Assembly: GCA_045634445.1 (NCBI GenBank) | Contig: JAZRAG010000014.1 | Coordinates: 15,272-79,271, forward strand | Source of the DNA: Candidatus Spyradenecus sp. | Lineage (GTDB): Bacteria > Verrucomicrobiota > Kiritimatiellia > RFP12 > DVOR01 | Length of the DNA stretch: 64,000 nt | Reading direction: 5' to 3' | Shown here: one piece after another, positions 1 through 64,000 of the stretch | Layout: the number at the start of each line of letters is the position of its first letter | Position numbering within the stretch: the first letter of the stretch is position 1 | Notes under the pieces: model-generated | What the model saw: the letters and a program-made list of their open reading frames with translations, nothing else | Database searches by the model: none | What the model was told of the DNA's origin: nothing | Made by a program: the position numbers and the translations under genes

Positions 1-407
1 CCTTCTTCGCGGATGCTGGTAATGTGCCGGCAAATCCTGAATGGCAGGGTCGTAGCTTCTTGCCGAACTTGACCTCGGGTACTCCAAAGGATTGGCGTAA
101 GAGCTTCTACTACCGCTACTACATCCAGGGTGGTGAACATGCTACGCCCGCGCACTATGGCGTTCGTACAAAGCGTTACAAGTTGATTTCTTACTACAAG
201 GTCGGCGAGTGGGAACTCTTCGACTTGCAGAAGGATCCAGAAGAGTTGAACAACCTCTACAATGACCCCGCCTATCAGAACGTTGTGGCAGCATTGAAGG
301 ATGAACTCTTCCGCTTGAAGAACGCTGTTGGCGATTCTGATCAATTTTACGGTTGCAGTGATTACTATTTGAATCCAGGCAACAACTATCCTAATGTTTT
401 CGAATAA
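1..407 (+). CDS. Sulfatase (arylsulfatase family), C-terminal part; 5' end lies outside the window
   Basis: ORF 24..407 has a typical sulfatase C-terminal region (WELFDLxxDPxExxNL...). The reading frame is open to the window edge. Confidence 0.55.
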   Translation, partial: FFADAGNVPANPEWQGRSFLPNLTSGTPKDWRKSFYYRYYIQGGEHATPAHYGVRTKRYKLISYYKVGEWELFDLQKDPEELNNLYNDPAYQNVVAALKDELFRLKNAVGDSDQFYGCSDYYLNPGNNYPNVFE

Positions 408-422
408 TGAAGGAGATGCATC

Positions 423-1106
423 ATGCTCACGGAATACACAATCAATAAAGTAACTCGTTTGCCCGACTTCGATCCTGAAGATCCAATCTGGCAGAAGGCT
501 GAAGCTGGAGAATATGCCTACTGGCATGAAAAGAGCTCCGAACATCACCCCAAGACCACCGTTAAGGCGCTTCATGACGGTAATGACATCATGATTTGCT
601 GGCAGGTGGAAGACCGTTATGTGCGTATCGCTCACACCGCAATTAACTCGATGGTGTGTGAAGATGCTTGCGTGGAAGCATTCCTCCAGCCCTTGAAGAT
701 TGAAAAGGGTTACATCAACATTGAAATCAATGCTGGTGCTTGCATCCACTCTTCTCACATCCGTAACTGGACCCGTGCACCGGGCGGCTTCGCAGACTTC
801 GAATACATCTCGAAGGATGCCATCCGTAAGCTCACCGCTAAGGGTAATTTGCCCCAGGTTATCGACCCTGAAACCGATGAAGCTACCAATTGGTGGATGA
901 TTGTGCGCATTCCTCGCGCTTACCTTGAAGGCATCTTTGGCCAGCTCGGCGACCTCTCTGGTCAGACCTGGCAGGGTAACTTCTGCAAGTGCGCTGACTG
1001 CTCGAGCCGTCCGCACTGGGGTACCTTGTTGCCGCAGAGCCCAGAATTGAACTTCCACGTGCCGAAGTACTTCAGCCCCATTAACTTCGCTGCTGCAGAA
1101 AAGTAA
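423..1106 (+). CDS. Hypothetical protein, CBM9/DOMON-like carbohydrate-binding-like domain
   Basis: 227-aa ORF directly downstream of the sulfatase. Weak resemblance to CBM9-like proteins. C-terminal Cys cluster (CKCADCSSRPHWG). Confidence 0.35.
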   Translation: MLTEYTINKVTRLPDFDPEDPIWQKAEAGEYAYWHEKSSEHHPKTTVKALHDGNDIMICWQVEDRYVRIAHTAINSMVCEDACVEAFLQPLKIEKGYINIEINAGACIHSSHIRNWTRAPGGFADFEYISKDAIRKLTAKGNLPQVIDPETDEATNWWMIVRIPRAYLEGIFGQLGDLSGQTWQGNFCKCADCSSRPHWGTLLPQSPELNFHVPKYFSPINFAAAEK

Positions 1107-1331
1107 TCTGCTTCAAGTGATTGAATGAGTAACACAGCGCGGTACTTCGCGCTGTGTTCTTTTTTAGCGCTGAAATGTCATGTAAAAGAAGTGTCAGAGA
1201 AGAAAGGAGTATAAAAGAGATTGTTGTAAGATGAAGCGTTTTATTCAATAGATATTGATGCTTTATTCTATAAATTAATGTATAATATGACTGTTAATGC
1301 GTAAGAAGTTGCGGATCGTTGGAGGATTTAT

Positions 1332-1760
1332 ATGAGTCTCGCGACAATTTGGTTAATTAGTGCGATTCTGTTGATGGTTTCAGAATTCATTATCCCTGGA
1401 TTTGTGATTCTCTTTTTTGGTGTTGGCGCCTTGGCAGCGTCTGGCGTGGCCTTTTTTACAACTGCGTCATTGGTGGTGCAGGGATGGGTTTTCGTAATTG
1501 TGTCCATTCTCTCTTTGATCATCGGGCGTCGTTGTTTTAAGAATGTGTTACGTGGGAAGCAAGAGCTTTCTCACGGGGATGCAGATGACGATGGCGTGGT
1601 TGGACGCGTAGCAACGGTGGTCATCGCGATTAATCCGCCTCAGCCTGGCCGCATCATCATCAATGGTTGCGAATGGAAAGCTATTGCAAAGACCCCCATT
1701 GCAGTGGGCACATCGGTGACGGTGACTGCGCGTGAGAATATCACGTTGACCGTGGAATAA
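1332..1760 (+). CDS. NfeD-like membrane protein (OB-fold C-terminus), partner of an SPFH protein
   Basis: N-terminal transmembrane helices followed by a soluble beta-rich C-terminal region. Immediately upstream of a stomatin/SPFH gene, the canonical nfeD-stomatin pair. Confidence 0.55.
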   Translation: MSLATIWLISAILLMVSEFIIPGFVILFFGVGALAASGVAFFTTASLVVQGWVFVIVSILSLIIGRRCFKNVLRGKQELSHGDADDDGVVGRVATVVIAINPPQPGRIIINGCEWKAIAKTPIAVGTSVTVTARENITLTVE

Positions 1761-1803
1761 GCGTTTGTTGTGATTGAATTGAACTGATAGAGAGGAAAGT
1801 ACT

Positions 1804-2721
1804 ATGGCTCCAGAATTAATCATCCTTGCAATTATCGTGATTGCAGCATTAGTAACGGTTTTCAAGACGGCTGTGATTGTGCCGCAGCGTCAGGCATACA
1901 TTGTAGAACGTTTGGGCCGCTATTCGTCTACATTGGAAGCAGGCTTTCACATTTTAGTGCCGTTCATTGATCGTGTGGCCTATCGTCGCACCTTGAAGGA
2001 ATCCCCGATTGATGTGCCTCCGCAGCAGTGCATTACGAAGGATAATATCACTGTGGAAGTGGATGGTATCCTCTATCTTCAGGTGATGGATCCTGCTAAG
2101 GCTTCTTACGGCATTGATAACTATCTGTGGGCTTCTACGCAGTTGGCTCAAACAACGATGCGCTCTGAAATTGGTAAGTTGGACTTGGATCGCATTTTTG
2201 AAGTGCGTGAATCGATTAATGCTGCAATTTGTGAGGCTGTGGATAACGCTTCTGACCCTTGGGGGGTTAAGGTGACGCGTTACGAAATTAAGTCTGTTAC
2301 GCCGCCTCAGTCGATTCGTGATGCAATGGAAAAGCAGATGCGCGCAGAACGTGAAAAGCGTGCAATGATTGCAGAATCCGAAGGTGAACGTCAGGCGCGT
2401 ATCAATCGCGCTGAAGGTGAAAAGCAGGAAGCCATCGCGAAGTCTGAAGGTGAAAAGATGCGTCGCATCAATGAAGCAGAAGGTCGTGCAGAGGAAATCT
2501 TGCTCGTGGCAAAGGCTACTGCTGAAGGTCTTGCGACAATCGCAAATTCAATTAGTGAAAACGCTGGTGGCGCAGATGCTGTCAACCTGCGTCTTGCCGA
2601 ACAGTATATTGCAGAGTTTGGTAAGCTCGCGAAGGAAGGCACAACGATGGTACTGCCCTCGAATCTCGTTGATGTGGCTTCCGTCTTGAAGGTGGCAACA
2701 AACGTTATTCAGAAGAAGTAA
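1804..2721 (+). CDS. SPFH/band-7 (stomatin/prohibitin-like) membrane protein
   Basis: N-terminal TM plus SPFH core (QRQAYIVERLGRY..). C-terminal EGE[KR]Q..AEGE repeats typical of the SPFH family. Confidence 0.8.
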   Translation: MAPELIILAIIVIAALVTVFKTAVIVPQRQAYIVERLGRYSSTLEAGFHILVPFIDRVAYRRTLKESPIDVPPQQCITKDNITVEVDGILYLQVMDPAKASYGIDNYLWASTQLAQTTMRSEIGKLDLDRIFEVRESINAAICEAVDNASDPWGVKVTRYEIKSVTPPQSIRDAMEKQMRAEREKRAMIAESEGERQARINRAEGEKQEAIAKSEGEKMRRINEAEGRAEEILLVAKATAEGLATIANSISENAGGADAVNLRLAEQYIAEFGKLAKEGTTMVLPSNLVDVASVLKVATNVIQKK

Positions 2722-3389
2722 TGATACTAAAGGCTGAATTCCCCTATAGCTTTAAGGATTACGCGCTGTTGAAGACCGCGCTCACGGTGCCTGCGCCTAA
2801 TCGCCAAGAACCTGACAACCAACGTCTGGAGTATTTAGGCGATGCTGTGTTAGAACTCTTGATGTCAGATGCGTTGTATCGTCGTTATCCAGAGGCGAGT
2901 GAGGGCGTGTTGACGGATATGCGCTTACACTTAGTTTCAAGTCGTGGTTTACTTGAACGTGTGGAGAACTTAGGCGCCGCCTTTCGTGAAGGTTTAGAAG
3001 TGTTTAATCAACATAAGACATGGAAGCCAAAGGCGGAAGTGGATGCAATTGAGGCGCTTCTTGGGGCCGCGTGGTTAGATGGCGGATTGCCTGCCGCAGA
3101 GGTCTTCTTCAACTTGCTCTTTAAGGAAACCGATTTCCAAAGCGTGGCGCACTGTACGGGCGTTTCTGATAATCCGAAGGGTGAATTGCAGCAGTATGCG
3201 CAGCAATATCTTCAAACGGAGCCTGTCTATACGCTTTTAGAACGGAGTGGCCCTGCTCACGCACCTACGTTTCGCTGTGCTGTGACATTAAATGGGGAAA
3301 CTGCGGAAGGCTCCGCAGCGACGCGTAAGGCGGCAGAAGCCGTGGCGGCAAAGGCTTTGCTTGCGATGTTGCTTAAACTTGAATCTTAA
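2721..3389 (+). CDS. rnc: Ribonuclease III
   Basis: RNase III signature ERLEYLGDAVLELLMSDALY and C-terminal dsRBD-like region. Start overlaps the stop of the SPFH gene (ATGA). Confidence 0.85.
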   Translation: MILKAEFPYSFKDYALLKTALTVPAPNRQEPDNQRLEYLGDAVLELLMSDALYRRYPEASEGVLTDMRLHLVSSRGLLERVENLGAAFREGLEVFNQHKTWKPKAEVDAIEALLGAAWLDGGLPAAEVFFNLLFKETDFQSVAHCTGVSDNPKGELQQYAQQYLQTEPVYTLLERSGPAHAPTFRCAVTLNGETAEGSAATRKAAEAVAAKALLAMLLKLES

Positions 3390-3404
3390 TGTTGGATAAT
3401 CGCA

Positions 3405-4250
3405 ATGAATGATTACGAACTCCTTGATAGTGGCAATGGCGCAAAGCTTGAGCGCTTTGGTGATTTAGTCTTGGCGCGCCCTTGTGCGCAGGCCGTTTGG
3501 CAGAAACAACGCCCCGCATTGTGGAAAAAGGCAGATGCCTCTTTTGACCGTGAAGAGGGCAATCATTGGCATGGCCGTAATCGCTTGCCGAAGGAATGGG
3601 CGATTGATGTCGATGGCACGAAGTTTCGCCTTTCGGGTACAGATTTTGGCCACTTAGGTATCTTCCCTGAACAACGTGCTCAGTGGGCTTGGATTAAGGA
3701 ACAAGTCCGTACTGCGAAGGCAAAGAAGCGCCCTGCGCGTGTCTTGAACCTCTTTGCCTATTCTGGAGGTTCCACTTTGGCTGCAGCGCATGGCGGCGCA
3801 GAGGTCTGCCATGTGGATGCCTCTAAGGGGATGGTGCAGTGGGCGCGTGGCAATGCAGCGTTGAACGGTTTAGAAGCGCATCCGATTCGTTGGATTGTGG
3901 ATGATGTCCATAAGTTCATGAATCGCGAATTGCGTCGTGGCCGTCAATACGATGGTATCATTCTTGATCCGCCGACCTATGGTCGTGGCGGTAATGGTGA
4001 AACGTATAAGATTGAACGCGATCTCACGGAAACCTTGCGTTTGTGCCGTTCGCTTTTGAGTGACGATCCGCTCTTCTTGTTGTTAAGTGCGCATACGCCT
4101 GGCCATACGCCTATCGTATTGGAAAACATCTTAACGCAAGCATTGCGTGGTTTGGGTGGGACTTTCTCTGCCGGCGAGATGTGTTTGACTGGTGCAGAGG
4201 ACGTCTTTAAATTGCCTTCGGGTGCTTATGTTCGGTGGACACATGGCTAA
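3405..4250 (+). CDS. Class I SAM-dependent rRNA methyltransferase, RlmI/YccW-like
   Basis: SAM-binding motif region ([25 protein letters not shown]...DPPTYG) resembling RlmI-type C5-cytosine methyltransferases. Confidence 0.55.
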
Positions 4251-5703
4251 ACGCTCATTCGGTGCACTTGCGGGCGCGCTCTTTGCGGTTGTAGGCCTAA
4301 CGCCAATCGCGCAGGGCGCAGTATCGCTTTATCCAGATTACGCTGGGATTACAGTGCCGCCGAATATCGCACCGCTGAACTTTGATGTTCAGGGTGCCCC
4401 TGCAGATGCGCGTGTCCGCTTGCAAAGCGGCGAAGTCATCGCAGATTTTCCCACCCAAGTGCGCGTGCCGAAAGCGACTTGGCGACGCCTTTTGGCGGCA
4501 GGGGATTCGTATACGATTACGGTCACCAAGGACGCTGAAACGCTCTTCTGCGCGACGAATACCGTGGCCGCTGCAGCGATCGCGCCAACCTTGGCCTATC
4601 GTTTAATTCCGCCGAGTTATGAAAACTACCAAAATGTCGGCATTTACTGGCGTGATTTAACCTCCTTTGAGGAAAAACCGCTCTATACAAATCTGCAGAG
4701 TAGCACAAAGCAATGCGTCAATTGTCACCACTTTAACCAAGGTGATCCAGGTTCATTGCTCTTCCATCTGCGTGCGTCAAATGCCGGTACCGTCATCTTC
4801 ACAGACAAGGATGATGCGGGCATTAAGCGCAATTTTAAAGGTGGGCCATTCTTTGCTTCGGGTGTCTATCCCGCATGGCATCCATCGGGGAAGTTCATTG
4901 CCTTTTCGGTGAATGAGACCTTACAATGCTTTTACTATCGCAATGCTGACAAGATTGAGGTCTTGGATGCGCGCAGTGATATGTTGCTCTACGATTTAGA
5001 ACGCGATACTGCGCTGCCGATTGAAACAACGCCTGAAATCTTTGACTGTTTCCCTGCGTGGTCTCCTGATGGTAAGCAACTCTATTCTGTGGCTGCAATG
5101 CCTGGTTTTAAGGAAATGCCAGAGGATAAAAAGTCGCGCTCTGAACAAGCCATTTTGGGTTATACAAACCTCTGTTACAACTTAATCCTGCGCGATTACA
5201 ATGCTGAAACGCGGCTCTTTTCTTCGCCGCGCATGGTGATTAACGCCTCGAAGGAAAAGCGCTCGATTACCTTCCCGCGCGTTTCTCCAGATGGACGTTG
5301 GTTAGTCTTTACGTTGGGTCCGCAGGGCGTTTTTCACATTTGGCATCATAGTGCAGATTTGTGGATGCTTGATTTGCAAGAAAAGTCTTTCCGCCCGTTG
5401 AATGAGATTAATTCTCCAGATACGGAGAGTTACCATAGCTTTACGCCAGATGGCCATTGGATGGTCTTTTCTTCGCGCCGTGATGATGGGGCGTATACGC
5501 GTCCATACTTTACCCATTTCGACGCTAAAACGGGTGCTTTCACCAAGCCCTTCCTATTGCCTCAAGAGGAGCCTGCGCACCATAGTCAGCGGATGTTCTC
5601 CTATAACATCCCAGAGTTTGCGACAGGGCCCATTACGCGTTCTCCGCGTGAGATTCGTCGCGTCGCTGAACAACCAGCATTAGACGCCGCCTTCGCCGAA
5701 TAA
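4243..5703 (+). CDS. Secreted PD40/TolB-like beta-propeller protein with a CXXCH haem-binding motif
   Basis: Signal peptide ([25 protein letters not shown]). Repeated WxPDG/SPDG propeller blades. Single CVNCHH motif. Start overlaps the previous stop by 8 nt. Confidence 0.55.
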
Positions 5704-5823
5704 AACGCGTGCTAATAACGATTCACGCACCCAGTCAGCGTCTCCAACGCGAGTGGGTGCGTCTCTTTTTTATAGGAGAAAACTCTGTGAAAAGGGGAAC
5801 GGATGCAAACGGATGCAGTGCGA

Positions 5824-6486
5824 TTAGTCATTTGAGGCATGACTTTTCGCGGTGAGATTCCGCATGACCGCCTTTGCAATGTACCACTGCGCCACGCAGA
5901 ATGCCACAAAGAAGGCAGAGATGATGGTAATCACCAAGCCTGGATGCTGCGCCCAAAGACCCTTTAACCACGCAATCGCAGGCGCGTAAAGGGTTGGCAT
6001 GAAGAAGGTGATGATTGCGCTCTGGAAGAGGCAGGAGAGGCAGGAATAGAGGGTGTAGGCGCCAAAGTGCACACGGAGCATGCCAGCGGCCAATAATGCA
6101 GGGGTGCGAATCCCAGGCGTAAAACGAATGATAAACATCGTCTTACCAAGGTGACGGTCAAAGAAGTGTCCGCAGGCTTCAATTTGGTCTTGATGTTTGC
6201 GGACCCATTTCATGCGTGCGACAAAGCGCATGGCGAAGCGCACCGGAAGATACATGAGAATGTCGCCAATAAAAACACCCCAGAAGGTGCTTTGAAGCGC
6301 CGTCATCCAATGAATGATGTTTTCGGAAATCAAGGGCGGGACAATCGTCCAGCAGACGACATTTTCAAAGAAAAAGGTCGCAATCGCAGTGAACCACCCT
6401 TGAAGCCAAGGGAAATCACCAGAGGTGCGAATCGCCTCTACAAGCGAATCGAGATTAATCCCAATGGAGGCGATATAAGTCATCAT
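5824..6486 (-). CDS. DedA/VTT-family membrane protein
   Basis: Multi-TM protein with a DedA-like core (GDILMYLPVRFAMRF...RFTPGIRTPALLAAG). Overlaps the ftsI stop by 4 nt. Confidence 0.6.
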   Translation of the reverse strand: MMTYIASIGINLDSLVEAIRTSGDFPWLQGWFTAIATFFFENVVCWTIVPPLISENIIHWMTALQSTFWGVFIGDILMYLPVRFAMRFVARMKWVRKHQDQIEACGHFFDRHLGKTMFIIRFTPGIRTPALLAAGMLRVHFGAYTLYSCLSCLFQSAIITFFMPTLYAPAIAWLKGLWAQHPGLVITIISAFFVAFCVAQWYIAKAVMRNLTAKSHASND

Positions 6487-8291
6487 TTCGTTTTCTGCTC
6501 CTTTGGAAGTTTATCTGCGGGAATCCCTAAATAACGGCCAATGTCTTCTGCTACTGCAGCAAAGGTCGGTGCTGCCACGCCACCACCCGAACGCATCGAT
6601 CCGCGCGGCTTTTCAATCGTCACCAAAATGGCTAATTCTGGACGTGTGGCGGGGTAAACGCCGATGAATGAAACGTTATAGTCGCTGTGGTTATAATGTC
6701 CATTCACAGGAATCTGACCTGTGCCCGTTTTGCCTGCTACGGTGTAACTCGGCAGATTCGCGCGCCAGCCTGTGCCGCGAGGATTTAAAGCCGTTACAGA
6801 TTGTAGCATGTCCAACATCTTATCGCTCACTGTTTTTGAGAGCGGGCGCCCTAAAACATTCGGTGGATTGGCGCGCACCAATTCACCTTCGTGCGAGCGC
6901 ACTTCTTTGATGATGGTGGGCTGCATGAGATAACCGCCGTTGGCAATCGTGGAATAGGCGTTGACCAACTGAATTGCCGTCACGGAGATACTCTGGCCTA
7001 AGGGAATACGGGTAGGGGAGAGCTTATTCCACATGGCCTTTTTACGATAATCCCAGAAGATGCCATGTTCTTCACCGACGAGTTCAATGCCCGTCTTTCG
7101 GCCTAAGCCCATTGCATTAAAACTACGCCACAAAAGTTCGTTTTGTTCGGGCATTCCCTTTTTGGGGGCAGGTTGTGCCATGAGCAGACCAATCTGTGCA
7201 GTACCAATATTGGAGGACTGTCTCAAGATATCGCGAGCGGTAACCTTACCATACACCTTGTCGTGCAGCGGTTTCCCTGCATAGTACCACACCCCCGTGG
7301 TGCCCACATCAAAGACGGTGTGTTCGGTGATGATACCCATCTGCAAGGCCATCGCCACGGTAATTGACTTCATAACCGAGCCTGGCTCGTAGCAACGCGA
7401 AATAGCGATATTCTTCCACTCGTCTTGGAAGTGTTTGTTAAATTCTTGCGGTTTGAAACTCGGCAAGGTCGCCATGCCTAAGATTTCACCCGTTTTGACC
7501 TTTTGGACAATGATGGTGCCCGATTCTGCCTGGAAGTTAATCAACGCATTGGAGAGGGCATTTTCAATAATATACTGCACATTATTGTCAATGGTGAGGT
7601 AGATGTCATTGCCATGAATGGGCTCAACTTCATCAATGCGGCGCGAACGAATCTCTCGGCGACGGCCATCATAAACGGCATGCACCATGCCATTGGTGCC
7701 AGAGAGTTCCTTGTCAAAACGTTGCTCAATGCCATAGACGCCATCGCCATCGTGGTTCACAAACCCTAAAACGTGGCAGAGACGTGCACCATTGGGATAG
7801 GAGCGCACCGATTTAACGGTTGCGATGCTCACCCCTGCGATGCGATTGGTGGTATTAGAAGGGTCTTTACGACGCTGAAGCTCGTGAATGAGCGCGTCAT
7901 CGGTGATGGTGCAGATCTTGGTATAACGTCGTCCGCTGGCATAGGCTTCAATCAGTTTTTCCTGATTAATGCCTAAGAGCTCGGCCAATTCAATGGGCAT
8001 CGCATCGCGGTCAAGCTTCGGATTGGAGAGGGCCGGGTCTTGTGCGTCAATGGCGACCTCTCGCCCAGAAACGCTTTCGGCTAAAACAACGCCATTACGG
8101 TCAAGAATACGCCCGCGAAGACCGAGTAATTCGTAAGTGTTGTCATACTTTCGTTCGCGGTAATCTGGCGATTGCGGGATGAAAATATGCAGGTCAATGA
8201 GTTCCCACAAAACACGTAAAAAAACGACGATAACGCCCAGTAAAATGAGCGTCATCCATCGGTGTGCAATTTTATGCGGATTGTTGACCAT
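6483..8291 (-). CDS. ftsI: Peptidoglycan D,D-transpeptidase FtsI (class B PBP)
   Basis: N-terminal TM, dimerisation domain, and transpeptidase motifs SVMK (SxxK) and KTGT. Follows ftsL and rsmH. Confidence 0.85.
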   Translation of the reverse strand: MVNNPHKIAHRWMTLILLGVIVVFLRVLWELIDLHIFIPQSPDYRERKYDNTYELLGLRGRILDRNGVVLAESVSGREVAIDAQDPALSNPKLDRDAMPIELAELLGINQEKLIEAYASGRRYTKICTITDDALIHELQRRKDPSNTTNRIAGVSIATVKSVRSYPNGARLCHVLGFVNHDGDGVYGIEQRFDKELSGTNGMVHAVYDGRRREIRSRRIDEVEPIHGNDIYLTIDNNVQYIIENALSNALINFQAESGTIIVQKVKTGEILGMATLPSFKPQEFNKHFQDEWKNIAISRCYEPGSVMKSITVAMALQMGIITEHTVFDVGTTGVWYYAGKPLHDKVYGKVTARDILRQSSNIGTAQIGLLMAQPAPKKGMPEQNELLWRSFNAMGLGRKTGIELVGEEHGIFWDYRKKAMWNKLSPTRIPLGQSISVTAIQLVNAYSTIANGGYLMQPTIIKEVRSHEGELVRANPPNVLGRPLSKTVSDKMLDMLQSVTALNPRGTGWRANLPSYTVAGKTGTGQIPVNGHYNHSDYNVSFIGVYPATRPELAILVTIEKPRGSMRSGGGVAAPTFAAVAEDIGRYLGIPADKLPKEQKTK

Positions 8292-8322
8292 AGCCCTCCT
8301 GCAGCGACGAAATCGCGTTTAA

Positions 8323-8787
8323 TTAACGGCGGCGACGGCGGGACGTAGTGGTTTTTGTGCGCGAGGGGGTCTTTGTGGCGGCAACGCTGCTTTCCTTAGT
8401 GCGTTCTGCCTTTGCGATGCGTTCTTGTTGCAAGGACGCATGCAATGCTGCGGGGATTTCTAAGCGGCCATCGCGGCGAACGATGACACTGCGTTCCGGC
8501 GGGGCATAGGAGAGCTTCATGCCATTTTGACGAACGGCTTCATCAAGGCGCTGAGGCTCAATCAAGTGATTCCAGTCTGCAGTCTGACGACGCAAAGACG
8601 CTTCCAAAGAACGCTTTTCGTATTCGAGCTGCTTCACCTGAGTGCCCACTTGTTCAGCGCTCAAATCAACGAATACAGGATAGGCCCACGGCAGAATCAT
8701 CATTGCCCCGAGGACGATGCCGCCGAGGTGTGCTAATTTCAAATGATGTGTTTTCCGTTTCCGGTTCTGTTTTCTCATGGTGCTCAA
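8323..8787 (-). CDS. ftsL: Cell-division protein FtsL-like (membrane anchor plus coiled coil)
   Basis: Position between rsmH and ftsI. Single TM followed by a coiled-coil region. Low-complexity basic tail. Confidence 0.5.
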   Translation of the reverse strand: MSTMRKQNRKRKTHHLKLAHLGGIVLGAMMILPWAYPVFVDLSAEQVGTQVKQLEYEKRSLEASLRRQTADWNHLIEPQRLDEAVRQNGMKLSYAPPERSVIVRRDGRLEIPAALHASLQQERIAKAERTKESSVAATKTPSRTKTTTSRRRRR

Positions 8788-9719
8788 TCCTCCACGCGCC
8801 GCACGGCTCGAAGTTTAGCGCTTCTCGCCCGTGGATTAATCTCAAGTTCTTCAGGCCGCCCCGTGACAGCCTTCTTCAAAATCTGTTCAGTTCGCGGGAG
8901 TAACCCCCGCCATTCGCTACCGCCTTGCTGGAGAGAAACCTCCTGCCCGCAATGCGCCTTAAACGTCTGCTTCACCACGCGATCGGTCAAGCTCTCAAAG
9001 GTCAAGATGGCCATGCGGCCACCGGGCTTCAACAACTGCAAGCCCGCCTCAAGCGCCTTGCGCAAATCGCCCATTTCGTCATTCACCGCCATGCGGAGCG
9101 CCTGGAAGACGCGCGTCGCAGGGTGACGCCCCTTCGTGTGGGCGGTGCCAACCGCTTTCGCGACGCATTCAGCCAATTGCAACGTCCGCGTGAAGGGTTC
9201 CTTACGACGGTCGCGGTCAATCGCTTTTGCGATGGCGTAGGCGCGCTTTTCTTCGCCCAGCTCACGGAAGAGATCCGTCATCTCTTGGATGCTCAAACGC
9301 GCCACCAAATCCGCCGCCGTTTCGCCAGCATCATTGCGCATGCGCATGTCCAAAGGACCATCCTGACGGAAACTAAAGCCACGTTCTGGCGTGTCAAGTT
9401 GGTCACTGCTAACGCCGAGGTCCAACAAAATACCATCCACTTGCTCAAAGCCATTGGCGCGTGCAATCTCACCGATGTCACCATGTGCGCCATGCACTAA
9501 GGTATGCGTACCAGGGATGCCATCGCGCAACAAATTGCCCTTCGCGCGTTCAAGCGCCTCACCATCACGGTCAATGCCGAGTAGGCGGCCCGTAGGACCT
9601 GCCAAACGCATCACTGCAGAGGCGTGACCAGCTTGACCAAGTGTGCCATCGATATAGACGCATCCGGGCTGCGGATTCAATGCCGCGACGGTTTCTTCAA
9701 GAAGGACCGGAATGTGCAT
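8784..9719 (-). CDS. rsmH: 16S rRNA (cytosine1402-N4)-methyltransferase RsmH (MraW)
   Basis: N-terminus MHIPVLLEE..DGTLGQAGH is the canonical RsmH start. Follows mraZ. Confidence 0.9.
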   Translation of the reverse strand: MHIPVLLEETVAALNPQPGCVYIDGTLGQAGHASAVMRLAGPTGRLLGIDRDGEALERAKGNLLRDGIPGTHTLVHGAHGDIGEIARANGFEQVDGILLDLGVSSDQLDTPERGFSFRQDGPLDMRMRNDAGETAADLVARLSIQEMTDLFRELGEEKRAYAIAKAIDRDRRKEPFTRTLQLAECVAKAVGTAHTKGRHPATRVFQALRMAVNDEMGDLRKALEAGLQLLKPGGRMAILTFESLTDRVVKQTFKAHCGQEVSLQQGGSEWRGLLPRTEQILKKAVTGRPEELEINPRARSAKLRAVRRVED

Positions 9720-9729
9720 ATCGCCTCAA

Positions 9730-10206
9730 TTAAAAGTCAAGTGCCGATAAAGCTTCACCAAGCGCTGCCTGGTCAACCGTTGTTTCAGGTGCGAGCTGTT
9801 CAGCAGCCCAGATTTCACCGTAGGTGACCGCACCCACGAAAGCGATGCGTCCCTTGATCCCCGCAAATTCCAAAAGACGATCGCTAATGCGGATACGCCC
9901 CTGAACATCAAGCGGAAGTTGCTCCGTGTTCGCACCGATAATGCGCAACTTCTGCGCCACCGTGGGGTCAGAGAAACGCTTTTCGAGCAATTTCTTCTGA
10001 ATTCCCTGCATGCGTTCATTCGTCAAAAGACGGAGACACTTCTCATGCGGGTCAGCCATCACGAAGACATAGGCCGGCTTCCCCATCGCATCACGCCATC
10101 CCGAAGGGATCGTTACGCGGCGCTTGGGGTCCAATGCATGCGTGGCGCTGCCCGAAAAAACAGCGTCGCCTTGCAAAGTTTTGACCTGGTTGTCACTTGA
10201 TTCCAT
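9730..10206 (-). CDS. mraZ: Transcriptional regulator MraZ
   Basis: Two MraZ repeats with DxxGR motifs (LDPKRRVTIP.. and LDVQGRIRIS..). Start chosen at MESSDNQ (ATG at 10206); the ORF-track start at 10308 would be a poorly conserved extension. Confidence 0.8.
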   Translation of the reverse strand: MESSDNQVKTLQGDAVFSGSATHALDPKRRVTIPSGWRDAMGKPAYVFVMADPHEKCLRLLTNERMQGIQKKLLEKRFSDPTVAQKLRIIGANTEQLPLDVQGRIRISDRLLEFAGIKGRIAFVGAVTYGEIWAAEQLAPETTVDQAALGEALSALDF

Positions 10207-10214
10207 TGTTTGAC

Positions 10215-10248
10215 CTTTTGTGACACTATTAAACACTTTTCCCCACCA
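10215..10248 (-). promoter_or_regulatory. Candidate MraZ operator/promoter: GTGGG/AAGTGT-type direct repeats at 10-bp period, overlapping a -35 TTGACC / -10-like promoter
   Basis: Minus strand reads GGTGGGGAAAAGTGTTTAATAGTGTCAC, i.e. GTGGGGA / AAAGTGT / ATAGTGT at 10-bp spacing. TTGACC lies 17 nt upstream on the minus strand. Confidence 0.4.
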
Positions 10249-10397
10249 TAAGGTCAAGCGAAATAAAATATTTTTTTTTGTAGACACGAAAAATGCCCAT
10301 TTTTGCATGAAAAATGATGATTTTTTAGTGAAAAACGGCCGTTTTCAAAGGGAAAAAGGTGCGTTCGGAAAGGTGTTCAAAAAACCTGCGTCATTTT

Positions 10398-10430
10398 CTT
10401 TGACACTTTTCCCCACACACGCCCCCACTT
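10398..10430 (-). promoter_or_regulatory. Second cluster of GTG[GT]G direct repeats at 10-bp period (MraZ-box-like)
   Basis: Minus strand reads GTGGGGGCGTGTGTGGGGAAAAGTGTCAAAG, i.e. GTGGG..GTGTG(GGG)..AAGTGT at 10-bp phasing. Shares a 15-bp core, TGACACTTTTCCCCA, with the first site. Confidence 0.35.
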
Positions 10431-10479
10431 TTTGACTCAAAAGTCATTCAATTTGTGTGACTTTTGCACCCACAGAACT

Positions 10480-11215
10480 GAAGCGCCTAACAGCTCAAAA
10501 AACTAACCACCAAAATGCGCCCGAGCGCGAAGTGCTGGGCGTGAGCGAAGCGAACCTTCCACGGCTAAAACACACAAAACACACTAAAGGGACGTGGGGG
10601 CTGCGCGCCCCCACTCCCCGCGGCAGGGCTGAGCCCTGCACGGCATGTGTTTAGGAGTGCTCCGCAGGGAAGCCTTCGCACGGGACCTTCGCATTTTCCG
10701 CAAGAACGCTATCTCTTACTCCGCTTGCCCCTCGGCGCAAGAGAAATCCTGCTGCGCAGTCTTCCTCCCGAGGAGGCTACGCGGAGCGCTAAAGCCTTCG
10801 CTGGTTTTCCACGAGTCGCATAGGTCTTACAAGATGCTCGAAATGGGCACATCGTCCCGCTGCCCTTCGGGCCCGGGCGCATCGAGCTCATTTCTCGTCA
10901 TCTTGCGCTGACAAACCATAACATTTGGGAAAGAACTCCAATAATTTACGTAAGCGTTCCGTCGTCATACTCGGGAAGCGGAATGCAAAGCATAACGCTT
11001 CTTGCGCCGAGTTGAGCGACGGAACAAGATTTGCGTTCTTGCGTAAAATTCGTCGTGCTTTTCGCAGTCCTGCGGGCAAAGCCCGCCCAGCCCCGAAGGG
11101 GCGACAGACACATCACGAGATGCGTTGGCTTTTCGTGGGCGAAGCCCTCGTGTTACGAAAAGATCAACGTATCCTAGTGTCCTTAGTGTTAAACCCACTC
11201 GCTGTCCTGCTGCTA
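10480..11215 (+). repeat. Copy A (longest) of a modular intergenic repeat family: CA-rich tract, GC hairpin, conserved blocks
   Basis: Blocks cagaaCTAACCAC, cacaaaacacac, GTGGGGGCtgcgcGCCCCCAC, gtgctccgcagg, ttccacgagtcgca, gctcgaaatgggcacatc, catttctcgtcatcttgcgct and cagccccgaaggggcgacagacacatca-gagatgcgttgg recur in inverted orientation at 20337-20560, and partly at 13093-13190. Confidence 0.5.
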
Positions 11216-11221
11216 ACAAAA

Positions 11222-11256
11222 AAGGATGCTCCCGATGGAAGCATCCTTTTCTTTTA
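11222..11256. terminator. Bidirectional intrinsic terminator (end of sulP and end of element A)
   Basis: Hairpin AGGATGCT-cccgatgga-AGCATCCT flanked by an A-tract upstream and a T-tract downstream. Confidence 0.6.
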
Positions 11257-11270
11257 TTAAAGAGGTAGGA

Positions 11271-13067
11271 TTATTCGGTTTTAGCAGGCGCGGCCAAAAT
11301 TTCGCGGGCACGCGTTAAAGCATCCACGATGTGGCCATGGACATTGACCTGCCCAATGCGATCCAAGAAGCCCGAGCGTACCATCAGCATAAGGGGTTGC
11401 GCCGTGACGCCAGAGAGTACCAAGGTAATCCCACGCGCGCTGGCGTGTGCATACACCTCTTCAAGCGAGTGAAGGGCCGTTGCGTCCAAGACAAGCACAT
11501 GACGCATACGCAAGACCAAGACCCGCGGGCGGTTGCGACGATTCGAGAGCAAGGTGTCCTTAAACTTATCAGCGGCACCGAAGAAAAGGGCGCCATAGAC
11601 TTCGAAGACCTCAACATGCTCTGGCACCTCGATACCGGGTTGGCCCAAGTCATCTGCGCGCGGCGCTTCAGGAGCACCCGCGAGCAAACGGGTGATATTG
11701 CGCGCTTCAGTTGATTCGCTCATGCGTCGAATGAAGAGGAACGCCGCCAAAAGCACACCCGCCTGAATAGCCACGGTGAGGTCGATGAAGACGGTGAGTA
11801 AGAAGCTGGTCAACATCACGAGGATGTCTGAGCGCGTACTCTTAAAGATGCCCTTCACCAAGTGCAATTCACTCATGTTGTAAGCAACAATTGCCACCAC
11901 GCCACCCAGGGTTGCCATCGGGATCAACGCAGCATACCGCCCTAAGAACAACATAATAAATAAGAGGAAAACTGCGTGCAACATCCCTGCGACAGGTGTT
12001 TTACCACCGTTCTTGATGTTGGTCGCCGTGCGCGCGATTGCGCCCGTTGCTGGAATACCACCAAAGAGCGGAGAGAGGATATTGGCAATACCTTCACCGA
12101 TGAGTTCAGTATTTGAATTATGGCGACGCCCAATCATACCATCGGCCACCACAGCCGAGAGGAGCGACTCAATCCCCGCCAAAAGCGCGATTGAAATCGC
12201 CGGAGAAACCAATTCACGAATTGCGCTCCATTCAATCGCTGGGAATTGGGGCAAACTCAAGCTCATGCCCTCAGCCACAGCGGGGAACTTACTTCCGATA
12301 GTCTCCACATTGATGCCAAACGCCTCAAATGCCATTGCCAAAAGCGTGGTAATCACAATCGCCACAATCGACCCAGGCACCTTCTGCGTCACACGCTTCC
12401 AATAAATACAAATGAGAATGGTAATAAAGGAAATCGCCACCGCGCCCCAATTCACCGTTTCCAACGAATGCGCGTAAACATTGAGCTTCCCAACGAAGTC
12501 CCCTGGCATTTTCGCGTATTCCAGCGCCTTGAGCGCATCCGTGCAATTCAACCCAAGTAAGGCCTCAATCTGCCCCGCGAAGATGATTAAGGCAATGCCC
12601 GACGTAAAGCCTACCGTCACAGGGTAGGGAATGTATTTAATGATCGAGCCTAAACCACAAAAGCCGAGCACAATCAAAATCGCACCCGCCATCATGGTCG
12701 CAATCGCCAACCCCGACATGCCGAATTGCGCGTAAATGCCGTAGATAATGACGATAAACGCCCCCGTAGGACCGCCAATCTGCACGCGACACCCGCCCAA
12801 AGCCGAAATCGCAAACCCCGCAATCACCGCAGTGATCAAGCCTGCCTGCGGGGGGAGTCCTGCGGCGATAGAAAAAGCGATAGCCAAAGGTAAGGCTACC
12901 GCTGCCACAATCAAACCCGCCACGGCATCAGCCATGAAGGTCTTTAAATCATATCCTTCTTTGAAACATTGAACCATTTCAGGACGGAAGCGTTCCGAAA
13001 TGTTTTTGCCGATGCGTTTCCACTGGATTTTCATGTTGACCAATCCTTTTGTTTTAAAACGACTCAA
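11271..13067 (-). CDS. SulP-family anion transporter with C-terminal STAS domain
   Basis: SulP N-terminal motif (DAVAGLIVAAVALPLAIAFSIAAG), about 10 TM segments, and a STAS domain at the C-terminus. The start may instead be MKIQW at 13034. Confidence 0.8.
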   Translation of the reverse strand: MSRFKTKGLVNMKIQWKRIGKNISERFRPEMVQCFKEGYDLKTFMADAVAGLIVAAVALPLAIAFSIAAGLPPQAGLITAVIAGFAISALGGCRVQIGGPTGAFIVIIYGIYAQFGMSGLAIATMMAGAILIVLGFCGLGSIIKYIPYPVTVGFTSGIALIIFAGQIEALLGLNCTDALKALEYAKMPGDFVGKLNVYAHSLETVNWGAVAISFITILICIYWKRVTQKVPGSIVAIVITTLLAMAFEAFGINVETIGSKFPAVAEGMSLSLPQFPAIEWSAIRELVSPAISIALLAGIESLLSAVVADGMIGRRHNSNTELIGEGIANILSPLFGGIPATGAIARTATNIKNGGKTPVAGMLHAVFLLFIMLFLGRYAALIPMATLGGVVAIVAYNMSELHLVKGIFKSTRSDILVMLTSFLLTVFIDLTVAIQAGVLLAAFLFIRRMSESTEARNITRLLAGAPEAPRADDLGQPGIEVPEHVEVFEVYGALFFGAADKFKDTLLSNRRNRPRVLVLRMRHVLVLDATALHSLEEVYAHASARGITLVLSGVTAQPLMLMVRSGFLDRIGQVNVHGHIVDALTRAREILAAPAKTE

Positions 13068-13092
13068 GTTATTCTAACACAAATCCAACAGA

Positions 13093-13190
13093 AACTAAAG
13101 CGAAAAGGAAAGCCTAACATCACAGAAATTAACCACAAAACACACAAAACACACAAAAAATATGTGGGGGCTTCGCGCCCCCACCCCCGT
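13093..13190 (+). repeat. Copy B (5' fragment) of the repeat family: CA-tract plus GC hairpin
   Basis: cagaaactaa...aaccacaaaacacacaaaacacacaaaaaatatGTGGGGGCttcgcGCCCCCAC in the same orientation as copy A. Lies in the sulP promoter region, upstream of the tracrRNA. Confidence 0.5.
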
Positions 13191-13222
13191 TTCATCCCCC
13201 TCTATGTGAACGGCAAATAAAT

Positions 13223-13239
13223 GTCGCCTTTGAGGCGAC
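13223..13239 (-). terminator. Hairpin GTCGCC-tttga-GGCGAC, followed by a U-rich run on the minus strand (possible insulator between the tracrRNA and sulP)
   Basis: Perfect 6-bp stem. The minus strand continues AUUUAUUUG. Confidence 0.3.
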
Positions 13240-13364
13240 CTCTTAGACGCAAAAATATGAGATAGTAGGGGTGAAAGAAATGGAGAAAATAACGGATTTT
13301 TGAGTGTTATTTCGTTGACATCTTGAGTGGTTGTGTTAAAGTATAGATGTAAGGATGGGGGTAT

Positions 13365-13436
13365 AAAAAAGCCCTATACGGAGTACGTATAGGGAAGTCT
13401 TTCGACTGCGGCATATAGCCTTGTTGTGAAAAGACG
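13365..13436 (-). ncRNA. Predicted tracrRNA of the type II-C system (anti-repeat, nexus, terminator); the 5' end may extend to about 13460
   Basis: The minus strand reads (CUAGAAUUAAGCC)GUCUUUUCACAAC-AAGGCUAUAUGCCGCAG-UCGAAAGACUU-CCCUAUACG-uacuc-CGUAUAGGG-CUUUUUU. GUCUUUUCACAAC is a 13/13 complement of the repeat 5' end GUUGUGAAAAGAC. AAGGC..GCCGCA resembles the Neisseria Cas9 nexus. A 9-bp terminator stem is followed by U6. Confidence 0.6.
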
Positions 13437-13441
13437 GCTTA

Positions 13442-13471
13442 ATTCTAGCCCATCGAGGAAATGTTTGTCAA
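13442..13471 (-). promoter_or_regulatory. Candidate sigma70 promoter for the tracrRNA (-35 TTGACA, 18-nt spacer, -10 TAGAAT), divergent from cas9 and overlapping its 5' region
   Basis: Read on the minus strand. The predicted TSS falls at the start of the 13-nt perfect anti-repeat. Confidence 0.35.
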
Positions 13472-13486
13472 TAAGGAATTTTAATT

Positions 13487-16400
13487 ATGAAGCGTTTAGG
13501 GCTTGATTTGGGTACGTCCTCTTTGGGGTGGGCGATTATTGATGATGAGTTAATGAATACTGCGCCTACGGGGTCTGCTGCGCCGAATCCGATTGATTGT
13601 GGTGTTGTTATTTTCCCAGAGGGTATGAACCGTGATAAATCGGATAATTTATCTTCGCCGGCAGCAACGCGTCGTATGGCACGTGCTGCGCGCCGTTTAA
13701 TTTATCGTCGTAAGTTGCGTAAGTTTCACTTGCTTCGTGCGTTGATGGATGCTGGGATGTGTCCTTTGAGTGAAGCGGGGTTAAAAGCATGGAAGGATGA
13801 GGGTAAATACCCTGTGAATGATGAAGCATTTATGCTTTGGCTTCGGTCTACCAATGAAAGTAATCCCTACGCAGACCGCAATGCTGCAGCGACGGCGCCA
13901 GTGGATAAATTAGTTTTGGGACGCGCCCTTTATCATATGGCACAGCGTCGAGGATTTAAGAGTTCTAAAAAAGAGCAGTTTGAAGCTTTGAGCGCGGAAG
14001 ATGTTACTGAACAGAAAGCGAAGAAGGCTTCAGAGGCTACGCAGACAAAGCAGGCGATTGATACATTAACCGCAGAGCTTGAAAAAGAGCATTTGACACT
14101 TGGGCAGTATTTTTATCGCCTTTTCCAGCAGAATGTGAAAGAAATTAATGCGGCAGGTTCTGGCGAAGTAAAGACCGAGCGTGTTCGTGGTCGTAAGACG
14201 GGACGTATTGAACACTATCAAAAAGAATTTGAACGTATTGCTGAGGTTCAAGGCCTTTCAGATGAATTGCGTGAACGTTTTGCTTCAATTCTTTTCTTCC
14301 AGCGTCCGCTTCGTATTCAACGTCATACCGTTGGGTATTGTGCACTTGAGAAAGGTCAGAATGCGCGTAAGTATCGTCGTTGCTTAAAGAGTCATCCTGA
14401 TTTTGAATACTATCGTGCACTTTGTTTCTTGAACAATCTTCGCATTGGTGAAACGTTAGCTTCGGGGAAAGATCGTCTTCAGCGCAATGAAGGCCGACGT
14501 TTAACCGATGAAGAACGTCAAAAGGTGTTAGCCGCTCTTCAGCGTATGAGTTCGTGTACGATTGAAGACCTTTTGGGTAAAAAGAAGCCGTTACTTGACA
14601 AGAAGTACTACACGAATTATCGCCCGAAAGATGATGCGCCAGTGATGGAAATTCGCGCACGTCTGACGGATTTGGGCATTCCTGAAGATAAGTGGCAGAT
14701 GGCATTAAATGCGGCAGTTAACTTTGATGACTTAGAAAAATTACTTGCTTGGGCACAAAAGCCAACAACTTTGGGCCTTTCTGCAGCAGATGCTCGCACA
14801 TTTGTGAAGATTCGCTTCTCTACAGATCGTGCAGATTATAGTTTGCATGCTATTCGCAAGATTATCCCTTATTTAGAGCGTGGATATACCTTGCGTAAAG
14901 CGACTTTCTGTGCAAAATTGGGTGACATCATTCCGAATTATGCAGAAAAACAAGAGGCTGTCCTTCAAGGTTTGTTAGATTGTGAAGCGCGCTATGAAGC
15001 GGAAAAGGAACGTAAAAAGCAAAATCAACGCCTTAAGGTACATCCGCTTGAGGGATATCATTACAAGAATTATTTGGCTACGACTTGGGATGTTTCGGAA
15101 GAAGCATATAAACAATTGTATGTGGATATTACAGAGACGGATAAGTCTAATCCTGTGTTGCCTCCTGTGGATTTAGAGTCTATTCGTAATCCGCTCGCTT
15201 GCCGTTCGCTAACGGTTTTGCGTCGTCTCGTTAACACCCTTCGCGCAAATGGTAAAATTGATGGGGATACGAACATCTTTATTGAGTTGGCACATACGGT
15301 GAATAGTGCAAATCAGTGCCGTGCGATTGAGATGTATCAGTTAGAGCAAAAGAAGAAGCGCGAAGAGGCAGTCCTGAAACTTCAGGAAATTATTCAAGAG
15401 CACAATCTTAAGATTGCGATTAACGAAGACTCTATTTTGCGTTACATTCTTTGGCAAGAGCAGAATGGTTGTTGCGTTTATACCGGTCAATCGATTGGCT
15501 TAAAGGCAATGCTGACGGAGTGTGATATTGAACATACAATTCCGCGTTCGCGTGGCGGTACAAATGAACTTGATAACCTCACACTTTGCACCAGCCATTA
15601 CAATCGCAATGTGAAGAAAGGAAAAATCCCAACGGAGTGTCCGAATGCCTCCGAAGAGTGGTATGACCCTGAAACAAAGATGACTTATCCTGCACTTGAA
15701 TTAAGCACACCGATTAAGAATTGGAAAGATGAACTTCAAAAGCTTAGGAAAGAGTTGGACAAAAAGCCTAAGCGTGGGGGTGACATCTCGGCTTATAATG
15801 ACGCACGTAAGCGTTGGCTTGTGAAGCAGATGAAGTGTACCTATTTGAAAAAGAAACTTAAATCATTTGAACTCTCTGCCGAAACTGTAGGTGGCGATGG
15901 CTTCATGCCACGTCAAATGGTTGACACAGGCATTATTACCACACAGGCTGTGAAATTCTTAAAGAGCCGCTATGAATATGTCTTTACGCGTAATGGCGCG
16001 GTAACCGCAGCTGCGCGTAAGGCTTGGGGAATCCAACACGAAGATGAAAAGAAGTCTCGTATTGATCATGTCCATCACGCAGTAGATGCATGTGTGATTG
16101 CGGCATTGGATACGAAAGCTTTCACGGATATTTGTTCTCAATTGGGTAAAGACGAAACCTTTACGCGTTGGAATACCGTTGTTTGTGAGCCTTATCCAGA
16201 CTTTGCACAACGCGTGAATGATGCAACCGAAAGCATTTTGGTACGCCACCTTCCTACGAATCGCCAGACCAAACCGATTGATAAGCGCCGTCAACGTATC
16301 CCGTTGTCGGTTGTGAAACGCCTTAAACAAGCACAATTATCCTCTGCAAAGGCAAAAAAGACATCGACCATCCGCGGTAGTCTCCATAATGATACGATTT

Positions 16401-17173
16401 ATGGAAAGATAAAGCTGAATGGTGAAGAAGTTGTCGTGCTCCGTAAGACAATTACAGCAGCAGGTACAGACTTTAAGAAGTGGGTGACACAAGGCAATGT
16501 CGTTGACAAAGGCGTTTGCGATGCACTACGAGCGCAAATCGCTGCTTATGAAGCGCAAGGCATTGCAGAAAAGGATTTGCCTAACCAAGTCTATAAAATG
16601 CCATCGGGTATTCCCATTAAGAAAATCCGTATTAAGGTGGCAAAACCCAAAAATCCTGATGCGATTCGTCAACAAGTCTTTGTACCCAAAGCGCCTGTTT
16701 ATGGCTCAGGAAGCGACATCCTTGGATTTAATGTCTGTAAAGATGCGAAGGGTAAACTTGTCGCAGAGCAGATCTCTTTGCTTGATGAGGCAAAGTCTTT
16801 CGGAGAAGGGATGTCTTCTGTGGACAAGTGTTTCAGCATCTATCCCATGCAACTTGCTTTCGCATATGAAAAGACTCCAGAAGAATTAAAGGCGCTTTCT
16901 TCCCGAGAATTGATGAAACGATTGTATGTCGTACGTCAAGTGGAAGAAGGTCAAGTCACATTTTACTATCACCGAGAAGCGAGAAGAGCGAAATTGCTTG
17001 CTGAAGAGTTAGAGAAAAACGGAAAGTCAAAAAAAGGTGAGTCTAAATTAAACTTCATTATCCCAGAGCGGAAACTACGAGTTGCAAGAGGTGTATTCTT
17101 AGACCACATGCTTTATGAAGGGGTTCACTTTACACTTTCAATGGATGGTGAGGTAGAATGGCTCAATGATTAA
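13487..17173 (+). CDS. cas9: Cas9 (type II-C), 1228 aa
   Basis: RuvC-I MKRLGLDLGTSSLGWAII. Arg-rich bridge helix (RRMARAARRLIYRRKLRK). HNH (DIEHTIPRSRGGTNELDNLTLCTSHYNRNV). RuvC-III (HHAVDACVIAAL). RBS aagga 9 nt upstream. Confidence 0.95.
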   Translation: MKRLGLDLGTSSLGWAIIDDELMNTAPTGSAAPNPIDCGVVIFPEGMNRDKSDNLSSPAATRRMARAARRLIYRRKLRKFHLLRALMDAGMCPLSEAGLKAWKDEGKYPVNDEAFMLWLRSTNESNPYADRNAAATAPVDKLVLGRALYHMAQRRGFKSSKKEQFEALSAEDVTEQKAKKASEATQTKQAIDTLTAELEKEHLTLGQYFYRLFQQNVKEINAAGSGEVKTERVRGRKTGRIEHYQKEFERIAEVQGLSDELRERFASILFFQRPLRIQRHTVGYCALEKGQNARKYRRCLKSHPDFEYYRALCFLNNLRIGETLASGKDRLQRNEGRRLTDEERQKVLAALQRMSSCTIEDLLGKKKPLLDKKYYTNYRPKDDAPVMEIRARLTDLGIPEDKWQMALNAAVNFDDLEKLLAWAQKPTTLGLSAADARTFVKIRFSTDRADYSLHAIRKIIPYLERGYTLRKATFCAKLGDIIPNYAEKQEAVLQGLLDCEARYEAEKERKKQNQRLKVHPLEGYHYKNYLATTWDVSEEAYKQLYVDITETDKSNPVLPPVDLESIRNPLACRSLTVLRRLVNTLRANGKIDGDTNIFIELAHTVNSANQCRAIEMYQLEQKKKREEAVLKLQEIIQEHNLKIAINEDSILRYILWQEQNGCCVYTGQSIGLKAMLTECDIEHTIPRSRGGTNELDNLTLCTSHYNRNVKKGKIPTECPNASEEWYDPETKMTYPALELSTPIKNWKDELQKLRKELDKKPKRGGDISAYNDARKRWLVKQMKCTYLKKKLKSFELSAETVGGDGFMPRQMVDTGIITTQAVKFLKSRYEYVFTRNGAVTAAARKAWGIQHEDEKKSRIDHVHHAVDACVIAALDTKAFTDICSQLGKDETFTRWNTVVCEPYPDFAQRVNDATESILVRHLPTNRQTKPIDKRRQRIPLSVVKRLKQAQLSSAKAKKTSTIRGSLHNDTIYGKIKLNGEEVVVLRKTITAAGTDFKKWVTQGNVVDKGVCDALRAQIAAYEAQGIAEKDLPNQVYKMPSGIPIKKIRIKVAKPKNPDAIRQQVFVPKAPVYGSGSDILGFNVCKDAKGKLVAEQISLLDEAKSFGEGMSSVDKCFSIYPMQLAFAYEKTPEELKALSSRELMKRLYVVRQVEEGQVTFYYHREARRAKLLAEELEKNGKSKKGESKLNFIIPERKLRVARGVFLDHMLYEGVHFTLSMDGEVEWLND

Positions 17174-18071
17174 ACGGACGCTTTGCTTCTCAACTCCAGG
17201 AAAACTCCGTCTTCACTTGCGCCAACTTCTTTGGTGTGGTGAAGATGGAAGAGAAGCAAGTGTGCCCATCGAAGATCTTGGGATTGTCATCTTAGAGTCC
17301 CCCTTAATCACTGTCAGTATGGCGCTATTACAAGCGCTAACAGAGGCATGTGTCGCGGTTGTCCTCTGTGATGCGTCCCATCTCCCTTCAGGCTATCTCC
17401 TTCCACAAGTATCACATACCCTTGCGAGTCGCTTTTTGAGAAATCAAATTGAACTTACAGATGCTCAATCGAGGCGCTTGTGGCAACAAATTGTTATCCG
17501 TAAAATCCAAAATCAAGCGTCTGTAATTCGGACATTAAATCCGCAAAAGGCGAACGAATTATGTGAGATGGCAGAGTTTGTTAAACGAGGAGATGTCACA
17601 AATATTGAAGCGCAAGCTGCGAAACTCTATTTTACGGCTTTTCCAATTTCAGAAGATGTCTTTCATCGTTCGCGTTATGGTACCATGCCTAATGCGGCAT
17701 TAAACTATGGATATGCGATTTTAAGAGCCGCAGTCGCACGATGTTTAGTAGCCTCAGGATTGAACACCACCTTAGGAATCCATCATCGTAATCAATATAA
17801 CCACTTTTGCCTTGCAGATGATGTGATGGAGCCCTATCGTCCCTTTGTAGATGCAATCGTCTTAGAGCATTTAGAGGCGTTCGAGAAAGCAGAAGAACCT
17901 ACGCAAGTCTCCACAAAAGGAAAGCAAATCCTCTTGCCGTTCTTGACAATGGATGTGCGAATAGGAGAATCAACGCGACCTCTTTTTAACGCCCTTCAAT
18001 TAACCACAGCATCTCTCGCACGATGTATCTGTAATGAACAAAAAACGCTCGAATTACCATCATTCCCATGA
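17166..18071 (+). CDS. cas1: Cas1 integrase
   Basis: Overlaps cas9 by 8 nt. Cas1-like conserved acidic and His residues. Position between cas9 and cas2. Confidence 0.9.
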   Translation: MIKRTLCFSTPGKLRLHLRQLLWCGEDGREASVPIEDLGIVILESPLITVSMALLQALTEACVAVVLCDASHLPSGYLLPQVSHTLASRFLRNQIELTDAQSRRLWQQIVIRKIQNQASVIRTLNPQKANELCEMAEFVKRGDVTNIEAQAAKLYFTAFPISEDVFHRSRYGTMPNAALNYGYAILRAAVARCLVASGLNTTLGIHHRNQYNHFCLADDVMEPYRPFVDAIVLEHLEAFEKAEEPTQVSTKGKQILLPFLTMDVRIGESTRPLFNALQLTTASLARCICNEQKTLELPSFP

Positions 18072-18415
18072 GTGAAGTTGAGTTTACAGCGATTAACCAT
18101 TACAAAGCAATGTGGCTTTACGCACTCTTTGATCTCCCAACAGAAACTAAACGGCAACGAAAAGCCGCTGCACAGTTTCGTAAAGGCCTCTTGCAAGATG
18201 GCTTTACAATGCTTCAATTTTCTGTGTATATTCGCCATTGTGCATCAAGAGAAAATGCAGAAGTTCACATTAAGCGCGTGAGAATGATAACACCAGAAGA
18301 GGGGCGTGTTGCGATTCTTGCGGTAACGGATAGACAATTCGATCAAATGGTCATTCTTTACGGGAAAAAAGAAAAACCTGCGCCACCTGCGCCAGTTCAA
18401 CTAGAACTTTTTTAA
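18068..18415 (+). CDS. cas2: Cas2
   Basis: 115 aa. Overlaps cas1 by 4 nt. Immediately precedes the array. Confidence 0.85.
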   Translation: MSEVEFTAINHYKAMWLYALFDLPTETKRQRKAAAQFRKGLLQDGFTMLQFSVYIRHCASRENAEVHIKRVRMITPEEGRVAILAVTDRQFDQMVILYGKKEKPAPPAPVQLELF

Positions 18416-18463
18416 ACAAAAAAAGAAACCGATTGACTCTTTTTTGAAGAAATCAATCGGTTT
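18416..18463 (-). terminator. Strong minus-strand intrinsic terminator between cas2 and the array; it would stop antisense pre-crRNA read-through
   Basis: Minus strand reads GAAACCGAUUGA-(16-nt loop)-UCAAUCGGUUUC followed by UUUUUUUGUUU. On the plus strand the same hairpin has no U-tract. Confidence 0.6.
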
Positions 18464-18477
18464 CTAAGTCTTCGGTA

Positions 18478-18498
18478 TGCTCCTTAAGATGTTATACA
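18478..18498. repeat. Inverted partial copy (18/21) of the CRISPR repeat, 21 bp from the first repeat: a hairpin partner, anti-repeat-like element
   Basis: ctccttaagatgttatacaat versus cttcttaagatttgatacaat (the reverse complement of the repeat's first 21 nt), with a 19-nt gap to the repeat at 18520. Confidence 0.5.
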
Positions 18499-18519
18499 AT
18501 AAAGACTTATGCATTCAAT

Positions 18520-20336
18520 ATTGTATCAAATCTTAAGAAGATGTCTTTTCACAACTCTCAAGCGGATTGACGTTACATCTCCAAAATTGTATCAAATCTT
18601 AAGAAGATGTCTTTTCACAACTGTACTTTACTAACATTAAGTGTCAGATTGATTGTATCAAATCTTAAGAAGATGTCTTTTCACAACTCTATATTGTTTA
18701 GTTTTGCAATCTCTTTGATTGTATCAAATCTTAAGAAGATGTCTTTTCACAACTGGCGGCCATTGAGACCTTCCGTCGTCAGAATTGTATCAAATCTTAA
18801 GAAGATGTCTTTTCACAACAACCTTCTTCAAGAATAGATTTAGAAACTTATTGTATCAAATCTTAAGAAGATGTCTTTTCACAACTGAAGAAGCGTATTC
18901 TTATGTTTGTTCTCAATTGTATCAAATCTTAAGAAGATGTCTTTTCACAACTCCTTTAGTCTATTCAACTGTTCAACGAGAATTGTATCAAATCTTAAGA
19001 AGATGTCTTTTCACAACACTTTGAACATTATCAATGTTTCGCAGACTATTGTATCAAATCTTAAGAAGATGTCTTTTCACAACTTCCGTTTAGCTGCGCT
19101 TTTCCTCTCTTCCATTGTATCAAATCTTAAGAAGATGTCTTTTCACAACACGAAAACCCAGAAGCAATCTTTTAAAGAATTGTATCAAATCTTAAGAAGA
19201 TGTCTTTTCACAACTCCGAACGGGAAAAAATGGTTTCAATCGTAATTGTATCAAATCTTAAGAAGATGTCTTTTCACAACCGTTATTTCAGCACTTTCTC
19301 GCGGTTTTGAATTGTATCAAATCTTAAGAAGATGTCTTTTCACAACTTTTAGTTCACAAACAGGAACATTAAAAGGATTGTATCAAATCTTAAGAAGATG
19401 TCTTTTCACAACCTATCTGCCTTTCCCTGGGTCTAGTTATGAATTGTATCAAATCTTAAGAAGATGTCTTTTCACAACTATAACTGGTATGCTGCTTGGT
19501 GCGGTGTCATTGTATCAAATCTTAAGAAGATGTCTTTTCACAACCTAAAACCCAGAAGCAATCTTTTAAAGAGAATTGTATCAAATCTTAAGAAGATGTC
19601 TTTTCACAACTGCAGTATCGCGTGCCGATGCTGGAGGCGGATTGTATCAAATCTTAAGAAGATGTCTTTTCACAACACCGCCCGAAGCAGTAATCGAAGC
19701 TAGTGCATTGTATCAAATCTTAAGAAGATGTCTTTTCACAACTGCGCTTGTAGCCATTGGTGGGATCAGCCAATTGTATCAAATCTTAAGAAGATGTCTT
19801 TTCACAACCACCGGCTCAAGATTGCGCGTGCTTTAGGGATTGTATCAAATCTTAAGAAGATGTCTTTTCACAACCTCCGGTGGCCCCATCTACCGCCTCG
19901 CCATATTGTATCAAATCTTAAGAAGATGTCTTTTCACAACATACCGACGTTGATTTCAATCAGTGTCCGGATTGTATCAAATCTTAAGAAGATGTCTTTT
20001 CACAACAATTGATGAATGTTGATATTTCAGATATTAATTGTATCAAATCTTAAGAAGATGTCTTTTCACAACAATCAGTTGGTATACAGGTTCTGGAATC
20101 GCATTGTATCAAATCTTAAGAAGATGTCTTTTCACAACAAAATATACTCGCAATACACAAAAGACCCTATTGTATCAAATCTTAAGAAGATGTCTTTTCA
20201 CAACTATCATGGCGACAATTAAAACAACAATAGCATTGTATCAAATCTTAAGAAGATGTCTTTTCACAACTACTGACGCGTTTAATTATATTTGTTCACA
20301 ATTGTATCAAATCTTAAGAAGATGTCTTTTCACAAC
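18520..20336 (-). CRISPR. CRISPR array: 28 copies of a 36-bp repeat (GTTGTGAAAAGACATCTTCTTAAGATTTGATACAAT in the inferred crRNA sense) and 27 spacers of 29-30 bp
   Basis: Exact 66-bp periodicity. All repeats are identical. The orientation call (minus strand) rests on the GTTGT...ACAAT termini, an extended -10 TGATACAAT at the repeat 3' end, the anti-repeat of the upstream tracrRNA, and the minus-strand terminator at 18416-18463. Confidence 0.95.
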
Positions 20337-20560
20337 CAACGCATCTCTTGATGTGTCTGTCGCCCCTTTGGGGCTGGAAAAGCGCGAGCGCAAGATGACG
20401 AGAAATGGAGATGTGCCCATTTCGAGCAGCGTGCAAGATTCGTGCGACTCGTGGAAATCCCTCGTCGTCCTGCGGAGCACCTTTTTGTGTGTTTTGTGTT
20501 TTTTGTGGTTAGTTTCTGTGCCGTCAGGCACTCGTATCCTGTGGTTTATTTCCTCACGTG
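20337..20560 (-). repeat. Copy C of the repeat family (inverted relative to A and B), abutting the terminal CRISPR repeat
   Basis: The reverse complement aligns block-for-block with copy A (cagaaactaaccac...cacaaaacacac, gtgctccgcagg, ttccacgagtcgca, gctcgaaatgggcacatc, catttctcgtcatcttgcgct, cagcccc-aaggggcgacagacacatcaagagatgcgttgg). The gcgttgg end lies 0 bp from the repeat. Confidence 0.5.
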
Positions 20561-20600
20561 CTGCGCGTGGCGCTTGTTTGGGGGTGTTGGGTGCTGCCAT

Positions 20601-20629
20601 TTGCGTCTTTGAAAAAGATATGCTATAAT
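20601..20629 (+). promoter_or_regulatory. purA promoter (-35 TTGCGT, 17-nt spacer, extended -10 TGcTATAAT)
   Basis: Sequence motif about 60 nt upstream of the purA ATG. RBS aaggaag at 20675. Confidence 0.45.
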
Positions 20630-20686
20630 TGGTCACCGTTTTGCGTCATTGTAGACGCGTCAATCCTCCAACGTAAGGAAGTAGCT

Positions 20687-21964
20687 ATGCCAAATACCAT
20701 TTTGATTGGTTCGCAATGGGGCGATGAGGGCAAGGGTAAGATTATTGACGTTTTGACCGCACAGGCCGATATGATTGTGCGTTATCAGGGCGGTTCTAAT
20801 GCTGGTCACACGGTGATTGCTGAGGGTGAAAAGCGCGTGTTGCGTTTGGTGCCGTCGGGTATCTTGCATGATGGCAAGGTGTGTGTGATTGGTAATGGTG
20901 TGGTGATGAATCCGTTGGACTTGATTGATGAAATCGAGATGCTCCGCAGCACGGGTATTGAGTGCAAGGGGCGCCTTTTCATCTCCACGCGTACGCAGAT
21001 GGTGATGTTGTATCACCGCGCTTTGGATAAGGCTGATGAAGCTGCACGTCCGGTGGGTAAGAAGATTGGTACGACGGGTCGTGGCATTGGTCCGGCTTAT
21101 GCGGCTAAGGTTTCTCGTACGGGTTTGCGCTGCGGTGATATGTTGATCCCCGAATTCCCTGAATTGGTGCGCGAACAGGTGTTGGAAACGAATGTGAAGT
21201 TGGCCCAGCTCAATGCGGATCCTTTGGATGCTGATGAGATGGTGAAGACTTACATTGAAGCTGCTGAAAAGCTTCGTCCGTACATCATCGACACGATTCC
21301 TTTGATTCATAAGGCCGATCGTGCAGGTCAGTCGATTCTTTTGGAAGGTGCTCAGGGCACGATGTTGGACATCGACTTTGGTACGTATCCCTTCGTGACG
21401 AGCTCGAACCCCACTTCTGGCGGTGCTTGCATTGGTTCGGGTTTGAGCCCGCGCCGCATTGACCGTGTGGTGGGCGTGATTAAGGCTTACACGACGCGTG
21501 TGGGCGAAGGTCCGTTCCCGACGGAAGATTTCGGTGAAGTGGGTAAGACGCTCGCTGAACGCGGCCATGAATTTGGTGCAGTGACGGGCCGTCCGCGCCG
21601 TTGCGGTTGGTTTGACGCTGTGGTGGCACGTTATGCTCAGATGGTCAATGGCGTTGACTTCTGGACGATGACGAAGCTTGACGTGATGGATACGCTTCCT
21701 GAAATCAAGATTTGCGTGGCGTATGAACTCGATGGTAAGCGCATTGAGGATATGCCTGCATCTGCTGCTGAATTGGCACGTTGCAAGCCGATTTACGAAA
21801 CGATGCCGGGGTGGTTGGAAGAAACTTCCAATGTGACCTCGATGGATCAGCTTCCGCTCAAGGCGAAGGCTTATGTGGATCGTTTGATTGAACTCTCTGG
21901 TGGCCGTTTGGGCATTCTCTCTGTGGGCCCGGCGCGTGAATCGACCATTCGCGTGGGCATCTAA
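20687..21964 (+). CDS. purA: Adenylosuccinate synthetase
   Basis: MPNTILIGSQWGDEGKGK P-loop and GTTGRGIGP motifs. The ORF-track start at 20558 is a spurious upstream extension. Confidence 0.9.
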   Translation: MPNTILIGSQWGDEGKGKIIDVLTAQADMIVRYQGGSNAGHTVIAEGEKRVLRLVPSGILHDGKVCVIGNGVVMNPLDLIDEIEMLRSTGIECKGRLFISTRTQMVMLYHRALDKADEAARPVGKKIGTTGRGIGPAYAAKVSRTGLRCGDMLIPEFPELVREQVLETNVKLAQLNADPLDADEMVKTYIEAAEKLRPYIIDTIPLIHKADRAGQSILLEGAQGTMLDIDFGTYPFVTSSNPTSGGACIGSGLSPRRIDRVVGVIKAYTTRVGEGPFPTEDFGEVGKTLAERGHEFGAVTGRPRRCGWFDAVVARYAQMVNGVDFWTMTKLDVMDTLPEIKICVAYELDGKRIEDMPASAAELARCKPIYETMPGWLEETSNVTSMDQLPLKAKAYVDRLIELSGGRLGILSVGPARESTIRVGI

Positions 21965-22650
21965 TGGAGCATTTAGCGATCATTATGGACGGAAATGGCC
22001 GTTGGGCGAAAGCCCGCGGCCTTCCGCGTTCTGAAGGGCATCGTGCGGGGGGTGAAACGGTCCGTCGCGTCTTGGGCTTTTGCAAAGAGGCTGGGATTCG
22101 TTATCTCACGTTGTATGCGTTTTCGGTGGAGAATTGGAAGCGCCCGAAGGAAGAGGTTGAGGCTTTGATGAGCCTGCTCGTCGCTTATTTGGCGGGCGAG
22201 GAGTCAATGCTGCACGAACATCAGGTGCGGTTGCGCGTGATGGGGCAGAAGGAAGATTTGCCCGAAAAGGTGCAGGCGGCGATTGCGCATGTGGAGGCTG
22301 CAACGGCGCACTATGAGCGTCAGTTGATTCTCTGCCTGAGTTATGGCGGACGCACGGAAATCGTTTCTGCAGCAAAGCGTTTGGCAACGTTGGCCGCGGC
22401 GGGTGAATTGGACCCTGCTACGATTGATGAGGCGGCGTTTAAGCGTCAGCTCTATTTGCCAGATGTGCCTGATCCTGACTTGATTGTGCGCACGAGCGGT
22501 GAGATGCGGTTGAGCAATTTCTTGCTCTGGCAGGCGAGTTACGCAGAGTTTTATATAACGCCGGTCTTGTGGCCTGATTTTGGCCAGGCAGACTTTGATG
22601 CGGCTTTGGCTGCGTTTGGGCAACGCGAACGCCGTTATGGTGGGCTCTAA
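21964..22650 (+). CDS. uppS: Isoprenyl transferase (undecaprenyl-diphosphate synthase)
   Basis: IIMDGNGRWA and downstream UPP-synthase motifs. Start overlaps the purA stop. Confidence 0.85.
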   Translation: MEHLAIIMDGNGRWAKARGLPRSEGHRAGGETVRRVLGFCKEAGIRYLTLYAFSVENWKRPKEEVEALMSLLVAYLAGEESMLHEHQVRLRVMGQKEDLPEKVQAAIAHVEAATAHYERQLILCLSYGGRTEIVSAAKRLATLAAAGELDPATIDEAAFKRQLYLPDVPDPDLIVRTSGEMRLSNFLLWQASYAEFYITPVLWPDFGQADFDAALAAFGQRERRYGGL

Positions 22651-22784
22651 TCCGCGTTTTGGCGTGCGTCTTCTGCATTGGATAAAGACTTTCATGCGCA
22701 GTGCGTGAAAGTCTTTATTATTTATGTAGGATTTGGTTGTTGTTTTTGATATACTACAAGAAAGCCTTGATTCAAGGAGTTGTT

Positions 22785-23867
22785 ATGGCAGATAAACATT
22801 CGTTAGCATTTTTGAAAGAGCTTGTGGCTTGCCACACGCCCAGTGGCTTTGAACAAGATGGCCAACGCATTATGGCGCGTTATCTGAAGCAGTCTGGGGT
22901 GGAGTGTGCATTTGATGTGCACGGTAATCTGCATGCGGTATTGAATGAAAGCGCGCCTGTGAAGGTGATGTTAGAGGCGCACTGTGACGAAATCGGCTTC
23001 TTGGTCTCTTACATTGACAACAACGGCTTTTTGTGGTTGATCCCCAATGGCGGTGTCACGGCGCAGACGATTTTGGGCGAACGCGTGGTAATTCAGGGTA
23101 AGAATGGCCCTGTGTATGGCGTCTTTGGTGTGCGTCCACCCCATTTGATGTCGGCTGCAGAGCGTGAGAAGGTCGCACCGAAAGAGGTGACCGATTTGCC
23201 CGTGGATATTGGCGCTTCCTCGCGTGAAGAGGCTGAAGCCCTTGTGGCGCTCGGCGCTCCGGCGGTGGTGGATGCAGGGTGGATCGCACTCGCTGGCAAT
23301 AAAGTAGCTTGCCGTGGCTTTGATAATCGCGTGGGGGCTTACATCGTGGCCGAAACGATGCGCCGTTTGGCAGAGCAACCCCTTGCGCCCTTGAATGTGG
23401 CGTTGCACTTGGTCGGCAGTGTCCAGGAAGAATTGGGCTTGATTGGCGGTTCAAATGCGGCTCAATTGGTCAAGCCTGATATCGGCATTTGCGTGGATGT
23501 GGGCTTTGCAACCGATGCCCATCCGGCGGATTGTCACAAGATGGGCGATGTGAAGTTGGGCAGTGGTCCCATCATCGGCACAGGGCCTTTTTACAACAAC
23601 AAACTGCGTCAGGCTTTAGTGGATACGGCGAAGGTCGAAGAAATCCCGCTCCAGGTGCAGGTGCGTTCGCGTGCGTCGGGAAATAATGCCTATGCAATGC
23701 GTATGGCAGGGGGAAATACCGCTGTGGCATTGGTGGCAATTCCGTTGCGCTATATGCATAGCCCTGTTGAAACGCTTGACTTAGACGATGTGGAGCGCGC
23801 GGTGCGTGTGCTCTGCGCCTTCTTAGGAAGTTTGCCAGCAAATCCTGACTTGACGCCAACCTTGTAA
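22785..23867 (+). CDS. M42-family metallo-aminopeptidase (FrvX/cellulase-M-like)
   Basis: LVACHTPSGFEQ...HCDEIGF..GFDNRVG motifs typical of M42 peptidases. Start at MADKH; the upstream extension is unlikely to be real. Confidence 0.65.
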   Translation: MADKHSLAFLKELVACHTPSGFEQDGQRIMARYLKQSGVECAFDVHGNLHAVLNESAPVKVMLEAHCDEIGFLVSYIDNNGFLWLIPNGGVTAQTILGERVVIQGKNGPVYGVFGVRPPHLMSAAEREKVAPKEVTDLPVDIGASSREEAEALVALGAPAVVDAGWIALAGNKVACRGFDNRVGAYIVAETMRRLAEQPLAPLNVALHLVGSVQEELGLIGGSNAAQLVKPDIGICVDVGFATDAHPADCHKMGDVKLGSGPIIGTGPFYNNKLRQALVDTAKVEEIPLQVQVRSRASGNNAYAMRMAGGNTAVALVAIPLRYMHSPVETLDLDDVERAVRVLCAFLGSLPANPDLTPTL

Positions 23868-23917
23868 TCATTTTTGAGTGTATTTGAGAGAACTTATTCA
23901 GCAAAGAGGAGTGAACC

Positions 23918-24808
23918 ATGGCTGTGAATCCTGAAACATTACCTGATATCACTAAGGACCCGCGTGCGGTATTGGCTATTAAGGCCGCTTTGAAAGAAGA
24001 TATCGGCTCTGGCGATGCGACGACGCTTGCTTTGGTAGGCCCAGACATTTTGGCTACTGGTGAAATCCAAGCCCGCGAAGAATGCTGCGTGGCAGGGTTG
24101 AATGTGGCGCTTTACATCTTGCAGTTGTTGGACCCCACACTCTCTTACGAAATTTTGATCCCGAATGGCGCAATCGCTCCGAAGGGAAGTGTGCTCGCAC
24201 GCTTTACGGGTCGTGCTCGCGCTATTCTTACGGCAGAACGCACTGCGCTCAACTTCATTCAGCGCATGTGTGGCACCGCGACCTTGACCCATCAGTTTGT
24301 GGAAGCAGTGAAGCCGCACAACTGCATGGTGCTTGATACGCGTAAGACGACGCCCTGTTTGCGCGTCTTTGAAAAGTTTGCAGTGCGTTGCGGAGGGGGT
24401 ACGAACCATCGTTTCGGCCTCTATGATCGCGTGTTGATGAAGGATAACCATCGTCACCTCTGGGCCGGTGGTGACCCGAATCGTTTGGATCTCGCAGTGG
24501 AAGCTGCGCGTAAGGCTTATCCCTTGCTCGCGGTGGAAATCGAAGTCGAAAGCATCGAAGAATTGAAGTCGGCTTTGAAGGCAGAACCCGAATGGATTAT
24601 GCTCGATAACATGTCCTGTGATATGATGCGCGAATGCGTGGAAATCACCCGCGCAACCACCTCTGTAACGAAGTTGGAAGCTTCTGGTGGTATCAATCTC
24701 AAGACGGCAAATGCGATCGCAGCCACCGGTGTGGACGCTTTGAGCGTGGGTGCTTTGACGCACTCTGCACCGAGTACAGACTTGGCCCTTGAATGGAGCG
24801 TTATCTAA
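23918..24808 (+). CDS. nadC: Nicotinate-nucleotide diphosphorylase (quinolinate phosphoribosyltransferase)
   Basis: LDTRKTTPxLR and KDNH motifs. Confidence 0.85.
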   Translation: MAVNPETLPDITKDPRAVLAIKAALKEDIGSGDATTLALVGPDILATGEIQAREECCVAGLNVALYILQLLDPTLSYEILIPNGAIAPKGSVLARFTGRARAILTAERTALNFIQRMCGTATLTHQFVEAVKPHNCMVLDTRKTTPCLRVFEKFAVRCGGGTNHRFGLYDRVLMKDNHRHLWAGGDPNRLDLAVEAARKAYPLLAVEIEVESIEELKSALKAEPEWIMLDNMSCDMMRECVEITRATTSVTKLEASGGINLKTANAIAATGVDALSVGALTHSAPSTDLALEWSVI

Positions 24809-25566
24809 TGCGCTTGGTGTGCATTGATATCGGCAATACCTCCGCCACATTAGGCCTCTATGAAAATGGCACCATCTCGCGCGTCTCTCGCGTGGATGGT
24901 GGCATTCGTAAGAACCCTGAAGCGTGTTCGGATATGGTGCGTTTGATCGCTGATGGCGGTGTGGAAGGCGTTTCAATCGCCTCCGTCGTGCCTGAAGTTA
25001 ATCATAAATGGCGTCATCTGATTCGCGAAACATTGGGATGCACCCCGCGTTTTGTCACCTTTGAGAGTCCGCTTGGGTTTACCGTTGATTACCCACGCCC
25101 TGAACGCATCGGTGCAGACCGTTTGGCAGACGCTGCGGGCGGTTTGGCGCGTTATGGCGCACCCCTGATTGTGGTGGACTTCGGAACTGCGCTCAATTTT
25201 GAAGTTATTGATGATCGCCCAGCCTATGTGGGCGGTGTGATTACCCCTGGTTTGCCATTGATGACCAGTTATCTGCACGAAAAGACGGCACTTTTGCCAA
25301 AGGTTGAACTCGGGACTCAGGTGACGCCTGTCGTGGGAAAATCGACCGAGGAGGCTATTGCCCTTGGCGCACAGGTCGGCTATCGTGGCATTGTGCGTGA
25401 ATTGATTACCCATTTACAACGTCCTTTCAATGGAAAGGCTCACGTGGTGGCAACGGGTGGTTATGCCGGGTGGGTGCTTGAAGGAAGTGACCTTGAGATC
25501 ACCATTGACCCAACGCTAACGCTCTTTGGCTTAGGCAAAATCTTTGAAAATGGCGGAACAGACTAA
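24808..25566 (+). CDS. coaX: Type III pantothenate kinase
   Basis: MRLVCIDIGNTSAT N-terminus. TAATG overlap with nadC. Confidence 0.8.
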   Translation: MRLVCIDIGNTSATLGLYENGTISRVSRVDGGIRKNPEACSDMVRLIADGGVEGVSIASVVPEVNHKWRHLIRETLGCTPRFVTFESPLGFTVDYPRPERIGADRLADAAGGLARYGAPLIVVDFGTALNFEVIDDRPAYVGGVITPGLPLMTSYLHEKTALLPKVELGTQVTPVVGKSTEEAIALGAQVGYRGIVRELITHLQRPFNGKAHVVATGGYAGWVLEGSDLEITIDPTLTLFGLGKIFENGGTD

Positions 25567-26492
25567 TGACCGTTTTCTCACTCCTTCATGCCTTCTTACT
25601 CTTCTTTAACGTCATTGTGTTGGTGCGCATTATGATGCCTGCGCGCTATGTGTTGTTAAATCCCTATGCGGCTACGCTGGACAACCTCCTTGCGCGTCTT
25701 TTGACGGCGATTCGTCCTGCCTTTCAGATGTCCGCTAAGCCCCTCTGCGGCCTTCTCTTGGCGCTTTCGCTCTGCGCAGACGCAGTGATGCTCTCACGGA
25801 TGAACATCAATGCAATGGCCGCGAGTTCCTTTATTCTCTATGCACTTCCTGTGGGTACCTTTAAGCAGTGGTTGTTCATCGCAGTGCTGACCTTCTTCCG
25901 TCATCTCTTGACGATTTTTGCAGCGACCTTGGTCTTTCAGTTGTGGCATCGCTCTAAGACGCTGCCAGGGTATTCGGGCGATTTGCTTCGTTTGGCGACG
26001 TACCCGCTGGCACGGTTTCCGCTTGCAGCACAGTGGGCCCTTCTGATTGTGGGGAACCTGTTATTGGCAGCGTTAGTGATGGTCAATGCCGAAAGCGTGA
26101 GTTATCCCTTCGAGGCCTTAAAGTCTACCCCTGGTATGATTGGCGAATTGGCGAGCCGCTCTCAACTCTCCGCACTTGTGCCTGGCGCTCGTCTTGCGGT
26201 TACGACAGGACTCTTCATTTTGGATGTCTTCTCAGAACTCCATGGTTTTACGACCACGCTCATTCTCTTTGCAATTCTCAGCTTAATTACGCGCAATCAA
26301 TCCCTCGCATACTTCATCAAGGACCTCTGGCGCCTCTTCCGTGGGCCCTTGCCAGAATTCCGTGTGGGTATGCTTTATCTGACGCCAGTGCTCATTCTGC
26401 TTGTTCTTGCAGTCGTGGGGTCAATGTTGCCCGCAATCTTCCTTACGCTTGTGGAAAGCATCGCTAAGGTAGGGGGATGGTATGTGGTGTAA
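25566..26492 (+). CDS. YggT-like integral membrane protein (duplicated)
   Basis: Hydrophobic. YggT-like N-terminus. Lies upstream of a DUF167/YggU gene, the yggT-yggU pairing. Confidence 0.4.
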   Translation: MTVFSLLHAFLLFFNVIVLVRIMMPARYVLLNPYAATLDNLLARLLTAIRPAFQMSAKPLCGLLLALSLCADAVMLSRMNINAMAASSFILYALPVGTFKQWLFIAVLTFFRHLLTIFAATLVFQLWHRSKTLPGYSGDLLRLATYPLARFPLAAQWALLIVGNLLLAALVMVNAESVSYPFEALKSTPGMIGELASRSQLSALVPGARLAVTTGLFILDVFSELHGFTTTLILFAILSLITRNQSLAYFIKDLWRLFRGPLPEFRVGMLYLTPVLILLVLAVVGSMLPAIFLTLVESIAKVGGWYVV

Positions 26493-26766
26493 CGCCTGGA
26501 AAGACGGCTGCACAATTACCCTCAAAGTGACGCCTAAAGCCTCGCGAAATGCGGTCTTAGGCGTAGAAGAAACCTGGCTTCGCGTTGCCCTTACCGCGCC
26601 CCCTGTTGATGGCAAAGCTAATGAAGCTGCGCGCCGCTTTCTTGCAGAGACGCTCTCCGTTTCTCGCGGGAGTGTGACATTGCTCACAGGGCAAACGGCG
26701 CGCTTGAAACGCTTTGCCATCTCTGGCATTTCTCCCGAAACCGCAAGACAACGTCTTGTGCCGTAA
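26482..26766 (+). CDS. DUF167 (YggU) family protein
   Basis: ITLKVTPKASRNAV..DGKANEA..GQTARLKRF is characteristic of DUF167. Confidence 0.65.
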   Translation: MWCNAWKDGCTITLKVTPKASRNAVLGVEETWLRVALTAPPVDGKANEAARRFLAETLSVSRGSVTLLTGQTARLKRFAISGISPETARQRLVP

Positions 26767-26905
26767 CGGTCACTCAATCACAATTCTCAAGGCCCCAGCT
26801 ATCGCCAGAACGCAGGTGATGGAAATGGTGTTTCGTGGGTGCGGAAGAGGTTGCGGTTTGCTATACTAATGTTGGATGCGCGGAATCGCGCGTGAATGAG
26901 GATTT

Positions 26906-27889
26906 TTGACTATGGTACGTGGTGTTTCGCTTTTAAGTGGTGGCCTCGATTCAATGTTGGCGATTTGTATGCTTCGCGAACAGGGAATTGAGATGGAAGG
27001 CATTGTCTTTAAAAGTCCCTTTTTTGGAGTGGCTGGCGCTGAAAAGGCCGCGAAGCAACTCGGTGTGAAGTTGCACATTCTTGATTTTTCGGATGACATT
27101 TTGTCTTTGGTGAAGCATCCGCCGCATGGATTTGGTGGAGCGATGAATCCGTGCATTGACTGTCATGCCGCGATGATTCGTCGTGCGGGTGAGTTTATGC
27201 GCGCTGGCGGGTATGATTTTGTCTCTACGGGTGAGGTTTTAAATCAACGCCCCATGTCGCAGAATCGTCGTAGTCTTGAAACGGTGGCAGAAACATCGGG
27301 TTTGAAGGGACTGTTATTGCGTCCGTTATCCGCGCAACTCTTAGATCCCACAACGCCTGAATTGGATGGGCGTATTGACCGCACGCGTCTGGGCGCAATT
27401 TCGGGTCGTAATCGCCAACCCCAAATGGAGTTGGTGAAGCGTTATGGTTTGACGGACTATCCATCGCCAGCAGGTGGGTGTCTTTTGACAGAAAAGGGCT
27501 TTTGCCGTAAGTTGCGCGATCTCTTTGACCATACCGAGGGGATTCCTGCGGTGGAGGATGTGGAGTTGCTCAAATTCTCGCGTCAGTTCCGTTTGCCAGA
27601 TGGTGGCCGCATTATTGTGGGGCGTAATCGCTTGGATAACCTCGCTTTGAAGGCCTTGCGCAAACAGGGAAAGACGATTTTGCATACGGTGAATATTCCT
27701 GGGCCGACGGCGGCAGTCTTAGGGGATATTCCAGAAAGCGATCTCTATCGCGCCGCGTCAATTATTGCCGACTATGGTGATAAGGGAACGTTGACCGACA
27801 TTATTGTGAAGGTGATTACGCCTGAAGCAACGCGTGAGATTACGGTGCAGCCGTTGCCGCGCGATACGTATCAACCCTGGATGCTGTAA
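26906..27889 (+). CDS. PP-loop ATP pyrophosphatase, ThiI-like tRNA sulfurtransferase lacking a THUMP domain
   Basis: SGGLDS PP-loop. CxxC...TGEVLNQRPMSQ resembles the ThiI TGESLGQVASQ region. Confidence 0.5.
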   Translation: MTMVRGVSLLSGGLDSMLAICMLREQGIEMEGIVFKSPFFGVAGAEKAAKQLGVKLHILDFSDDILSLVKHPPHGFGGAMNPCIDCHAAMIRRAGEFMRAGGYDFVSTGEVLNQRPMSQNRRSLETVAETSGLKGLLLRPLSAQLLDPTTPELDGRIDRTRLGAISGRNRQPQMELVKRYGLTDYPSPAGGCLLTEKGFCRKLRDLFDHTEGIPAVEDVELLKFSRQFRLPDGGRIIVGRNRLDNLALKALRKQGKTILHTVNIPGPTAAVLGDIPESDLYRAASIIADYGDKGTLTDIIVKVITPEATREITVQPLPRDTYQPWML

Positions 27890-27914
27890 TTCATTTTAAT
27901 ACGGAGGATAGAAC

Positions 27915-29696
27915 ATGAAGACGATGGTACGCAATACTTTGATGGCTACGCTTGGCTTCTGCGTGACAGCATGCGCTGTGGCTCAGACGAAGTTTGTGGC
28001 TGCAGATTATGGCATTGCGCCTGGAAAGGCGTTTAAGGCGGCCGATGTGGAGCGTCTCCTTGCCGATGTGAAGGCGGCAAAGGGCGCTAAAAAGTTGGTA
28101 TTTGAAGCCGGTACGTATGATGTAGGTGCAGAGCAGTGCCAAACGCGTACGTGGTTTATCTCAAATCATGACCAGGTGAATCCGCGTAAAGTCTTCTTGC
28201 CGCTTGAAGGGCAGACGGATCTCGAGGTGGAGGGAAATGGCGCATTCTTCAATTTGAAGGGGCGTATTATTCCTGTGGGGATTTGGGACTCGAAGCAGGT
28301 CTGCGTCAAGGATGTGACGGTGGATTATGAAATCCCGATGATTACGCAGGTGAACTTCACGGCGGTGGATGCTGCTGCAAAGACGGTGACCTTCCGCCCG
28401 ATTAAAGGGACGCAGACAGAACTTGTTAATGGTCGCCTTTACTTCAAGGGTTACGATTTCGTGAACTCTCCAGGTGGCGGTATTTTGTTTGAAGCCGATG
28501 GACGCATCGCCTACCGCACGAGTGACTGCGGCTTTAACCTTGGGAATGTGACTGCAAATGCAGATGGCACCTTCACGGCGGCACATTGCGCAAATGGCGC
28601 CTTTAAGGTCGGGCAGAATATGGCGTTGCGCGCGTGGGATCGTCCTGCGCCTGGCTTCGTGGTGTCGGACTCTGAAGATGTGAAATTGTTATCGATTACG
28701 ATGCATTACGCTGATGGTATGGGATTGCTCTGCCAGAGTACGAAGAATATTGTGGTCAATCAGTACAATGTGGTTCCGAACAAGGCAAAGGGCCGCGTCT
28801 TCTCGACACAGGCAGATGCGACGCACTTCTCGGGATGCTGGGGACATATTTTCTCGCTCGACAGTGTTTATCAAGGCATGATGGATGACGCAATTAATGT
28901 GCACGGCACCTATTTGCGCGTTCAGAAGCGTATCGATGATAAGACGCTTGAGTGCGCTTACATGCATCCGCAGGCTTATGGTTTCTCCTGGGGTAAGCCG
29001 GGTGAAAAGGTGATTTTCATCAAGTCGCGTGAAATGGCGATGATGTATGACACCGAGAATATTTTGGAAGACATTACGCCGATTGACCAACCGACCATCG
29101 TAGGTGCAAAGGTCTTCCGTTTGACCTTTAAGAATGCGCTTCCTGAGGCCGTGGATCCGACGAAGGTGGCGATTGGCATTGAAAACCTCACTCGCACGCC
29201 TTCGGTGAGCTTTGTCGCTAATGTCGTGATGGATAACCGTGCCCGTGGCGCCCTCTTCTCTACGCCTCAGACGGTGGTCTGCACCAACAACATCTTTGAC
29301 CACATCTCTGGTAGCGGCATCTTGCTCTGCGGCGACTGCAATGGTTGGTACGAAACGGGCGCTTGCACCGATGTGCTCATTGCTGAAAACACCTTCGTGA
29401 ATGCGTTGACTTCGCCCTTCCAATTCACCGAAGCAGTCATCTCGATCTGCCCTGAAATCCCTGAGATTAAGGAAGATTCGCCGTATTTGCATCGTAATAT
29501 CACGATTAAGGACAACGTCTTTGCAGCGTTTGACAAGCCGCTCGTCTTTGCCAAGAGTGTGGATGGTTTGGTCATCAAGGACAATGTCTTTGTGAAAACC
29601 GACACCTATGCGCCCTATCACTGGCATAAGGAATGGTTGACGCTTCGCCACTGCAAAAATGTGGATGCAGACGCACCGCGTGGTTGGAACGAATAA
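27915..29696 (+). CDS. Secreted right-handed beta-helix protein (glycoside hydrolase/lyase-like)
   Basis: Signal peptide. Repetitive N/D/G-rich beta-helix-like segments. No specific family could be assigned. Confidence 0.4.
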   Translation: MKTMVRNTLMATLGFCVTACAVAQTKFVAADYGIAPGKAFKAADVERLLADVKAAKGAKKLVFEAGTYDVGAEQCQTRTWFISNHDQVNPRKVFLPLEGQTDLEVEGNGAFFNLKGRIIPVGIWDSKQVCVKDVTVDYEIPMITQVNFTAVDAAAKTVTFRPIKGTQTELVNGRLYFKGYDFVNSPGGGILFEADGRIAYRTSDCGFNLGNVTANADGTFTAAHCANGAFKVGQNMALRAWDRPAPGFVVSDSEDVKLLSITMHYADGMGLLCQSTKNIVVNQYNVVPNKAKGRVFSTQADATHFSGCWGHIFSLDSVYQGMMDDAINVHGTYLRVQKRIDDKTLECAYMHPQAYGFSWGKPGEKVIFIKSREMAMMYDTENILEDITPIDQPTIVGAKVFRLTFKNALPEAVDPTKVAIGIENLTRTPSVSFVANVVMDNRARGALFSTPQTVVCTNNIFDHISGSGILLCGDCNGWYETGACTDVLIAENTFVNALTSPFQFTEAVISICPEIPEIKEDSPYLHRNITIKDNVFAAFDKPLVFAKSVDGLVIKDNVFVKTDTYAPYHWHKEWLTLRHCKNVDADAPRGWNE

Positions 29697-29713
29697 GCGG
29701 GTAGGGCAACGGC

Positions 29714-30337
29714 ATGAAGTTTTTGATTACGGCAGGCCCTACGCGCGAACCGCTTGATCCAGTGCGTTTTATCTCGAATCGCTCCACGGGGAAGATGGGC
29801 TTTGCCCTCGCGCAAGCTGCCGCAGAAGCTGGTCACGAGGTGACGCTTATCGCGGGCCCCGTGACGCTTCCCACGCCTGAAAAGGTGACGCGCGTAGATG
29901 TGGAAACTGCGCTCCAGATGTTGGACGCTGTTGAAACTCACCTGCCTGCAGCGGAGGTTTATATCTCTTGCGCAGCAGTCGCGGATTGGCGTCCTGCAAA
30001 TTACTCGCCTGTAAAGTTGAAGAAGGCTGGCATGGACGGCATGATTCAACTTGTGCGCAATCCTGACATTTTGAAGACGATTCGCCCCTTAAAAGGCGAC
30101 AAAATCTTCGTTGGGTTTGCTGCTGAAACAGGCGTGCCTGATGCGGAAGCTACACGTAAACTGAATGAAAAAGGGCTTGATTTCATTGTTGCGAATGATG
30201 TCACTGCGCCAGGAGCAGGCTTTGCCACAGATACTAATCGTGTGACCTTGCTCTTTCCTGATGGTTCGCGAGAAGAACTTCCGTTGGATTCAAAACTCGC
30301 CATTGCCAAACAAATCATTGCGCGCATTGCACGCTAA
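29714..30337 (+). CDS. coaB: Phosphopantothenate-cysteine ligase (CoaB domain, stand-alone)
   Basis: ITAGPTREPLDPVRFISNRSTGKMG is the CoaB signature. Confidence 0.7.
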   Translation: MKFLITAGPTREPLDPVRFISNRSTGKMGFALAQAAAEAGHEVTLIAGPVTLPTPEKVTRVDVETALQMLDAVETHLPAAEVYISCAAVADWRPANYSPVKLKKAGMDGMIQLVRNPDILKTIRPLKGDKIFVGFAAETGVPDAEATRKLNEKGLDFIVANDVTAPGAGFATDTNRVTLLFPDGSREELPLDSKLAIAKQIIARIAR

Positions 30338-30351
30338 GGTTTGCGAAAGTT

Positions 30352-30391
30352 AAATAAAAAGAGGACGCACAATCGTGGCGTCCTCTTTTTT
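30352..30391. terminator. Bidirectional terminator between coaB and the Dabb gene
   Basis: GAGGACGC-(loop)-GCGTCCTC flanked by A- and T-tracts. Confidence 0.55.
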
Positions 30392-30421
30392 ATCCACATG
30401 TTAAATGGAAATGTGAGCTGA

Positions 30422-30718
30422 TTAAGCTTCAAAATCAAGGCAGAGACGCACCTCAGTGTAAGGGCGTACATCGCGATCAGCCACTTCTACATGTGCTGGG
30501 TGTGTCGCGTAAGCCTTCAGCGCCGCTTCGTCCACAAAGGTGGAGTCTAACATCACATCGGCGTTAGAAGAGGGGAGACCTTGCGTCTGGACTTTAATCT
30601 CAACAAGACCTGGAATGATCCCTTGTAAGCCTTCAAGGCCTGCTTTAATGCCAGCTTTGACCGTTTCGGGAGCAGAAAGATCGCCCTTTAACTTCCAGAG
30701 AATGATGTGCTTAACCAT
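30422..30718 (-). CDS. Dabb-family stress-responsive alpha/beta-barrel protein
   Basis: 98 aa with the Dabb-like pattern (IILWKLK...HVEV). Confidence 0.6.
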   Translation of the reverse strand: MVKHIILWKLKGDLSAPETVKAGIKAGLEGLQGIIPGLVEIKVQTQGLPSSNADVMLDSTFVDEAALKAYATHPAHVEVADRDVRPYTEVRLCLDFEA

Positions 30719-30960
30719 CTTTTTAAATCCTTTTGGGTTGGGTTTAAGTGAGTACGCGCAGAATGTTACTCGTTTTCACTACGGAGGCGTAAAGTAATGA
30801 AAATATTATAATACAGCGCGTTCTCAAAAAAGCCAAGTAAGGAAGAAATATTTAATCTTTTTGTATCGCGTAAAATCAGGGTGCAAACAGTTAAAATGTG
30901 GTACACTATATGTGATAATGTTTTAATGGTTTAACCAGAGTCACAAGAAAGGATATTGCG

Positions 30961-31758
30961 ATGGCAAATCTTGTGGAGCGAAAAGATTGGGAAAAACCCG
31001 ACGTGCGATGCTTGAGTAAGGGTCGCGCTGGGAATGCCAGAGTCTACCTGCTTGAAGCGGCGGGTAAGAAAATTGTAATTAAAGACTTCCGTAAGAGCCC
31101 ATGGTGGATTCGTTGGACATGGGGACGTTGGATGGCAGGACACGAATATCGATTGATGAAGTGTCTTGATGGTCTGAAAGGTGTGCCGCAAAATGTCTTT
31201 CGTGTAGATGCCTATTCCTTTGGGATGGATTTCTTAGAAGGTATGACCTTTGGTGACTACAATCAGACGAATGCGTATGTTTTCCGTGGCGAGCTTCCTC
31301 CAGAAGCGCAGTTGCCGCATTTGTCGTTGTACTATTTCCGTGATTTGGAACGCCTCGTGTGTGCGATGCATCGCCGCCGTGTCACGCATTTGGATACGCG
31401 TAATGCGAAGAATGTGCTTATTTTGCCAGGCGAAAAGCCGGCATTGATTGACTTCCAGTCGGGCGTCTATTTGCGTAAGTGGTATCCGCGTTGGTTCCGC
31501 AAGATTTTGTTGCTCGCAGATTTGTCTTCAATTTATAAGCACTATTATCATCACTGCTTTGATGTCGACGGCAATCTCAATGAAGGGCCTGGCGCTTTTC
31601 CTGAAAATCGTGCACGTCTCTTTATGGCGCATTTGCGTCTGCGCAGCTTGTGGATGTTGAAGGGGTATAGCTTCTTGAACAAACGCAAAAAGAAGGCTTA
31701 CGAACGCTTCTTCTTAGAACGCTTTGGCCACTTGCAGCAGAAGAAGAGGAGGTCGTAA
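30961..31758 (+). CDS. Protein-kinase-like fold protein, LPS/Kdo kinase (WaaP/KdkA/RIO-like) family
   Basis: Catalytic-loop-like HLDTRNAKNVLI and DFQ (DFG-like) motifs. Confidence 0.5.
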   Translation: MANLVERKDWEKPDVRCLSKGRAGNARVYLLEAAGKKIVIKDFRKSPWWIRWTWGRWMAGHEYRLMKCLDGLKGVPQNVFRVDAYSFGMDFLEGMTFGDYNQTNAYVFRGELPPEAQLPHLSLYYFRDLERLVCAMHRRRVTHLDTRNAKNVLILPGEKPALIDFQSGVYLRKWYPRWFRKILLLADLSSIYKHYYHHCFDVDGNLNEGPGAFPENRARLFMAHLRLRSLWMLKGYSFLNKRKKKAYERFFLERFGHLQQKKRRS

Positions 31759-31759
31759 G

Positions 31760-32707
31760 ATGCTTTCCATCTATCAATGGGTTAATGGTAGCTTGCGCGA
31801 GGTGGTGACGCCTGATGGTCCCTGCTGGATTAACTTAGCAGATCCCTCAACGGAAGAAATCTTGCGCGTGCAGACGCTTACGGGTGTTTCGCGAGAATTC
31901 CTCTCTGACCCGCTCGACCGAGACGAACGTCCGCGTATGGATGTTGATGATGATGGCACTGTTCTCATCGTTGTACACATTCCGTACCATGAACCCGATG
32001 AAAACTTGCATCCGTTCAACACCCTACCGCTTGGTGTGGTGCACACGTCCAATGCTGTGATTACGGTCTGTAACCGTTCGACGCCGATTGCGGCCTCCTT
32101 CTTGGATCAGATTCGCCGCGTTTGCCCGCCAGAACAGAAATTCCGCTTTACCTTCCACCTCTTGTGGCATGCTGCAATTCTTTACTTGCGCTATTTGCGC
32201 GATATCCGTCAGCGTGCAGATATGGTGGAACAGGAACTTCACGAGTCCATTTCAAATGAAGGCTTGATGCGCCTTTTGAATATTGAAAAGTCGCTCGTTT
32301 ACTTCACGACCTCGTTGAAGGCTGACGATATCTTGTTGAGCCGTATTCGTACGACGCGTCAACTTGAAATTGACGAAGATGATTTAGACGTTCTTGAAGA
32401 TGTGCGCATTGAATATCAGCAAGCCTTGGAAATGGCAAGCATTCATAGCAACATTTTGACAGGTACGTTGGATGCCTTCGCTTCAATTATCAGCAACAAC
32501 CTCAACAATGTCATGAAGTTCTTGACCTCCATGACGATTGTGTTGACAGTGCCGATGTTGATTGCTTCAATTTTCGGCATGAATACGTGGTTGCCCTTTG
32601 CCAATGCTGAACATTGGGGGGCGCTCGGCTTCTGCGTCATTATGGGTATTGCTGTTTTGCTCATTGTCGTGACGGTCTTCTTCTTCGCGAGACGGCGATT
32701 CTTCTAA
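31760..32707 (+). CDS. corA: CorA-family Mg2+/Co2+ transporter
   Basis: GMN motif (IFGMNTW) and two C-terminal TM helices. Start 2 nt after the kinase stop. Confidence 0.8.
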   Translation: MLSIYQWVNGSLREVVTPDGPCWINLADPSTEEILRVQTLTGVSREFLSDPLDRDERPRMDVDDDGTVLIVVHIPYHEPDENLHPFNTLPLGVVHTSNAVITVCNRSTPIAASFLDQIRRVCPPEQKFRFTFHLLWHAAILYLRYLRDIRQRADMVEQELHESISNEGLMRLLNIEKSLVYFTTSLKADDILLSRIRTTRQLEIDEDDLDVLEDVRIEYQQALEMASIHSNILTGTLDAFASIISNNLNNVMKFLTSMTIVLTVPMLIASIFGMNTWLPFANAEHWGALGFCVIMGIAVLLIVVTVFFFARRRFF

Positions 32708-32725
32708 TGCGGAGAAGTTTCTCGC

Positions 32726-34021
32726 ATGCAGCACCTTGAGCCATTCAAACGACTCGCCTCTCAGTATGAAACGCTGAGGGGCGCGTCTGCTCAAGCGCTC
32801 GAAGAGGGTGAGGGAGGGGAGGTCCTCGGAAATGAGTATTCCCTTCAACAACTGTGGCATCATCAAGCCTTTGAAAACCGCGTCTTACATTTAACCGATG
32901 GCTCTGCGCTTGAAGTGGTTGAACCGGGCCGTTGGAATCATGCAGAAGGCCCTGATTTTAAAGATGCCATTCTCATTATTGCAGGGGAACTCCGTCGCGG
33001 AGACATTGAACTTCATGTGCGCCCCTCGGATTGGGATGCACACGGCCATGCCACAGACCCCGCGTATGGCAATCTCATTTTGCACGTGACGTGGTATGAG
33101 AAGCCCCTCGCAAAGACCCTTTTCCCGCAAGTGCCCTCTCTTTCGCTTGCGCAGAATTTTCCTGAATACGAAGTTTTTACAGAATTGCATCGTGGTCTCT
33201 CTGCTGATGCGAATGGCATGACACATCCATGCCTCGCGCACTTTCAAAAGGATGCGATTGCGTTTGACCGTCTCTTGTGTTCGGCAGGTTACTACCGTTT
33301 GATGGCGAAGACAAATCGCTTCATTGAAAGTCTTCAAGCCGAAGATGCGACTCAAGTATTCTATGAAAATTTGATGGCGACAATGGGGTATAGTCGTAAC
33401 GCTGAACCCTTCCGTCGATTGGCAAAAGAATACCCCTTATCGCTCTTGGCGCCCTTTTCAACGAAGCGTCGTTTTGCGATTCTTGCGCGCGTGGCAGGGT
33501 TGCTCTCTGAAAACCATCGTGAATTATGGGATTTGTGGTGGAATAGTGGCATTCGACCTCCGATGGAACCCTTCATCTGGAATTTTAAAGGGTTGCGTCC
33601 GCAAAATCACCCTTTTAGACGATTAGCGGGTGCATTAGGGATCCTGCAACACCTTTCAACGTTGTTGGAACTGCCCTTTACGGAATTGCCGACTGCCATA
33701 TTAGCGGCTTCAGAGGTCTTGCGCGCAGAAATTGGCTCGAAGACTGCTTTGGTGGGGCTCAAGCGCGCCACGGTGGTGATGATTAACCTCTTTGTGCCCT
33801 ATCGCCTTGCATTAGGCGCGCTTTCAGAACGTCAATTGCAAGCCTTGCCAGGAGAGGATATTTCAATGCCGATGCGAGAAACCTGGCTGCGTCTGACAGG
33901 GAAACGTACTGGAGTGCCTAAAGATGGTTTGCGCCAACAAGGTCTTTTACAGATTTACGCTGATTTTTGTCATAACCCGCGCATTGTTTGTGCAACATGT
34001 CCCTTGTTGAAGAAGATGTGA
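32726..34021 (+). CDS. Conserved hypothetical protein (DUF2851-like)
   Basis: 431 aa with no catalytic motif recognised. Lies in an operon-like arrangement. Confidence 0.3.
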   Translation: MQHLEPFKRLASQYETLRGASAQALEEGEGGEVLGNEYSLQQLWHHQAFENRVLHLTDGSALEVVEPGRWNHAEGPDFKDAILIIAGELRRGDIELHVRPSDWDAHGHATDPAYGNLILHVTWYEKPLAKTLFPQVPSLSLAQNFPEYEVFTELHRGLSADANGMTHPCLAHFQKDAIAFDRLLCSAGYYRLMAKTNRFIESLQAEDATQVFYENLMATMGYSRNAEPFRRLAKEYPLSLLAPFSTKRRFAILARVAGLLSENHRELWDLWWNSGIRPPMEPFIWNFKGLRPQNHPFRRLAGALGILQHLSTLLELPFTELPTAILAASEVLRAEIGSKTALVGLKRATVVMINLFVPYRLALGALSERQLQALPGEDISMPMRETWLRLTGKRTGVPKDGLRQQGLLQIYADFCHNPRIVCATCPLLKKM

Positions 34022-34029
34022 TTGCGGGA

Positions 34030-35487
34030 ATGGATGTTTTAATGGATGGAGTGAATATGGAAAACGCACTATACCTCATCTCAGTGGCAGGCCCAAATGC
34101 GGGGAAGAAGTTCGCTGTTTCAACAGCTGGCGCGACGTTGGGTCGTTCAAGAACTTCAACGATTTGTTTGGAAGACTCCGCTTTGTCGCGTCAACATTGT
34201 CAAATTACCTTTTCTCCCACTCCGCAGGTGGCCGACTTGGACTCCTCAAATGGCACGCTTTTAAATGGTACGCCGTTGACCAATGTGCCCACACCGCTTG
34301 CGAATGGTGATGTTCTTTCAATGGGTGAATGGATTTTCCGCGTTGAAATCGTAGCGCCCGTATCGCAAGTGCAACCTGTATCCGTTGAACCTAAGCCGGC
34401 TGCCGCACCTGTTACAGAAGCAACGCCCCCAATTACGCTCTTTGGGGAAGAACAACCGTCAGCATCTGCCTCAGCACCAACGCAGGTGGAGAAGCCTCAA
34501 ACACTCTTTGATCACAGTGATGAAGAGAAGCCGCTTCCCTCTGGCGGATTTAACATTAAGCGTTTAATTCTTCCAATTGTGGCCGTGGTGACCTTGGCCC
34601 TCGGCGTAACGTTCCTTGTGATGGGGACAGGCGAAGAGGAGAGTGCAACGCGTCAAGTTCGTAATTTGCCACCAACTACGCGTCAGGTGGAATTTTCGTA
34701 TGAACGTTTTGTAACGGATGCACGCCATCTTTTCCGTTATACATTGTCCTATGACGCACCTACAAATGTGCTCTTCTTGGAGGTGAATGACTTAGGGGAT
34801 GCGGATCGTAGTTTCACAAAGAAATTAGAACTTCCCAAGGACGCGAAAGATCTTTTGACGAAAATGATTTTAGAGATGGAACTCGATAAAATCGGTGAAA
34901 TCTTCCGCGAACAGAGTGAGGATGGTATTTCGGTAGAGCGTCGCACAGTCACCATTGTGCGGGGGTCAGATGTGTGGACGCGTACCGCTGAAAATGTGAA
35001 GAATCTGAATACAAAGCACGTCGCATTTAGCAAGGTGTGCGATCAATTAGAAACCTTCGCAAAGAACGAATTGAAGGTCTGGGCGGCCGAGTATTCCATT
35101 GATGAACTCGCGAAAATGGCTGCTGAACAATTGGAAGTCGCCAAACGTTATTGGGAACAACGTGACTTGGGCGATGAAAAGCTTTGGTTTGCAATTGTGG
35201 CATATCGAAAGGGAATCTCGGCATTAGACACCTTAAATCCGAAGCCTGCGATGATTACGGAGCTCTCGGATGGCTTGTTTGAAGCGGAAGCCCTCTTGGC
35301 AAAGCGTTATGAAGATAGCCTCTTCCAGGTTGAACAAGCAATGAATACCCAACAGTATGAAGTGGCGATGCAACATCTTCAGAAGATTTTGCGAATGATT
35401 CCAGATCGCGATGATTCGCGTCATGGTCAAGCCTCTGAAAAATTGTTGATGGTAGAACGTCGCCGTGGTATGAAAGGAGGACGTTAA
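34030..35487 (+). CDS. FHA-domain membrane protein
   Basis: N-terminal FHA (GRSRTSTICLEDSALSRQHCQI...SSNGTLLNG), Pro/Ala-rich linker, one TM, C-terminal soluble domain. The start could instead be 34042 or 34057. Confidence 0.55.
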   Translation: MDVLMDGVNMENALYLISVAGPNAGKKFAVSTAGATLGRSRTSTICLEDSALSRQHCQITFSPTPQVADLDSSNGTLLNGTPLTNVPTPLANGDVLSMGEWIFRVEIVAPVSQVQPVSVEPKPAAAPVTEATPPITLFGEEQPSASASAPTQVEKPQTLFDHSDEEKPLPSGGFNIKRLILPIVAVVTLALGVTFLVMGTGEEESATRQVRNLPPTTRQVEFSYERFVTDARHLFRYTLSYDAPTNVLFLEVNDLGDADRSFTKKLELPKDAKDLLTKMILEMELDKIGEIFREQSEDGISVERRTVTIVRGSDVWTRTAENVKNLNTKHVAFSKVCDQLETFAKNELKVWAAEYSIDELAKMAAEQLEVAKRYWEQRDLGDEKLWFAIVAYRKGISALDTLNPKPAMITELSDGLFEAEALLAKRYEDSLFQVEQAMNTQQYEVAMQHLQKILRMIPDRDDSRHGQASEKLLMVERRRGMKGGR

Positions 35488-35490
35488 AAG

Positions 35491-36825
35491 ATGAAAACGA
35501 TGAAACAAATGGTTCTCTTGTTGGTGGCTTTTTGCATGGGTTCTCTTTCGCTCTTGCAGGCGCAGGAGGTGATGGAGGCAACGGTGCGTGTCACGGTTGA
35601 ACCCGCAGCAACGCTTGCCGTGAATCACAAGATTATTTCGGAAGGCACCTCTTTCCAATTGACGTTGCCCCCAGATAAACCCGCCTTGTTGCGTCTCTCT
35701 GCACCAGGATACAAAACGGAGTATCGTTCTTTGTTGCCTTTCGCTGGAGAACGTCGCTATGAGTCGTTTAAATTGCAACGCGCCGAGATCCCGGTGTTGT
35801 TTAGAAGTAATTCGCCCGCAAAGGTGCTCTGCGATGGTCAGGAACTCGGAACAACGCCCTTCCATTACATGTTCTCCGAACCGAAGGCTTACCGCATCGT
35901 CTTCCGTTCGGAAGGTTTTGACGATCATGTTGTGCGTCTAAATCTTGCAGATGGTCGCCCGCAAGTGATGGACGCGACCTTAAAGGCTGACGCCGCCACT
36001 TTGGTGGTGGAATCCACCCCTTCTGGTGCAGCGATTCAAGTCAATGGCGTGCCTCGTGGTGTGACGCCTGCCACCTTTGAACGATTGAGAGAGGGATTGC
36101 ATACCGTTACCTTGCGTATGACGGGGTATCATTCTTTTGAACAGGCGATAGACTTGGAAGCTGGTAAAAAGATAACGATTAACCCCACATTGAAACGTTT
36201 GTCTGCAGCATTGAGCCTTACGAGTTCACCATCGAGTGCAACGGTCTATGTAAATGGTGTTCAGCGCGGTCAAACGCCGTTAACGGTGAATGATTTGGCA
36301 GAAGGGACCTATTCGATTCGTTTTGAAAAGGCTGGGTATGAACCCGTTGTGCATGGCACAATGGTACGCGCAGGCGAAACCATGAGTTTAAAAGGTGAAC
36401 TCACACTCTCCACGGGTGAAGTAAAAGTGCAGACGCAGCCTAGTAAAGTGCAGGTCTTTTTGGGAGGGAAATGTATTTTAACAACATCTCCTGAATCAAA
36501 GGATTCCTTTACCTCTGCAGAGGCGACATTGAAGTTACCCATCGGCGAACATGCCTTAGTCTTCCGTGCAGATGGGTATGCAGATGCAGCGCGTAAGGTA
36601 ATTGTGAAGAAGTTTGGGAATGAAACAGTACGTGTGCGCTTAACGTTCAAGCCTAATTTTGAAGTGCGCACCTCCAATTCGGCTTATCGCGGTGTCTTGA
36701 TTCGCAAGGAGGCAGACGGCACGATTACCCTTGAATTGCGTCCGGGATTCTATCGCACCTTTACGCCTGCAGAAATCCGTTCTGCGCGTATTTGGGAGGA
36801 GAATAATGCTGCCTCTAATCGTTGA
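35491..36825 (+). CDS. Secreted PEGA-domain repeat protein
   Basis: Signal peptide. At least 4 PEGA-like repeats (VxSxPSGAxVxVNGxxxGxTP). Confidence 0.55.
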   Translation: MKTMKQMVLLLVAFCMGSLSLLQAQEVMEATVRVTVEPAATLAVNHKIISEGTSFQLTLPPDKPALLRLSAPGYKTEYRSLLPFAGERRYESFKLQRAEIPVLFRSNSPAKVLCDGQELGTTPFHYMFSEPKAYRIVFRSEGFDDHVVRLNLADGRPQVMDATLKADAATLVVESTPSGAAIQVNGVPRGVTPATFERLREGLHTVTLRMTGYHSFEQAIDLEAGKKITINPTLKRLSAALSLTSSPSSATVYVNGVQRGQTPLTVNDLAEGTYSIRFEKAGYEPVVHGTMVRAGETMSLKGELTLSTGEVKVQTQPSKVQVFLGGKCILTTSPESKDSFTSAEATLKLPIGEHALVFRADGYADAARKVIVKKFGNETVRVRLTFKPNFEVRTSNSAYRGVLIRKEADGTITLELRPGFYRTFTPAEIRSARIWEENNAASNR

Positions 36826-37549
36826 TACGCATTGTCACTTTGATGTTGAAGATTGTGCACAAGCGCTTTTAGACGAAGCACGTGAACAACACGTGGCGGT
36901 CCTTGCTGTGGGTGGCAATGCTATCAATAATCGCACAGCTGCGGAGTCGGGTACGCCTTTTGCATGTGGCTATGATTGGTCGTGTACAGGGGCTGAGATT
37001 CGCCTTGAAGACTATCCTGAAATGGTCGCAGTTGGCGAACTAGGCTTCGACTTCCATCGCGGTTATTCTGCAGATATAGAAGCAGACCAACGCGAACGCT
37101 TCGCTGTGCAGGCGGCTTTTGCACGCCAAGCAAATTTACCTGTGATTATTCACACGCGTGAAGCGGATGCAGTGACCGAGTCTGCCCTTGCTGAAGCGGC
37201 CTTACCAAAGACAGGGGTGATTCACTCCTTTACGGGTGATGTTGCGTTTGCGCGTCGATTACTTGATCTGGGGTACTACATCTCTTTCTCAGGGATTGTC
37301 ACTTTCCGGAATGCAGACCTCTTGCGTGAAACGGCTAAATTTGTCCCGAATGACCGCATTTTAGTTGAAACAGACGCTCCGTATTTAGCGCCCGTACCCT
37401 TACGTGGACGGCGTAATCGCCCTGCGTATGTCCGTGAAACAGCGGCCTTTGTGGCGGCCTTGCGGGGTGTCACCTTAGAAACATTTGCAACACAAACCTG
37501 CGCCAATGTCAAAGCCCTCTTTGGCTCGGTCGCACAGTGGGGAATTTAA
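36806..37549 (+). CDS. tatD: TatD-family metal-dependent hydrolase
   Basis: MLPLIVDTHCHFD N-terminus. Confidence 0.8.
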   Translation: MLPLIVDTHCHFDVEDCAQALLDEAREQHVAVLAVGGNAINNRTAAESGTPFACGYDWSCTGAEIRLEDYPEMVAVGELGFDFHRGYSADIEADQRERFAVQAAFARQANLPVIIHTREADAVTESALAEAALPKTGVIHSFTGDVAFARRLLDLGYYISFSGIVTFRNADLLRETAKFVPNDRILVETDAPYLAPVPLRGRRNRPAYVRETAAFVAALRGVTLETFATQTCANVKALFGSVAQWGI

Positions 37550-37555
37550 GTACAG

Positions 37556-38416
37556 ATGAAAGTCTTGGTGACAGGTGGCTCGGGTGCGTTAGGTTCGCAA
37601 GTCGTTCTGGCGTGTCAACAGGCAGGAATTCCCGTTGTGGCGCCTACACATCAGGCGGTGGATCTCACAGATTCAGATGCGATTAGCGCAATGTTGAAAA
37701 CTCATGCGCCTACGCATATCGTGAATTGCGCCGCGCAACGTCGCCCCGACCTCTGTGAGGCTGCAGACGATGCTGTTATTGCGCTCAATGTCTTATTGCC
37801 TAAACGCTTAGCTGACTTTGGTGTGCCGCTTGTGCACATCTCTACTGACTACGTCTTTAATGGCGCCAATGCGCCCTACGCAGAGGAGGCGATACGTCGC
37901 CCGCTCAATGCTTATGGTCGCCAAAAAGCAGAGGCTGAAAGCCTCATTGAAACATTAGAGAATGTCCTCATTTTGCGTGTGCCGATTCTCTTTGGCCCCA
38001 TTCAAAATTGGGCGAATTCTGCAGTCACGGTATTGGCCCAAAATTTGCTCAATGCCAAGGGTGCGCCAGTCCTTATGGATGATATCGCGATTCGCTATCC
38101 CACCTTCACCTGTGACATTGCGCAACAAATCCTCAGCCTTTTGCCAGAAGTGGGTAAACGATTCAAGGGAATTTATCACTATTCGGGCGAAGAACCAATG
38201 ACGAAGTTCACCATGGGGATGATAATGGCCCCCATGGTAGGGTGTGCTATTGCACAATGTCTGCCTGATCATCAACCCACTAAAGTGCCGCGTCCGTATG
38301 ATTGTCATCTCTCTACGCGAAAACTTCGGCAGACAGGTTGCTTCGTTAATCCCACACCTTTTCGCGTGGCGCTCCAAAAAACTTTGACAAAAGATGCGCA
38401 AACCCCTACAAAATAG
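37556..38416 (+). CDS. NAD(P)-dependent sugar reductase, RmlD (dTDP-4-dehydrorhamnose reductase)-like
   Basis: MKVLVTGGSGALG Rossmann motif and YxxxK region. Confidence 0.55.
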   Translation: MKVLVTGGSGALGSQVVLACQQAGIPVVAPTHQAVDLTDSDAISAMLKTHAPTHIVNCAAQRRPDLCEAADDAVIALNVLLPKRLADFGVPLVHISTDYVFNGANAPYAEEAIRRPLNAYGRQKAEAESLIETLENVLILRVPILFGPIQNWANSAVTVLAQNLLNAKGAPVLMDDIAIRYPTFTCDIAQQILSLLPEVGKRFKGIYHYSGEEPMTKFTMGMIMAPMVGCAIAQCLPDHQPTKVPRPYDCHLSTRKLRQTGCFVNPTPFRVALQKTLTKDAQTPTK

Positions 38417-38541
38417 GCAATATTCCTAATTTTAAGGTTGCTTAAGTGCATTTTTTGTGGCATACTGTAGTAGTCTTCCGTGGTCGGAAGCGAAATTAAA
38501 ACATTACTATAAAACTAAAAACAGAAAAGAAGGAAAAGAAA

Positions 38542-39393
38542 ATGGCTATTCGCGCAATGATTTTTATTGACGGATGCTGGTTATACAAGGGGCGTCAAGC
38601 GTTGTTTGACAAGCTCGGTGAAAAAGGGTTTGAAGTCGACTACAAGCGAATTCCCGATATTATCGCTCAGTCGTTGGCTGAAATTAGCGGTCAAGAGGTT
38701 GATGTTGTCCGTACCTGCTATTATGGCACCATTCCGACCAACAAGATGGGTTACAATCCTGCCAAGCAGAAGGTGTTTTACGATTTCTTAGGCGAACAGT
38801 GCGGTTACGAAATGGATGTCATGGAAATTGACTTCCGCAAGGAGCCCAATGCACTTCCTGATGCCAAGTGGGTGAATGCAAACTTGGCCTCCGAAATGAC
38901 CTATTACGCAATGCAACCTGGCGCTTACGATGTGGCCGTTTTGGTTGCTGGTGACGCAGATTACGTCCCTGTTTTGCGCCGTATTCGTCGTATGGGCAAG
39001 CGTGTGCAGTTGGTCGCGATGAATGCCATTCGTGGCCATATGATTTCTTGCAAGACCTTGTTGTCTGCGCCTGGTTGCTTTGACTTCCCGCACATCTTTA
39101 TGGATGAACACGCCAAGGAATTCCGTTTGCAACGTGAAATGCAGAAGCGTGCTTGCATGAACTGCGGCGTGGAAGAAGAAACCACTTGGGCAGGCGAAGA
39201 ATTCTACTGCGCAGAATGTCGCATTAAGCGTTCGCGTAAATTGCGTAAGTGTGACAACTGCGGTCGCGAAGAAGAAACTACTTGGGATAAGGACTTCTTC
39301 TATTGCTCGGAATGCCGTGCCAATTATCGTGGCGCGAATGCAGAAGCCGAAGCAGAAAAGAAGCGCCCGACCCTCACCCCCACTGTGGAATAA
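38542..39393 (+). CDS. NYN/LabA-like (PIN-fold) nuclease domain protein with two C-terminal zinc-ribbon repeats
   Basis: LabA/NYN core (AVLVAGDADYVPVLRRIR). Tandem CxxC-x17-CxxC units (CMNCGVEEETTW..CAEC / CDNCGREEETTW..CSEC). Confidence 0.55.
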   Translation: MAIRAMIFIDGCWLYKGRQALFDKLGEKGFEVDYKRIPDIIAQSLAEISGQEVDVVRTCYYGTIPTNKMGYNPAKQKVFYDFLGEQCGYEMDVMEIDFRKEPNALPDAKWVNANLASEMTYYAMQPGAYDVAVLVAGDADYVPVLRRIRRMGKRVQLVAMNAIRGHMISCKTLLSAPGCFDFPHIFMDEHAKEFRLQREMQKRACMNCGVEEETTWAGEEFYCAECRIKRSRKLRKCDNCGREEETTWDKDFFYCSECRANYRGANAEAEAEKKRPTLTPTVE

Positions 39394-39415
39394 AACATCA
39401 TCGTGGAATAAACGA

Positions 39416-39446
39416 AAAGAGGCGGCTTCGGTCGCCTCTTTCATTT
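39416..39446 (+). terminator. Intrinsic terminator after the NYN gene
   Basis: AAAGAGGCG-gcttcggt-CGCCTCTTT followed by a T-rich run. Confidence 0.5.
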
Positions 39447-39473
39447 CGAAGGGTAGGGTAAATAAAAGGGGTT

Positions 39474-39534
39474 AAAACTGAACCTTACTGCGACTGAAAC
39501 TGAACCTCACTTTGAGTGAAAGTCAACCTTACTT
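39474..39534. promoter_or_regulatory. Three direct repeats ((A)AACTGAACCTYACT, AAGTCAACCTTACT) at 22-23-bp spacing upstream of dapF (operator or iteron-like)
   Basis: aaactgaaccttact, aaactgaacctcact and aagtcaaccttactt are each about 2 helical turns apart. A dapF extended -10 TGATATAAT lies at 39596-39604. Confidence 0.3.
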
Positions 39535-39625
39535 CATTTTCACTTCAAATGTGCTTAAATTAGGTCTCAAAAACAAAGAACACTTTTTCATTATTATGAT
39601 ATAATAATGGGGTTGATTTTAAGGA

Positions 39626-40474
39626 GTGAATATGGTCCTTCATTTTACAAAGATGCACGGCGCGGCAAATGACTTCATTATGTTGGATGATCGCGAGAAG
39701 ACGGTGCCGTGGCAAGATTACGTATTGATGAGCTTATTGGCCGCACGCCGAACGGGTGTGGGATGCGAAGGCATTATTTTGATTCAGAAGTCTAAGCGCG
39801 CAGATTTTCGCATGCGCTTTTTGAATCCAGATGGCACCGAAGTGGATATGTGTGGTAATGGCGCACGTTGTGCGGCATGGTTTGCGCATAAGATTGGCGC
39901 GGCGCCGCGTTCCATGACGATGGAAACCTCCTGCGGTTTGTTGGACGCTGAGATTTTAGATGACTGCAATGTCAAAGTGTGGATGCCTGAACCGACTGCA
40001 CGTTCTTACGGTATTAAGATCTCGGTGGATGGTCAGATGATTGAGGGCGATTACATCAATACGGGTGTGCCGCACTTTGTGGTGCACACGGAGAGCCCTG
40101 AAGCTGTAGATATTGACAACTTAGGTCGCGCCATTCGCTTGCACGCCGCCTTCGCGCCTGAAGGGGTGAATGTGGACTTTGTGGCTTTGCGCGAATCCAA
40201 TCGTTTAAGTATGCGTACTTACGAACGTGGCGTTGAAGCAGAATCTGGCGCTTGCGGCACGGGTGCTGTGGCTGCTGCTATTACGGCCGTGGAAGCACAT
40301 GCGGGTACGTTGCCAATCACCGTACGCACGAGCGGCGGTTTTATGTTGAATATTGACGCAGACTGGCGCAATAATCGTTGCACGGGATTGACCTTGACAG
40401 GTCCGGTGCGCGAAGTCTATCAAGGCGCTATTGATTTGTCGCAGTATAGCAACGATTTGACTGGCATTGAATGA
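39626..40474 (+). CDS. dapF: Diaminopimelate epimerase
   Basis: KMHGAANDF motif and two catalytic Cys regions. Confidence 0.85.
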   Translation: MNMVLHFTKMHGAANDFIMLDDREKTVPWQDYVLMSLLAARRTGVGCEGIILIQKSKRADFRMRFLNPDGTEVDMCGNGARCAAWFAHKIGAAPRSMTMETSCGLLDAEILDDCNVKVWMPEPTARSYGIKISVDGQMIEGDYINTGVPHFVVHTESPEAVDIDNLGRAIRLHAAFAPEGVNVDFVALRESNRLSMRTYERGVEAESGACGTGAVAAAITAVEAHAGTLPITVRTSGGFMLNIDADWRNNRCTGLTLTGPVREVYQGAIDLSQYSNDLTGIE

Positions 40475-41184
40475 ATCTGATTCTCATAACAGAAGACGAA
40501 ATCGTTGCTGGCACCTGTACGCTTACAGATGCACGCGCAGAACATCTGCGTAAGTTTTTGCATGCGCAGCCGGGTAGCACCTTCCGCGTGGGTATTGTGG
40601 ATGGCTTGCAGGGGCTCGCTACTGTGACTGAAGTGACCGCGTCTGCGGTTTCATTTTCCGTAGCGTGTAATGAGCCCACGCTTCCTCCGTGGTATGACCT
40701 CATCTTGGCATTGCCGCGTCCGCGCTCATTACGTCGAATTCTCTTCCAGAGCGCTGCGATGGGCGTGCGTAACATCTTTGTGGTGGGCGCAAAGAAGGTG
40801 GAGAAGAGCTATTTCTCAATGCACCTTTTGCGCGAGGAAGAATATCGCCCTGTTTTGTTGGAAGGCTTAATGCAAGGAAAGAGTACGCTCTTGCCGCGCG
40901 TGCATATTGTGCCGAAATTGCGTGACCTTTGGACGCAGTTGCCGAGCGAAGATACCTTGCGTATCATTGCCAATCCCTCAGAGGAAAACTTCGGCATTTC
41001 GCAGTCTGCAGGCTTCCCCGTGATTGCCATTGGTCCTGATGGTGGATGGACTTCTGAAGAGAATGATGCCTTTGCCGCGCAGGGCTTCTTACCGTTTACA
41101 TTAGGTCCACGTCCTTTGCGTACCGATACGGCTGCAATCGCGCTTCCCGCGGTTATTCAAGATCGGTTGCACTTTAGAGGCTAA
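40471..41184 (+). CDS. rsmE: 16S rRNA (uracil1498-N3)-methyltransferase RsmE-like
   Basis: Size, order and a SPOUT-like C-terminus. Overlaps the dapF stop. Confidence 0.6.
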   Translation: MNLILITEDEIVAGTCTLTDARAEHLRKFLHAQPGSTFRVGIVDGLQGLATVTEVTASAVSFSVACNEPTLPPWYDLILALPRPRSLRRILFQSAAMGVRNIFVVGAKKVEKSYFSMHLLREEEYRPVLLEGLMQGKSTLLPRVHIVPKLRDLWTQLPSEDTLRIIANPSEENFGISQSAGFPVIAIGPDGGWTSEENDAFAAQGFLPFTLGPRPLRTDTAAIALPAVIQDRLHFRG

Positions 41185-41205
41185 GGAACGTACAAGGAAC
41201 ACGCC

Positions 41206-42090
41206 GTGGAAAATCTGCTGATAGCCTTTGGTTTAACGTTGATTGCTGGCCTCTCGACTGGCTTTGGTGCTATCTTTGCCTTTTTCTCTAAGCGGACCAA
41301 TACGCGCTTGCTCTCGGTGGCAACAGGCCTCTCTGCAGGGGTGATGTTGTATGTTTCTTTTATGGAGTTGCTCCCTGGGGGCATGGCCGAATTAATGGAA
41401 GCGGGCAGCTCTTCGCGTGCGGCTTCGCTTTGGGCGCTATTGGCCTTTTTCTTCGGGATTCTGTTAATCTTCTTAATTGACCGTTTAGTGCCAGAAGCTG
41501 AAAACCCGCACGAAACGCACACCCCCGCTGAGTACACAGAGTTGCGCGATGAAACGGCTGAAACACCTCCTGAGGCCCAACATCACATTGAGGAAACGAA
41601 GCGCCACCAACATCATAAGTTGTTGCGCATGGGTGTCTTTACAGCGCTTGCCATCATCATCCATAACTTCCCTGAAGGTCTTGCTGCCTTCTTAACGGCA
41701 TACGAAAATCCGCAGTTAGGCGTGGCAATTACTGTCGCTATTGCGTTGCACAATATTCCTGAAGGCATTTCGGTGTCGGTGCCGATTTATTATGCCACAG
41801 GTAGCCGCCGTAAAGCCTTCGTGTGGTCTTGTCTCTCAGGCTTAGCAGAACCCATCGGCGCTTTTGTGTTGTGGGGCCTTTTGGCATGTTGTTACCGAAG
41901 TGTTATCTTTACACCCCCAGTCTTTTTATTGGGTATGACCTCTGCCGCGGTAGCGGGAATTATGGTCTTTATCAGTTTAGACGAATTACTGCCAGCGTCT
42001 CGCACCTATGGTCGAGGTCACGATTCCCTCTATGGCCTCGTCGCTGGGATGGCAATCATGGCATTGAGTTTGGTCTTTTTGGAAGTGTAA
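41206..42090 (+). CDS. zupT: ZIP-family zinc transporter (ZupT-like)
   Basis: HNFPEGLA and HNIPEGIS motifs. His-rich loop. Confidence 0.8.
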   Translation: MENLLIAFGLTLIAGLSTGFGAIFAFFSKRTNTRLLSVATGLSAGVMLYVSFMELLPGGMAELMEAGSSSRAASLWALLAFFFGILLIFLIDRLVPEAENPHETHTPAEYTELRDETAETPPEAQHHIEETKRHQHHKLLRMGVFTALAIIIHNFPEGLAAFLTAYENPQLGVAITVAIALHNIPEGISVSVPIYYATGSRRKAFVWSCLSGLAEPIGAFVLWGLLACCYRSVIFTPPVFLLGMTSAAVAGIMVFISLDELLPASRTYGRGHDSLYGLVAGMAIMALSLVFLEV

Positions 42091-42116
42091 AGATAGAGTA
42101 GGGTGGGTGTCGGTTT

Positions 42117-43421
42117 ATGCGAATAAAAGGATATGACCATTTCCTTCGCAACATGCGCCTTTGGCTCATGGGCTTCATGATGGTGGCTTTTGCAACAGTT
42201 CTTTCTGCTGCGCCAGATGCGCCTGGTGAATTCCGTTTACGATTAGGCCCGATTTTTGAAGTCAATGTCAATAACAGCCGCCTCACGAAGTTGGCCATTC
42301 GCCCCTTGTGGGCTTGGGAAGAGTCCACCTTTGACCAACGCGATAAGGATATGGAAATTCTCTGGCCACTCTCTCACTTTGGGTGGCGTCGTCCTGCTTA
42401 TCATTGGCGCGTCCTAATGACCTTCTGGCACGAGGAGGATTGGACAGAAACCCGTAGCCGCGACTATTCTCTCGCCATTCCGCCCTTTTGGTTCCATGGG
42501 CGTGACGAGGGTGAAAATTATGCGGGTCTCTTCCCCATTTATGGACGTATGCCTAAGGTCTTTTTTGTGGAAGATGCGCAGTGGGCGATGTTCCCCTTTT
42601 GGTTACGTTATCGCACTGGTGGCTCTCAGGCGATTTGGCGTGACTACTTTCTCTTCCCCTTCTTCTCGCTCAAGTATGACGACGACAAGACGCGTTGGTC
42701 GCTTTGGCCAATTTATGGCACCAAGAAGGAAAAGGACTTCAAATCGTTTTACTTCCTTTGGCCTATTTGGAATAGCTACTATTTTACCGCTGAGAATCAC
42801 AAAGGTGTCGGGTACATGTTGTGGCCATTGGTAGAACAAGTCTATACGAATTCCGAAAAGACCTTCGGCTTAATCCCGCCCTTGTTCCGTTATACGTACA
42901 CCACATCTGGTGCGCGGAATCTGCGGTTCCCGTGGCCCTTCTTTGAATACTACGGCGCCCCGAAGGAAAGTACGTGGAAGTGTTGGCGCTTTTGGGGTAT
43001 GACCCATCGCGGTTCGCGTGATGGATGGTGGTTCTTCTATCCCTTGATGTTGAAAGAACGTCAAAAGACGGTTAATCTCTATACCCGCAAATTCCGTTTT
43101 TGGCCTTTTTACACCAACGAAGTTAACTTCGGTTATGATATAGAAGGTAAACCTCACTTGCAGACAAGCTACTTCCGCATTTGGCCCTTCTATTCAAGTG
43201 CTTACAACGAACGTGAGGGGTTGCGCCGTAAGACCTTTGTGCTCTTCCCCATTCGTGATGTGCCGGCGATTGAACGCAATTGGGCGCCCTTTTGGACCTT
43301 CTACTCTGCGCGTCAATTGCCTGGTTCTGATGAGATTCTCCATGAACTCTTTTGGGGCCTAATTTGGTGGCGGACCTATCCAGACCCCAACGATGTCGAA
43401 CTCCCCGAAGAGGAGGACTAA
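42117..43421 (+). CDS. Hypothetical secreted Trp/Phe/Tyr-rich protein (probable start MRLWLMG at 42153)
   Basis: Signal peptide. Recurring WPxFY/FWPFY motifs. Stop overlaps the mlaE start. Confidence 0.35.
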   Translation: MRIKGYDHFLRNMRLWLMGFMMVAFATVLSAAPDAPGEFRLRLGPIFEVNVNNSRLTKLAIRPLWAWEESTFDQRDKDMEILWPLSHFGWRRPAYHWRVLMTFWHEEDWTETRSRDYSLAIPPFWFHGRDEGENYAGLFPIYGRMPKVFFVEDAQWAMFPFWLRYRTGGSQAIWRDYFLFPFFSLKYDDDKTRWSLWPIYGTKKEKDFKSFYFLWPIWNSYYFTAENHKGVGYMLWPLVEQVYTNSEKTFGLIPPLFRYTYTTSGARNLRFPWPFFEYYGAPKESTWKCWRFWGMTHRGSRDGWWFFYPLMLKERQKTVNLYTRKFRFWPFYTNEVNFGYDIEGKPHLQTSYFRIWPFYSSAYNEREGLRRKTFVLFPIRDVPAIERNWAPFWTFYSARQLPGSDEILHELFWGLIWWRTYPDPNDVELPEEED

Positions 43422-43422
43422 C

Positions 43423-44208
43423 ATGACCATTATTCGAGAAACAACAGGTGGTGTGGTCGCCAATTGCTTAGTAGCGCTTGGGCGCGCAGTGCAGTTGGCC
43501 TTGCTTGCGCTCTGCCAATTCCCCTCCGTCATCTTTCGGAAGGATGCGCGGCACACCTTCCAACAGCAACTCTACGTGATTGGTATTGGCACCTTGCCCG
43601 TGGCCACCGTGGTGGCGATGTTTACGGGCATGATTCTCACCCTGCAATTAGGTATTTCCTTCAAGCAAATCTCTCAGGAATTAATGGTGGCCTACACCTT
43701 GTCCTTTGCAATGTTGCGTGAAATGGGCCCCTTCATGACAGGTGTCATTCTCGCATCATGCGTCGGTTCTGCAATGGCTGCCCAACTCGGCACCATGAAG
43801 GTCAATGAAGAGATTGCCGCTTTGGAAATGATGAGTATTGACCCCGTACGCTACTTGGTCGCACCGCGTATGTGGGCGCTGATCATTATGGCGCCCTTGA
43901 TCTCCTTCTATACGTGTGTGGTGGCCTTTGTGGGCGGTGCTATTGTGGGGTATACGCAGCTGAATGTGCCCTTTATGCAGTTTATCTACGAGATTGTGAC
44001 GGTAGCAGAACTGAAAGACCTCTATGTAGGCCTCTTTAAGACAGGTCTCTTCGGCATTCTCATCTGCACCATCTCTTGTTCGGTTGGCTTTGCAACGGTT
44101 CAAGGCGCTGCAGGGGTAGGTGCCTCCACCCGTCGCGCAGTGATTTACTCCTTCCTTGCTATCTTGGCAGGCGGCTATTTTGTGACGAGGTTCTGCTATG
44201 TCTTCTGA
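43423..44208 (+). CDS. mlaE: ABC transporter permease MlaE
   Basis: MlaE-like multi-TM protein. Precedes an ABC ATPase and an MCE protein. Confidence 0.7.
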   Translation: MTIIRETTGGVVANCLVALGRAVQLALLALCQFPSVIFRKDARHTFQQQLYVIGIGTLPVATVVAMFTGMILTLQLGISFKQISQELMVAYTLSFAMLREMGPFMTGVILASCVGSAMAAQLGTMKVNEEIAALEMMSIDPVRYLVAPRMWALIIMAPLISFYTCVVAFVGGAIVGYTQLNVPFMQFIYEIVTVAELKDLYVGLFKTGLFGILICTISCSVGFATVQGAAGVGASTRRAVIYSFLAILAGGYFVTRFCYVF

Positions 44209-44974
44209 TCAATCCCAAATCGTGGACGAAGTGGTTCGTTTTGAAGCAGTGGGCAAGACCTTCGGCACCCGTGAGGTGTTGAAAGACCAGACCTTCTCCG
44301 TGAAACCTGGCGAACTGTTTGTTATTATTGGCCCATCGGGTACGGGTAAGAGTGTTACGCTCAAACTCATTGCTGGACTCTTACACCCCACTCAAGGCTC
44401 TGTCAAAGTCCTTGGGCAAGAGGTGTGCCAATGCTCTTCTGAGGCGTTAGCCAACCTTCGCCGTCGTATCGGCTTCCTCTTCCAAGGTGGCGCCCTCCTC
44501 GGATGGAAAACCCTTGCAGAAAATATCGCCTTGCCCTTGGTCGAACACGGAGGCCTCTCCGCGAGCGAAATTCAGTCACGCGTTGCGGCTGCTCTTGCAG
44601 AAGTAGGCCTCCAAGATGCTGGCGAACTCTACCCTGCAGAAGTATCAGGTGGTATGTTGAAGCGCGCCGCCTTTGCGCGCGCCATTATTGAAAATCCTGA
44701 GGTGCTTCTCTTTGACGAACCCACTTCTGGCCTTGATCCAGTCATGGCATACACTATTGACGCGTTGATTCACAAAATCAATCGCACACACAATGCCGCC
44801 TGTATTGTCGTCACGCACGATCTCGTTGGCGCGTTACGCTATGCAGATCGAATTGGCTTCTTGAAAGAGGGTAAATTCCTCATGGTGGGAACCCCTGAAG
44901 CCATTCGTGCAAGTGAAATTCCTGAAATTAAAGCATTTTTAAATCCTGAACAAACGGAGGTCATTTATGGCTGA
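44198..44974 (+). CDS. mlaF: ABC transporter ATP-binding protein MlaF
   Basis: Walker A GPSGTGKSV, LSGG signature and Walker B. Confidence 0.8.
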   Translation: MSSDQSQIVDEVVRFEAVGKTFGTREVLKDQTFSVKPGELFVIIGPSGTGKSVTLKLIAGLLHPTQGSVKVLGQEVCQCSSEALANLRRRIGFLFQGGALLGWKTLAENIALPLVEHGGLSASEIQSRVAAALAEVGLQDAGELYPAEVSGGMLKRAAFARAIIENPEVLLFDEPTSGLDPVMAYTIDALIHKINRTHNAACIVVTHDLVGALRYADRIGFLKEGKFLMVGTPEAIRASEIPEIKAFLNPEQTEVIYG

Positions 44975-46181
44975 TTCGCGTGGTATGATTAAAGACATTA
45001 TGACGGGCATCTTCCTCTTGGCAGTTGTCGGCTTGCTCGTCTTCTTCACTGTCATCATTAGTGGTGTAGACTTGATTAAAGGCCGCTATATGAAGACTTG
45101 CAACATCTGCTTTACGGATGTCGGCACCCTCAAAGCCCAAGACCCCGTCTATGTGCGCGGGTTAAAGGTGGGTAGTGTCCAGTCGCTTAACCTCATCCCT
45201 GGCGCAGTCATGGTTAAAATCTCTGTAGACTCCACCGTGACGCTCCGAGAAGACTACGCAATCACCGTTGGGAAAACCTCTATGCTCGGCGGTACTTGCC
45301 TTCAAATCACAGAAGGTGCCTCTCCAACCCTCCTCCCTGAAGGTACCCCTCTGACAGGCCTGCCCCCCGTTGATGTTATGGCAGACCTTGGCGAACTCGT
45401 CAAGGAGTTGCGCGATGCCGTAGACCCCCAGAATCTCGAAAGCGCCGTAACCAATATCCAAACCATCTCGGCAGACCTTGCTGTGATCACCCACCGCGTG
45501 CGCGAAGGAGAGGGTACCATCGGCAAACTCCTCTCCGAAGATTCGTCTCTCTACGAAGATCTCACGGCAAACTTGGCTAATCTCAAAGTCATCACCGAAG
45601 AAATTCGCACAGGTAAAGGCCTCCTTGGTAAACTGATCAATGAAGATGACTCTACCTATGAAGCCCTCAAAACCGCCGTTGCTAATATCAATGAAACAAC
45701 GGAAAACCTTAAGGCGGGCAAAGGCCTTCTTGGGAAGTTAATCAATGAAGAAGACACCACCTACGGTAAATTGAAAGCAACGATGGCCAACCTTAATGCG
45801 GTCACCACCGATATCAAAGAAGGCAAAGGTCTCCTTGGTAAACTCCTGAAAGAGGACGATACCACCTACAATGACTTGAAAGTCGCCCTCGCTAATATTC
45901 GCCAAGTCACGGAAAAACTCAACGATCCCAACTCTGGCTTTGGTCGCCTCTTGGCAGAAGAGTCCACCCTTATTGCCGACCTTGAATCTTCTGCAGAAAA
46001 TATCCGCCTCATTACAGAGAAGCTTGAGAAAGGCGATGGTACCCTCGGCAAGTTGGTCAATGATGACCAGGTCGCGGTTGAACTTGAATCCGCTATCAAA
46101 GATGTCCGTCAAATTATTGACAACATGCGCGATACAGCACCTATCACAACCTTCTCCTCCCTCTTCTTCAGCGGCTTATAA
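44967..46181 (+). CDS. mlaD: MCE-domain protein MlaD with an extended C-terminal tandem-repeat coiled coil
   Basis: N-terminal TM and MCE domain. Six tandem units of about 35 aa, G[KE]G[LT][LI]GKL[IL]xEDDxTYxxLK... Confidence 0.65.
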   Translation: MADSRGMIKDIMTGIFLLAVVGLLVFFTVIISGVDLIKGRYMKTCNICFTDVGTLKAQDPVYVRGLKVGSVQSLNLIPGAVMVKISVDSTVTLREDYAITVGKTSMLGGTCLQITEGASPTLLPEGTPLTGLPPVDVMADLGELVKELRDAVDPQNLESAVTNIQTISADLAVITHRVREGEGTIGKLLSEDSSLYEDLTANLANLKVITEEIRTGKGLLGKLINEDDSTYEALKTAVANINETTENLKAGKGLLGKLINEEDTTYGKLKATMANLNAVTTDIKEGKGLLGKLLKEDDTTYNDLKVALANIRQVTEKLNDPNSGFGRLLAEESTLIADLESSAENIRLITEKLEKGDGTLGKLVNDDQVAVELESAIKDVRQIIDNMRDTAPITTFSSLFFSGL

Positions 46182-46417
46182 GCGCTCTGTAGCCATCGGT
46201 ACTGTTGGCGAGCGATACTCGCTATTGAGTGCCGATGGTACTTTTTATTTCCACAATACGTACAATTCTCTACCCGTATTGCGTTTTCTAGCCGATGCTT
46301 GGGCGCATATAGGCTGGAGAATCATTTTCATTGTTCTATGGCGTAGCTGTCCCAGTCTTGCGCCAGCGCTTCTTGTATCCAGTGGTATAACGGAGTACAC
46401 AACCAACGCAGTCGCCG

Positions 46418-47023
46418 TTATGCGAGGCGGCGATAGATGGCGAGTCGCGTTTTACCGTAGAGGCGATCGCGAACAAGGGTGAAGCCTGGGAGTTCTAATG
46501 CATCGGTACGGTAGTCGGTCTCAGTGATGAGAAAGCCCTCGGCGGTGAGGAGATTGCGCGTGATGAGGGCTTCAGCGATGGGAGCAAAGCCATTCTCTTG
46601 AGCCCAGAGGTAGGGCGGGTCTGCGAAGACGATGTCATACGGTCGGAGGTTGACCGTTGTGGCCATAGGCGCAGGCGCCTTGCGATGGGTGGGTTTGGCA
46701 TGGTCAGCGAGGCCAAGCCAGGAGAGGGTGTTGACATTTTGGGCGTAGTAGTCATCAACACCGAAGGCTTGAAGATTCTTCTTTAGCGTGTTGAAGACCG
46801 CTTTGTCTTGTTCTAAGAAGGTTACTTCTGCAACGCCGCGACTGAGGGCGTCTAAGCCTACCGCACCAGAGCCAGCAAAGAGGTCTAAGAAGCGTGCCCC
46901 TTGTAAGACGGGGGTGAGGAGATTGAAGAGCGCTTCGCGTACGCGGTCCTGCGTGGGGCGCACGCATTCAGATTTGGGCATGAGGAGGGTGCGTCCGCAC
47001 CATTGTCCACCAGTAATTCGCAT
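46418..47023 (-). CDS. rsmD: 16S rRNA (guanine966-N2)-methyltransferase RsmD
   Basis: MRITGGQWCGR...VRPTQDRVREALFNLL N-terminus and DPPY motif. Confidence 0.8.
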   Translation of the reverse strand: MRITGGQWCGRTLLMPKSECVRPTQDRVREALFNLLTPVLQGARFLDLFAGSGAVGLDALSRGVAEVTFLEQDKAVFNTLKKNLQAFGVDDYYAQNVNTLSWLGLADHAKPTHRKAPAPMATTVNLRPYDIVFADPPYLWAQENGFAPIAEALITRNLLTAEGFLITETDYRTDALELPGFTLVRDRLYGKTRLAIYRRLA

Positions 47024-47027
47024 AAAA

Positions 47028-47594
47028 TTAGGCCTCGGGATTGGTAATAGATTGACAGGGTAAGGGAATCTCCTGCGTGGAACCGTCAGATTTGCGTAGG
47101 AGAAGGTGCTTGAGGCACGGATTGGCTAATTGGGGCGCACCATTGTCGTACATCAAGGTATGGGGGAGGGAGATGGTTTCAGCCTCTGTGGCGTAGAGGA
47201 AGGCGAAGGGGTCTAAGGCTACCACTGTGAAATGGGTGCCGAGGTAATCAAAGTGGGCCGGGATTAACCATGTCTGCACACCCTTGATGGGGCGCGTAAC
47301 AATCGCGTGACCATTGCCATGATTGAGGCGAAAGCGGGTATCGCCGATGGCAATGCCGAGGACGCGGTCGGGGTCGGCGCCTTTGCCGAATTGGGCGGGA
47401 TCAATGTAATTACGGCGGTCATTGCGAATACGCACGGAGACAACCGCTGGTACAAAGCCGCAACCGTCCGCAATAAAGTAGAGCACTAACAATGGAATGA
47501 GCGACCAACAGAGCACCCGCCTAAAGAAGCGGTCGCGTTTAGCGCGTGCGATTTCGTCAGGATTGAGCTTCATAAGGAGAGTTGTTGAGCGCAA
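47028..47594 (-). CDS. Hypothetical membrane-anchored protein
   Basis: 188-aa ORF with an N-terminal TM. No motif recognised. Probable start MKLNPDE at 47573. Confidence 0.3.
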   Translation of the reverse strand: MRSTTLLMKLNPDEIARAKRDRFFRRVLCWSLIPLLVLYFIADGCGFVPAVVSVRIRNDRRNYIDPAQFGKGADPDRVLGIAIGDTRFRLNHGNGHAIVTRPIKGVQTWLIPAHFDYLGTHFTVVALDPFAFLYATEAETISLPHTLMYDNGAPQLANPCLKHLLLRKSDGSTQEIPLPCQSITNPEA

Positions 47595-48508
47595 GTGATG
47601 GCGTGGATCATGCTGTCGGCAGAGGCCTTACCCTGCCAAGCGAGATTAAAGGCGGTTCCGTGGTCGGGACTTGTGCGGATGATGGGGAGACCGAGGGTAA
47701 CGTTCACGCCGCAGTCAAAGGCTTGTAATTTGAAGGGGATGAGGCCTTGGTCATGGTACATCGCCACAAAGGCGTCGTAACGCGTGGCACCATTGGTGGC
47801 AATTAAGGCGGTATCGGGAACCAAAGGGCCTTCGAAATCGGCCCATTCCTGCGCTGCGGCGAGGGTAGGACGAATCACCTTTTCTTCTTCATCTCCGAAG
47901 GCTCCAGCTTCTCCAGCGTGCGGATTGAGCGCTAAGACGCCAATACGCGGACGGCGTTGCTTGATACGCTGGACTGCGGTGGCGGTGTCTTTGAGGACGC
48001 GGGAGAGGCGTTCTGGGGTGATGAGGCCGGGGACTTCGCGCAACGCGCAGTGGATGGTTACGAGGGAAACTAGCAAGTCTGGCGAGAAGAAAGCCATGGT
48101 TGCCTCTTCGCGACCACAGAGGCGGGCGAGTAATTCGGTATGCCCTGGGATATCGGTATGCCCTGCAAGGTGAAGTGCGGCTTTATTGAAGGGGGCCGTG
48201 ACAATGGCACGGACCTTTCCCGCGAGGGCATCTTGACCAGCCTGTACAACTGCGCGATAGGCGAGGTCGCCCGTTGCGGCCTGTACGATGCCAGGTTGGA
48301 TAGCACCCACGGAGGCATTAAGGGGCAAGTCCTTCCACTTAATATTGGGCGGAATGGGGATGTTTGCGACTTCACATGCGCGACAAAAGAGCGCGCGATG
48401 GGTATAGAGACGAAAGACTTCGTTGGGGAAGTGTGCAATGGCGCGGGCGGTAATTTCTGGGCCGATACCAGCGCATTCACCAACAGTTAAAGCCAATGGG
48501 GCGTTCAT
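47570..48508 (-). CDS. pdxA: 4-hydroxythreonine-4-phosphate dehydrogenase
   Basis: MNAPLALTVGECAGIGPEI N-terminus. Upstream extension to 48556 is unlikely. Confidence 0.8.
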   Translation of the reverse strand: MNAPLALTVGECAGIGPEITARAIAHFPNEVFRLYTHRALFCRACEVANIPIPPNIKWKDLPLNASVGAIQPGIVQAATGDLAYRAVVQAGQDALAGKVRAIVTAPFNKAALHLAGHTDIPGHTELLARLCGREEATMAFFSPDLLVSLVTIHCALREVPGLITPERLSRVLKDTATAVQRIKQRRPRIGVLALNPHAGEAGAFGDEEEKVIRPTLAAAQEWADFEGPLVPDTALIATNGATRYDAFVAMYHDQGLIPFKLQAFDCGVNVTLGLPIIRTSPDHGTAFNLAWQGKASADSMIHAITCAQQLSL

Positions 48509-48524
48509 AAGAGCGGTCTTTCGA

Positions 48525-50864
48525 TTAGAAGCCTTGCACTTCAGGGGTAAATTCAATTTGCGTGCGCATCTGTAATTCGTGACGCATCTTTTGCATCAAG
48601 GCTAAGATATCCGAACCATTACAAGCGTCATCGGTTGCAATCACATTAGCGTGTACAGGGGCGACAAATGCGCCACCGATACGCCAAGACTTTGCGCCGA
48701 GCTTGTCAAGTTCTGCACCAGCGCTGAAGGCGGGGTCGTATTTGAAGAGCGAACCGCAAGTGCGCAGACCTGTAAAATTGGTGCGTTTGGCATGGTATTG
48801 CATACGCGCTTCGTGGATAGTGATGCGCGGCACATTGGGCGTTAGGCGGAAGGTGACGGAGAGAATGGTCATGCCAGAGATGCCGCGGACAGAACGGTAA
48901 CCATAGGTAATCGCATCTGCGGGAATATGGCGTAATTGTCCATCGCTTAAAACAACGCGAATCTCGGTGATGCGTTCCCAAACGGCATGTTGGTGCGCGC
49001 CAGCATTCATGCGCGCCCAACCGCCCACTGTGCCCGGAATGCCGTGCATGAATTCCAAACCAGAGAGACCATCAGCTTCCAATTTATCTAAAAGGACGGC
49101 GCCTAATAAGCCAGCCCCAACGGTGATTGTGTCGCCTTCGCGATGGTATTGCTCAAAGCAGGCGCCTTTCAAGGCACAGAGGACGCCTGGTACACCAAAG
49201 TCAGAGAACCATGCATTGGAACCACCGCCAATGGTCTGCACAGGAATTTCATTGCGTTTGCAGAAGAGCATTAAGGCGGAGAGGGCGGCAATGTTTTGGG
49301 GTTCGGCGTAGATATCAGCTTTGCCGCCAGCACGGAAGAAGGTGTGCTGGGCGAGGGGCTCATTCGCACGCAATGTAACTTCGTTGGACTTAAAGTAAGC
49401 AGAGAGCAATGCAAAGGCGGCATTGGCGGCGGGTTTTATCGGGGAGGTGTTAATCTCCTGGCCAATGCGCTCAACATCGCCTGCGCCGACAATCATTAAG
49501 AGGTCACCCTCCTGCGCGGACTGACGTAAGTAATTCAATACTTCGGTGGTATCGCGTGCCAGTAAGAGGGGTTGGTTTGGGTTCTTCGCGCGCATAGCGG
49601 CGTAAAGCTCATAGGTGTCGCAACCATGATGCTTCTCTTCGCTTGCGGCATACACGGGCAATAGAATGACCTCATGTTCGCCAGTAAGCGCCTCAACGAA
49701 GTCATTTAAGAACTTCTGAGTACGCGAATAGCGATGGGGTTGGAAAATGATACGCAGGCGTTTTTTGGTCTGCAAACGCGCCATTGAGAGCATTGCGAGG
49801 AGTTCGGTCGGATGATGTGCGTAGTCAATGACTGCACGCACGGGAGCCGACTGGGCGGTCATCCACTGGAAACGGCGTTTAGGGAGTTCGGAGCAGGCGA
49901 GGGGAAGGTGCTCGCAGAGGAGTTCTTTGGGGAAGCCCAAAAGCAGACCCGCTGCCATTGCGCCGAGCGCGTTTAAGATATTGTGATCACCTGGCACGGG
50001 GAGATTAATTTCGCCGAGGAGTTCATTATTGAACCACAAGGTGAAGACGGTGTTGTCCGCAAAACGGCGTAAATCGGCAGCACGCAACATCGCACTTTCG
50101 TTGAAGCCGTAGGTCAAGATTGGCCCGCGCTTGTATTGTGTGGCCACGCGCATGGCGCGAGGTGCATCAGCGCATACTGCCACACCTTCACGTGTATTTT
50201 CGACCACGGTTGCAAAGCAGGCTTCAATTTCTTCGTAACTCTTAAAGTGGTCGACATGGTCAAGGTCGATATTGGTCATCACCGTGATGGCGGGGTGCTC
50301 ATAGGCGAGGGTGCCATCACTTTCGTCAGACTCCGCAACGGCGAGTTGGTCTTCGGAGAGACCATCATGCAGATTGCCATGAATGGGACCTGCATTGGTG
50401 TGCAAACGGGGCGTATAGCCACCTAAGCACCAGAGAGGATGTTGGCCAATACACTGTAAGAGGCGTGTGGTGAAGCAACTGGTAGTCGTTTTACCATGGG
50501 TGCCGCAGACGGCGATAGAACGCAGTACGCTAACCCACCCCGCCAAGCATTCGCCGCGAGATAAGACGGGAATTCCAGCTTCACGCGCCATGACGAGTTC
50601 GGCTTCGTTCGCACTCACAGCGGCACTGTAGACGAGGGCGTCACAGGTGGTTAAGTGCGCAGTATCGTGGTCTTGGTAGACGTGAATATTGTTGCGTTCA
50701 AAAAACTTCGAGAGCGCTGGCGGGATGTGGTGGTCGCAACCAGAGACCTTCCACCCGCGCAAGTGCAGCATCCATGCGATTGCTGCGGCACCCACACCAC
50801 AAATGCCCATGATGTGAACGCGCTTCGGCGGAAGGGTAAAGAGATTGATAGGTTGGGGCTTCAT
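48525..50864 (-). CDS. murC: Bifunctional UDP-N-acetylmuramate-L-alanine ligase / UDP-N-acetylenolpyruvoylglucosamine reductase (MurC-MurB fusion)
   Basis: N-terminal MurC (IMGICGVGAAAIA..GxxVSGCD; DYAHHPTE). C-terminal MurB FAD-binding domain (GGGSN). Confidence 0.8.
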   Translation of the reverse strand: MKPQPINLFTLPPKRVHIMGICGVGAAAIAWMLHLRGWKVSGCDHHIPPALSKFFERNNIHVYQDHDTAHLTTCDALVYSAAVSANEAELVMAREAGIPVLSRGECLAGWVSVLRSIAVCGTHGKTTTSCFTTRLLQCIGQHPLWCLGGYTPRLHTNAGPIHGNLHDGLSEDQLAVAESDESDGTLAYEHPAITVMTNIDLDHVDHFKSYEEIEACFATVVENTREGVAVCADAPRAMRVATQYKRGPILTYGFNESAMLRAADLRRFADNTVFTLWFNNELLGEINLPVPGDHNILNALGAMAAGLLLGFPKELLCEHLPLACSELPKRRFQWMTAQSAPVRAVIDYAHHPTELLAMLSMARLQTKKRLRIIFQPHRYSRTQKFLNDFVEALTGEHEVILLPVYAASEEKHHGCDTYELYAAMRAKNPNQPLLLARDTTEVLNYLRQSAQEGDLLMIVGAGDVERIGQEINTSPIKPAANAAFALLSAYFKSNEVTLRANEPLAQHTFFRAGGKADIYAEPQNIAALSALMLFCKRNEIPVQTIGGGSNAWFSDFGVPGVLCALKGACFEQYHREGDTITVGAGLLGAVLLDKLEADGLSGLEFMHGIPGTVGGWARMNAGAHQHAVWERITEIRVVLSDGQLRHIPADAITYGYRSVRGISGMTILSVTFRLTPNVPRITIHEARMQYHAKRTNFTGLRTCGSLFKYDPAFSAGAELDKLGAKSWRIGGAFVAPVHANVIATDDACNGSDILALMQKMRHELQMRTQIEFTPEVQGF

Positions 50865-51232
50865 AATAACGTGCGCTCCTCGAGCAATTCAATCAAAAAA
50901 GGGCCGTGACCCGTGGCGCAGACTTGGTGTGCACGATCAAGGGTGGCCGTCAGGGCTTCAGGACGAATACGCGCCCCACGAATACGAAAGGCTGGTGCTA
51001 AATCAACTAAACAGGGATTCGCAAAGGCCATGGGAAGGGGTTTGTCGCCCGCGAAACCATTGTTGTGGATTACGAGAATGGTGGGTTCGTGTGCCAATGC
51101 CATTCGATTTAATTCCGCAAAGAAGCCCTCCCAAAGTAAGGCTTCTGGCGTGAGATGGCGCGTTTCAACTTCACACTTATTCAAGATTTTGTACCTGTTC
51201 GCGGACCGTTTCAAGCAAGGTCTTAAATTCAA
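50861..51232 (-). CDS. Small ORF resembling the C-terminal TPP-binding domain of thiamine-diphosphate enzymes (fragment or remnant?)
   Basis: ILVIHNNGF...GPFLIELL resembles TPP-enzyme C-termini. No N-terminal partner. The 5' end overlaps the yicC 3' end. Confidence 0.2.
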   Translation of the reverse strand: MNLRPCLKRSANRYKILNKCEVETRHLTPEALLWEGFFAELNRMALAHEPTILVIHNNGFAGDKPLPMAFANPCLVDLAPAFRIRGARIRPEALTATLDRAHQVCATGHGPFLIELLEERTLL

Positions 51233-52058
51233 TTGTCAGAGTGGAGATGTGGTTGCTTGCACACTTTGAGCCCGTGGTGTTGATTTCACGGAAGAATTCT
51301 TGGCAGAGGAAATCTAAGGGGCGTCCGCAAGGTGCGTCACCTGAGAGGAGCGTCTGCGCGTGCGCGAAGTGGGCTTCGAGGCGGGTAAGTTCCTCAGAGA
51401 TATCACAACGATCTGCAAAGAGGGCAACTTCGCGTTCAAGGTGGCCTTCATCTAATGCAATGCCACTGGGGAGTAAATCCTGGATGCGTTTGGCCAACTG
51501 TTCACGATGTGTTGCGGGGAGCGTGGGGGCGATGGCTGCAATCTCTTGATACATCGCTTCTAACTTCGCTAAGCGCGTTTGGATATCCGCGGCGATGCGC
51601 TGGCCCTCGTGTTCACGCATGGTTTGGAGTTGGGCTAAAGCTGCCTGGGTGGCAGCTTCAAGTGCAGCCCAGAACTCATCAGAGGGTTCGGGGATAGCAA
51701 CGGCTTCAGGGGTAGCGGTAGAGAGTGCAACCAAGTCCGACAAGGTAGGGGTGCAAGGCACTTGTAGGGTAGTGGCTAAATCACAGACTTGTTGGTAGCG
51801 TGCTGCCAAGGATTGTGCGGCATCTGTGACTGCTGCTGTCTTGATATTCACGGCGCACTTCACAGCGCCACGCGCAATGGATGCCTTAAGCACGCTCAAG
51901 AGTTTGACTTCAAAACACATCCATTCCCGTGGTAACCAAATAGAAGCATCAAACTGCTTACGATTTACCGTTGCGATTTCAACCGTAATTGAAAACGCCT
52001 GACACGCAGCAACCCCGCGCCCAAAACCTGTCATTGATTTAACCATAATGCCACACAT
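51177..52058 (-). CDS. yicC: YicC-family stress-induced protein
   Basis: (M)VKSMTGFGRG N-terminus and ...VREQVQNLE C-terminus are typical of YicC/DUF1732. Confidence 0.75.
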   Translation of the reverse strand: MCGIMVKSMTGFGRGVAACQAFSITVEIATVNRKQFDASIWLPREWMCFEVKLLSVLKASIARGAVKCAVNIKTAAVTDAAQSLAARYQQVCDLATTLQVPCTPTLSDLVALSTATPEAVAIPEPSDEFWAALEAATQAALAQLQTMREHEGQRIAADIQTRLAKLEAMYQEIAAIAPTLPATHREQLAKRIQDLLPSGIALDEGHLEREVALFADRCDISEELTRLEAHFAHAQTLLSGDAPCGRPLDFLCQEFFREINTTGSKCASNHISTLTIEFKTLLETVREQVQNLE

Positions 52059-52204
52059 TTTATCAAATTTCTACGCGTACGCGCGCGTGTTGCTTGTCCA
52101 TTTCAGTATTTTCATCAACAACAAATACGCCTTGCAAATCAATACACACGAAGTGTAGCGTTTACAAGGCGCAGATTGCCGAAAAATGACGAATAGTACT
52201 CGTG

Positions 52205-53371
52205 TTAGAGGCACATCCGATAGATGGCTTCTACATCGGCAGGGGTAAGGGGTTTGAGGCCATTAAGCGTGCCATAACGGCAGGCTTTTTGAGCCATAAG
52301 TGGGAGGTCTTCGGCTTTGATGCCAACCTTGGTGAAGGTGTCATCAAGCTTGAGGGTCTTGAAGAAGAAGTCGCTAAGGCGACGAATGGCCTCTTGGGCG
52401 ATTGTCATCGGTGGTAATGTGGCATCAATGCCAAAGACATTTGTGCCAAATTGAACATATTTTGCAACTGTTGTTTCGTCTAAACAGTAAGTGAGCCAAC
52501 GTGGGGTCAAGATGGCAAGGCCTAAGCCGTGAGTGATGTCATAACGCGCGGAGAGTTCATGTTCCATCGGGTGGCAACTCCAATCGTGCGCTTTGCCGCC
52601 ATTGACGAAGCCATTAATGGCCCAAGAGGAGGTCCACATGAGGTTGGCACGTGCTTCGTAGTGGGTGGGCTCTGCCATCGCGATAGGGGTGTAACGGATG
52701 ATTGTCTTGAGCATCCCTTCCATAAAGCAGTCAAGCATATAGAGGTCGGCTGTTGTCGTAAAGTAGACCTCCAAAATATGACTAATCATATCAGCCGAGC
52801 CGCAAGCGGTTTGATAGGGGTTTACGGAGTAGGTGACAGTGGGATCAAGGAAGGAGACTTTGGGAAGAAGTGGTGCAGCTAAACGGCCAAGTTTATCACC
52901 TGTTTCAAGATTGGAAACAACGCCGCCAGGGTCCATTTCAGAACCCGTTGCCGAGAGGGTCAAAATCGTAACGAGCGGTAATGCTTTCTCAATGGGGGCA
53001 TGTTCAGAGAAGAACAACCACGGATCGTGATCAACATAGGCGCCAGCTGCTACGAATTTAGCAGCATCAAGTGTAGAACCACCCCCGACAGCAAGAATGA
53101 CATCAATGTGCTTTTCTTTACAAATGGCAACACCTTCACGGACAGATTCAATGCGTGGATTGGGAGCAATGCCAGAAAGTTCATAGACTTCTAAGCCTGC
53201 TTTTTCAATTTCGCGAATGACTGTGTCATATAAGCCAATTTGCTTAATGGAGCCACCACCATAGGCCAATAAGACACGCTTACCATAACGTGCGAGTTCT
53301 TTACCTAAGTGATGAAATTGGTTTTCACCAAAGTAGACCTTTACTGGAATGTCGTAAATAAAAGGATTCAT
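52205..53371 (-). CDS. Iron-containing alcohol dehydrogenase
   Basis: Fe-ADH motifs (GGGSxxD, His cluster). Start at MNPFIYD. Confidence 0.8.
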   Translation of the reverse strand: MNPFIYDIPVKVYFGENQFHHLGKELARYGKRVLLAYGGGSIKQIGLYDTVIREIEKAGLEVYELSGIAPNPRIESVREGVAICKEKHIDVILAVGGGSTLDAAKFVAAGAYVDHDPWLFFSEHAPIEKALPLVTILTLSATGSEMDPGGVVSNLETGDKLGRLAAPLLPKVSFLDPTVTYSVNPYQTACGSADMISHILEVYFTTTADLYMLDCFMEGMLKTIIRYTPIAMAEPTHYEARANLMWTSSWAINGFVNGGKAHDWSCHPMEHELSARYDITHGLGLAILTPRWLTYCLDETTVAKYVQFGTNVFGIDATLPPMTIAQEAIRRLSDFFFKTLKLDDTFTKVGIKAEDLPLMAQKACRYGTLNGLKPLTPADVEAIYRMCL

Positions 53372-53416
53372 CTTCGTGTCTCTCGTGTACGTTACACATT
53401 GCGTGTGTAACATCGG

Positions 53417-56278
53417 TTATAAAAGCGATTTGAGGGCTTGACCTGTGAAAGAACCTTCCACCTTCGCGACATCTTCAGGGGTGCCGGTTGCAACAAGGGT
53501 TCCGCCACGGTCACCGCCTTCGGGACCAAGGTCAAGAATCCAGTCTGCCGACTTAATGATGTCAAGGTTGTGCTCAATGACAACGATGGTATTTCCTTGA
53601 TCGCGGAGGCGTTGGAGAAGCGTGAGCAATTTATGCACATCTGCGAAGTGGAGACCGGTGGTCGGTTCGTCAAGGATGTAGAGTGTTTTTCCCGTAGCAC
53701 GCTTGGAGAGTTCGGTGGCCAATTTAATACGCTGTGCTTCACCCCCAGAGAAGGTGGTGGCGGATTGCCCCAAGCGGATGTAGCCTAATCCAACCTCAGA
53801 GATGGTCGCGAGTTTGTTGGCGATGGGCGGGATATCGCGGAAGAACTCCAACGCTTCATCAATGGTCATATTTAGCACATCTTCAATGGTTTTACCCTTG
53901 TAACGAACTTCAAGTGTTTCGCGATTGTAACGTGCACCATTGCACTGTTCGCATGGGACATAGACATCGGGAAGGAAGTGCATCTCAAGACGTTTCATAC
54001 CATCGCCTTGGCAAACTTCGCAACGGCCACCCTTCACGTTGAAAGAGAAGCGACCAGGCTTATAACCACGCATCTTCGCAGCGGGAGTGGCGGCAAAGAG
54101 TTCGCGAATCGCAGTAAAACAACCCGTATAAGTGACGGGGTTGGAACGCGGTGTACGGCCAATAGGGGACTGGTCAATCTCAATCATCTTATCCAAGTGC
54201 TTGAGACCTGTAATCTTCTTGTAGGTGCCCGCTTTTTCGCGTGATCCATGGAGATGGTGTGCAAGGGCGCGCTTGAGGATGTTGTCAACCAATGTAGACT
54301 TACCTGACCCCGAGACACCTGTCACGCAGACAAAGCATCCCAATGGAATCTTGGCGGTGAGGTTTTTGAGGTTGTTTTGTACGCATCCTTCTAAGGTGAG
54401 CCACTTGCCAGAAGTGGGTTTGACACGCTTGGGAACTGGGACGAATTTACGCCCTGTGAGATAGTCAGCCGTCTGCGAACGCGCACATTCAAGAAGGCCC
54501 TTTGCGGGGCCTTGGTAGACCACTTCGCCCCCATGGACACCTGCGCCAGGGCCGATATCAATAATGTAATCTGCGCGGCGAATCATCTCTTCATCGTGTT
54601 CCACCACGACAACCGTATTGCCGCGTTTTTGGAGACGATGGAGCATATTGATGAGGCGTTCGTTATCACGCGGATGGAGACCAATTGTGGGCTCGTCTAA
54701 GACGTAGAGCACGCCCACAAGACCACTGCCAATCTGTGAGGCGAGACGAATACGTTGCATTTCGCCGCCAGAAAGGGTGGCACTTTCGCGTTCAAGGGAG
54801 AGATAGTCAAGGCCCACATCCACAAGGAAGCCTAAGCGCCGGCGAATTTCCTTGAGGATATCTGCCGCCACGGTTTGTTCGTGTTCGGCGAGGGGCTCTG
54901 GCACGAGGTAATCTGCATCTGCAGGCGTCTTTTCTGCGAGGGCATCAAAGAAGGCGAGGGCATCACGCGCAGGAAGTGACATAATGTCGGGAAGTGTGCG
55001 CCCCCCAACGGTTGCTACGCGACTCTCTGGGCGCAGACGCTGTCCATTACATGCGGGACAACGCTCTGGAGAGAGGAATTGGGAGAGCGTTTCACGTGTA
55101 TCGTCATTGTCGCTTTCTGCGTAGCGACGTTGAAGATTGGGTAGGACACCTTCAAAGGGTTTGTCTGTCGTATTGCGTACTCCCTTGAGGTAGTAAACGA
55201 GCTCTACGGGCTCGTCTCCCGTGCCATGGAGTAATTCATCGCGAAACCATTTAGGCAACGCTTCAAAGGGTGTTTCAAGGTCGATGCCACGATTGTCTGC
55301 AAAGGCGCCGAGGAGCCAGTTGTAGTACATCAAGAGGTGATGTCCTCCGCGTCGCCATCCCACAATTGCTTCGCGGAGAGGTTTGGTCTTATCGGGAACG
55401 ACGAGGTCTTCGTCAAAGACCATTAAGGCGCCCAAACCAGAACACTTCGGACACGCGCCATAAGGGGAGTTAAAGGAGAAACTGCGCGGCTTGAGTGCTT
55501 CAAAGCTAATGCCACAATCCGAACAGGCATTTTTTTCAGAGTAAAGCGTGGCTTCCCCCCCAACGATTGAGACCTCAACTAATCCATCGGCTGCACGCAG
55601 GGCTTGTTCAACGCTATCTGTAATACGGCTCCGAAGACCTGGCTTGAGGACTAAGCGGTCAATCACCGCATCAATGCGGTGGGGACACTTTTTATCAAGG
55701 TCGGGCCATTCATTCTCAATATCAACAATCGTACCATCCACACGTGCACGCACATAGCCTTGACGTTGTAATTGGGCACGCACTTCATCATGACGTCCTT
55801 TACGGCCGCGAATGACAGGGGCGAAGAGGATGAGCTTGGTTCCTTCCGGAAGGCGTTCAATGTGGTCAACGATTTGTTCGGCGCTCTGTGGGTGGACAGC
55901 CTTGCCGCACTTTGGACAGTGCGCGTGACCAATATTGCCCCACAACAAACGCAGATAATCGTGAATTTCGGTCACCGTGGCCACGATGGAACGTGGATTA
56001 CTCCCACTGGCGCGTTGTTCAATTGCAATTGCAGGGGAGAGGCCTTCAATGTGTTCGACATCCGGCTTCTGGAGTTGGTCTAAGAATTGACGCGCATAGG
56101 CAGACAAACTCTCCACGTAGCGACGTTGCCCCTCTGCGTAGAGCGTATCAAAGGCGAGCGAACTCTTGCCCGAACCCGAAAGTCCCGTAATCACCGTCAG
56201 TGAATCGCGCGGGATACGGACATTGATATTCTTGAGATTATGTTGGCGGGCACCAGTAATTAAAATATCATCAGACAT
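53417..56278 (-). CDS. uvrA: Excinuclease ABC subunit A
   Basis: 953 aa. Two ABC modules ([11 protein letters not shown] and [11 protein letters not shown]). Zinc-finger Cys clusters. Confidence 0.95.
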
Positions 56279-56303
56279 CGCTAAACCTCATATTAAAGAG
56301 AGA

Positions 56304-57173
56304 TTAACGCAGTTCGCAGAAGGGGCGAACCTCAGAGAGCGCAGTTTTTCCACACGCCAACATCACTAAGCGATCAATGCCAAGGGCGATACCAGCTGTA
56401 GGCGGCATTGCAGGAAGAGCGGCTAAGAAGGGCTCATCTAAGGGGTAGGTGGGCAAGCCACGCGATTGACGCATTGCGATGGTGGCTTCAAAACGTTGGC
56501 GTTGCTCGGTGGCATCGGTGAGTTCGCCATAGCCATTGGCAATTTCAATGCCATTGAGATACGCTTCAAAGCGTTCAGCAACGCGTGGATCGTTCGGATT
56601 AAGCCGTGCTAAAGCGGCAGCTGGAGCAGGGTAATCAATGAGATACGTGAGACCAGATTTTGGAAGTGCAGGCTCAATTTTCAACGCCATATCCTCATCA
56701 AAACGGTCCTCATCCCATGCTTCAAGCGGATCCCATCCTGCCACTTCGCGATAGATCTCTGCTACGCGGATGACGGTGGGCGTGAGCGATTGTCCCAAAA
56801 CGGTACTGACGAGCGCTGCCACATCGGTGTAGAGCGCATCAATGGTTTCATTTGGGCGATACCACTCTAAGAGCGTAAATTCGGGATTGTGACGCGAACC
56901 AATCTCTGCCTCACGGAAACATGCCCCCATTTGGTAAATCTTCCCAACGCCTTGGGCGAGTAAGCGCTTCATGTGCAATTCTGGAGAAGTGCGTAACCAA
57001 CGCCCTTGACCCGCTGGAGGCGGTTCTAAAAAGGCTTCATTTGCGGGCGCAGGAATACGAATCGGTGTCTCCACCTCACAGAAGCCATGCGCATCAAAGA
57101 AAGCGCGCACCGAACGTAAAATCGCGGCACGTTGTTGCAAAACGTTAAAGTCAAGAGCACCAGAATCATTCAT
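56304..57173 (-). CDS. epmA: Elongation factor P-(R)-beta-lysine ligase EpmA (truncated class II LysRS paralogue)
   Basis: Class II aaRS motifs, and a 289-aa size lacking the anticodon-binding domain. Confidence 0.65.
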
Positions 57174-57361
57174 GGTTTTTATTATAGCATAAATCGTAGA
57201 AAATGCGGATAGATAAATTGTAATAATTACGAAATGTTAGTTTAAAATGTATGAATATCAATAAAAATAAATAAAACTATTTAATGACAATCGATGCACC
57301 TTTAGATTTTTGATTACGTAGATGAAGATACTATGACAGTCGGCGTGAGGGTAAAAGAAAT

Positions 57362-57388
57362 CAGCCGCGTGAGTACACGCGGCTGAGG
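57362..57388 (-). terminator. Intrinsic terminator downstream of gdhA
   Basis: CAGCCGCGTG-tact-CACGCGGCTG followed by a U-rich run on the minus strand. Confidence 0.55.
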
Positions 57389-57411
57389 TGTATTCGTTGA
57401 AGTAACAACGA

Positions 57412-58749
57412 TTAGCAGTGGCCCTGAGCAATCATTGCTTCAGCAACCTTTTCGAAGCCTGCCACGTTTGCACCGAAGACGTAGTCGCCCTTACGGCCAT
57501 ACTTTTCTGCGGTATCATAAGCGCTGTCGTGGATAGCCTTCATGATGTCCTTGAGCTTAGCATCCACTTCAGCAGCGGACCAAGAGAGGCGCATGGAGTT
57601 CTGGCTCATTTCGAGACCGGACACTGCCACGCCACCTGCGTTTGCAGCCTTACCAGGAGCGAATGCGATGCGACCGTTGAGGTACTTGACGGCTTCAGCG
57701 GTGCAACCCATGTTGGAGGTTTCAACGACCATGATGCAGCCGTTTGCCACGAGGGTCTTTGCGTCTTCTTCATTGAGTTCGTTCTGGATAGCGCAGGGGA
57801 ATGCGATGTCGCACTTGACTTCCCAAGGCTTGCGACCCTTGACGAACTTAGCGCCGAACTTTTCAGCGTAGGGTTCGACCACGTCGTTGTTGGAAGCGCG
57901 GAGTTCGAGCATGTAATCGACGCCTTCCTGCGTCATGCCCTTTTCGTCGTAGATGTAGCCGTCAGGACCAGAGATGGCGACGACCTTAGCGCCGAGCTGG
58001 ACGAGCTTTTCTGCAGCGCCCCATGCCACGTTGCCGAAGCCAGAGAGTGCAACGGTCTTGCCCTTGATGTCCTGGCCGAGCTTTTCGAGCATGTACTGTG
58101 CGAAGTAGACGGTGCCGTAACCAGTTGCTTCAGGGCGGATGAGGGAGCCACCGAAGGGGCGACCCTTACCGGTGAGCACGCCAACGAATTCGTTGCGGAG
58201 GCGCTTGTATTGACCGAAGAGGTAACCCACTTCGCGAGCGCCCACGCCGATGTCACCAGCAGGCACGTCGGTATCAGCACCGATGTGCTTAGCGAGTTCG
58301 GTCATGAAGCTCTGGCAGAAGCGCATCACTTCGTTGTCAGACTTACCCTTGGGGTTGAAGTCGGAGCCGCCCTTACCGCCGCCCATAGGAAGGGTGGTGA
58401 GGGAGTTCTTAAAGGTCTGTTCGAAGCCGAGGAACTTCAAACCGCCCATGGTCACAGAGGGGTGGAAGCGGAGACCGCCTTTGTAGGGACCGATTGCGGA
58501 GTTGAACTGCACGCGGAAGCCACGGTTCACGCGGTAGTTACCCTGGTCGTCAATCCACGGCACGCGGAACTGGACCACGCGTTCGGGTTCAACGATACGT
58601 TCAAGGATAGCGTTCTTTTCGTACTTAGGATTGGCTTCAATGACGGTTTCAAGGGATTCAAGCACTTCGGTAACGGCCTGAATGAATTCCTTTTCGTGAC
58701 CATTCTTAGCGATGGTCTCTTCAAGGACGCGGGCGACATATGGATTCAT
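57412..58749 (-). CDS. gdhA: NADP-specific glutamate dehydrogenase
   Basis: GDH signatures (GGGKGG and GxGNVA Rossmann motifs). Confidence 0.9.
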   Translation of the reverse strand: MNPYVARVLEETIAKNGHEKEFIQAVTEVLESLETVIEANPKYEKNAILERIVEPERVVQFRVPWIDDQGNYRVNRGFRVQFNSAIGPYKGGLRFHPSVTMGGLKFLGFEQTFKNSLTTLPMGGGKGGSDFNPKGKSDNEVMRFCQSFMTELAKHIGADTDVPAGDIGVGAREVGYLFGQYKRLRNEFVGVLTGKGRPFGGSLIRPEATGYGTVYFAQYMLEKLGQDIKGKTVALSGFGNVAWGAAEKLVQLGAKVVAISGPDGYIYDEKGMTQEGVDYMLELRASNNDVVEPYAEKFGAKFVKGRKPWEVKCDIAFPCAIQNELNEEDAKTLVANGCIMVVETSNMGCTAEAVKYLNGRIAFAPGKAANAGGVAVSGLEMSQNSMRLSWSAAEVDAKLKDIMKAIHDSAYDTAEKYGRKGDYVFGANVAGFEKVAEAMIAQGHC

Positions 58750-58944
58750 GTTGTTTGCCTTTCGCTTTTTGAATCTAAAATGCTTCTATAGAAAATGTGA
58801 TAGAAACCGAGTGCGTATTTTAGCAAGTCACTTTTTTCCACGCAAATAAAAAATACAAAAAAATGATAAAAACCGTGTTGTGTCGCACGCTTCGTAAATG
58901 GATGAGGTTGAAGATATTAGGCCTTTTTCTGGCGGATAAAAAAT

Positions 58945-58975
58945 CACGCCCTGCGAGACGCAAGGCGTGAGGTGA
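58945..58975 (-). terminator. Intrinsic terminator downstream of the aldolase gene
   Basis: TCACGCC-(loop)-GGCGTGA followed by UUUUUUAU on the minus strand. Confidence 0.5.
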
Positions 58976-58994
58976 GATGTTGAGAACGCTCAGA

Positions 58995-59861
58995 TTAGAG
59001 GTCCTGATACATCTGATAAGCTTCATCCGGCTTCATGTTCTTGTGGATGACAGCTGCGACAGCGCGAATCATGGCTGCGGGCTTTTCGGACTGGAAGACG
59101 TTACGACCCATATCCACGCCTGCTGCACCTTCGTTCATTGCGCGATAGGCGAGTTCGAGCGCGTCGCGTTCGGGGATCTTCTTACCACCAGCGATCACGA
59201 TCGGCACGGGGCAGGAAGCGGTGACGGTTTCGAAGCCTTCGGTGTAGTAGGACTTCACGATGTTAGCACCGTTTTCAGCGCACATACGGGTGGCCAAACG
59301 GAAGTACTTTGCATCGCGGGTCATCTGCTTACCCACAGCGGTCACGCCCATGACAGGAATGCCATACTTCTGGCCGATATCCACGGTGTGGTAGAGGTTA
59401 GCCATCGTCTTAGCTTCCATGAGTTCGTCGCCCACTGCCACCATGACGGCCATTGCAGAGACGTTCATACGGATGGCGTCCTCGGGATCGATCACAACGT
59501 TGTCATTGAGGTTGGTGAGGATGGAAGAACCTGCGTCAGAGCGCAAGCAGACGGGGATCGTATTGGTCGGAGGGATGACCGAGCGGAGGATACCGCGGGT
59601 GCACATCAAGCAGTCGGCATACTTCATCAAAGGAACGATGGAGAGGTCGACGCGTTCAACGCCACCAGTGGGGCCCATGATGAAGCCGTGGTCGCAAGCC
59701 AACATCAAAGACTTGCCGTCCTTGGGATTGAAGATGCGGGAGAGGCGGTTCTTCATGCCCCAATCAAGATTCGAGCAGCCCTTCAAGGGGAAGCCGATGG
59801 TCTTCTGAGGGGTGCCAACGCCGAAAGCGCTAGCTTCTTTGAAATTATCCATATCTGCCAT
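58995..59861 (-). CDS. Class I aldolase of the DeoC/FbaB/LsrF family
   Basis: LMLACDHGFIMGP motif and a Schiff-base Lys region. Co-oriented with dhaL and dhaK. Confidence 0.6.
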   Translation of the reverse strand: MADMDNFKEASAFGVGTPQKTIGFPLKGCSNLDWGMKNRLSRIFNPKDGKSLMLACDHGFIMGPTGGVERVDLSIVPLMKYADCLMCTRGILRSVIPPTNTIPVCLRSDAGSSILTNLNDNVVIDPEDAIRMNVSAMAVMVAVGDELMEAKTMANLYHTVDIGQKYGIPVMGVTAVGKQMTRDAKYFRLATRMCAENGANIVKSYYTEGFETVTASCPVPIVIAGGKKIPERDALELAYRAMNEGAAGVDMGRNVFQSEKPAAMIRAVAAVIHKNMKPDEAYQMYQDL

Positions 59862-59898
59862 GGTAATTACTCCTTAAATTAGTAAAAGTGTTAGAGAA

Positions 59899-60498
59899 TT
59901 AAGCAAAAGCGGCGAAGATCATTGCCATGGAGGCAGAACCTGCGTCGATTGCGCCGATGGAGCGTTCGCCAAGGTTACGAGCGCGGCCGAACTTAGCCTG
60001 CATCTGAGCGGTTGCTTCAGAGCCAGCCTTAGCAGCGGCAGCGGCAGCAGCGAACATTGCAGCTTCACCTTCATCCTTAGCAGCGAGGAGTGCTTCGGTA
60101 GCGGGCTGGAGTGCATCCATCATGGTCTTGTCGCCCTTGCGAGCCTTGGTCACGCAGCAGATTTCATCAAAACCGCCTTCGAACATTTCAGCGACTTCGT
60201 CAGCGTTGAGTTCGGTTTTGCCAGCAGCGACAGCATCAGCCATACCTTCGCACCATGCGCCATAGAGGGAAGAGGTGGAGCCCGATGCTTCGGTTTCCAA
60301 CTTTTCAGCCATGTCGGTGATGTAGGACTTAAAGTCATCGCCTTCAGCGTGGACGATTGCGTTCAAAGCAGCCACGATGGCAGTGCCGTGGTCGCCATCG
60401 CCGCCGGTAGCAGCGTCAAGTTCGGAGAAGTGCTTTTCGTTGGCATTGATTGCCACCTGAGCGTTCTTCCAGATGTTCTTGAATTGTTCAAGTGTCAT
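59899..60498 (-). CDS. dhaL: Dihydroxyacetone kinase, ADP-binding subunit DhaL
   Basis: ATGGDGDHGT motif. Confidence 0.8.
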   Translation of the reverse strand: MTLEQFKNIWKNAQVAINANEKHFSELDAATGGDGDHGTAIVAALNAIVHAEGDDFKSYITDMAEKLETEASGSTSSLYGAWCEGMADAVAAGKTELNADEVAEMFEGGFDEICCVTKARKGDKTMMDALQPATEALLAAKDEGEAAMFAAAAAAAKAGSEATAQMQAKFGRARNLGERSIGAIDAGSASMAMIFAAFA

Positions 60499-60562
60499 GG
60501 TTGGGAGTTTCCTTTATAAAAGTGGGCGTCAGGAGGCGCGAAGGCCTCCTGAACACAGGGAA

Positions 60563-61570
60563 TTAGCCATTGCAGACCCAGTAGGGTGCATTTGCCTTAG
60601 CTGCGAGGAGGGCTTCGGTTTCAGGCGTGACCTTAGCGAGGGTCATCTGGAAGCCAGCCATTTCCTGCACGGTCAAGAGTTCGGTTGCCAAGCCATTGAC
60701 AAGGGAGATGCCCATGCCCATGAGGACCTTAGCGGCTGCACGGTAGCAGATCAACATTTCCATTGCGGTGGTAGCACCAGAACCATTGATGATCAAGAGT
60801 GCGCGATCGCCAGATTCGAGCTTGGTAGCAGAAACGAGGCGTTCCACCATGATCTTAGCGGTTTCGTCAGCGGACTGAATCTTCATCACGCCGCCGCCAC
60901 CTTCACCATGCTGGCCCATGCCGATTTCCATTTCGTCATCAGCGAGAGCGCCGATTTCAGCGCCGTTCTGAGGATGGGTTGCCACCTTGAGTGCCACGGA
61001 AAGGGTTGCGAGCTGAGCGTGGAATGCTTCACCGATAGCGAGGACTTCGTCAATGGACTTGCCTGCTTCGCAAGCGGCGCCCATCACCTTCATCAAGGGG
61101 ATGCAACCGCCGAGACCGCGACGATCTTCGGGGTCAGCATCGATACCAGGAGCGATATCTTCCTGAACGATGATTTCCTTGACGTTTTCAATGCCAGCCT
61201 TTTCAGCGAGGCGGAGTGCCTTGCGAGCAGCCATGCGGTCGCCATTGTGGTTGAGCGTGAGCAAAATCACACCAGCGGGGCGCTTGAACATATCGATAGC
61301 TTCGAAGACCTTGGGGCCGCCAGGAGCAGCGAAGACGTCACCAGCGACAGCAGCGTCAGCCATACCTTCACCCACGAAACCATGCATTGCGGGTTCGTGA
61401 CCGGTACCACCAAAGCAGATGAGAGCAACTTTATCTTCTGCCTTGGGCTGCGTACGAACGACGATACGATCGTTGACAATCTTGACCTTGTCAGAGTAAG
61501 CGAGTGCGAGACCTTCGAGCATTTCTGCGGTGAGGTTCGCAGGATCATTCATGAATTTCTTCATTGGCAT
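60563..61570 (-). CDS. dhaK: Dihydroxyacetone kinase subunit DhaK
   Basis: DhaK N-terminus and substrate-binding His region (GGTGHEP). Confidence 0.85.
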   Translation of the reverse strand: MPMKKFMNDPANLTAEMLEGLALAYSDKVKIVNDRIVVRTQPKAEDKVALICFGGTGHEPAMHGFVGEGMADAAVAGDVFAAPGGPKVFEAIDMFKRPAGVILLTLNHNGDRMAARKALRLAEKAGIENVKEIIVQEDIAPGIDADPEDRRGLGGCIPLMKVMGAACEAGKSIDEVLAIGEAFHAQLATLSVALKVATHPQNGAEIGALADDEMEIGMGQHGEGGGGVMKIQSADETAKIMVERLVSATKLESGDRALLIINGSGATTAMEMLICYRAAAKVLMGMGISLVNGLATELLTVQEMAGFQMTLAKVTPETEALLAAKANAPYWVCNG

Positions 61571-61604
61571 GGGAGAGACTCCTTAATTAAAGGGTTACGA
61601 AAGA

Positions 61605-61913
61605 TTACTTAGCCTGGTAGAATTCAACGACGGTGTCGTTGTCATAGACGAAAGCGATGTAAGCATTGCCGATGTCCATCTTATTCCAGAGGATCGACTT
61701 GCCTTCAAGTGCTGCATCAATGTCTTCCACTGCGTAAGCCACGTGGGGCTGTTCCTGAATGGCTGCAGCCATCGGAGAATCGGGTTCAAAGTAGAGGAAT
61801 TCAACAGCGTACTTATCCTGGGAGGCGTCGGTAATCCACACCTTCAAGGGTTCTACGTAAATCATGTTGGGAAGCTTTTCGCCAACGATCATGCCAGTGT
61901 GCATGTACTTCAT
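61605..61913 (-). CDS. Small hypothetical protein (glyoxalase/VOC-like half-domain?)
   Basis: 102-aa ORF. PHVAYAVEDIDAA resembles a VOC motif. Confidence 0.3.
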   Translation of the reverse strand: MKYMHTGMIVGEKLPNMIYVEPLKVWITDASQDKYAVEFLYFEPDSPMAAAIQEQPHVAYAVEDIDAALEGKSILWNKMDIGNAYIAFVYDNDTVVEFYQAK

Positions 61914-61993
61914 GGTGTAACTCCTAGTTGGATTGAACTAAAATGGAAGTGAAACGGCCTAAAGCCACAAAGGTGGCATTAGGCCTCTAAACA

Positions 61994-62719
61994 TTAGAAT
62001 GCCACGTTCGGGCAGCTGAAGCGCAAGCCGTTGCCATCGTGATAGGTGGCATATTCGGAGACGATAGCGCCTTCGGGACCGCCCATCATGAAGTGCCAAG
62101 TTTCGTCCTTAGCCAAACGATGCACCTGGCCATCTGCTTCCCACTTTTCCACGTGAACGCTGTTCATGTGAGGGAGCTGGCACTTGGCGAGCATTGCCTT
62201 GACTTCGGGATACTGGTCGAGGTTGGGTTCACCCACTTCGCTGAAGCCATAGACAGAACCATAACGCACCTGCCATGCTTCGTGCTTGCACTGCAAGGGA
62301 CCCTTATCATCAGTGGTAGGCTTGTGGCAGTGTTCAGCAATCGACTGACCAGGGAGCAAGAAGATTTCGTGAGCGAAGTACTGCTTGTCACGGTTGTTTT
62401 CCCAGAAGACGCCGCCCATACCGAATGCAGCAAAGTCACCCTGAGCGAAGTCAACAGCCCAGAGGAAGCCTTCTTCTTCGGTGTAACGAGGATAGACGGG
62501 TGCACCGAGCTTCTTCATCAAATCAATGTAAGCCTGCTTACCCTTTTCAGCGTCAAACTTGCCGTTGGTGTAGAATGCGTCATTAGTCACTTGAACAATC
62601 TCCTTTGCTTCATTAGCTGTTGGGCAAGTTGCTTTACCACAGCAACCTGCAGAAAATCCCATAAATGCGACCGCCAATGCGGCCAATGCACCGAAGCGCA
62701 TCATCTTTACTGTATCCAT
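61994..62719 (-). CDS. Putative lipoprotein, cupin-like
   Basis: Signal peptide with a lipobox-like FSAGC. His/Lys/Glu cluster (HCHKP..KHEAW). Confidence 0.35.
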   Translation of the reverse strand: MDTVKMMRFGALAALAVAFMGFSAGCCGKATCPTANEAKEIVQVTNDAFYTNGKFDAEKGKQAYIDLMKKLGAPVYPRYTEEEGFLWAVDFAQGDFAAFGMGGVFWENNRDKQYFAHEIFLLPGQSIAEHCHKPTTDDKGPLQCKHEAWQVRYGSVYGFSEVGEPNLDQYPEVKAMLAKCQLPHMNSVHVEKWEADGQVHRLAKDETWHFMMGGPEGAIVSEYATYHDGNGLRFSCPNVAF

Positions 62720-62919
62720 AATCGATTCCTTTCAATCAAATCGTGACAGTTTGTCGAAAACAATAAATCACTATTGATAAGTATAGAATAAAAATGCGAA
62801 AATTTCAATAAAATTACCTTAAAAATGAAAGAAAATTGCCTAAAAAGTGAAGTTTTTTCGCTTTTTTATGAAAATAATGCAAGTTCTCCATTCACACGTT
62901 CTTCTTCCTAATTAAAAAT

Positions 62920-62955
62920 ACTGCCGCTAACGTCATCCGTCAGCGGCAGTGTGTA
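62920..62955 (-). terminator. Intrinsic terminator downstream of the glycosyltransferase gene
   Basis: CTGCCGCTGACGG-atgacg-TTAGCGGCAG followed by UAUUUUUAAUU on the minus strand. Confidence 0.5.
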
Positions 62956-62990
62956 GGTACGCCCTTTGGTGTGCGTGTACACATGAGCGA

Positions 62991-63980
62991 TTAGTCAGCA
63001 GCGCGTAAGAGCGTATCCATCTGCTTAATAATGCGCGAACGCTTAAAGGATTTATCCGAAAGACGCTTTGCATTACGACCCCACTTTTGAAGATCTGCTT
63101 CGGTGGTGGAGAAGAGGGTTTCAAAGGCTTCACGAATCGCATTGGGCGTTGGGTCACACGCTACACCTAATTCATGTTGACGAATGAGGGCTGCCGTGTC
63201 TCCTCCAATAATACCAAGCAATGGTTTGCCTGCTGCAATGTAGGCCTGGAATTTGGCGGGCAATGTCATCGCAAAGGCTTCCGTTAAGGAGATGATTAAG
63301 ACATCTGAATTCGCAAAGAGTTCAGGCATTGCACTTTGAGGTTGGCGCCCGGGCAGATAGATGTTTTGGTAGTTGTTTGCTTTGACTTGCGCGCGTAGCG
63401 GTTCTAAATTGATGCCGCCACCGACCAGATGCAATTCTGCATATTCAGGATTGAGTTGACCAAAGACATCAACCAACATCTCAAGGTTTTGCACTGCACC
63501 GAGATTCCCTGCAAAGGTAAAAATACGCTTGGGATGCGTGGTTTGCACCTTTGGGAGGTCATAGCTTTGAGCTGTCCATTGCGGGACAAAGTGAACCGTT
63601 TTCTTTGTGTAACGCGCCAATTTCTCAACAAAACTCGGCGAGCTAACCGTAATCACGCGACACGCTGCATAGATGGTGGAGACGAAGGTGTCAAGCAAGA
63701 ACGCTTTGAAACGTGTTTGCTTAAATCCATAGGCATAGACTGTGTCAGGCCAAACATCTTGTGTCCAAATCATCGTGGGCTTTTTACAGATGAAACGCAA
63801 CACAAGTGCTGCGGTTGCCATCGTTAAGGGGCCCGTATGATAGATGAAGACGCGGTCATAACGCCATCCTTTTACGAGAGCCCAGAGTGTGGTTAAAAAG
63901 GCAAAATTAAGGTAATTGAGCACCTTTTTAATTACACTTGTGTTGTACCCCAAAAGGGTTTTCACGCGATGAATGGGCAC
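62991..63980 (-). CDS. Glycosyltransferase family 4 (GT-B); N-terminus may extend beyond the window edge
   Basis: C-terminal GT4 nucleotide-sugar-binding region (E..G.P...). The ORF start lies 20 nt from the window end. Confidence 0.55.
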   Translation of the reverse strand: MPIHRVKTLLGYNTSVIKKVLNYLNFAFLTTLWALVKGWRYDRVFIYHTGPLTMATAALVLRFICKKPTMIWTQDVWPDTVYAYGFKQTRFKAFLLDTFVSTIYAACRVITVSSPSFVEKLARYTKKTVHFVPQWTAQSYDLPKVQTTHPKRIFTFAGNLGAVQNLEMLVDVFGQLNPEYAELHLVGGGINLEPLRAQVKANNYQNIYLPGRQPQSAMPELFANSDVLIISLTEAFAMTLPAKFQAYIAAGKPLLGIIGGDTAALIRQHELGVACDPTPNAIREAFETLFSTTEADLQKWGRNAKRLSDKSFKRSRIIKQMDTLLRAAD

Positions 63981-64000
63981 ATTGGGGAAGTCGTGCGTGG

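Follow-up and report, generated by a model that had tools for sequence, protein, structure and literature searches.

Probable patches of an interspersed mosaic repeat around a type II-C CRISPR-Cas cassette in Candidatus Spyradenecus

The locus and its three repeat patches

The window analysed here is a 64-kb stretch of DNA from Candidatus Spyradenecus, in which a CRISPR-Cas system lies between the genes sulP and purA. The genes mraZ, rsmH and ftsI are found on the minus strand to the left of a first patch of repetitive sequence (copy A, 10480-11217, plus strand), a composite mosaic flanked by the sulP terminator on one side and the region upstream of mraZ on the other. The sulP gene (11271-13034, minus strand) separates A from a second patch (copy B, 13093-13190, minus strand), which lies upstream of the sulP promoter. 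A third patch (copy C, 20337-20530), inverted relative to A, is located between the terminal CRISPR repeat and purA, which starts at 20687. The order is mraZ, A, sulP, B, the CRISPR-Cas cassette, C and purA, and the patches fill three consecutive intergenic gaps. The genes near A, B and C (mraZ, sulP, cas9, cas1, cas2 and purA) were identified with Pfam. Homologues of PurA and SulP bear Kiritimatiellia names, and no exact records of the SulP, PurA and Cas9 proteins of the window were found.

The CRISPR-Cas unit is a separate, self-contained, low-GC cassette. It comprises the type II-C gene cas9 (13487-17173), followed by cas1 (17166-18071) and cas2 (18068-18415), all identified with Pfam on the plus strand; a conserved cas2-array spacer (18416-18519, plus strand), which is the cassette's own leader-like region; and an array of 28 repeats of 36 nt (18520-20336), with its crRNA sense on the minus strand. 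A tracrRNA (approximately 13440-13365, minus strand) contains an anti-repeat complementary to the repeat, a nexus-like stretch (AAGGCUAUAUGCCG) and a terminator. Its predicted promoter (TTGACA-18-TAGAAT) is at 13471-13442 and its predicted terminator at 13394-13372, both on the minus strand. This tracrRNA is approximately 90% conserved in four related loci (L003, L004, L033 and L066), and because it lies on the minus strand, crRNAs would be read on the minus strand as well, from the C side towards cas2. Each of the repeats has an extended -10 promoter (TGATACAAT) at its end, and repeat-internal promoters have been described for the type II-C systems of Neisseria and Campylobacter (PMC5965381). 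The GC content of cas9-cas1-cas2 is 43-45%, and that of the cassette overall is 36-45%, compared with approximately 52% in the flanks. The whole cassette, from tracrRNA through cas9, cas1 and cas2 to the array, occurs in five contexts (the window and the same four loci), with homology that begins just outside the tracrRNA (at about 13306 in the window) and ends at the array or its terminal repeat. Uptake sequences of the Neisseria or Pasteurellaceae types are not present.

A preliminary description of this DNA had recognised A, B and C as three copies with common blocks, and all of the blocks that it listed are indeed found where it had placed them, far above chance. An 18-mer (GGGGCGACAGACACATCA) occurs exactly twice in the window, at 11098 in A (plus strand) and at 20349 in C (minus strand), against an expectation of 0.03, and a 21-mer (CATTTCTCGTCATCTTGCGCT) also exactly twice, at 10889 in A (plus strand) and 20387 in C (minus strand), against an expectation of 0. 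The GC hairpin GTGGGGGC-N5-GCCCCCAC, described as present in A and B and absent from C, has matches in the window at 10594 and 13164 only, and CACAAAA-type tracts are present in all three copies. The positions given for B, between sulP (start 13034) and the tracrRNA, and for C, which directly adjoins the terminal CRISPR repeat (20301-20336) without a gap and with one base in common, are likewise correct, and the short open reading frames of 88, 111, 109 and 83 amino acids do exist inside the copies. A repeat search of the window recovers inverted arms between B and C (13112-13159 and 20482-20529; 48 nt, 90%) and between A and C (51 nt at 84%, 42 nt at 95% and 21 nt at 100%), as well as a direct repeat between A and B (52 nt, 87%). 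The block-and-gap pattern is visible in a three-way alignment. No further copy was detected within the 64 kb by BLAST with a word size of 8 or by a covariance model with filters off.

Hairpin modules and their distribution

The blocks are independent, separable hairpin modules, designated M1, M2, M3 and T, together with small GC hairpins. Each module is a non-coding, imperfect palindrome of 30-120 nt. The ordered blocks of the preliminary description are real in the window, but elsewhere they behave as separable units that occur in other orders and orientations. T modules are made up of a GC hairpin, a T run, tandem T-rich heptamers and a GTGGTT end motif. The T module of A (10500-10614, minus strand) has, in minus-strand reading, its GC hairpin at 10594-10614, followed by T-rich heptamers and GTGGTTAG; it matches positions 958-1044 of a related locus (L052) at 94% and has the architecture of the T modules of the related organism. 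Next come an inverted, diverged copy of M1 (10681-10804, minus strand; covariance model match of 98 bits), an M3 (10803-10909, plus strand) and an M1 in plus orientation (10945-11061; 123 bits). The inverted M1 forms a 71% inverted repeat with 10953-11052 and was included in the M1 alignment, while the plus-strand M1 forms a 28-bp hairpin whose apical stem varies; its homologues are found in L004, L018, L020, L024, L028, L032, L050, L059 and L060. M3, which was delimited from the A/C inverted repeats and an alignment with nine homologues, has the form TTTCCACGAGTCGCA ... GAAATGG/CCATTTC ... CATCTTGCGCT and carries in A a 33-nt hairpin inserted in its loop. After these lie a header (11062-11102, plus strand), with GCAGTCC at 11064 and then the hairpins GCGGGC-AAA-GCCCGC and GCCCC-GAA-GGGGC, and an M2 (11103-11196, plus strand). 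M2 is a 95-nt unit consisting of a long hairpin (GATGCGTTGGCTTTTCGT...ACGAAAAG..CAACGTATC) and a tail of TAGTGTT repeats (here TAGTGT(C/T)), and has approximately 40 homologues at 82-95% identity. A stretch at 11151-11161 (GTTACGAAAAG) resembles the start of the CRISPR repeat and was considered as a degenerate repeat after A; it is the 3' arm of the M2 hairpin, and because this arm is kept in approximately 40 copies, the stretch is not a CRISPR remnant.

Copy B is a solo T module, whose identity is 87% with A and 90% with C. In minus-strand reading, a hairpin (13184-13164) is followed by ATATTTTTTG, a (TGTGTTT)n tract and GTGGTTAA. Copy C carries at the array a truncated M2 (20337-20362, minus strand), of which only the first 26-27 nt (GACAGACACATCAAGA+GATGCGTTGG) are fused to the terminal CRISPR repeat, the remainder of the hairpin being missing. 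This is followed by a GCCCC-AAA-GGGGC hairpin and an M3 (20362-20462, minus strand), a part that is 93% identical to L043 and 90% identical to L019, and then by a T-type tract (20470-20530, plus strand) of a GTGCTCCGCAGG block and a tract (TTTTTGTGTGTTTTGTGTTTTTTGTGGTTAG), without the GC hairpin and approximately 160 nt upstream of purA. Since the M3 of C is nearer to the relative's copies (93%) than to the M3 of A (84%), the three patches are not merely the product of one local duplication. The GCCCC hairpin plus GACAGACACATCA are private features of A and C that are missing from the relatives' copies. When genome contigs were scanned for the 18-mer GGGGCGACAGACACATCA, which is private to A and C, the only two matches were fortuitous ones that lay in genes of unrelated metagenome-assembled genomes.

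Folding of aligned copies, which had been proposed as a check, revealed covariation-supported hairpins in M1 and M3. In M1, 97.8% of the cells of 31 pairs are paired and 17 of these pairs are changed on both sides; none of 500 shuffles was as good, and slid controls were 34-45% paired. Among the copies, the apical stem of M1 is formed by no fewer than three unrelated sequences, all of one shape. Both-side changes affect six of the 16 pairs of M3, and the M3 of C has a hybrid stem with two mismatched (broken) pairs. Hairpins are kept by compensatory changes across dispersed copies. By reading of the sequences, the loops are mostly C[GNA]G triloops on one strand; G.T (G.U) wobble positions are conserved on the sense strand of M1 and M3, and hairpin insertions occur in loops. 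The folding energy of A is -309 kcal/mol (z = -10.2), and C has a z of -3.7. An Rfam scan of the copies, also proposed earlier, recovered no curated non-coding RNA family: no family matched at gathering thresholds, and relaxed thresholds gave sub-threshold terminator-like matches only. Covariation itself is no discriminator here, as palindromic DNA repeats give the signal just as a structured non-coding RNA would.

The T module has features of an intrinsic terminator. B is terminator-like on the minus strand leading into sulP, with an 8-bp stem that includes seven GC pairs and the tail ATATTTTTTG, and a GC hairpin followed by a T run is seen both in B and in the T modules of relatives, which marks them as putative intrinsic terminators. 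These features are weak in A, and the hairpin is missing from C. All three T modules of the window point to the next gene start (mraZ, sulP and purA), and those of relatives have the same direction as the downstream gene in five cases and the opposite direction in three; both counts are too small to be read as a trend. T modules would probably act as intrinsic terminators or insulators ahead of the next promoter.

Homologues of the modules are dispersed in related genomes. A BLAST search with A, B and C, of the kind that had been suggested for finding copies elsewhere, recovered the T tract, M1 and M3 (the core of C) in metagenome loci, in differing orders and in both relative orientations. 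A 19-mer of M2 identified 49 stretches of metagenome contigs, of which approximately 41 are true copies and eight are chance matches inside genes; the true copies are nearly all from assembly JAEIGA01, with one from RHMF01, and the census is that of a metagenome assembly rather than a closed genome. Many of these copies are at contig ends. Modules are thus carried by approximately 40 contigs of one metagenome and by a second relative, beside unrelated genes, so that they form a family rather than the outcome of a local duplication alone. The organism of the metagenome belongs to the same genus as that of the window, given 87% nucleotide identity across 3.7-4.8 kb of housekeeping and cas segments: L048 is 87% identical to window positions 58997-62736, L062, a separate sulP-bearing contig, is likewise approximately 87% identical to 58938-62741, and the cas9-cas1 cassette of L033 is 87% identical over 4755 bp. 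Loci L004 and L005, whose Cas9 is 77% identical to that of the window, have intergenic regions that are crowded with M1 and M2 homologues, in several copies, together with tandem heptamer tracts and small hairpins of related type; C is without M1, and the only complete M2 of the three patches is in A.

The modules are extragenic and variably present at orthologous sites. The genes beside them are diverse and include housekeeping genes, with examples such as GH97, an aminotransferase, HipA, a glycosyltransferase, a dehydrogenase and AAA_14 ATPases. Modules are absent from the purA-relative loci L008-L012, and the CRISPR repeat is absent from the metagenome-derived repeat loci L013-L061. Viral contigs showed no match to M1, M2 or the CRISPR repeat, and there is therefore no sign of a phage origin. 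Pfam scans detected no transposase among 16 genes neighbouring module patches in relatives' loci, and a search for neighbour genes shared between loci returned only a small HTH protein family and no transposase; the 'protein' clusters of nine and four members in this search are translations of the repeat. Similarly, no transposase, RAYT or other mobilising gene lies near any copy in the loci examined, and no parent insertion sequence with matching ends is present in the available sequence. The flanks of modules are usually other modules, hiding any target-site duplication.

The array end and the synteny breaks

The preliminary description raised the possibility that the element is or contains the CRISPR leader, which would make C the array's promoter and/or integration signal. 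C does resemble the leader of a type II system in its position, directly against the terminal repeat and upstream of the array in the crRNA sense. However, a leader would be expected to travel with its array, and C is not conserved with the cassette: homologues of its modules occur at loci without CRISPR repeats, and the array-distal flanks of L004 and L066 have no match to C. The region that is conserved is the cas2-array spacer of approximately 100 bp, in which column identity averages 88% among the window, L003, L004 and L005, and which is still recognisable in L066. In addition, L004 and L005, with identical Cas9, differ in their cas2-proximal spacers, and in L004 and L066 the terminal repeats of the cas-distal end, equivalent to that of C, are degenerate. 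Because of the conserved cas2-array spacer, the differences in cas2-proximal spacers and the degenerate distal repeats, the acquiring end is placed on the cas2 side and C at the trailer end. To judge from these relatives rather than from this strain, such an arrangement is the most likely one, and the adaptation leader of the cassette would be the conserved cas2-proximal spacer. The term 'leader-side', as applied to C, is consequently apt for the direction of crRNA transcription but not for spacer acquisition, for which C would lie at the trailer end. Even for transcription C would be dispensable, given the promoter inside every repeat, as in other type II-C systems (PMC5965381). It is thus highly improbable that C is or contains a functional leader. 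This removes the tempting but wrong reading of a leader shared with dispersed elements and locates the real leader-like region of the type II-C cassette.

All three patches are at synteny breaks relative to close relatives. Relatives of the sulP region have only sulP and its terminator (window 13067-11219) in common with the window, lack A and B, and have other neighbours. Their homology stops at 11219, adjoining the end of A; B is absent upstream of sulP in L062, and L063 and L064/L065 have nothing in common with the window beyond 13067/13031. Relatives of the purA region are alike only from 20621 onward, and the synteny of L048 and L062 with the window is confined to 58.9-62.7 kb. The relatives of purA and sulP have different neighbours, and no clean pair of empty and filled sites exists among them. 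Given these breaks, the gene order can be seen as a chain of blocks joined at repeat patches. The repeats may have caused the joins or may instead have built up afterwards in the long intergenic spacers that the joins created.

The joint between C and the array is informative in this regard. The terminal repeat at C is intact and is joined, with one base in common, to the first 26-27 nt of M2. Since an intact repeat is fused to a truncated M2, the junction is a secondary one, and it looks like a later deletion or rearrangement, through which the intact repeat would most simply have come to be joined to the truncated unit. Simple insertion of the cassette into one element was considered and is excluded, because the missing half of M2 is absent at the left boundary of the cassette.

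A broader role for the repeats would be that the 7.2-kb cassette and/or sulP was inserted, inverted or moved by homologous recombination between copies (B with C, or A with C), so that the repeats themselves caused the present order. The 48-nt inverted arms of B and C, at 90% identity, the private features of A and C, the position of each patch exactly at a synteny break and the fusion of the array to a truncated M2 would all fit it, as would the modules that adjoin the cassette in L004 and L033. However, the left boundary of the cassette (about 13306) is separated from B by approximately 110 nt of unique sequence and lacks the missing half of M2, the flanks of the cassette in L003 and L066 have no modules, and neither a reciprocal product nor an alternative arrangement is observed among the relatives' loci. 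Adjacency is also expected by chance in genomes that are rich in modules. Recombination between the copies as the cause of the order is therefore quite unlikely.

Kind of repeat and comparison with known elements

Taken together, A, B and C are probably patches of an interspersed mosaic repeat that is specific to one lineage, a genus of Kiritimatiellia. In kind, the family is closest to REP, BIME and MITE elements, and this kind is an ordinary one. Its modules would multiply and be reshuffled at the DNA level, as REP/BIME, REPIN or MITE elements are. One observation does not sit easily with this explanation: the family is rare in the window, and its three patches all lie within 10 kb around sulP and the cassette, a clustering that is unexplained by a randomly dispersed repeat. 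No description of such a family was found in the literature on Kiritimatiellae and REP elements. The present analysis documents it in a phylum known almost only from metagenome-assembled genomes, in which these repeats break assemblies, give rise to spurious open reading frame calls and mark synteny breakpoints.

The earlier suggestion of a structured non-coding RNA or a MITE-like element was correct in that the patches are modular and form structures, but the variable order and random orientation of the modules fit a MITE-like element better than an RNA. Relative to flanking genes, M2 has the same orientation as the upstream gene in 14 cases and the opposite orientation in 13; for downstream genes, the numbers are 13 and 12. 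This random orientation, the varying module order and the lack of an Rfam match favour a genomic repeat over an untranslated-region element or small RNA gene, and no defined, consistently oriented transcription unit or curated RNA family was recognised from these comparisons. The alternative, that the modules are domains of structured RNAs (cis-acting untranslated-region elements or small RNAs) with hairpins selected as RNA and patches transcribed, could draw on the strong compensatory variation in M1 and M3, the very low folding energies of A and C, the conserved G.U positions of the sense strand, the hairpins inserted in loops, the strand polarity of the header motif and the likeness of the T module to an intrinsic terminator. 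It is nonetheless unlikely, as there is no convincing promoter in front of A, module order and orientation differ among loci, and the tens of copies break assemblies as genomic repeats do. RNAs typically have GNRA or UUCG tetraloops, whereas the loops here are mostly GNA triloops. A function specific to one strand, as RNA or as single-stranded DNA, would also be compatible with the conserved G.T wobble positions and with the way in which header and loops favour one strand.

The polarity is pronounced. The GCAGTCC header has 87 occurrences on the M2-sense strand but 11 on the opposite one, against a chance expectation of approximately 11, and the patches therefore have an internal polarity. Among 26 contigs that are 2.5 kb or longer, 20 have the M2 sense on their G-rich strand (p of approximately 0.009, with a length cut-off that was set post hoc). 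A speculative and rather improbable reading of these data is that the modules constitute a strand-polar recombination or mobility system, in which the header CAYRTGCAGTCC would mark the boundaries of GNA-triloop hairpins, an HUH-type or integrase-like enzyme would handle the units as single-stranded DNA, and the patches would be joints at which gene blocks, such as the cassette and sulP, are exchanged between Kiritimatiellia genomes. That every patch of the window is at a synteny break and that the array is fused inside an M2 unit would be consistent with this. If modules were indeed recombination joints, this would help to explain how compact Cas9 cassettes move without recognisable transposons.

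REP, BIME and REPIN elements of Enterobacteria and Pseudomonas are extragenic hairpin repeats that form composite mosaics (PMC2817692, PMC3116915, PMC3733652). The interspersed mosaic repeat shares with them its non-coding, hairpin-forming and extragenic nature, a high copy number in some genomes, mosaic patches that include non-palindromic motifs, variable presence between close relatives, and termination among the proposed roles. Its modules are extragenic and palindromic, with approximately 40 M2 copies in the related metagenome and three patches in the 64-kb window. They are, however, longer (60-120 nt, compared with 20-40 nt for REP) and lack the 5' GTAG/CGTC tag: M2 starts with GATGCG, the outer stem of M1 is AAGCG, and GTA occurs only inside loops (GCGC-GTA-GCGC). 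In contrast to the alternating orientation of BIMEs, the patches are polar, with the header co-oriented with M2 (87 vs 11), and pairs of M2 on one contig are mostly direct. Unlike in REP systems, no RAYT gene was seen near the copies examined, and tandem heptamers are part of the unit. As to the terminal inverted repeats of MITEs, each module is itself an inverted repeat.

The attC sites of integrons are another point of comparison, suggested by a structure that is kept while its middle part changes. Both they and the modules are imperfect palindromes, approximately 60-130 nt in length, in which the outer parts are conserved and the apical stem can be exchanged, and both show strand-specific features. 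The modules differ in having no integrase or demonstrated R''/R' core sites, in occurring in both orientations to genes, and in having housekeeping neighbours rather than cassettes.

Modular repeats are also known from other bacteria. The pneumococcal BOX element has a boxA-boxB(n)-boxC structure, and the Correia elements of Neisseria have terminal inverted repeats with a TA duplication. In common with these, the modules described here are ordered sub-units that are variably present, strongly structured by prediction and intergenic, with possible promoter or terminator effects. There is no sequence relation, and the Kiritimatiellia modules are of more kinds, are freely reshuffled and inverted, and lack the terminal inverted repeats and TA duplication of Correia elements. 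The STRR sequences of cyanobacteria are tandem heptamer repeats, and small dispersed repeats of these bacteria nest in hairpins. They resemble the T modules as intergenic tandem heptamers with a site-specific unit sequence that are combined with small mobile hairpins, but they belong to another phylum and show no similarity, and the Kiritimatiellia tracts are tied to a GC hairpin and the GTGGTT end. The heptamer unit is CACAAAA in the window, and CAACCAA/CAACTAA, GAGTATTTT, CAGAACC and GAATGAC in relatives.

Neighbourhoods of purA and sulP in relatives

In relatives, the sites that adjoin purA and sulP are occupied by other accessory genes, and these neighbourhoods are therefore variable regions. 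At one purA locus (L007), an unannotated partial open reading frame of 293 amino acids lies upstream of purA (1-882), and at one sulP locus (L064), two GmrSD-type genes are located about 2.7-6 kb upstream of sulP (4073-7326). At a second sulP locus (L062), whose SulP is 92% identical, the upstream position is taken by a tRNA gene (6700-6785) and not by a repeat patch. The sole module patch of this locus (1578-1789) is 5 kb away and is flanked by unrelated genes.

Open reading frames, hairpins, and strand features at the repeat patches

Six-frame translation yields open reading frames of 100-230 amino acids that span repeat patches and group, in one cluster of 9 and one of 4, as protein families would. 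They occur in the metagenome-derived loci L015, L016, L018, L025, L030, L032, L036, L043, L049, L057-L059, and L061, and gene callers are likely to report these artefacts in these genomes. The GCCCC-GAA-GGGGC hairpins of the window (11090-11110, minus strand; 20354-20374, plus strand) match the terminal hairpin of the Acido-Lenti-1 RNA in Rfam below threshold (13-16 bits versus a gathering score of 37); such matches probably reflect a generic hairpin shape.

Small proteins of one family (160-230 amino acids, 37% identical) recur beside module patches, with weak C-terminal matches that are HTH or sigma-70 region-4-like. Members of this family are found at L004 8236-8895, L060 6863-7555, and L059 2202-2681; the first is encoded 1.1 kb upstream of cas9.

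Among the 26 metagenome contigs (L013-L061) of at least 2.5 kb, a length threshold picked after the fact, the sense strand of module M2 coincides with the G-rich strand in 20 (binomial p about 0.009), although M2 shows no preferred orientation with respect to the nearest genes. This preference may reflect replication-strand bias.

The cas2-array spacer and the array

Within the conserved spacer between cas2 and the array, the 3' half of the CRISPR repeat recurs in part and in inverted orientation (CCTTAAGATGTTATACAAT; window 18482-18500), and this inverted copy forms a palindrome with the first CRISPR repeat. The inverted copy is likewise present in two relatives (L004, about 15000-15020; L066, about 11010-11030). 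Its plus strand carries an extended -10-like sequence, TGTTATACAAT, directed into the array and antisense to the crRNAs. Within the window array, one spacer sequence is present twice (19153-19178 and 19547-19572; 26 nt identical, six units apart), and the period is 65 nt for one unit versus 66 otherwise.

Follow-up and report, generated by a model that had tools for sequence, protein, structure and literature searches.

The window analysed here, a stretch of 64,000 nucleotides from Candidatus Spyradenecus sp. (GCA_045634445.1 JAZRAG010000014.1:15272-79271), carries a CRISPR-Cas module flanked by a SulP/DauA-like transporter gene and purA, with its features in the order predicted tracrRNA gene, cas9, cas1, cas2 and array (Table 1). 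G+C content is 36-44% across the module vs about 50% in the flanks. The ORF map and NCBIfam matches give cas9, cas1 and cas2 only, without csn2 or cas4, i.e. the gene content of a type II-C system. When the Cas9 was compared with solved Cas9 structures, Nme Cas9 structures included, only its HNH region matched.

Adjoining cas9, outside the array and on the opposite strand, is an element (13365-13435) that is very probably the tracrRNA gene of this type II-C CRISPR-Cas9 locus, whose host is an uncultured gut bacterium. The assignment is made because of its conservation, the covariation of its structure, the co-variation of anti-repeat and repeat, and the existence of homologous published sgRNAs. 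A position upstream of cas9 is one of four that are typical of tracrRNA genes (Chylinski 2013, PMC3737331), and the 51 nt given by the preliminary description as the distance to the cas9 start codon is exact (ATG at 13487, tracrRNA base 13435). The 5′ and 3′ ends of the RNA are predicted from the promoter, the terminator and conservation; the RNA would be expressed, loaded into the 1228-aa Cas9 and processed without RNase III.

Table 1. Coordinates of the CRISPR-Cas features, numbered from the first base of the window
Feature	Position	Strand	Description
Candidate cas9 promoter	13315-13342	+	TTGACA-16-TGtTAAAGT; tentative, from a consensus scan
Predicted tracrRNA gene	13365-13435	-	~71 nt, from putative start G13435 to end of U tract
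Terminator hairpin	13372-13394	-	CCCTATACG/CGTATAGGG, 9 bp; then C, then U6 at 13365-13370
Hairpin 1	13396-13407	-	AGUC-GAAA-GACU; 4 pairs, 3 of them changing on both sides among relatives; GAAA cap
Nexus	13409-13422	-	AAGGCUAUAUGCCG (AAGGCTATATGCCG); stem GGC/GCC, loop UAUAU
Anti-repeat	13423-13435	-	GUCUUUUCACAAC (also written GTCTTTTCACAAC); perfect complement of repeat bases 1-13 (GUUGUGAAAAGAC)
-10 hexamer, tracrRNA promoter	13442-13447	-	TAGAAT; consensus scan; 6 nt upstream of G13435
-35 hexamer, tracrRNA promoter	13466-13471	-	TTGACA; consensus scan
cas9	13487-17173	+	1228 aa; TIGR01865, E 3e-113
cas1	17166-18071	+	Nme-type, cas1_NMENI TIGR03639, E 3e-79
cas2	18068-18415	+	TIGR01573
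Strong hairpin and T7	18417-18465	-	Read as terminator for array transcripts before cas2
Leader-like junction	18482-18519		ATACAATAAAGACTTATGCATTCAAT; includes inverted partial repeat copy at 18482-18500
CRISPR array	18520-20336	-	28 repeats of 36 nt, 27 spacers (26 of 30 nt, one of 29)

Elements of the predicted tracrRNA gene and their conservation

Read on the minus strand, the element begins with an anti-repeat that complements the spacer-proximal (5′) part of the repeat, continues directly into a nexus and ends in 3′ hairpins, the last of which forms a Rho-independent terminator. Re-reading of the sequence placed every element of the preliminary description at the minus-strand coordinates it had given. 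The promoter it had proposed, TTGACA-N18-TAGAAT, was returned by an independent consensus scan with a score of 11/12 (13471-13442), as were, by an independent scan, the 9-bp hairpin and U6 tract that it had taken for a terminator (13394-13372 plus the T run). Its perfect anti-repeat likewise held, all 13 pairs being Watson-Crick and the site being the only one outside the array: with one mismatch allowed the 13-mer has 29 matches in the window, 28 of them the array repeats, while shuffles give 0.13 matches on average. The tail from nexus to terminator folds into the three expected hairpins at -20.8 kcal/mol (z = -4.06), and none of 200 shuffles was as stable. When the whole tracrRNA is folded alone, GUCUUUU pairs with GAAAGAC, a pairing that is not kept in the related loci L085 or L023.

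Cas9 homologues of 89% down to about 30% identity were used to fetch 79 loci from genomes, 80 from metagenomes and, for closer relatives, 13 contigs (individual loci are given L numbers); these relatives are metagenome-assembled sequences. By Cas9, the nearest named ones are Kiritimatiellae and Lentisphaerae gut MAGs and the more distant ones are Bacteroidales (Alistipes, Rikenellaceae, Prevotella), and the metagenome scan added just one close relative, L088 (89%). Six close relatives and a structure specified by hand went into a covariance model, R1. It has exactly one match in 74 of the 80 sources, always on the strand opposite to cas9 and just upstream of it, and agrees with a motif search on the tracrRNA copies. 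Built from the clade of the window, R1 matches Bacteroidales loci at E 1e-5 to 1e-10, and the matches in Rikenellaceae, Alistipes and Prevotella loci fall at the same place upstream of cas9. The preliminary description had suggested a search with covariance models: R1 gave a single match in the window (13362-13435, 92.6 bits, E 2e-18), whereas a permissive Rfam scan of 12500-21000 returned no tracrRNA family even at E up to 10. The missing Rfam match is unsurprising, since there is little conservation of tracrRNA sequence from one type II group to another (PMC3737331).

Standard pairs fill 97.5% of pair cells in the R1 alignment, compared with 39-46% when partners are slid, figures to be read with the knowledge that the alignment is model-fitted and hence leans towards the structure. 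Thirteen of its 17 pairs vary on both sides, and the covariation score was reached in 0/500 shuffles. The nexus stem GGC/GCC is invariant in 72 distinct sequences; hairpin 1 occurs with the stems AGUC/GACU, AGGU/ACCU, AGGA/UCCU, AGGG/CCCU and AGUA/UACU, and the terminator has compensatory changes in all 10 modelled pairs. Even between the window and L088 there is a compensatory change, from CCCUAUACG/CGUAUAGGG in the window to CCUCAUACG/CGUAUGAGG. Covariation therefore supports the predicted hairpin 1 and terminator. Hairpin 1 was missed by RNAalifold on a raw MAFFT alignment, owing to misalignment, and that alignment was replaced by the hand-specified structure and covariance model.

The same alignment bears on a different explanation, according to which the element would be a cis-acting structure of the plus strand in the cas9 5′ UTR, or a decayed solitary repeat without RNA function. 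It does sit where the cas9 leader must run, and Rfam gives no tracrRNA match. About 90 G:U cells are compatible with a minus-strand RNA only, however, as many G:U and U:G pairs of the hairpins would be A:C mismatches on the plus strand, and the T run and conserved promoter are found on the minus strand only. In addition, the anti-repeat co-varies with the repeats, which neither a relic nor a UTR has reason to do, and homologous RNAs work as sgRNAs. A UTR structure or repeat relic is thus very unlikely.

Repeat pairing and the predicted start of transcription

The repeat, present in 28 copies, reads GTTGTGAAAAGACATCTTCTTAAGATTTGATACAAT on the minus strand. In every locus, repeat base 1 is paired with the tracrRNA base that immediately precedes the nexus, and the crRNA orientation is therefore GUUG...ACAAU, which corresponds to the minus strand here. 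The array is inverted relative to cas9 in L003, L004, L007 and those Bacteroidales loci with a detected array; yet in these loci too the tracrRNA lies upstream of cas9 and is complementary to the GUUG orientation. The anti-repeat also tracks the repeat of its own locus, as in L002 (GUCUUUUUACAGC with GCUGUAAAAAGAC) and L171 (AUCAAUUCACAAC with GUUGUGAAUUGAU), and in L168 a G:U pair is found where the repeat has GGC. Over 38 distinct pairs in a pseudo-sgRNA alignment, the covariation of repeat and anti-repeat is 0.331 vs 0.163 shuffled (0/500).

Essentially all 38 family members have positions 1-8 and 11-13 paired, while positions 9-10, paired in the window, are unpaired in 27 of the 38. The Bacteroidales duplex consists of 8 bp, a 2x2 UU/UU loop and a further 9-11 bp, and a sister Kiritimatiellae group has 8 bp, the same 2x2 UU/UU loop and then 4-7 bp. 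In contrast, the clade of the window has 13 continuous pairs without internal loop or upper stem: among close relatives positions 1-13 are paired in 12/12 (positions 9-10 in 10/12), positions 14-16 in just 3-4/12 and later positions at compositional background.

Co-folding of the RNA with the crRNA repeat had been put forward as a check by the preliminary description. Run with a 24-nt spacer plus repeat and the 71-nt RNA, it yielded precisely the 13-bp duplex together with nexus, hairpin 1 and terminator. The duplex is worth -18.9 kcal/mol, far weaker than the median hybrid energy of -39.4 kcal/mol reported for II-C systems (PMC6546382), a comparison between values obtained by different methods. 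In vivo, the hybrid may depend on Cas9 or on additional structure for its stability. About 12 bp of duplex reportedly suffice in the standard engineered S. pyogenes sgRNA, as attributed to Jinek in 2012; since the duplex of the window is comparable, its 13 bp should be enough for Cas9 loading.

The preliminary description left two options for the transcription start, one at the first base of the 13-mer (RNA of about 72 nt) and one further upstream. Of the 13 close relatives read, 12 have the -35 box TTGAC[AG], the exception being L171 with TTGCCG; the box is followed by a spacer of 17-18 variable bases and, in 11 of the 13, by a -10 box (TAnAAT, CATACT or TATATT) that ends 6-7 nt before the first anti-repeat base. 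The gap is 7 nt in L002, L005 and L087 and 6 nt in the others of the 11; L170 has a weak -10 box with a longer gap, and L086 is left out of the count. That first base is usually a purine preceded by a pyrimidine. The bases between the -10 box and the anti-repeat vary freely, the promoter being the only part conserved upstream of the anti-repeat. Owing to this fixed gap and to complementarity that falls to background from position 14, the short option is favoured, with a tracrRNA of ~71-72 nt predicted to start at the first base of the 13-mer.

The second option, a longer tracrRNA whose ~26-nt bulged anti-repeat would pair imperfectly with repeat bases 1-26, draws on UUAAG at 13441-13437, which can pair with CUUAA of the repeat, and on a slight shift in duplex energy, from -18.9 to -20.2 kcal/mol (a gain of 1.3), when 41 extra upstream bases are included. 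Those upstream bases are nevertheless the -10 box and discriminator, and the upstream complement is not conserved in sequence among relatives, where positions 14-16 are paired in only 3-4/12 and later ones at background. Furthermore, L001 and L081 have other repeat middles without a matching upstream complement, and a consensus scan returned no second upstream promoter before the cas9 start. The longer form is accordingly considered unlikely.

The array, its leader-like junction and the candidate cas9 promoter

An extended -10 box, TGATACAAT, closes each repeat, and the crRNA reading strand, with orientation taken from the anti-repeat geometry, is the minus strand. In N. meningitidis promoters are embedded in the repeats, crRNAs start at the 6th spacer base and RNase III is dispensable (PMC5965381, PMC12477760). 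By analogy, repeat-internal promoters directed towards cas2 probably give rise to the crRNAs of the window. Weak Rfam matches to BTnc231, Yfr11 and mir-14, all below threshold, rest on the hairpin between cas2 and the array. A BLAST search with the complete array returned only chance matches among phage genomes, viral contigs scanned for exact copies of spacer cores yielded no match and hence no protospacer or PAM support for the orientation, and the spacers are without matches in the window or the fetched loci.

The junction between this hairpin and the array is itself conserved. Its motif is kept beside the ATTGT array end in the window, L081, L084, L001 and L023, and is found on the other side in the loci with an inverted array (L003, L004, L007); a conserved stretch, ATACAATAAAGAnTTAT...TTCAAT, adjoins the ATTGT end and moves with the inverted array. 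Degenerate terminal repeats occur at the opposite array end. The junction at 18482-18519 thus behaves as an acquisition leader at the transcription-downstream end of the array, and in N. meningitidis the leader adjoins the last repeat, R26 (PMC12477760).

The inverted partial repeat copy within the junction (18482-18500) could be proposed as the working anti-repeat, the element upstream of cas9 being something else. Its minus-strand sequence AUUGUAUAACAUCUUAAGG can pair with the last 18 repeat bases with 2 mismatches, and the strong terminator at 18417-18465 comes after it. However, its complementarity is to the wrong end of the repeat, the 3′ part rather than the spacer-proximal 5′ part required by Cas9 guide geometry; the copy has neither nexus nor scaffold hairpins and no R1 match, and was rejected as a tracrRNA. 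What is conserved there is just ATACAAT and the adjoining leader motif, whatever the repeat middles, and because this conservation ignores the repeat middles the copy is read as part of a leader or integration-site motif. That it supplies the working anti-repeat is improbable in the extreme.

At the other end of the module the distance from the tracrRNA -35 box to the cas9 ATG is only 15 nt, ribosome-binding site included, so that the promoter of cas9 has to share sequence with the tracrRNA gene or be situated on its far side. The best candidate (13315-13342) lies beyond the tracrRNA terminator, i.e. upstream of the tracrRNA 3′ end in the sense of the plus strand. The element recurs in L080 and L081, and TATAAT-type boxes are found at a similar place in L002, L003, L006 and L007, although by itself the promoter scan does not exceed chance (3 sites vs 1.7 expected). 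Were this promoter used, the cas9 5′ UTR would run antisense over the full length of the tracrRNA, with the two promoters facing each other. From this arrangement, transcriptional interference between tracrRNA and cas9, raised in the preliminary description, is plausible, and any regulation would come from collision or from antisense pairing rather than from the binding of Cas9.

Proposed mechanism and relation to known systems

In the proposed mechanism, transcription of the tracrRNA from a sigma-70-type promoter would begin at G13435, give or take a base or two, and end near 13365 at the intrinsic terminator. The resulting RNA, about 71 nt long, would pair bulge-free through its first 13 bases with repeat bases 1-13. 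The crRNAs would start from the extended -10 box at the repeat ends, as in Neisseria meningitidis, and their transcripts would stop at the minus-strand terminator 18417-18465. The Cas9-binding scaffold would be formed by the nexus, the small GAAA hairpin and the terminator hairpin.

Repeat bases 14-26 of the window can form a small hairpin, AUCUU-CUU-AAGAU, directly after the segment that pairs with the tracrRNA. Corresponding stems are UCCC/GGGA in L001, CCUU/AAGG in L084, L086, L168 and L169, and UCUUU/AAAGA in L003; the hairpin is absent or displaced in L023, L170 and L171. The cofold places the hairpin on top of the 13-bp duplex, stacked to give 18 bp (13 + 5) plus loop, close to the 19 bp plus loop of the engineered Rsp sgRNA. 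Among relatives, neither its pairing (78.5% vs 77.0% in shuffles, 175/500 as high) nor its covariation (0.336 vs 0.291 shuffled) is significant. It is possible, if rather doubtful, that the upper stem has moved from the tracrRNA into this repeat hairpin, that RNase III is not needed and that the cas9 leader couples the levels of Cas9 and tracrRNA. The dual RNA would then resemble a nicked sgRNA, with the nick at the tracrRNA 5′ end, and RNase III would be unnecessary because the duplex is so short and the promoters lie inside the repeats. Should the upper stem really have been replaced by the repeat hairpin, the guide structure would be split between two RNAs in an unusual way; if not, the result is a sound but ordinary annotation.

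The data fill in the guide RNA of an uncharacterised Cas9 branch, type II-C proteins of large size (~1200 aa) from Kiritimatiellia-like bacteria of the gut, a label taken from the nearest relatives, and a literature search found no paper pairing a tracrRNA with these bacteria. An sgRNA can be designed directly from repeat bases 1-13, a loop and then 13435-13365. Loci with weakly pairing anti-repeats, plus 12 further problem loci, have been described (Chylinski 2013, PMC3737331). Natural anti-repeats here appear to be as short as 13 nt, counted from the predicted first transcribed base, and genes of this kind may be overlooked more easily by anti-repeat screens that favour long stretches of complementarity.

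In S. pyogenes (type II-A), a long form of the tracrRNA is said to repress the cas9 promoter, as reportedly described by Workman et al. in 2021. There, as in the window, the tracrRNA lies upstream of cas9 on the opposite strand and cross-talk with cas9 is possible; unlike in S. pyogenes, no long form or promoter-targeting segment is evident in the window.

With N. meningitidis, the window shares the cas9-cas1-cas2-array layout, 36-nt repeats and 30-nt spacers. Both repeats start with GUUGU and end in an extended -10 box (TGCTACAAT in Nme, TGATACAAT in the window), and in both systems crRNAs are read towards the cas genes and a leader-like sequence lies transcription-downstream (PMC12477760, PMC5965381). 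The N. meningitidis tracrRNA sequence given in the preliminary description was correct, matching the Nme2 entry ...GCUACAAUAAGGCCGUCUGAAAAGAUGUGCCGCAACG... (Gasiunas 2020, PMC7606464, supplementary file 4), and its "Neisseria-like nexus" stands as a resemblance (AAGGC...GCCGCA) but not as family membership, the Nme tracrRNA having a long anti-repeat, a 27-nt nexus stem-loop and other terminal hairpins.

The true family is instead the Bacteroidales/Kiritimatiellia scaffold AAGGCUAUAUGCCGNAG, which is already known and functional: working sgRNAs with this scaffold were used in PAM screens with Ghe and Rsp Cas9 (Gasiunas 2020, PMC7606464, supplementary file 4), and Jpa Cas9 has a similar one (PMC7606464). 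The RNA of Ghe Cas9 (clade IX) contains ...ACAUCUUAUCACAAUAAGGCUAUAUGCCGAAGG..., and that of Rsp Cas9 (Rikenellaceae sp., clade VIII, 1213 aa) ...ACAUCUUACCACAAUAAGGCCAUGGGCCGCAGG...GUCUCCGCGUACUCCGUGGAGAC... (PMC7606464). The 14-nt nexus of the Ghe tracrRNA and sgRNA is identical to that of the window (AAGGCUAUAUGCCGAAGG), Rsp has the terminator loop CGUACUCCG in common with it, and in both the modules follow the order of the window with a nearly identical core, ...CACAA(U/C)-AAGGCUAUAUGCCG(A/C)AG-small hairpin-terminator hairpin-U run. The window RNA accordingly has the core ...CACAA(C/U)-AAGGCUAUAUGCCGNAG, the 4-bp hairpin and the terminator hairpin, but not the 8-bp lower stem, 2x2 internal loop and 9-11 bp upper stem. 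Hairpin 1 is AGUC/GACU in the window and AGGN/NCCU in Rsp and Ghe, and the window Cas9 is only about 31-33% identical to its Bacteroidales relatives. Where Rsp and Ghe RNAs pair with the repeat over about 19-21 positions, the window RNA pairs over 13, continuously and without loop or upper stem, and is for this reason a variant of the family. Thus the scaffold family is known from experimentally used, published sgRNAs, and what appears to be new is the clade and its architecture, a 13-nt anti-repeat without bulge or upper stem that would begin at the transcription start itself.

Folding of the tracrRNA and of the repeat

The fold favoured by the tracrRNA on its own (13365-13435, minus strand; -24.7 kcal/mol) joins GUCUUUU, the 5' half of its anti-repeat, to GAAAGAC in hairpin 1. 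This self-pairing would hide the anti-repeat until it is displaced by the crRNA; the pairing is absent from L085 and L023, two of the metagenome-assembled cas9 loci of relatives (L numbers) compared with the window. In L023 and L170, UU in the repeat faces UU in the anti-repeat at positions 9-10, so that the 2x2 internal loop known from the wider Bacteroidales/Kiritimatiellia scaffold family is recreated, and in L171 full pairing is regained through a change in both partners, i.e. AAUU with AAUU. Directly after the segment that pairs with the tracrRNA, every repeat of the array contains a small palindrome (see table), which close relatives build from different sequences; among the close relatives compared, covariation in the palindrome is without statistical support.

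Features in and around the CRISPR-Cas module (window positions)
Feature	Position	Strand	Details
Third, partial copy of flanking repeat	10567-10614		87.5% over 48 nt
Inverted repeat arms, 48 nt	13112-13159 and 20482-20529		90% complementary
Two additional terminator-like GC hairpins with T runs	13164-13184 and 13223-13239	minus	
Leader-like motif	18482-18519		[G]ATACAATAAAGAnTTAT...TTCAAT; adjoins ATTGT end of array; conserved
Palindrome, repeat bases 14-26	every repeat of array 18520-20336	minus	AUCUU-CUU-AAGAU
Spacer 10	19150-19178		
Spacer 16	19545-19574		

Boundaries of the module

The entire tracrRNA-cas9-cas1-cas2-array module is enclosed by the inverted repeat, the arms of which lie 7.3 kb apart. 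The G+C content of the module is lower than that of its flanks, and its gene neighbourhoods differ among the relatives. The third, partial copy of the repeat spans the CA-rich tract and a GC hairpin. The inverted repeat could be the mark of a mobile or invertible cassette, or it could be just a dispersed intergenic repeat. Downstream of the tracrRNA terminator, and ahead of the transporter gene start at 13067, are the two additional terminator-like hairpins, which may shield the transporter gene from read-through or may form part of the flanking repeat element.

In the relative L084, cas1 (7848-8748) is called as two ORFs of 178 and 127 amino acids, with cas9 and the tracrRNA intact alongside; the adaptation module of this locus is possibly frameshifted or decaying.

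Array orientation and spacer acquisition

Spacers 10 and 16 have a 26-nt core in common, TCTTTAAAAGATTGCTTCTGGGTTTT, with a 2-nt offset and differing 3' ends, and their sequences suggest that spacers were acquired more than once from variants of a single target. No exact match to the core was found in the viral contig collection searched.

The orientation of the array relative to cas9 varies, with L003, L004, L007 and the Bacteroidales relatives on one side and the window, L001, L002, L081 and others on the other, such that in some relatives GTTG reads on the same strand as cas9, in others on the complementary one. The leader-like motif, part of which copies the end of the repeat in inverted orientation, also lies next to the ATTGT end in L081, L084, L001 and L023, and is found on the far side of the array in L003, L004 and L007. 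Position and strand of the tracrRNA are constant across both array orientations while the leader motif travels with the array, a pattern that implies inversion of whole arrays during the evolution of these relatives. New spacers would be inserted at the array end that crRNA transcription reaches last, since the leader-like motif is located there and the degenerate terminal repeats are at the opposite end. Spacer entry at the transcription-downstream end of the array would resemble the arrangement in N. meningitidis.

Follow-up and report, generated by a model that had tools for sequence, protein, structure and literature searches.

A complete and apparently intact minimal type II-C CRISPR-Cas9 locus in an uncultured gut Kiritimatiellia bacterium

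Background

Does a compact cas gene cluster in an uncultured gut Kiritimatiellia bacterium amount to a complete CRISPR-Cas9 system and, if so, from which strand are its guide RNAs read and to which known systems does it correspond? Subtype II-C is defined by an operon of cas9, cas1 and cas2 only, csn2 being the mark of II-A and cas4 that of II-B (PMC3737331). A preliminary description of the locus had proposed a complete minimal II-C system, composed of tracrRNA, cas9, cas1, cas2 and a CRISPR array.

Here we analyse the locus within a window of 64 kb, the whole stretch of DNA under study. Support for a type II-C system with tracrRNA that is complete and, as far as its sequence tells, intact comes from the genes present, from matches to family models, from the predicted structure and from a tracrRNA that is conserved and covaries. 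The best explanation, to which we give a probability of about 85%, is that the segment at ~13315-20336 is a functional-looking, horizontally acquired island carrying a type II-C adaptive immunity cassette organised like the Neisseria meningitidis system. Apart from an uncharacterised Cas9 branch and an unusually short guide-RNA pairing region, the locus is an ordinary representative of a well-known system type, and nothing in it challenges the present understanding of CRISPR-Cas9.

Results

Gene content and genomic setting

The only sizeable open reading frames (ORFs) between the flanking housekeeping genes dauA and purA are cas9, cas1 and cas2 (Table 1), the gene content of II-C, and neither csn2 nor cas4 was found in that interval. 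The three genes form a single overlapping operon on the plus strand, with overlaps of 8 nt (cas9/cas1) and 4 nt (cas1/cas2). Cas1 matches TIGR03639 cas1_NMENI (266 bits) and Pfam Cas_Cas1 (PF01867), and Cas2 matches TIGR01573 (69.9 bits) and Pfam CRISPR_Cas2 (PF09827). The composition claimed by the preliminary description is thus borne out by ORFs, family models and the covarying tracrRNA, as is the absence of csn2 and cas4; its figures for the length of Cas9 (1228 aa), the two overlaps and the 28 identical 36-nt repeats also hold.

Table 1 Features of the locus and its flanks, in window positions
Feature	Position	Strand	Basis or remark
SulP/DauA transporter gene (dauA), left flank	11271-13067	-	ORF and family match
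Left arm of 48-nt inverted repeat (I1)	13112-13159	.	90% complementary; context only
GC hairpin	13164-13184		follows left inverted-repeat arm
Predicted cas9 promoter	13315-13342	+	TTGACA, 16 nt, TG-TAAAGT; consensus scan, 10/12 with TG extension
tracrRNA	13438/13435 to 13365	-	~71-74 nt; covariance model, promoter and terminator scan
tracrRNA terminator hairpin	13394-13372	-	CCCUAUACG-UACUC-CGUAUAGGG; terminator scan; U6 at 13370-13365
tracrRNA anti-repeat	13435-13423	-	GUCUUUUCACAAC; 13-nt perfect complement of repeat
Predicted tracrRNA promoter	13442-13471	-	TTGACA (13471-13466), 18 nt, TAGAAT (13447-13442); consensus scan
cas9	13487-17173	+	1228 aa, ATG start; ORF, TIGR01865, Pfam
cas1	17166-18071	+	301 aa, type II (NMENI) class; TIGR03639, PF01867
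cas2	18068-18415	+	115 aa; TIGR01573, PF09827
Leader-like flank	18416-18519	-	transcription-downstream array end; conserved block
Predicted intrinsic terminator of minus-strand transcripts	stem 18425-18464, U7 18424-18418	-	fold
Inverted degenerate copy of repeat 3' half (I3)	18480-18502		23 nt, 87% complementary
Conserved motif CTTTATTG	18497-18504		within leader-like flank
CRISPR array	18520-20336	-	28 exact copies of 36-nt ATTGTATCAAATCTTAAGAAGATGTCTTTTCACAAC, 27 spacers
Right array flank	20337-20529	.	abuts last repeat exactly; ends in inverted-repeat right arm, 20482-20529; context only
blastn match of right flank	20337-20377		reverse complement of 11087-11127, 95%
blastn match of right flank	20387-20407		reverse complement of 10889-10909, 100%
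blastn match of right flank	20407-20460		reverse complement of 10803-10857, 84%
blastn match of right flank	20482-20529		reverse complement of 13112-13159, 90%
purA, right flank	20687-21964	+	ORF and family match

The cassette has a GC content of 36-44% against 50-53% in its flanks. In relatives, copies surrounded by unrelated genes are 85-90% identical along the aligned stretch, which runs from cas9 to cas2 and the leader, and homology with the ~90% identical ones begins exactly at the predicted cas9 promoter. Since such copies sit in other genomic contexts, the cassette is mobile. An inverted repeat brackets it, and a tight pattern search for the arm (<=3 mismatches) finds only two copies in the 64 kb, with 0 expected by chance; part of a more diverged copy is present at 10567-10620. 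The right array flank is an inverted, internally deleted copy of non-coding DNA at ~10.5-11.13 kb (blastn). These bracketing elements are listed as context, and we do not claim them as members of the system.

A divergent Cas9 from a populous clade

The cas9 product is a single large effector with a split RuvC and an inserted HNH domain, as seen in the family models (TIGR01865 at 380 bits, cutoff 100; Pfam HNH_4 and RuvC_III), the catalytic residues and the full-length fold. D7 (RuvC I), E600 (RuvC II), H683 and N706 (HNH) and H864 and D867 (RuvC III) are invariant across the clade, as are the arginines of the bridge helix (R62-R78), invariance being judged in alignments of 27 and 87 sequences. 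The AF2 model (pLDDT 84) aligns over its full length in Foldseek with Nme1Cas9, ThermoCas9, GeoCas9, CbCas9 and SaCas9, of which Nme1Cas9 is the best match. Pairwise, the best sequence and structure matches are the II-C enzymes Nme, Thermo/Geo, Hpa, Cb and Ace, and the small II-A SaCas9 scores almost equally. Structure-aligned identity to the best-matching solved Cas9s is only 15-19%, and in a comparison with PDB sequences no chain matches outside the nuclease core.

The protein belongs to a populous clade of gut and rumen bacteria (Kiritimatiellia, Lentisphaerae and Bacteroidales; >100 homologues, 1185-1266 aa), no member of which appears to have been solved or biochemically characterised. 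The remark that 1228 aa is large for II-C holds only beside compact model enzymes (Nme, 1082 aa); the length is typical of the protein's own clade, and solved II-C enzymes extend to 1442 aa (CbCas9). Proposed earlier as a candidate new orthologue, the protein is already public, with a 100% identical copy in an NCBI MAG contig; it is unnamed in the sources searched, and uncharacterised.

A compact tracrRNA with a short anti-repeat

A covariance model finds the tracrRNA once in the 64-kb window (101 bits, E 1e-23). Of 82 related loci, 78 give one match each to this RNA, always just ahead of cas9 and on the other strand. Over 79 matches its pair cells are paired in 99.2% of cases, against 38-47% with the partners slid, and 12 of the 16 pairs show compensatory change; the alignment having been fitted to the model itself, these pair counts are somewhat inflated. 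The fold z-score is -5.3. An Rfam search returned no family for this RNA, nor need there be one, since sequence conservation of tracrRNAs does not extend across type II (PMC3737331). The anti-repeat and structured 3' hairpins typical of a type II tracrRNA are all in place: the anti-repeat runs directly into the nexus AAGGCUAUAUGCCG, which is followed by a hairpin (AGUC-GAAA-GACU) and the terminator. The preliminary description had correctly put the end of this RNA at 13365, leaving the strand unstated; tracrRNA and crRNAs are both on the minus strand, opposite the cas genes.

All promoters and transcript ends at the locus are consensus predictions. The tracrRNA promoter is the best match in the region (11/12) and predicts a start at ~13435-13440, so that the RNA would begin with the anti-repeat or a few nucleotides ahead of it; TTGACA and TAnAAT recur at equal spacing in five relatives (L080, L081, L083, L001 and L002). 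Only 15 nt separate its -35 box from the cas9 ATG, which leaves no room for another cas9 promoter there. The predicted cas9 promoter, with equivalent -10 boxes at the matching place in relatives, lies upstream of the tracrRNA gene, so that the predicted cas9 5' UTR (~140 nt) would cover the entire tracrRNA in antisense.

The short anti-repeat noted earlier is real: 13 perfect bp, bounded upstream by the gene's own -10 box and common to the closest relatives. It might mark a rewired guide RNA in this Kiritimatiellia subclade, an idea that we regard as less likely than not. A tracrRNA starting at the anti-repeat would form an intermolecular duplex of only 13 bp, and a hairpin at repeat positions 14-26 would supply in cis, stacked on that duplex, the "upper stem" that other Cas9s take from a long repeat:anti-repeat duplex. 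The outcome would be a self-capped, RNase III-independent crRNA, while transcription of cas9 through the tracrRNA gene, its 5' UTR antisense to the tracrRNA, would couple the levels of Cas9 and tracrRNA. Cofolding of crRNA repeat and tracrRNA gives a continuous 13+5 bp helix, the repeats of the locus and of relative L085 differ only by a compensatory exchange of one pair (U15-A25 to C15-G25), two positions in all, and the conserved promoter positions also count in its favour. The crRNA repeat hairpin itself is marginal (-0.2 kcal/mol, no better than shuffles), and its register drifts among relatives.

A mispredicted start is improbable, if somewhat less so than the other alternatives below. 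It would imply a tracrRNA that starts further upstream and forms a longer, imperfect duplex, cut by RNase III in the canonical way. In its favour are three further bp (CUU:GAA) that could form at 13436-13441 after two mismatches, the anti-repeats of 19-21 bp or more in Bacteroidales members of the clade, and the fact that promoter scans only match a consensus. However, the -10 and -35 boxes occupy the DNA upstream of 13441, where complementarity to the repeat is at chance level; all close relatives have the same distance from -10 box to anti-repeat, with different bases in between; and the start of a longer RNA would have to fall within the region of the cas9 start codon or past it.

An array of identical repeats with predicted promoters of their own

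The repeat reads GUUGUGAAAAGACAUCUUCUUAAGAUUUGAUACAAU in the RNA sense. As described earlier, all copies are identical, with no degenerate terminal one: a search allowing <=8 mismatches finds no further copy anywhere in the 64-kb window. The reported spacer length of 30 nt applies to 26 of the 27 spacers, spacer no. 10 being 29 nt. On the minus strand each of the 28 repeats ends in the extended -10 box TGATACAAT, and the promoter scan gives 28 minus-strand sites (AAGACA-16-TACAAT with TG), a match to the repeat-embedded promoters of Neisseria; such a box would start a crRNA ~6-8 nt into the next spacer. We assign the array to the minus strand because the anti-repeat complements the repeat end that reads GUUGUG on that strand, because these boxes and the predicted terminator beyond the leader act in that direction, and because the relationship of repeat, leader and tracrRNA is unchanged in relatives whose arrays are inverted with respect to cas9.

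Searches of phage, plasmid, viral-contig and metagenome collections gave no protospacer for any spacer, so that neither interference nor a PAM is evidenced. This is among the grounds for a still less probable reading, that the locus is an inactive relic carried along without interference or adaptation; the other is a close relative (L085/L086) in which cas2 is gone, cas1 is mostly lost and 11 of 26 repeats are variant, from which it follows that decay does occur in the lineage. Against a relic, protospacers are expected to be missing since viruses of uncultured Kiritimatiellia are poorly sampled, and here, in contrast to that relative, the three ORFs are intact, the catalytic residues invariant and the repeats identical in 28 of 28 cases, with promoters, tracrRNA and leader all conserved. 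It is plausible that the array is active or was so recently, as its sequence had suggested at the outset.

A leader-like flank at the downstream end of the array

Between cas2 and the array, regions with fold z-scores of -4.9 and -6.5 lie in a leader block that is kept in 11 relatives regardless of array direction. In three relatives (L023, L007 and L004) degenerate repeats stand at the array end opposite the leader, and in Neisseria the analogous leader adjoins the last repeat (PMC12477760). These relatives and that analogy are the basis for the polarity of spacer acquisition that we infer; the sole pair of near-identical arrays (L088/L089) is uninformative owing to a scaffold gap.

It is very unlikely that the array is instead read from the plus strand along with the cas genes, its leader lying between cas2 and the first repeat and 18480-18502 serving as a functional anti-repeat, for although that element complements the plus-strand repeat (87% over 23 nt) and contains a TACAAT hexamer, and although cas2-adjacent leaders are usual in type II-A, it runs directly into the array with no nexus or terminator following on the plus strand, pairing by the covarying tracrRNA upstream of cas9 involves the other end and strand of the repeat, the sole terminator between cas2 and the array acts on the minus strand, the element of relative L081 keeps the ancestral sequence though the repeat has changed and so does not co-vary with it, and relatives with flipped arrays have the leader block at the cas-distal end.

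Discussion

In the preferred reading, a Neisseria-like II-C cassette, each repeat's own extended -10 promoter would yield a crRNA with a guide of ~23-25 nt, and repeat positions 1-13 of this crRNA would pair with the tracrRNA. Cas9 would bind the duplex and cut PAM-flanked DNA via its RuvC and HNH sites, while Cas1-Cas2 would insert new spacers at the cas2-proximal end beside the leader, which is the downstream end of array transcription. With so short a duplex and with internal promoters, RNase III processing would probably be dispensable.

The Cas9 clade of these gut and rumen bacteria is large, and the locus represents it in well-preserved form. At 1228 aa the enzyme is unattractive as a compact editor; the compact tracrRNA with its 13-nt anti-repeat and the covariance model would allow a single-guide design to be written directly.

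Comparison with known systems

In Streptococcus pyogenes, where tracr-L serves autoregulation of the cas9 promoter, the tracrRNA gene likewise diverges from cas9 and is physically intertwined with the promoter region of cas9 (PMC12477760). There a natural single guide targets the promoter, whereas here full antisense overlap of the cas9 5' UTR is predicted, and no long tracrRNA form.

ThermoCas9/GeoCas9, CbCas9 (Chryseobacterium, 1442 aa), AceCas9 and CjCas9 share the bilobed architecture, with full-length Foldseek alignments at E 1e-17 to 1e-30, but identity is 14-18% and none falls inside the clade of the present Cas9. Loci of gut Bacteroidales (Alistipes, Prevotella, Rikenella microfusus, Hoylesella loescheii) with the 36-nt repeat GTTGTGGTTTGATGTAG... 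carry Cas9s of the same clade, 30-33% identical over their full length. Their tracrRNA, encoded ahead of cas9 on the other strand, shares the core AAGGCUAUAUGCCG, the hairpin and the terminator. They differ in their longer anti-repeats (8 bp + UU/UU + 9-11 bp or more), in arrays that face the same way as cas9 and in promoter boxes of the Bacteroidetes type (TAnnTTTG) rather than the sigma-70 type. To our knowledge these loci are also uncharacterised; their repeat occurs in the searchable literature in one strain-tracking paper only.

From Nme1Cas9 the Kiritimatiellia enzyme differs in being 146 aa longer, with a structure-based identity of 17-19% (TM ~0.5-0.57) and sequence similarity in the HNH/RuvC core only. 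Its tracrRNA gene precedes cas9 and diverges from it, has an anti-repeat of 13 nt, and would be overlapped in antisense by the cas9 5' UTR; in Nme the anti-repeat is much longer and undergoes RNase III processing, though this step is dispensable. In layout the two loci are alike, both having cas9, cas1 and cas2 only, 30-nt spacers and 36-nt repeats that start with GUUGU and end in ACAAU with a 3' extended -10 box TGnTACAAT. In Neisseria and Campylobacter, transcription of the II-C array runs in the direction opposite to that of the cas genes (PMC3737331), and in Neisseria repeat-embedded promoters start crRNAs at the 6th spacer nucleotide (PMC12477760). As in Neisseria, the present array is antisense to the cas operon with its leader beside the last transcribed repeat (PMC12477760; PMC3737331). 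The Neisseria-type organisation, with repeat-embedded promoters, antisense array and transcription-distal leader, is thereby extended to the PVC superphylum, which suggests an old origin and a wide distribution of this layout among II-C systems.

A complete type II-C locus from an uncharacterised Cas9 clade

The CRISPR-Cas9 region lying between a SulP/DauA-type transporter gene (dauA) and purA is a well-preserved type II-C system from an uncharacterised Cas9 clade, with a compact guide RNA and an unusually short anti-repeat. Every testable defining feature of type II, together with the gene content of subtype II-C, was found. ORF calls and a repeat search returned exactly the coordinates and counts of the preliminary description, and the TIGRFAM and Pfam models (HNH_4, RuvC_III, Cas_Cas1 and CRISPR_Cas2 among the latter) agree with its naming of cas9, cas1 and cas2, which overlap by 8 nt (cas9/cas1) and 4 nt (cas1/cas2) as it had said. 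The 28 identical 36-nt repeats are all exact copies, and no 29th copy occurs in the whole window with up to 8 mismatches allowed; the 30-nt spacer length holds for 26 of the 27 spacers, the remaining one being 29 nt. Since the genes reached on either side are the SulP/DauA transporter gene, purA and uppS, the reported lack of csn2 and cas4 also stands.

Features of the CRISPR-Cas9 locus and its flanks (window coordinates)
Feature	Position	Strand	Details
SulP/DauA-type transporter gene (left flank)	11271-13067	-	
Predicted cas9 promoter	13315-13342		TTGACA-16-TG-TAAAGT, 10/12 (consensus scan); beyond tracrRNA terminator
tracrRNA	13365-13438	-	minus-strand reading GUCUUUUCACAAC-AAGGCUAUAUGCCG-CAGUCGAAAGACUU-CCCUAUACGUACUCCGUAUAGGG-UUUUUU
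tracrRNA terminator	13394-13372	-	terminator scan
tracrRNA promoter (predicted)	13471-13442	-	TTGACA-18 nt-TAGAAT, 11/12, best promoter match of the region (consensus scan)
cas9 ORF	13487-17173	+	1228 aa; TIGR01865, 380 bits
cas1 ORF	17166-18071	+	301 aa; type II, TIGR03639 cas1_NMENI, 266 bits
cas2 ORF	18068-18415	+	115 aa; TIGR01573
cas2-array interval	18416-18519		104 nt; downstream of last repeat in transcription direction
Conserved element (leader block)	within 18416-18519		CTTTATTG
Strong terminator	stem 18425-18464, then U7	-	fold analysis
Inverted degenerate copy of the repeat's 3' half	18480-18502		within cas2-array interval
CRISPR array	18520-20336		28 exact copies of 36-nt repeat, 27 spacers
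purA (right flank)	20687-21964		followed by uppS

Cas9 had been considered large for subtype II-C. Its size is as described, and clade members range from 1185 to 1266 aa, so that this length is normal for its own clade. The protein collection holds more than 1200 Cas9 homologues, and an identical Cas9 is already present in an NCBI assembly. Named clade members are MAGs of Kiritimatiellia and Lentisphaerae; at 30-33% Cas9 identity the clade extends to Bacteroidales from animal guts (Alistipes, Prevotella, Rikenella and others). Residues invariant across the clade include D7, E600, H683, N706, H864 and D867 of the RuvC I, RuvC II, HNH and RuvC III motifs, as well as the bridge-helix arginines. 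By sequence, PDB chains match the nuclease core alone (E ~1e-22). Residues 1-1200 were modelled with AlphaFold2 (87-sequence alignment, pLDDT 84, pTM 0.64), and the model aligns over its full length with Nme1Cas9, ThermoCas9/GeoCas9, HpaCas9, CbCas9, AceCas9 and SaCas9 at TM scores of ~0.45-0.6 and 15-19% structure-based identity. A literature search found no publication on Cas9 in Kiritimatiellia.

A conserved tracrRNA on the minus strand

The preliminary description left the strands of the RNAs unstated. We place the tracrRNA on the minus strand: the 13 plus-strand bases at 13423-13435 (GTTGTGAAAAGAC) are the exact reverse complement of the 3' end of the plus-strand repeat, and the promoter predicts a start at ~13435-13440. 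A minus-strand tracrRNA carrying this anti-repeat implies minus-strand crRNAs as well, the repeat in RNA sense being GUUGUGAAAAGACAUCUUCUUAAGAUUUGAUACAAU. As read from the sequence, the layout is canonical, the anti-repeat leading directly into a nexus-like hairpin, a second hairpin and an intrinsic terminator.

We gathered 79 related loci in the genome collection and, through Cas9 look-up, a further 11 in metagenome assemblies. The core AAGGCUAUAUGCCG recurs at the same site in nearly all fetched loci, just upstream of cas9 and on the opposite strand, a position that the tracrRNA keeps throughout L001-L079. A covariance model built from eight close relatives gave a single strong match in each of 78 related loci, out of 82 searched, as well as in the window, where its only match is the tracrRNA itself (101 bits). 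Standard pairs fill 99.2% of the pair cells, a share that falls to 38-47% if partners are shifted by 1-3 columns, both-sided changes occur in 12 of the 16 pairs and no shuffle reached the observed covariation score, all of these being figures that lean towards structure, as the alignment was fitted to the covariance model. That alignment was used in place of MAFFT-based consensus folding, which misaligned helix 2. The terminator and the second hairpin vary in sequence and keep their pairing. Because it is conserved and covaries across loci, the predicted tracrRNA is real and a feature of the whole Cas9 clade. Its promoter type goes with the host, TTGACA/TAnAAT in Kiritimatiellia and TAnnTTTG in Bacteroidales.

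Rfam gave no match in the window at gathering thresholds, and a literature search found no publication containing the tracrRNA core sequence. By E-value, the sole Rfam match of the locus is BTnc231 (27 bits against 80.4 required, E 0.029), which spans the last repeat, the leader and the terminator (18422-18559, minus strand). BTnc231 is a Bacteroides sRNA, and the Cas9 clade also occurs in Bacteroidales. We treat this sub-threshold match as probably a chance likeness of two hairpin-plus-terminator RNAs.

Folded alone, the tracrRNA could adopt an alternative, self-sequestered structure in the folding model, with GUCUUUU of the anti-repeat pairing with the loop and 3' arm (GAAAGAC) of its own second hairpin. 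This GAAAGAC resembles GAAAAGAC of the repeat. The self-sequestered fold is apparently absent from more distant relatives, whose sequences were inspected by eye.

The short anti-repeat and its neighbourhood

The short anti-repeat of the preliminary description is supported: repeat and anti-repeat pair perfectly over 13 positions, both in the window and in its closest relatives, and the bases that come next are mismatched. The tracrRNA's own -10 box lies 6 nt further upstream of these, a spacing kept in the close relatives read (L080 and L081) despite differing bases between. Pairing is longer elsewhere in the clade, with 8 bp + UU/UU + 5-7 bp in other Kiritimatiellia members and 8 + UU/UU + 9-11 bp and more in Bacteroidales members, and this supports the short anti-repeat as a derived feature of the window's subclade.

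Cofolding allows repeat positions 14-26 to form a 5-bp hairpin stacked on the 13-bp duplex. Exactly two bases set the window's repeat apart from that of L085 and L080, two close relatives, and these two pair with each other (U-A to C-G). The hairpin has only a marginal folding energy, no better than in shuffles, and its register drifts among relatives; that it might act as a crRNA 'self-capping' structure is offered purely as a hypothesis.

On its other side the tracrRNA gene is tightly packed against cas9, with 15 nt only between its -35 box and the cas9 start codon. A promoter for cas9 is predicted on the far side of the tracrRNA terminator, and -10 boxes occupy the corresponding position in relatives; thus the cas9 5' UTR would be antisense to the entire tracrRNA, an overlap that suggests possible mutual regulation of cas9 and tracrRNA.

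Spacers and their targets

Even with up to 6 mismatches allowed, the spacers have no self-target in the window. All 27 spacers gave no blastn match to INPHARED phages or PLSDB plasmids, nor did exact cores of six spacers in IMG/VR or of one spacer in JGI metagenomes. The spacers of the window and of every related locus, 1010 in all, likewise had no match in the window or in any fetched DNA; with no target found, no PAM can be inferred. Spacers 10 (19150-19178, 29 nt) and 16 (19545-19574, 30 nt) have an identical 26-nt core in common, with an offset of 2 nt, and their differences lie at the crRNA-sense PAM-proximal end, a pattern that indicates two separate captures from variants of a single target. 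Their shared core has no match in IMG/VR or JGI metagenomes.

Genomic context of the cassette

The locus has a GC content of 36-44%, against 50-53% in its surroundings. In relatives of ~90% nucleotide identity the alignment starts exactly at 13315, the cas9 -35 box, and extends past cas2 and the leader into the array, and these cassettes neighbour entirely different genes; cassettes with at least 77% Cas9 identity occupy five distinct genomic contexts. One relative (L085, 13687-15582, and L086; ~89% nucleotide identity) keeps cas9 and an array in which 11/26 repeats are point variants. It has lost most of cas1, which is gone after its first ~190 nt, and all of cas2, and has the look of a decaying version of this cassette, deficient in adaptation; the window locus, by contrast, is intact.

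A 48-nt inverted repeat (13112-13159 and 20482-20529, 90% complementary) brackets the low-GC island. It sits ~150 nt outside the cassette common to relatives and is composed of a CACAAAACACAC tract and GGTTAAnTTCTGTG. A GC hairpin (GTGGGGGCnnCGCGCCCCCAC) adjoining its left arm occurs again with a third, diverged copy at 10567-10620, which leaves dauA itself between direct copies. To the right of the array, 193 nt form an inverted copy, with internal deletions, of a non-coding stretch at ~10.5-11.1 kb: 20337-20529 matches 10803-11127, left of dauA, over 41 nt at 95%, 21 nt at 100% and 54 nt at 84%. This repeat family may represent MITE/REP-like elements or recombination scars. In other genomes, pieces of it border the CRISPR cassettes of L081, L085 and L007. 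Direct repeats also surround the tracrRNA-to-array unit in the related loci L046, L005, L007, L018 and L048 (113 nt at 97%, 77 nt at 95%, 41+27 nt, 37 nt and 27 nt), and hint that cassettes were inserted or exchanged.

PurA of the window shares 89% identity with proteins named Kiritimatiellia bacterium, which places the host in the Kiritimatiellia; look-up found no exact record of this PurA. Relatives with 89-90% identical PurA have other upstream neighbours and lack the flanking repeat upstream of purA, so no empty site of the island is available among them. The locus is of moderate-to-low interest for biology and of somewhat higher interest as a starting point for characterising the Cas9 clade.

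Predicted repeat-embedded promoters, probable leader and the Neisseria arrangement

In RNA sense each repeat ends in an extended -10 box, TGATACAAT, and a promoter scan places 28 such sites on the minus strand. In Neisseria meningitidis, repeat-embedded promoters drive transcription of the type II-C crRNAs, whose first nucleotide is the 6th of each spacer (PMC12477760), an arrangement that the repeat-terminal box matches. Started in this way, the crRNAs here would carry guides of ~23-25 nt.

The leader block is kept in 11 relatives, among them three (L003, L004 and L007) with arrays reversed relative to cas9, in which it is found at the cas-distal end. The degenerate repeat, where present (L023, L007 and L004), lies at the opposite, transcription-upstream end of the array. 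The Neisseria leader adjoins the last repeat (PMC12477760). By analogy, 18416-18519 would be the acquisition leader and the spacer at 18556 the newest. The only near-identical array pair, L088 and L089, is interrupted by an N-run.

A second anti-repeat role for the leader's inverted partial repeat was rejected, as it shows no co-variation with the repeat in L081 and L001. It fails to track the repeat changes there, and is for this reason more likely a DNA-level leader element than the repeat's RNA partner.

Among the related loci L001-L079, array orientation flips within the clade, being antisense to cas9 in most Kiritimatiellia loci and co-oriented in L003, L004, L007 and Bacteroidales. At the sequence level the window's locus is Neisseria-like in its repeat-embedded -10 box, its antisense array and its leader at the last repeat.

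Follow-up and report, generated by a model that had tools for sequence, protein, structure and literature searches.

The stretch of DNA analysed here (the window, 64 kb in length) carries a CRISPR array next to a set of cas genes, and the short interval between cas2 and the first repeat contains a 21-mer which resembles an inverted copy of part of the repeat. This raises the question of what such an element may be needed for, and the earlier note on this DNA had considered a second tracr-like small RNA, an anti-repeat for plus-sense crRNAs or a long terminal hairpin formed by a degenerate inverted repeat. The locus is a type II-C CRISPR-Cas9 system of a Kiritimatiellae bacterium: its contiguous open reading frames (13487-18415) comprise cas9, cas1 and cas2 only, without csn2 or cas4, and the adjoining array starts 104 nt beyond cas2 (Table 1).

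Table 1. Positions of the genes, repeats and leader elements in the window, with predicted features marked as such.
Feature	Position	Strand	Remarks
cas9	13487..17173	+	ORF, 1228 aa; NCBIfam TIGR01865, 380 bits vs. cutoff 100
cas1	17166..18071	+	ORF, 301 aa, type II/NMENI class; TIGR03639, 266 bits
cas2	18068..18415	+	ORF, 115 aa; TIGR01573; stop codon 18413-18415
CRISPR array	18520..20336	- (crRNA sense)	28 identical 36-nt repeats and 27 spacers
Repeat 1	18520..18555	-	leader-adjacent; spacer insertion site; transcribed last
3' part of repeat 1 predicted to pair with unit A	18540..18519	- (crRNA sense)
Promoter-like site within repeat 1	18547..18520	-	AAGACA-16-TGATACAAT
Leader-proximal 19 nt	18501..18519	-	loop of the predicted hairpin; best-conserved part of the leader
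Unit A (the 21-mer)	18480..18500	-	AUUGUAUAACAUCUUAAGGAG in minus sense; 3' arm of the predicted leader-repeat hairpin
Unit B (second degenerate inverted copy of the leader-proximal repeat half)	18460..18479	-	overlaps the base of the terminator stem
Predicted intrinsic terminator	18418..18464	- (crRNA sense)	arms 18464..18453 and 18436..18425; U7 18424..18418
Canonical tracrRNA gene	13364..13471	-	upstream of cas9
tracrRNA promoter	13471..13442	-	TTGACA-18-TAGAAT, near-consensus
tracrRNA anti-repeat	13435..13423	-	GUCUUUUCACAAC, 13 nt, about 7 nt past the promoter
tracrRNA terminator hairpin	13394..13372	-	after the AAGGCUAUAUGCCGCAGUCGAAAGACUU scaffold; followed by a U-tract

Polarity of the transcripts and position of the acquisition leader

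Upstream of cas9, we found a module consisting of a promoter, an anti-repeat, the AAGGCUAUAUGCCGCAGUCGAAAGACUU scaffold and a terminator, which recurs in seven lineages with an anti-repeat of 12-13 nt and is the tracrRNA of the system. The anti-repeat GUCUUUUCACAAC is a perfect complement to 13 nt at one end of the repeat, and because it fixes the polarity, the crRNAs are of minus sense (GUUGUGAAAAGAC...UGAUACAAU). The shortness of the anti-repeat in all seven lineages therefore leaves repeat nt 14-36 partnerless. Such a compact tracrRNA (about 70 nt with a 13-nt anti-repeat), combined with a self-folding repeat, may be of interest for the design of compact guide RNAs.

A promoter scan of positions 18300-18800 returned a minus-strand AAGACA-16-TACAAT with an upstream TG (extended -10) in each repeat scanned, and because all 28 repeats are identical, the promoter-like site extends to the whole array. 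This prediction agrees with the earlier note, which had assumed a minus-strand promoter inside the repeat, and repeat-embedded promoters are a published type II-C design (PMC12080349, PMC12477760).

The site of spacer acquisition was assigned from ten strain-level loci of a related Kiritimatiellae species with the same flanking genes. Four strain pairs of this species had their cas-distal spacers in common and differed in the cas2-proximal ones, and the cas-distal terminal repeat was mutated in several strains. The turnover of the cas2-proximal spacers indicates that new spacers enter beside cas2, which identifies the 104 nt from cas2 to the array as the acquisition leader; the earlier note had not recognised this. 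Judged from the sequence, this leader sits at the 3' end of crRNA transcription, with the transcripts running toward it, in agreement with the II-C literature (PMC12080349, PMC12477760); by sequence criteria, the locus combines promoters in the repeats, crRNAs made toward the leader and spacers added at the last-transcribed repeat, as known for type II-C. The leader-proximal 19 nt are probably the leader-anchoring sequence of Cas1-Cas2, and a leader RNA would be expected to start inside them at about position 18514, based on the rule from N. meningitidis that transcripts start at the 6th nt after the repeat (PMC12477760).

The polarity of the locus also decides on the plus-strand readings of the 21-mer, as the anti-repeat of a plus-strand tracrRNA or, by means of its TACAAT motif (18495-18500), as a leader promoter driving the array. 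The 21-mer is indeed complementary to plus-sense repeat nt 1-21, and the TACAAT motif points at the array, but on the plus strand, the element would run into the array without any scaffold or terminator, its duplex is weaker in the plus sense than in the crRNA sense (see below), and relatives of the window group have lost the extended -10 TG found in the repeat copy (TTATACAAT / TCATACAAT). Because the tracrRNA upstream of cas9 and the repeat promoters both indicate minus polarity, we consider the plus-strand reading as excluded for practical purposes. Accordingly, the suggestion of a canonical anti-repeat for plus-sense crRNAs had to be given up, as GUCUUUUCACAAC fixes the minus sense and no plus-strand scaffold or terminator lies downstream. 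A plus-strand promoter based on the TACAAT of the element was rejected separately: it has no TG and no conserved -35 region, and the promoter scan gave no match.

A predicted hairpin between the leader and repeat 1

The plus-strand sequence of the 21-mer, CTCCTTAAGATGTTATACAAT, is identical at 18 of 21 positions to the initial 21 nt of the repeat (CTTCTTAAGATTTGATACAAT) in reverse complement. The earlier note had given the sequence and the degree of matching correctly but placed the element at 18478-18498, offset by 2 nt from its true position at 18480-18500, which is 19 nt (18501-18519) away from repeat 1 and 64 nt beyond the cas2 stop codon. With up to three mismatches allowed, the pattern was found in the whole 64 kb only in the 28 repeats (minus strand) and at this one plus-strand site, compared to an expectation of 0.00 matches to the 21-mer from 100 dinucleotide shuffles, and a repeat search (find_repeats) returned the same arms. 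The second inverted copy (unit B) is weak and nearly erased in the window and becomes clear in the related loci L089, L001, L088 and L090. A third tandem unit of 19 nt (unit C) was considered as well; its similarity to the repeat is weak and we do not claim it, whereas units A and B are supported. The repeat itself is partly palindromic, which inflates the number of inverted matches.

Folding of the sequence resulted in a hairpin of repeat 1 with the 21-mer both as minimum free energy and as centroid structure, with a value of -19.8 kcal/mol (z -4.0) that was matched by none of 200 shuffled sequences. The predicted hairpin consists of an 11-bp and an 8-bp helix around a 3x3 internal loop and is closed by the 19-nt leader-proximal segment. 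In this structure, repeat 1 is paired through its 3' ~21 nt (repeat nt 16-36) to nt 20-40 of the leader (18500..18480), and the tracrRNA-binding repeat nt 1-13 are left unpaired. A 5-bp mini-hairpin in repeat nt 14-26 also covaries and competes with the leader hairpin for the same nucleotides.

We compared the cas2-array junctions of ten lineages (the window, L001, L089, L088, L085, L090/L002, L101/L103, L110/L115, L108 and L109), which are few and phylogenetically non-independent. Their Cas2 proteins are 68-99% identical to that of the window, and the orthologues were collected via exact-protein look-ups; a metagenome search with Cas2 yielded a single locus. In all ten lineages, the minus-sense leader contains a segment that is complementary to the repeat of the same lineage over its 3' ~16-24 nt, and tests against the 3' 24 nt of the repeat resulted in z values of -3 to -9 in 11 of 12 loci (RNAduplex, dinucleotide shuffles). 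The complementary segment begins about 19-21 nt after repeat 1, and the duplexes of L089 and L088 begin at leader nt 42, in unit B. L088 shows weak pairing (z -0.9) and L085 a modest one (-10.7 kcal/mol). The own repeat was the best or second-best partner of the leader in eight of the ten lineages, and none of 20,000 permutations was as good as the diagonal of the leader-by-repeat energy matrix. Where the repeat has changed, the leader has followed: CCTTAAGAAGG pairs with TCTTAAGG in L101, CCCTAAATGGG with TTAGGG in L110 and ATTATATC with GATATAA in L108.

In a MAFFT alignment, the loop-adjacent helix was 95% paired, and RNAalifold recovered the same helix unaided. Compensatory changes occur at repeat position 33 (C-G, 10, vs. 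U-A, 2) and position 35 (A-U, 7, vs. C-G, 4), and position 36 has U-A and U-G six times each. Over the whole structure, 83.9% of the cells were paired, compared to 36-51% if the partner column was slid by 1-3 columns. The complementarity of the leader to the adjacent repeat is beyond chance and conserved, and the comparison of orthologous loci proposed in the earlier note showed the inverted element to be present, and its pairing conserved, across the ten lineages. The terminal hairpin derived from a degenerate inverted repeat is therefore the best supported of the suggestions made for this interval, since it is the minimum free energy and centroid fold and its pairing is kept with compensatory changes in ten lineages. 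It counts against the hairpin that template switching ("quasipalindrome correction") could yield covariation without any selection on the RNA.

Another candidate, a decayed direct repeat, was rejected because it requires six gap positions and fails in L101 (inverted match 16/16) and L110 (13/14); the direct-repeat reading is possible by eye in the window as the repeat is partly palindromic.

The extent of neutral divergence was estimated from the fourfold sites of cas1, which are 31-33% identical to the window in L088, L085 and L090 and about 20% identical in L101, L110 and L108. These values are at chance level, and the neutral sites have therefore fully diverged. L088, L085 and L090 are nevertheless identical to the window at 15-18 of the 19 loop positions and 15-17 of the 22 positions of the element (68-77%), and because the leader is conserved while the fourfold sites are at chance level, a neutral relic is largely refuted. 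As a functionless remnant, the element would represent either a decayed inverted repeat or what is left of an ancestral tracrRNA gene once located between cas2 and the array, which fits the half-length, imperfect copies in two to three tandem units, the central 6-7 nt that are mismatched in most relatives and the almost erased unit B of the window. However, complementarity to the own, changed repeat is kept in distant lineages and involves compensatory pairs, and no trace of GUCUUUUCACAAC or a nexus follows the element. With the conservation in the nearer lineages added, we regard such a relic as very improbable.

Of the 12 loci, 10 have their more stable duplex in the crRNA sense rather than the plus sense, with differences of up to 10 kcal/mol (8-10 kcal/mol in L108, L109 and L115). 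The transition mismatches comprise 13 G·U vs. 5 A·C in the crRNA sense, or roughly 10 vs. 2 without shared events, in a small sample that lacks phylogenetic independence. Such a G·U excess is expected if RNA pairs in the crRNA sense and is not expected for recognition at the DNA level.

For more distant relatives, we assembled II-C loci, mostly from Bacteroidota and with Cas1 42-50% identical, from the matches listed by a Cas1-alignment search of genome contigs. For each locus, RNAduplex was run on the 3' 24 nt of the repeat and the initial 65 nt of the cognate leader in crRNA sense. The arrays of this panel were called in this analysis, RNAduplex ignores loop geometry, and some of the loci are related. 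Taken together, cognate leaders paired better than shuffled ones in a set of 47 loci among the matches listed (mean z -1.15, t-test p 5e-6), and eight of the 47 reached p ≤ 0.02 where about one is expected; in a set of 46 of the loci listed, cognate leaders on average also paired better than non-cognate leaders (-10.6 vs. -8.0 kcal/mol, Wilcoxon p 6e-6). Among the same matches, the 5' 24 nt of the repeat had no effect (p 0.52), the strand bias was not significant (p 0.25), and the distance of the complementarity to the repeat was about 1 to 37 nt.

These data bear on the alternative of a DNA-level signal, in which Cas1-Cas2 or a host factor would read the inverted copy 19 bp from the integration site to direct or orient integration. 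It is consistent with the interval being the acquisition leader, with purifying selection on the whole leader that is strongest in the 19 nt beside the repeat, with the palindromic leader-repeat junction (TTCAAT/ATTGTA) and with the missing strand bias in the distant loci among the matches listed, and co-variation with the repeat would also be expected if one protein surface reads both copies. On the other hand, the complementarity of 16-21 nt is longer than a typical protein site, its distance to the repeat varies among the distant loci listed, and in the clade of the window, G·U is preferred among the mismatches in just one of the two senses. The type II-A leader requirement of about 10 bp beside the repeat, as far as it is cited in PMC8092290, likewise counts against this reading, which we consider unlikely.

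The terminator and a model for the ends of array transcripts

Beyond the 21-mer, the leader contains the stem GAAACCGATTGA / TCAATCGGTTTC (18425-18436 / 18453-18464) next to an A7 tract (18418-18424), which reads as U7 on the minus strand. The stem folds as predicted in the earlier note, with the U7 in minus sense, and the whole minus-sense leader RNA reached -30.4 kcal/mol (z -5.6). Our own terminator scan lists the 18425-18464 stem in the minus sense only, without a plus-sense U-tract. The consensus terminator scan did not list this hairpin, probably because its loop is above the limit of that scan. The combination of the stem (18464..18425) with U7 represents a predicted intrinsic terminator in the minus sense. 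Terminator-like hairpins in crRNA sense were present within 200 nt of the cas2-proximal repeat in 38 of 50 II-C loci; a terminator at this place appears to be a general II-C feature, and that of the window is ordinary in this respect. A search of Rfam with gathering and E-value thresholds only produced BTnc231, a Bacteroides sRNA, with 27 bits vs. a gathering value of 80, which we took as a chance match. It spans repeat 1, the leader and the terminator and reflects a generic hairpin-plus-terminator likeness.

The arrangement of hairpin and U-tract differs between the lineages. A U-tract follows directly after the element in L101 (U6AU5) and L110 (U5AU3), and U5 follows directly after the repeat/leader hairpin in the distant loci L020 and L068, so that the hairpin itself looks like the terminator in these four loci. 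The window lineage, L108 and L109 contain a separate terminator 15-30 nt past the hairpin (15 nt in the window). The hairpin was rejected as a general II-C terminator, since a repeat-borne 5' arm was found in 7 of 55 loci only and most loci, including the window, have a separate terminator.

From the predicted structure and its conservation, we propose with about an even chance of being right that the 21-mer belongs to a cis-acting RNA hairpin of leader and repeat, of which it forms the 3' arm, at the end of the II-C array where the acquisition leader lies. The promoter-like sites of all repeats would fire on the minus strand toward cas2, and all crRNA-sense transcripts would therefore cross repeat 1 into the leader. 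The end of the transcript would then fold back onto repeat 1, the last repeat, just ahead of the terminator. Because the tracrRNA anti-repeat is only 13 nt long, the hairpin would cover exactly the part of the repeat that is not bound by tracrRNA, and the newest crRNA would keep repeat nt 1-13 free for tracrRNA binding. Hairpin and terminator may thus act as a two-part 3'-end module of the array transcripts. This module would give the precursor of the newest crRNA a defined and more stable 3' end and would prevent transcription that originates in the array from going antisense into cas2-cas1-cas9. In the sister lineages with the hairpin directly before the U-tract, it would probably be the terminator itself. 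The leader-repeat structure itself is supported, and its possible functions in 3'-end definition, stability of the newest crRNA precursor and insulation of the cas genes are inferred.

Two further observations speak against this model. The hairpin of the window lineage is not located beside a U-tract, and a separate terminator is present. Moreover, transcripts begun at the promoter of repeat 1 itself would lack the 5' arm and be unable to form the hairpin.

Such a transcript leads back to the second tracr-like RNA suggested in the earlier note. A minus-strand transcript of ~95 nt is plausible, with the promoter-like site of repeat 1 and the terminator predicted around the leader RNA, but its identity as a tracrRNA did not hold, as it addresses the wrong half of the repeat and lacks an AAGGCU-type nexus. 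Pairing of the element is confined to repeat nt 16-36, no part of the leader is similar to GUCUUUUCACAAC, and the AAGGCUAUAUGCCGCAGUCGAAAGACUU module is absent from the leader, in which the element is followed by a linker or unit B and then the terminator. The leader RNA is therefore not a tracrRNA, because it pairs with the half that is not used by the Cas9-bound crRNA and contains no anti-repeat for nt 1-13.

As a further alternative, the leader RNA (about 18514..18420) may act in trans as a kind of "split tracrRNA" and pair with the 3' half of every repeat, supplying a long duplex beyond the 13-nt anti-repeat of the tracrRNA as a substrate for RNase III and 3' trimming. The order and sense of promoter, anti-repeat-like segment and terminator are as required for such an RNA, repeat nt 14-36 lack another partner with the tracrRNA anti-repeat being 12-13 nt long in seven lineages, and the identical repeats make every unit a potential target. 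The two tandem units A and B in the window lineage and the G·U bias, which is consistent with RNA-RNA pairing in crRNA sense, would also agree with a function in trans. However, cis pairing with the adjoining repeat is kinetically favoured, the geometry of a hairpin plus U-tract in L101, L110, L020 and L068 is sensible in cis only, and the leader RNA has no Cas9-binding scaffold. In the free RNA, a stem could display unit A within a loop, but L089 and L085 have not kept this stem, and crRNA 3' processing is reportedly dispensable in the II-C system of N. meningitidis (Zhang et al. 2013), which also counts against this alternative. Together, these points make action in trans rather improbable in our view. 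The stem in question, which flanks the 21-mer in the free leader RNA (UAAGUCUU / AAGACUUA), looked compensated in L002 and had three central mismatches in L089 and L085; it was rejected as a candidate structure.

Relation to known leader-repeat hairpins, tracrRNAs and terminators

In II-C systems, every repeat is a promoter and transcription is directed at the leader and the cas genes, with the newest spacer being the last to be transcribed. A hairpin between the leader and repeat 1 would therefore bear on how II-C transcripts end, how the cas operon is shielded from antisense RNA and how the newest spacer may be favoured. As a conserved and covarying structure, which is often located before a terminator and sometimes part of one, it represents a concrete, testable element, present in this clade and detected statistically across the distant II-C loci among the matches listed. 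In the literature searched, the coverage of which was incomplete, we found no account of an acquisition leader that forms a hairpin with the repeat transcribed last. In PMC12080349, the analyses of II-C are confined to the cas-distal flank and report no leader-repeat hairpin, and PMC13187072 mentions for II-C only upstream terminators, guide-trapping hairpins and repeat mutations. It is possible, and we suggest it tentatively, that II-C systems generally possess such an undescribed hairpin at the 3' end, which in the system studied here would provide the half of the repeat:anti-repeat duplex that is missing, acting in cis and perhaps also in trans. If true, the anti-repeat in the leader would set the 3' ends of crRNAs or favour the newest spacer in this Kiritimatiellae clade, and an action in trans would make use of the otherwise useless promoter of the last repeat.

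The sequence of the element is what the 5' part of a full-length anti-repeat would have (cf. N. meningitidis). The interval is also similar to a tracrRNA locus in that an inverted partial repeat near the array is followed by a terminator in the predicted form of a small RNA. In contrast to a tracrRNA, the element pairs with repeat nt 16-36 instead of 1-13 and is devoid of a nexus or Cas9-binding hairpins, and the bona fide tracrRNA is encoded elsewhere. A degenerate terminal repeat would likewise be a partial, mutated repeat copy at an array end; however, the element is inverted (Smith-Waterman score 27 inverted vs. 14 direct in the window; 16/16 in L101) and is found at the leader end of the array, not at the trailer end, with a distance to the repeat of 19 nt instead of 30.

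The predicted terminator is comparable to the Rho-independent terminators flanking II-C arrays (Feussner et al. 2025, PMC12080349), with which it would share insulation by a hairpin plus U-tract and the II-C specific logic of repeat promoters. Those terminators are located upstream of the first-transcribed repeat and keep outside transcription from the array (PMC12080349), whereas that of the window follows the last repeat and would keep array transcription from the cas operon. In some lineages, the repeat itself provides the 5' arm of such a terminator.

The closest parallel is the leader-repeat hairpin of type II-A systems (Liao et al. 2022, as summarised in PMC12080349 and PMC13187072), which, according to these summaries, is also a cis RNA structure formed by an inverted partial repeat of the leader with the leader-adjacent repeat by the newest spacer. 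As summarised there, the II-A leader is at the 5' end of the pre-crRNA and the hairpin blocks tracrRNA on an extra repeat without a spacer, thereby suppressing extraneous crRNA. In the window, the leader takes the 3' position, pairing involves the repeat of the newest real spacer, and the 13 nt for tracrRNA binding are free. The ecrRNA logic is therefore not applicable here, because the leader is 3', the repeat follows a real spacer and the tracrRNA site is accessible. Sequestration of the effector or tracrRNA site of an extra repeat, as in types II-A and VI, was not found in the predicted structure, in which nt 1-13 are unpaired. In type VI (Cas13) systems, the hairpin is likewise predicted for the transcribed leader and the adjacent repeat and is enriched over shuffled controls, but it blocks Cas13 at the first repeat, at the 5' end (PMC13187072); for the extraneous crRNA derived from the last repeat of type VI-A arrays, no hairpin is reported there. 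Leader-repeat hairpins tune which crRNAs get made in types II-A and VI, and, if our interpretation is correct, the hairpin of II-C systems would be their counterpart with a different job.

Repeat mini-hairpin and short tracrRNA

Every repeat of the window's array contains a 5-bp mini-hairpin (AUCUU-CUU-AAGAU), which comes directly after the 13-nt segment binding the tracrRNA. Between lineages, compensatory changes are seen at three of the five base pairs (ACCUU/AAGGU, CCC/GGG), and the pairing predicted between the leader, i.e., the interval between cas2 and the array, and the adjacent repeat 1 is in competition with this hairpin. The tracrRNA of the window is very short (about 70 nt). A consensus promoter lies in front of it, with its end about 7 nt ahead of an anti-repeat of 12–13 nt, and the crRNA:tracrRNA duplex is therefore expected to comprise only about 13 bp. 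This layout is kept in seven lineages, represented by the window and the six loci with an equivalent region.

Features of the window (64,000-nt stretch)
Feature	Position	Strand	Remark
tracrRNA	13364-13471	minus	equivalent region in L001, L090, L101, L110, L108, L109
Repeat mini-hairpin	nt 14-26 of every repeat (e.g. 18530-18542)	minus (crRNA sense)	
Inverted repeat, 48 nt	13112-13159 / 20482-20529		
Spacers with common core	19150-19178; 19545-19574		
BTnc231-like match	18422-18559	minus	sub-threshold

Predicted leader-repeat pairing

Among the distant type II-C loci (L005-L084), complementarity between the leader RNA and the 3' portion of the repeat transcribed last was statistically enriched, with individual cases in L020, L068, L076, L036 and L048; in L020 and L068, a U-tract directly follows the repeat/leader stem. 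A comparison with Rfam returned a match of the window to the Bacteroides sRNA BTnc231, extending over repeat 1, the leader hairpin and the terminator, and scoring 27 bits vs. a gathering score of 80.4, which probably reflects a generic structural resemblance.

Surroundings and content of the locus

The complete tracrRNA-cas9-cas1-cas2-array locus is enclosed by a pair of CACAAAACA-rich inverted repeats of 48 nt that are 90% complementary to each other. They occur in only two copies in the window and in none of the 115 retrieved loci, and could be the borders of a cassette that was inserted or is able to invert. Within the array, two spacers with differing ends, one of them 29 nt long, have a 26-nt core in common (AAAACCCAGAAGCAATCTTTTAAAGA), apparently as a result of two acquisitions from one target region. 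Another locus, L100 (1-6316), codes for a Cas2 99% identical to that of the window, called in an N-terminally truncated form of 97 aa. Structural genes of a Mu-like phage come after it in place of an array, and repeats of the window's family were not found in 1-6316; this arrangement may stem either from the insertion of a prophage or from a chimeric assembly.

Possible decay of the cas-distal repeat

The array of L003 is reduced to one hybrid repeat, which equals a mutated type of cas-distal terminal repeat. This first-transcribed repeat ends with CACCGT instead of CACAAC in L002, L091, L098 and L099, indicating that its first three nucleotides in crRNA sense are mutated. The mutated repeats of these four loci are consistent with a proposal from the literature, according to which II-C arrays have an extra repeat without a spacer that decays.
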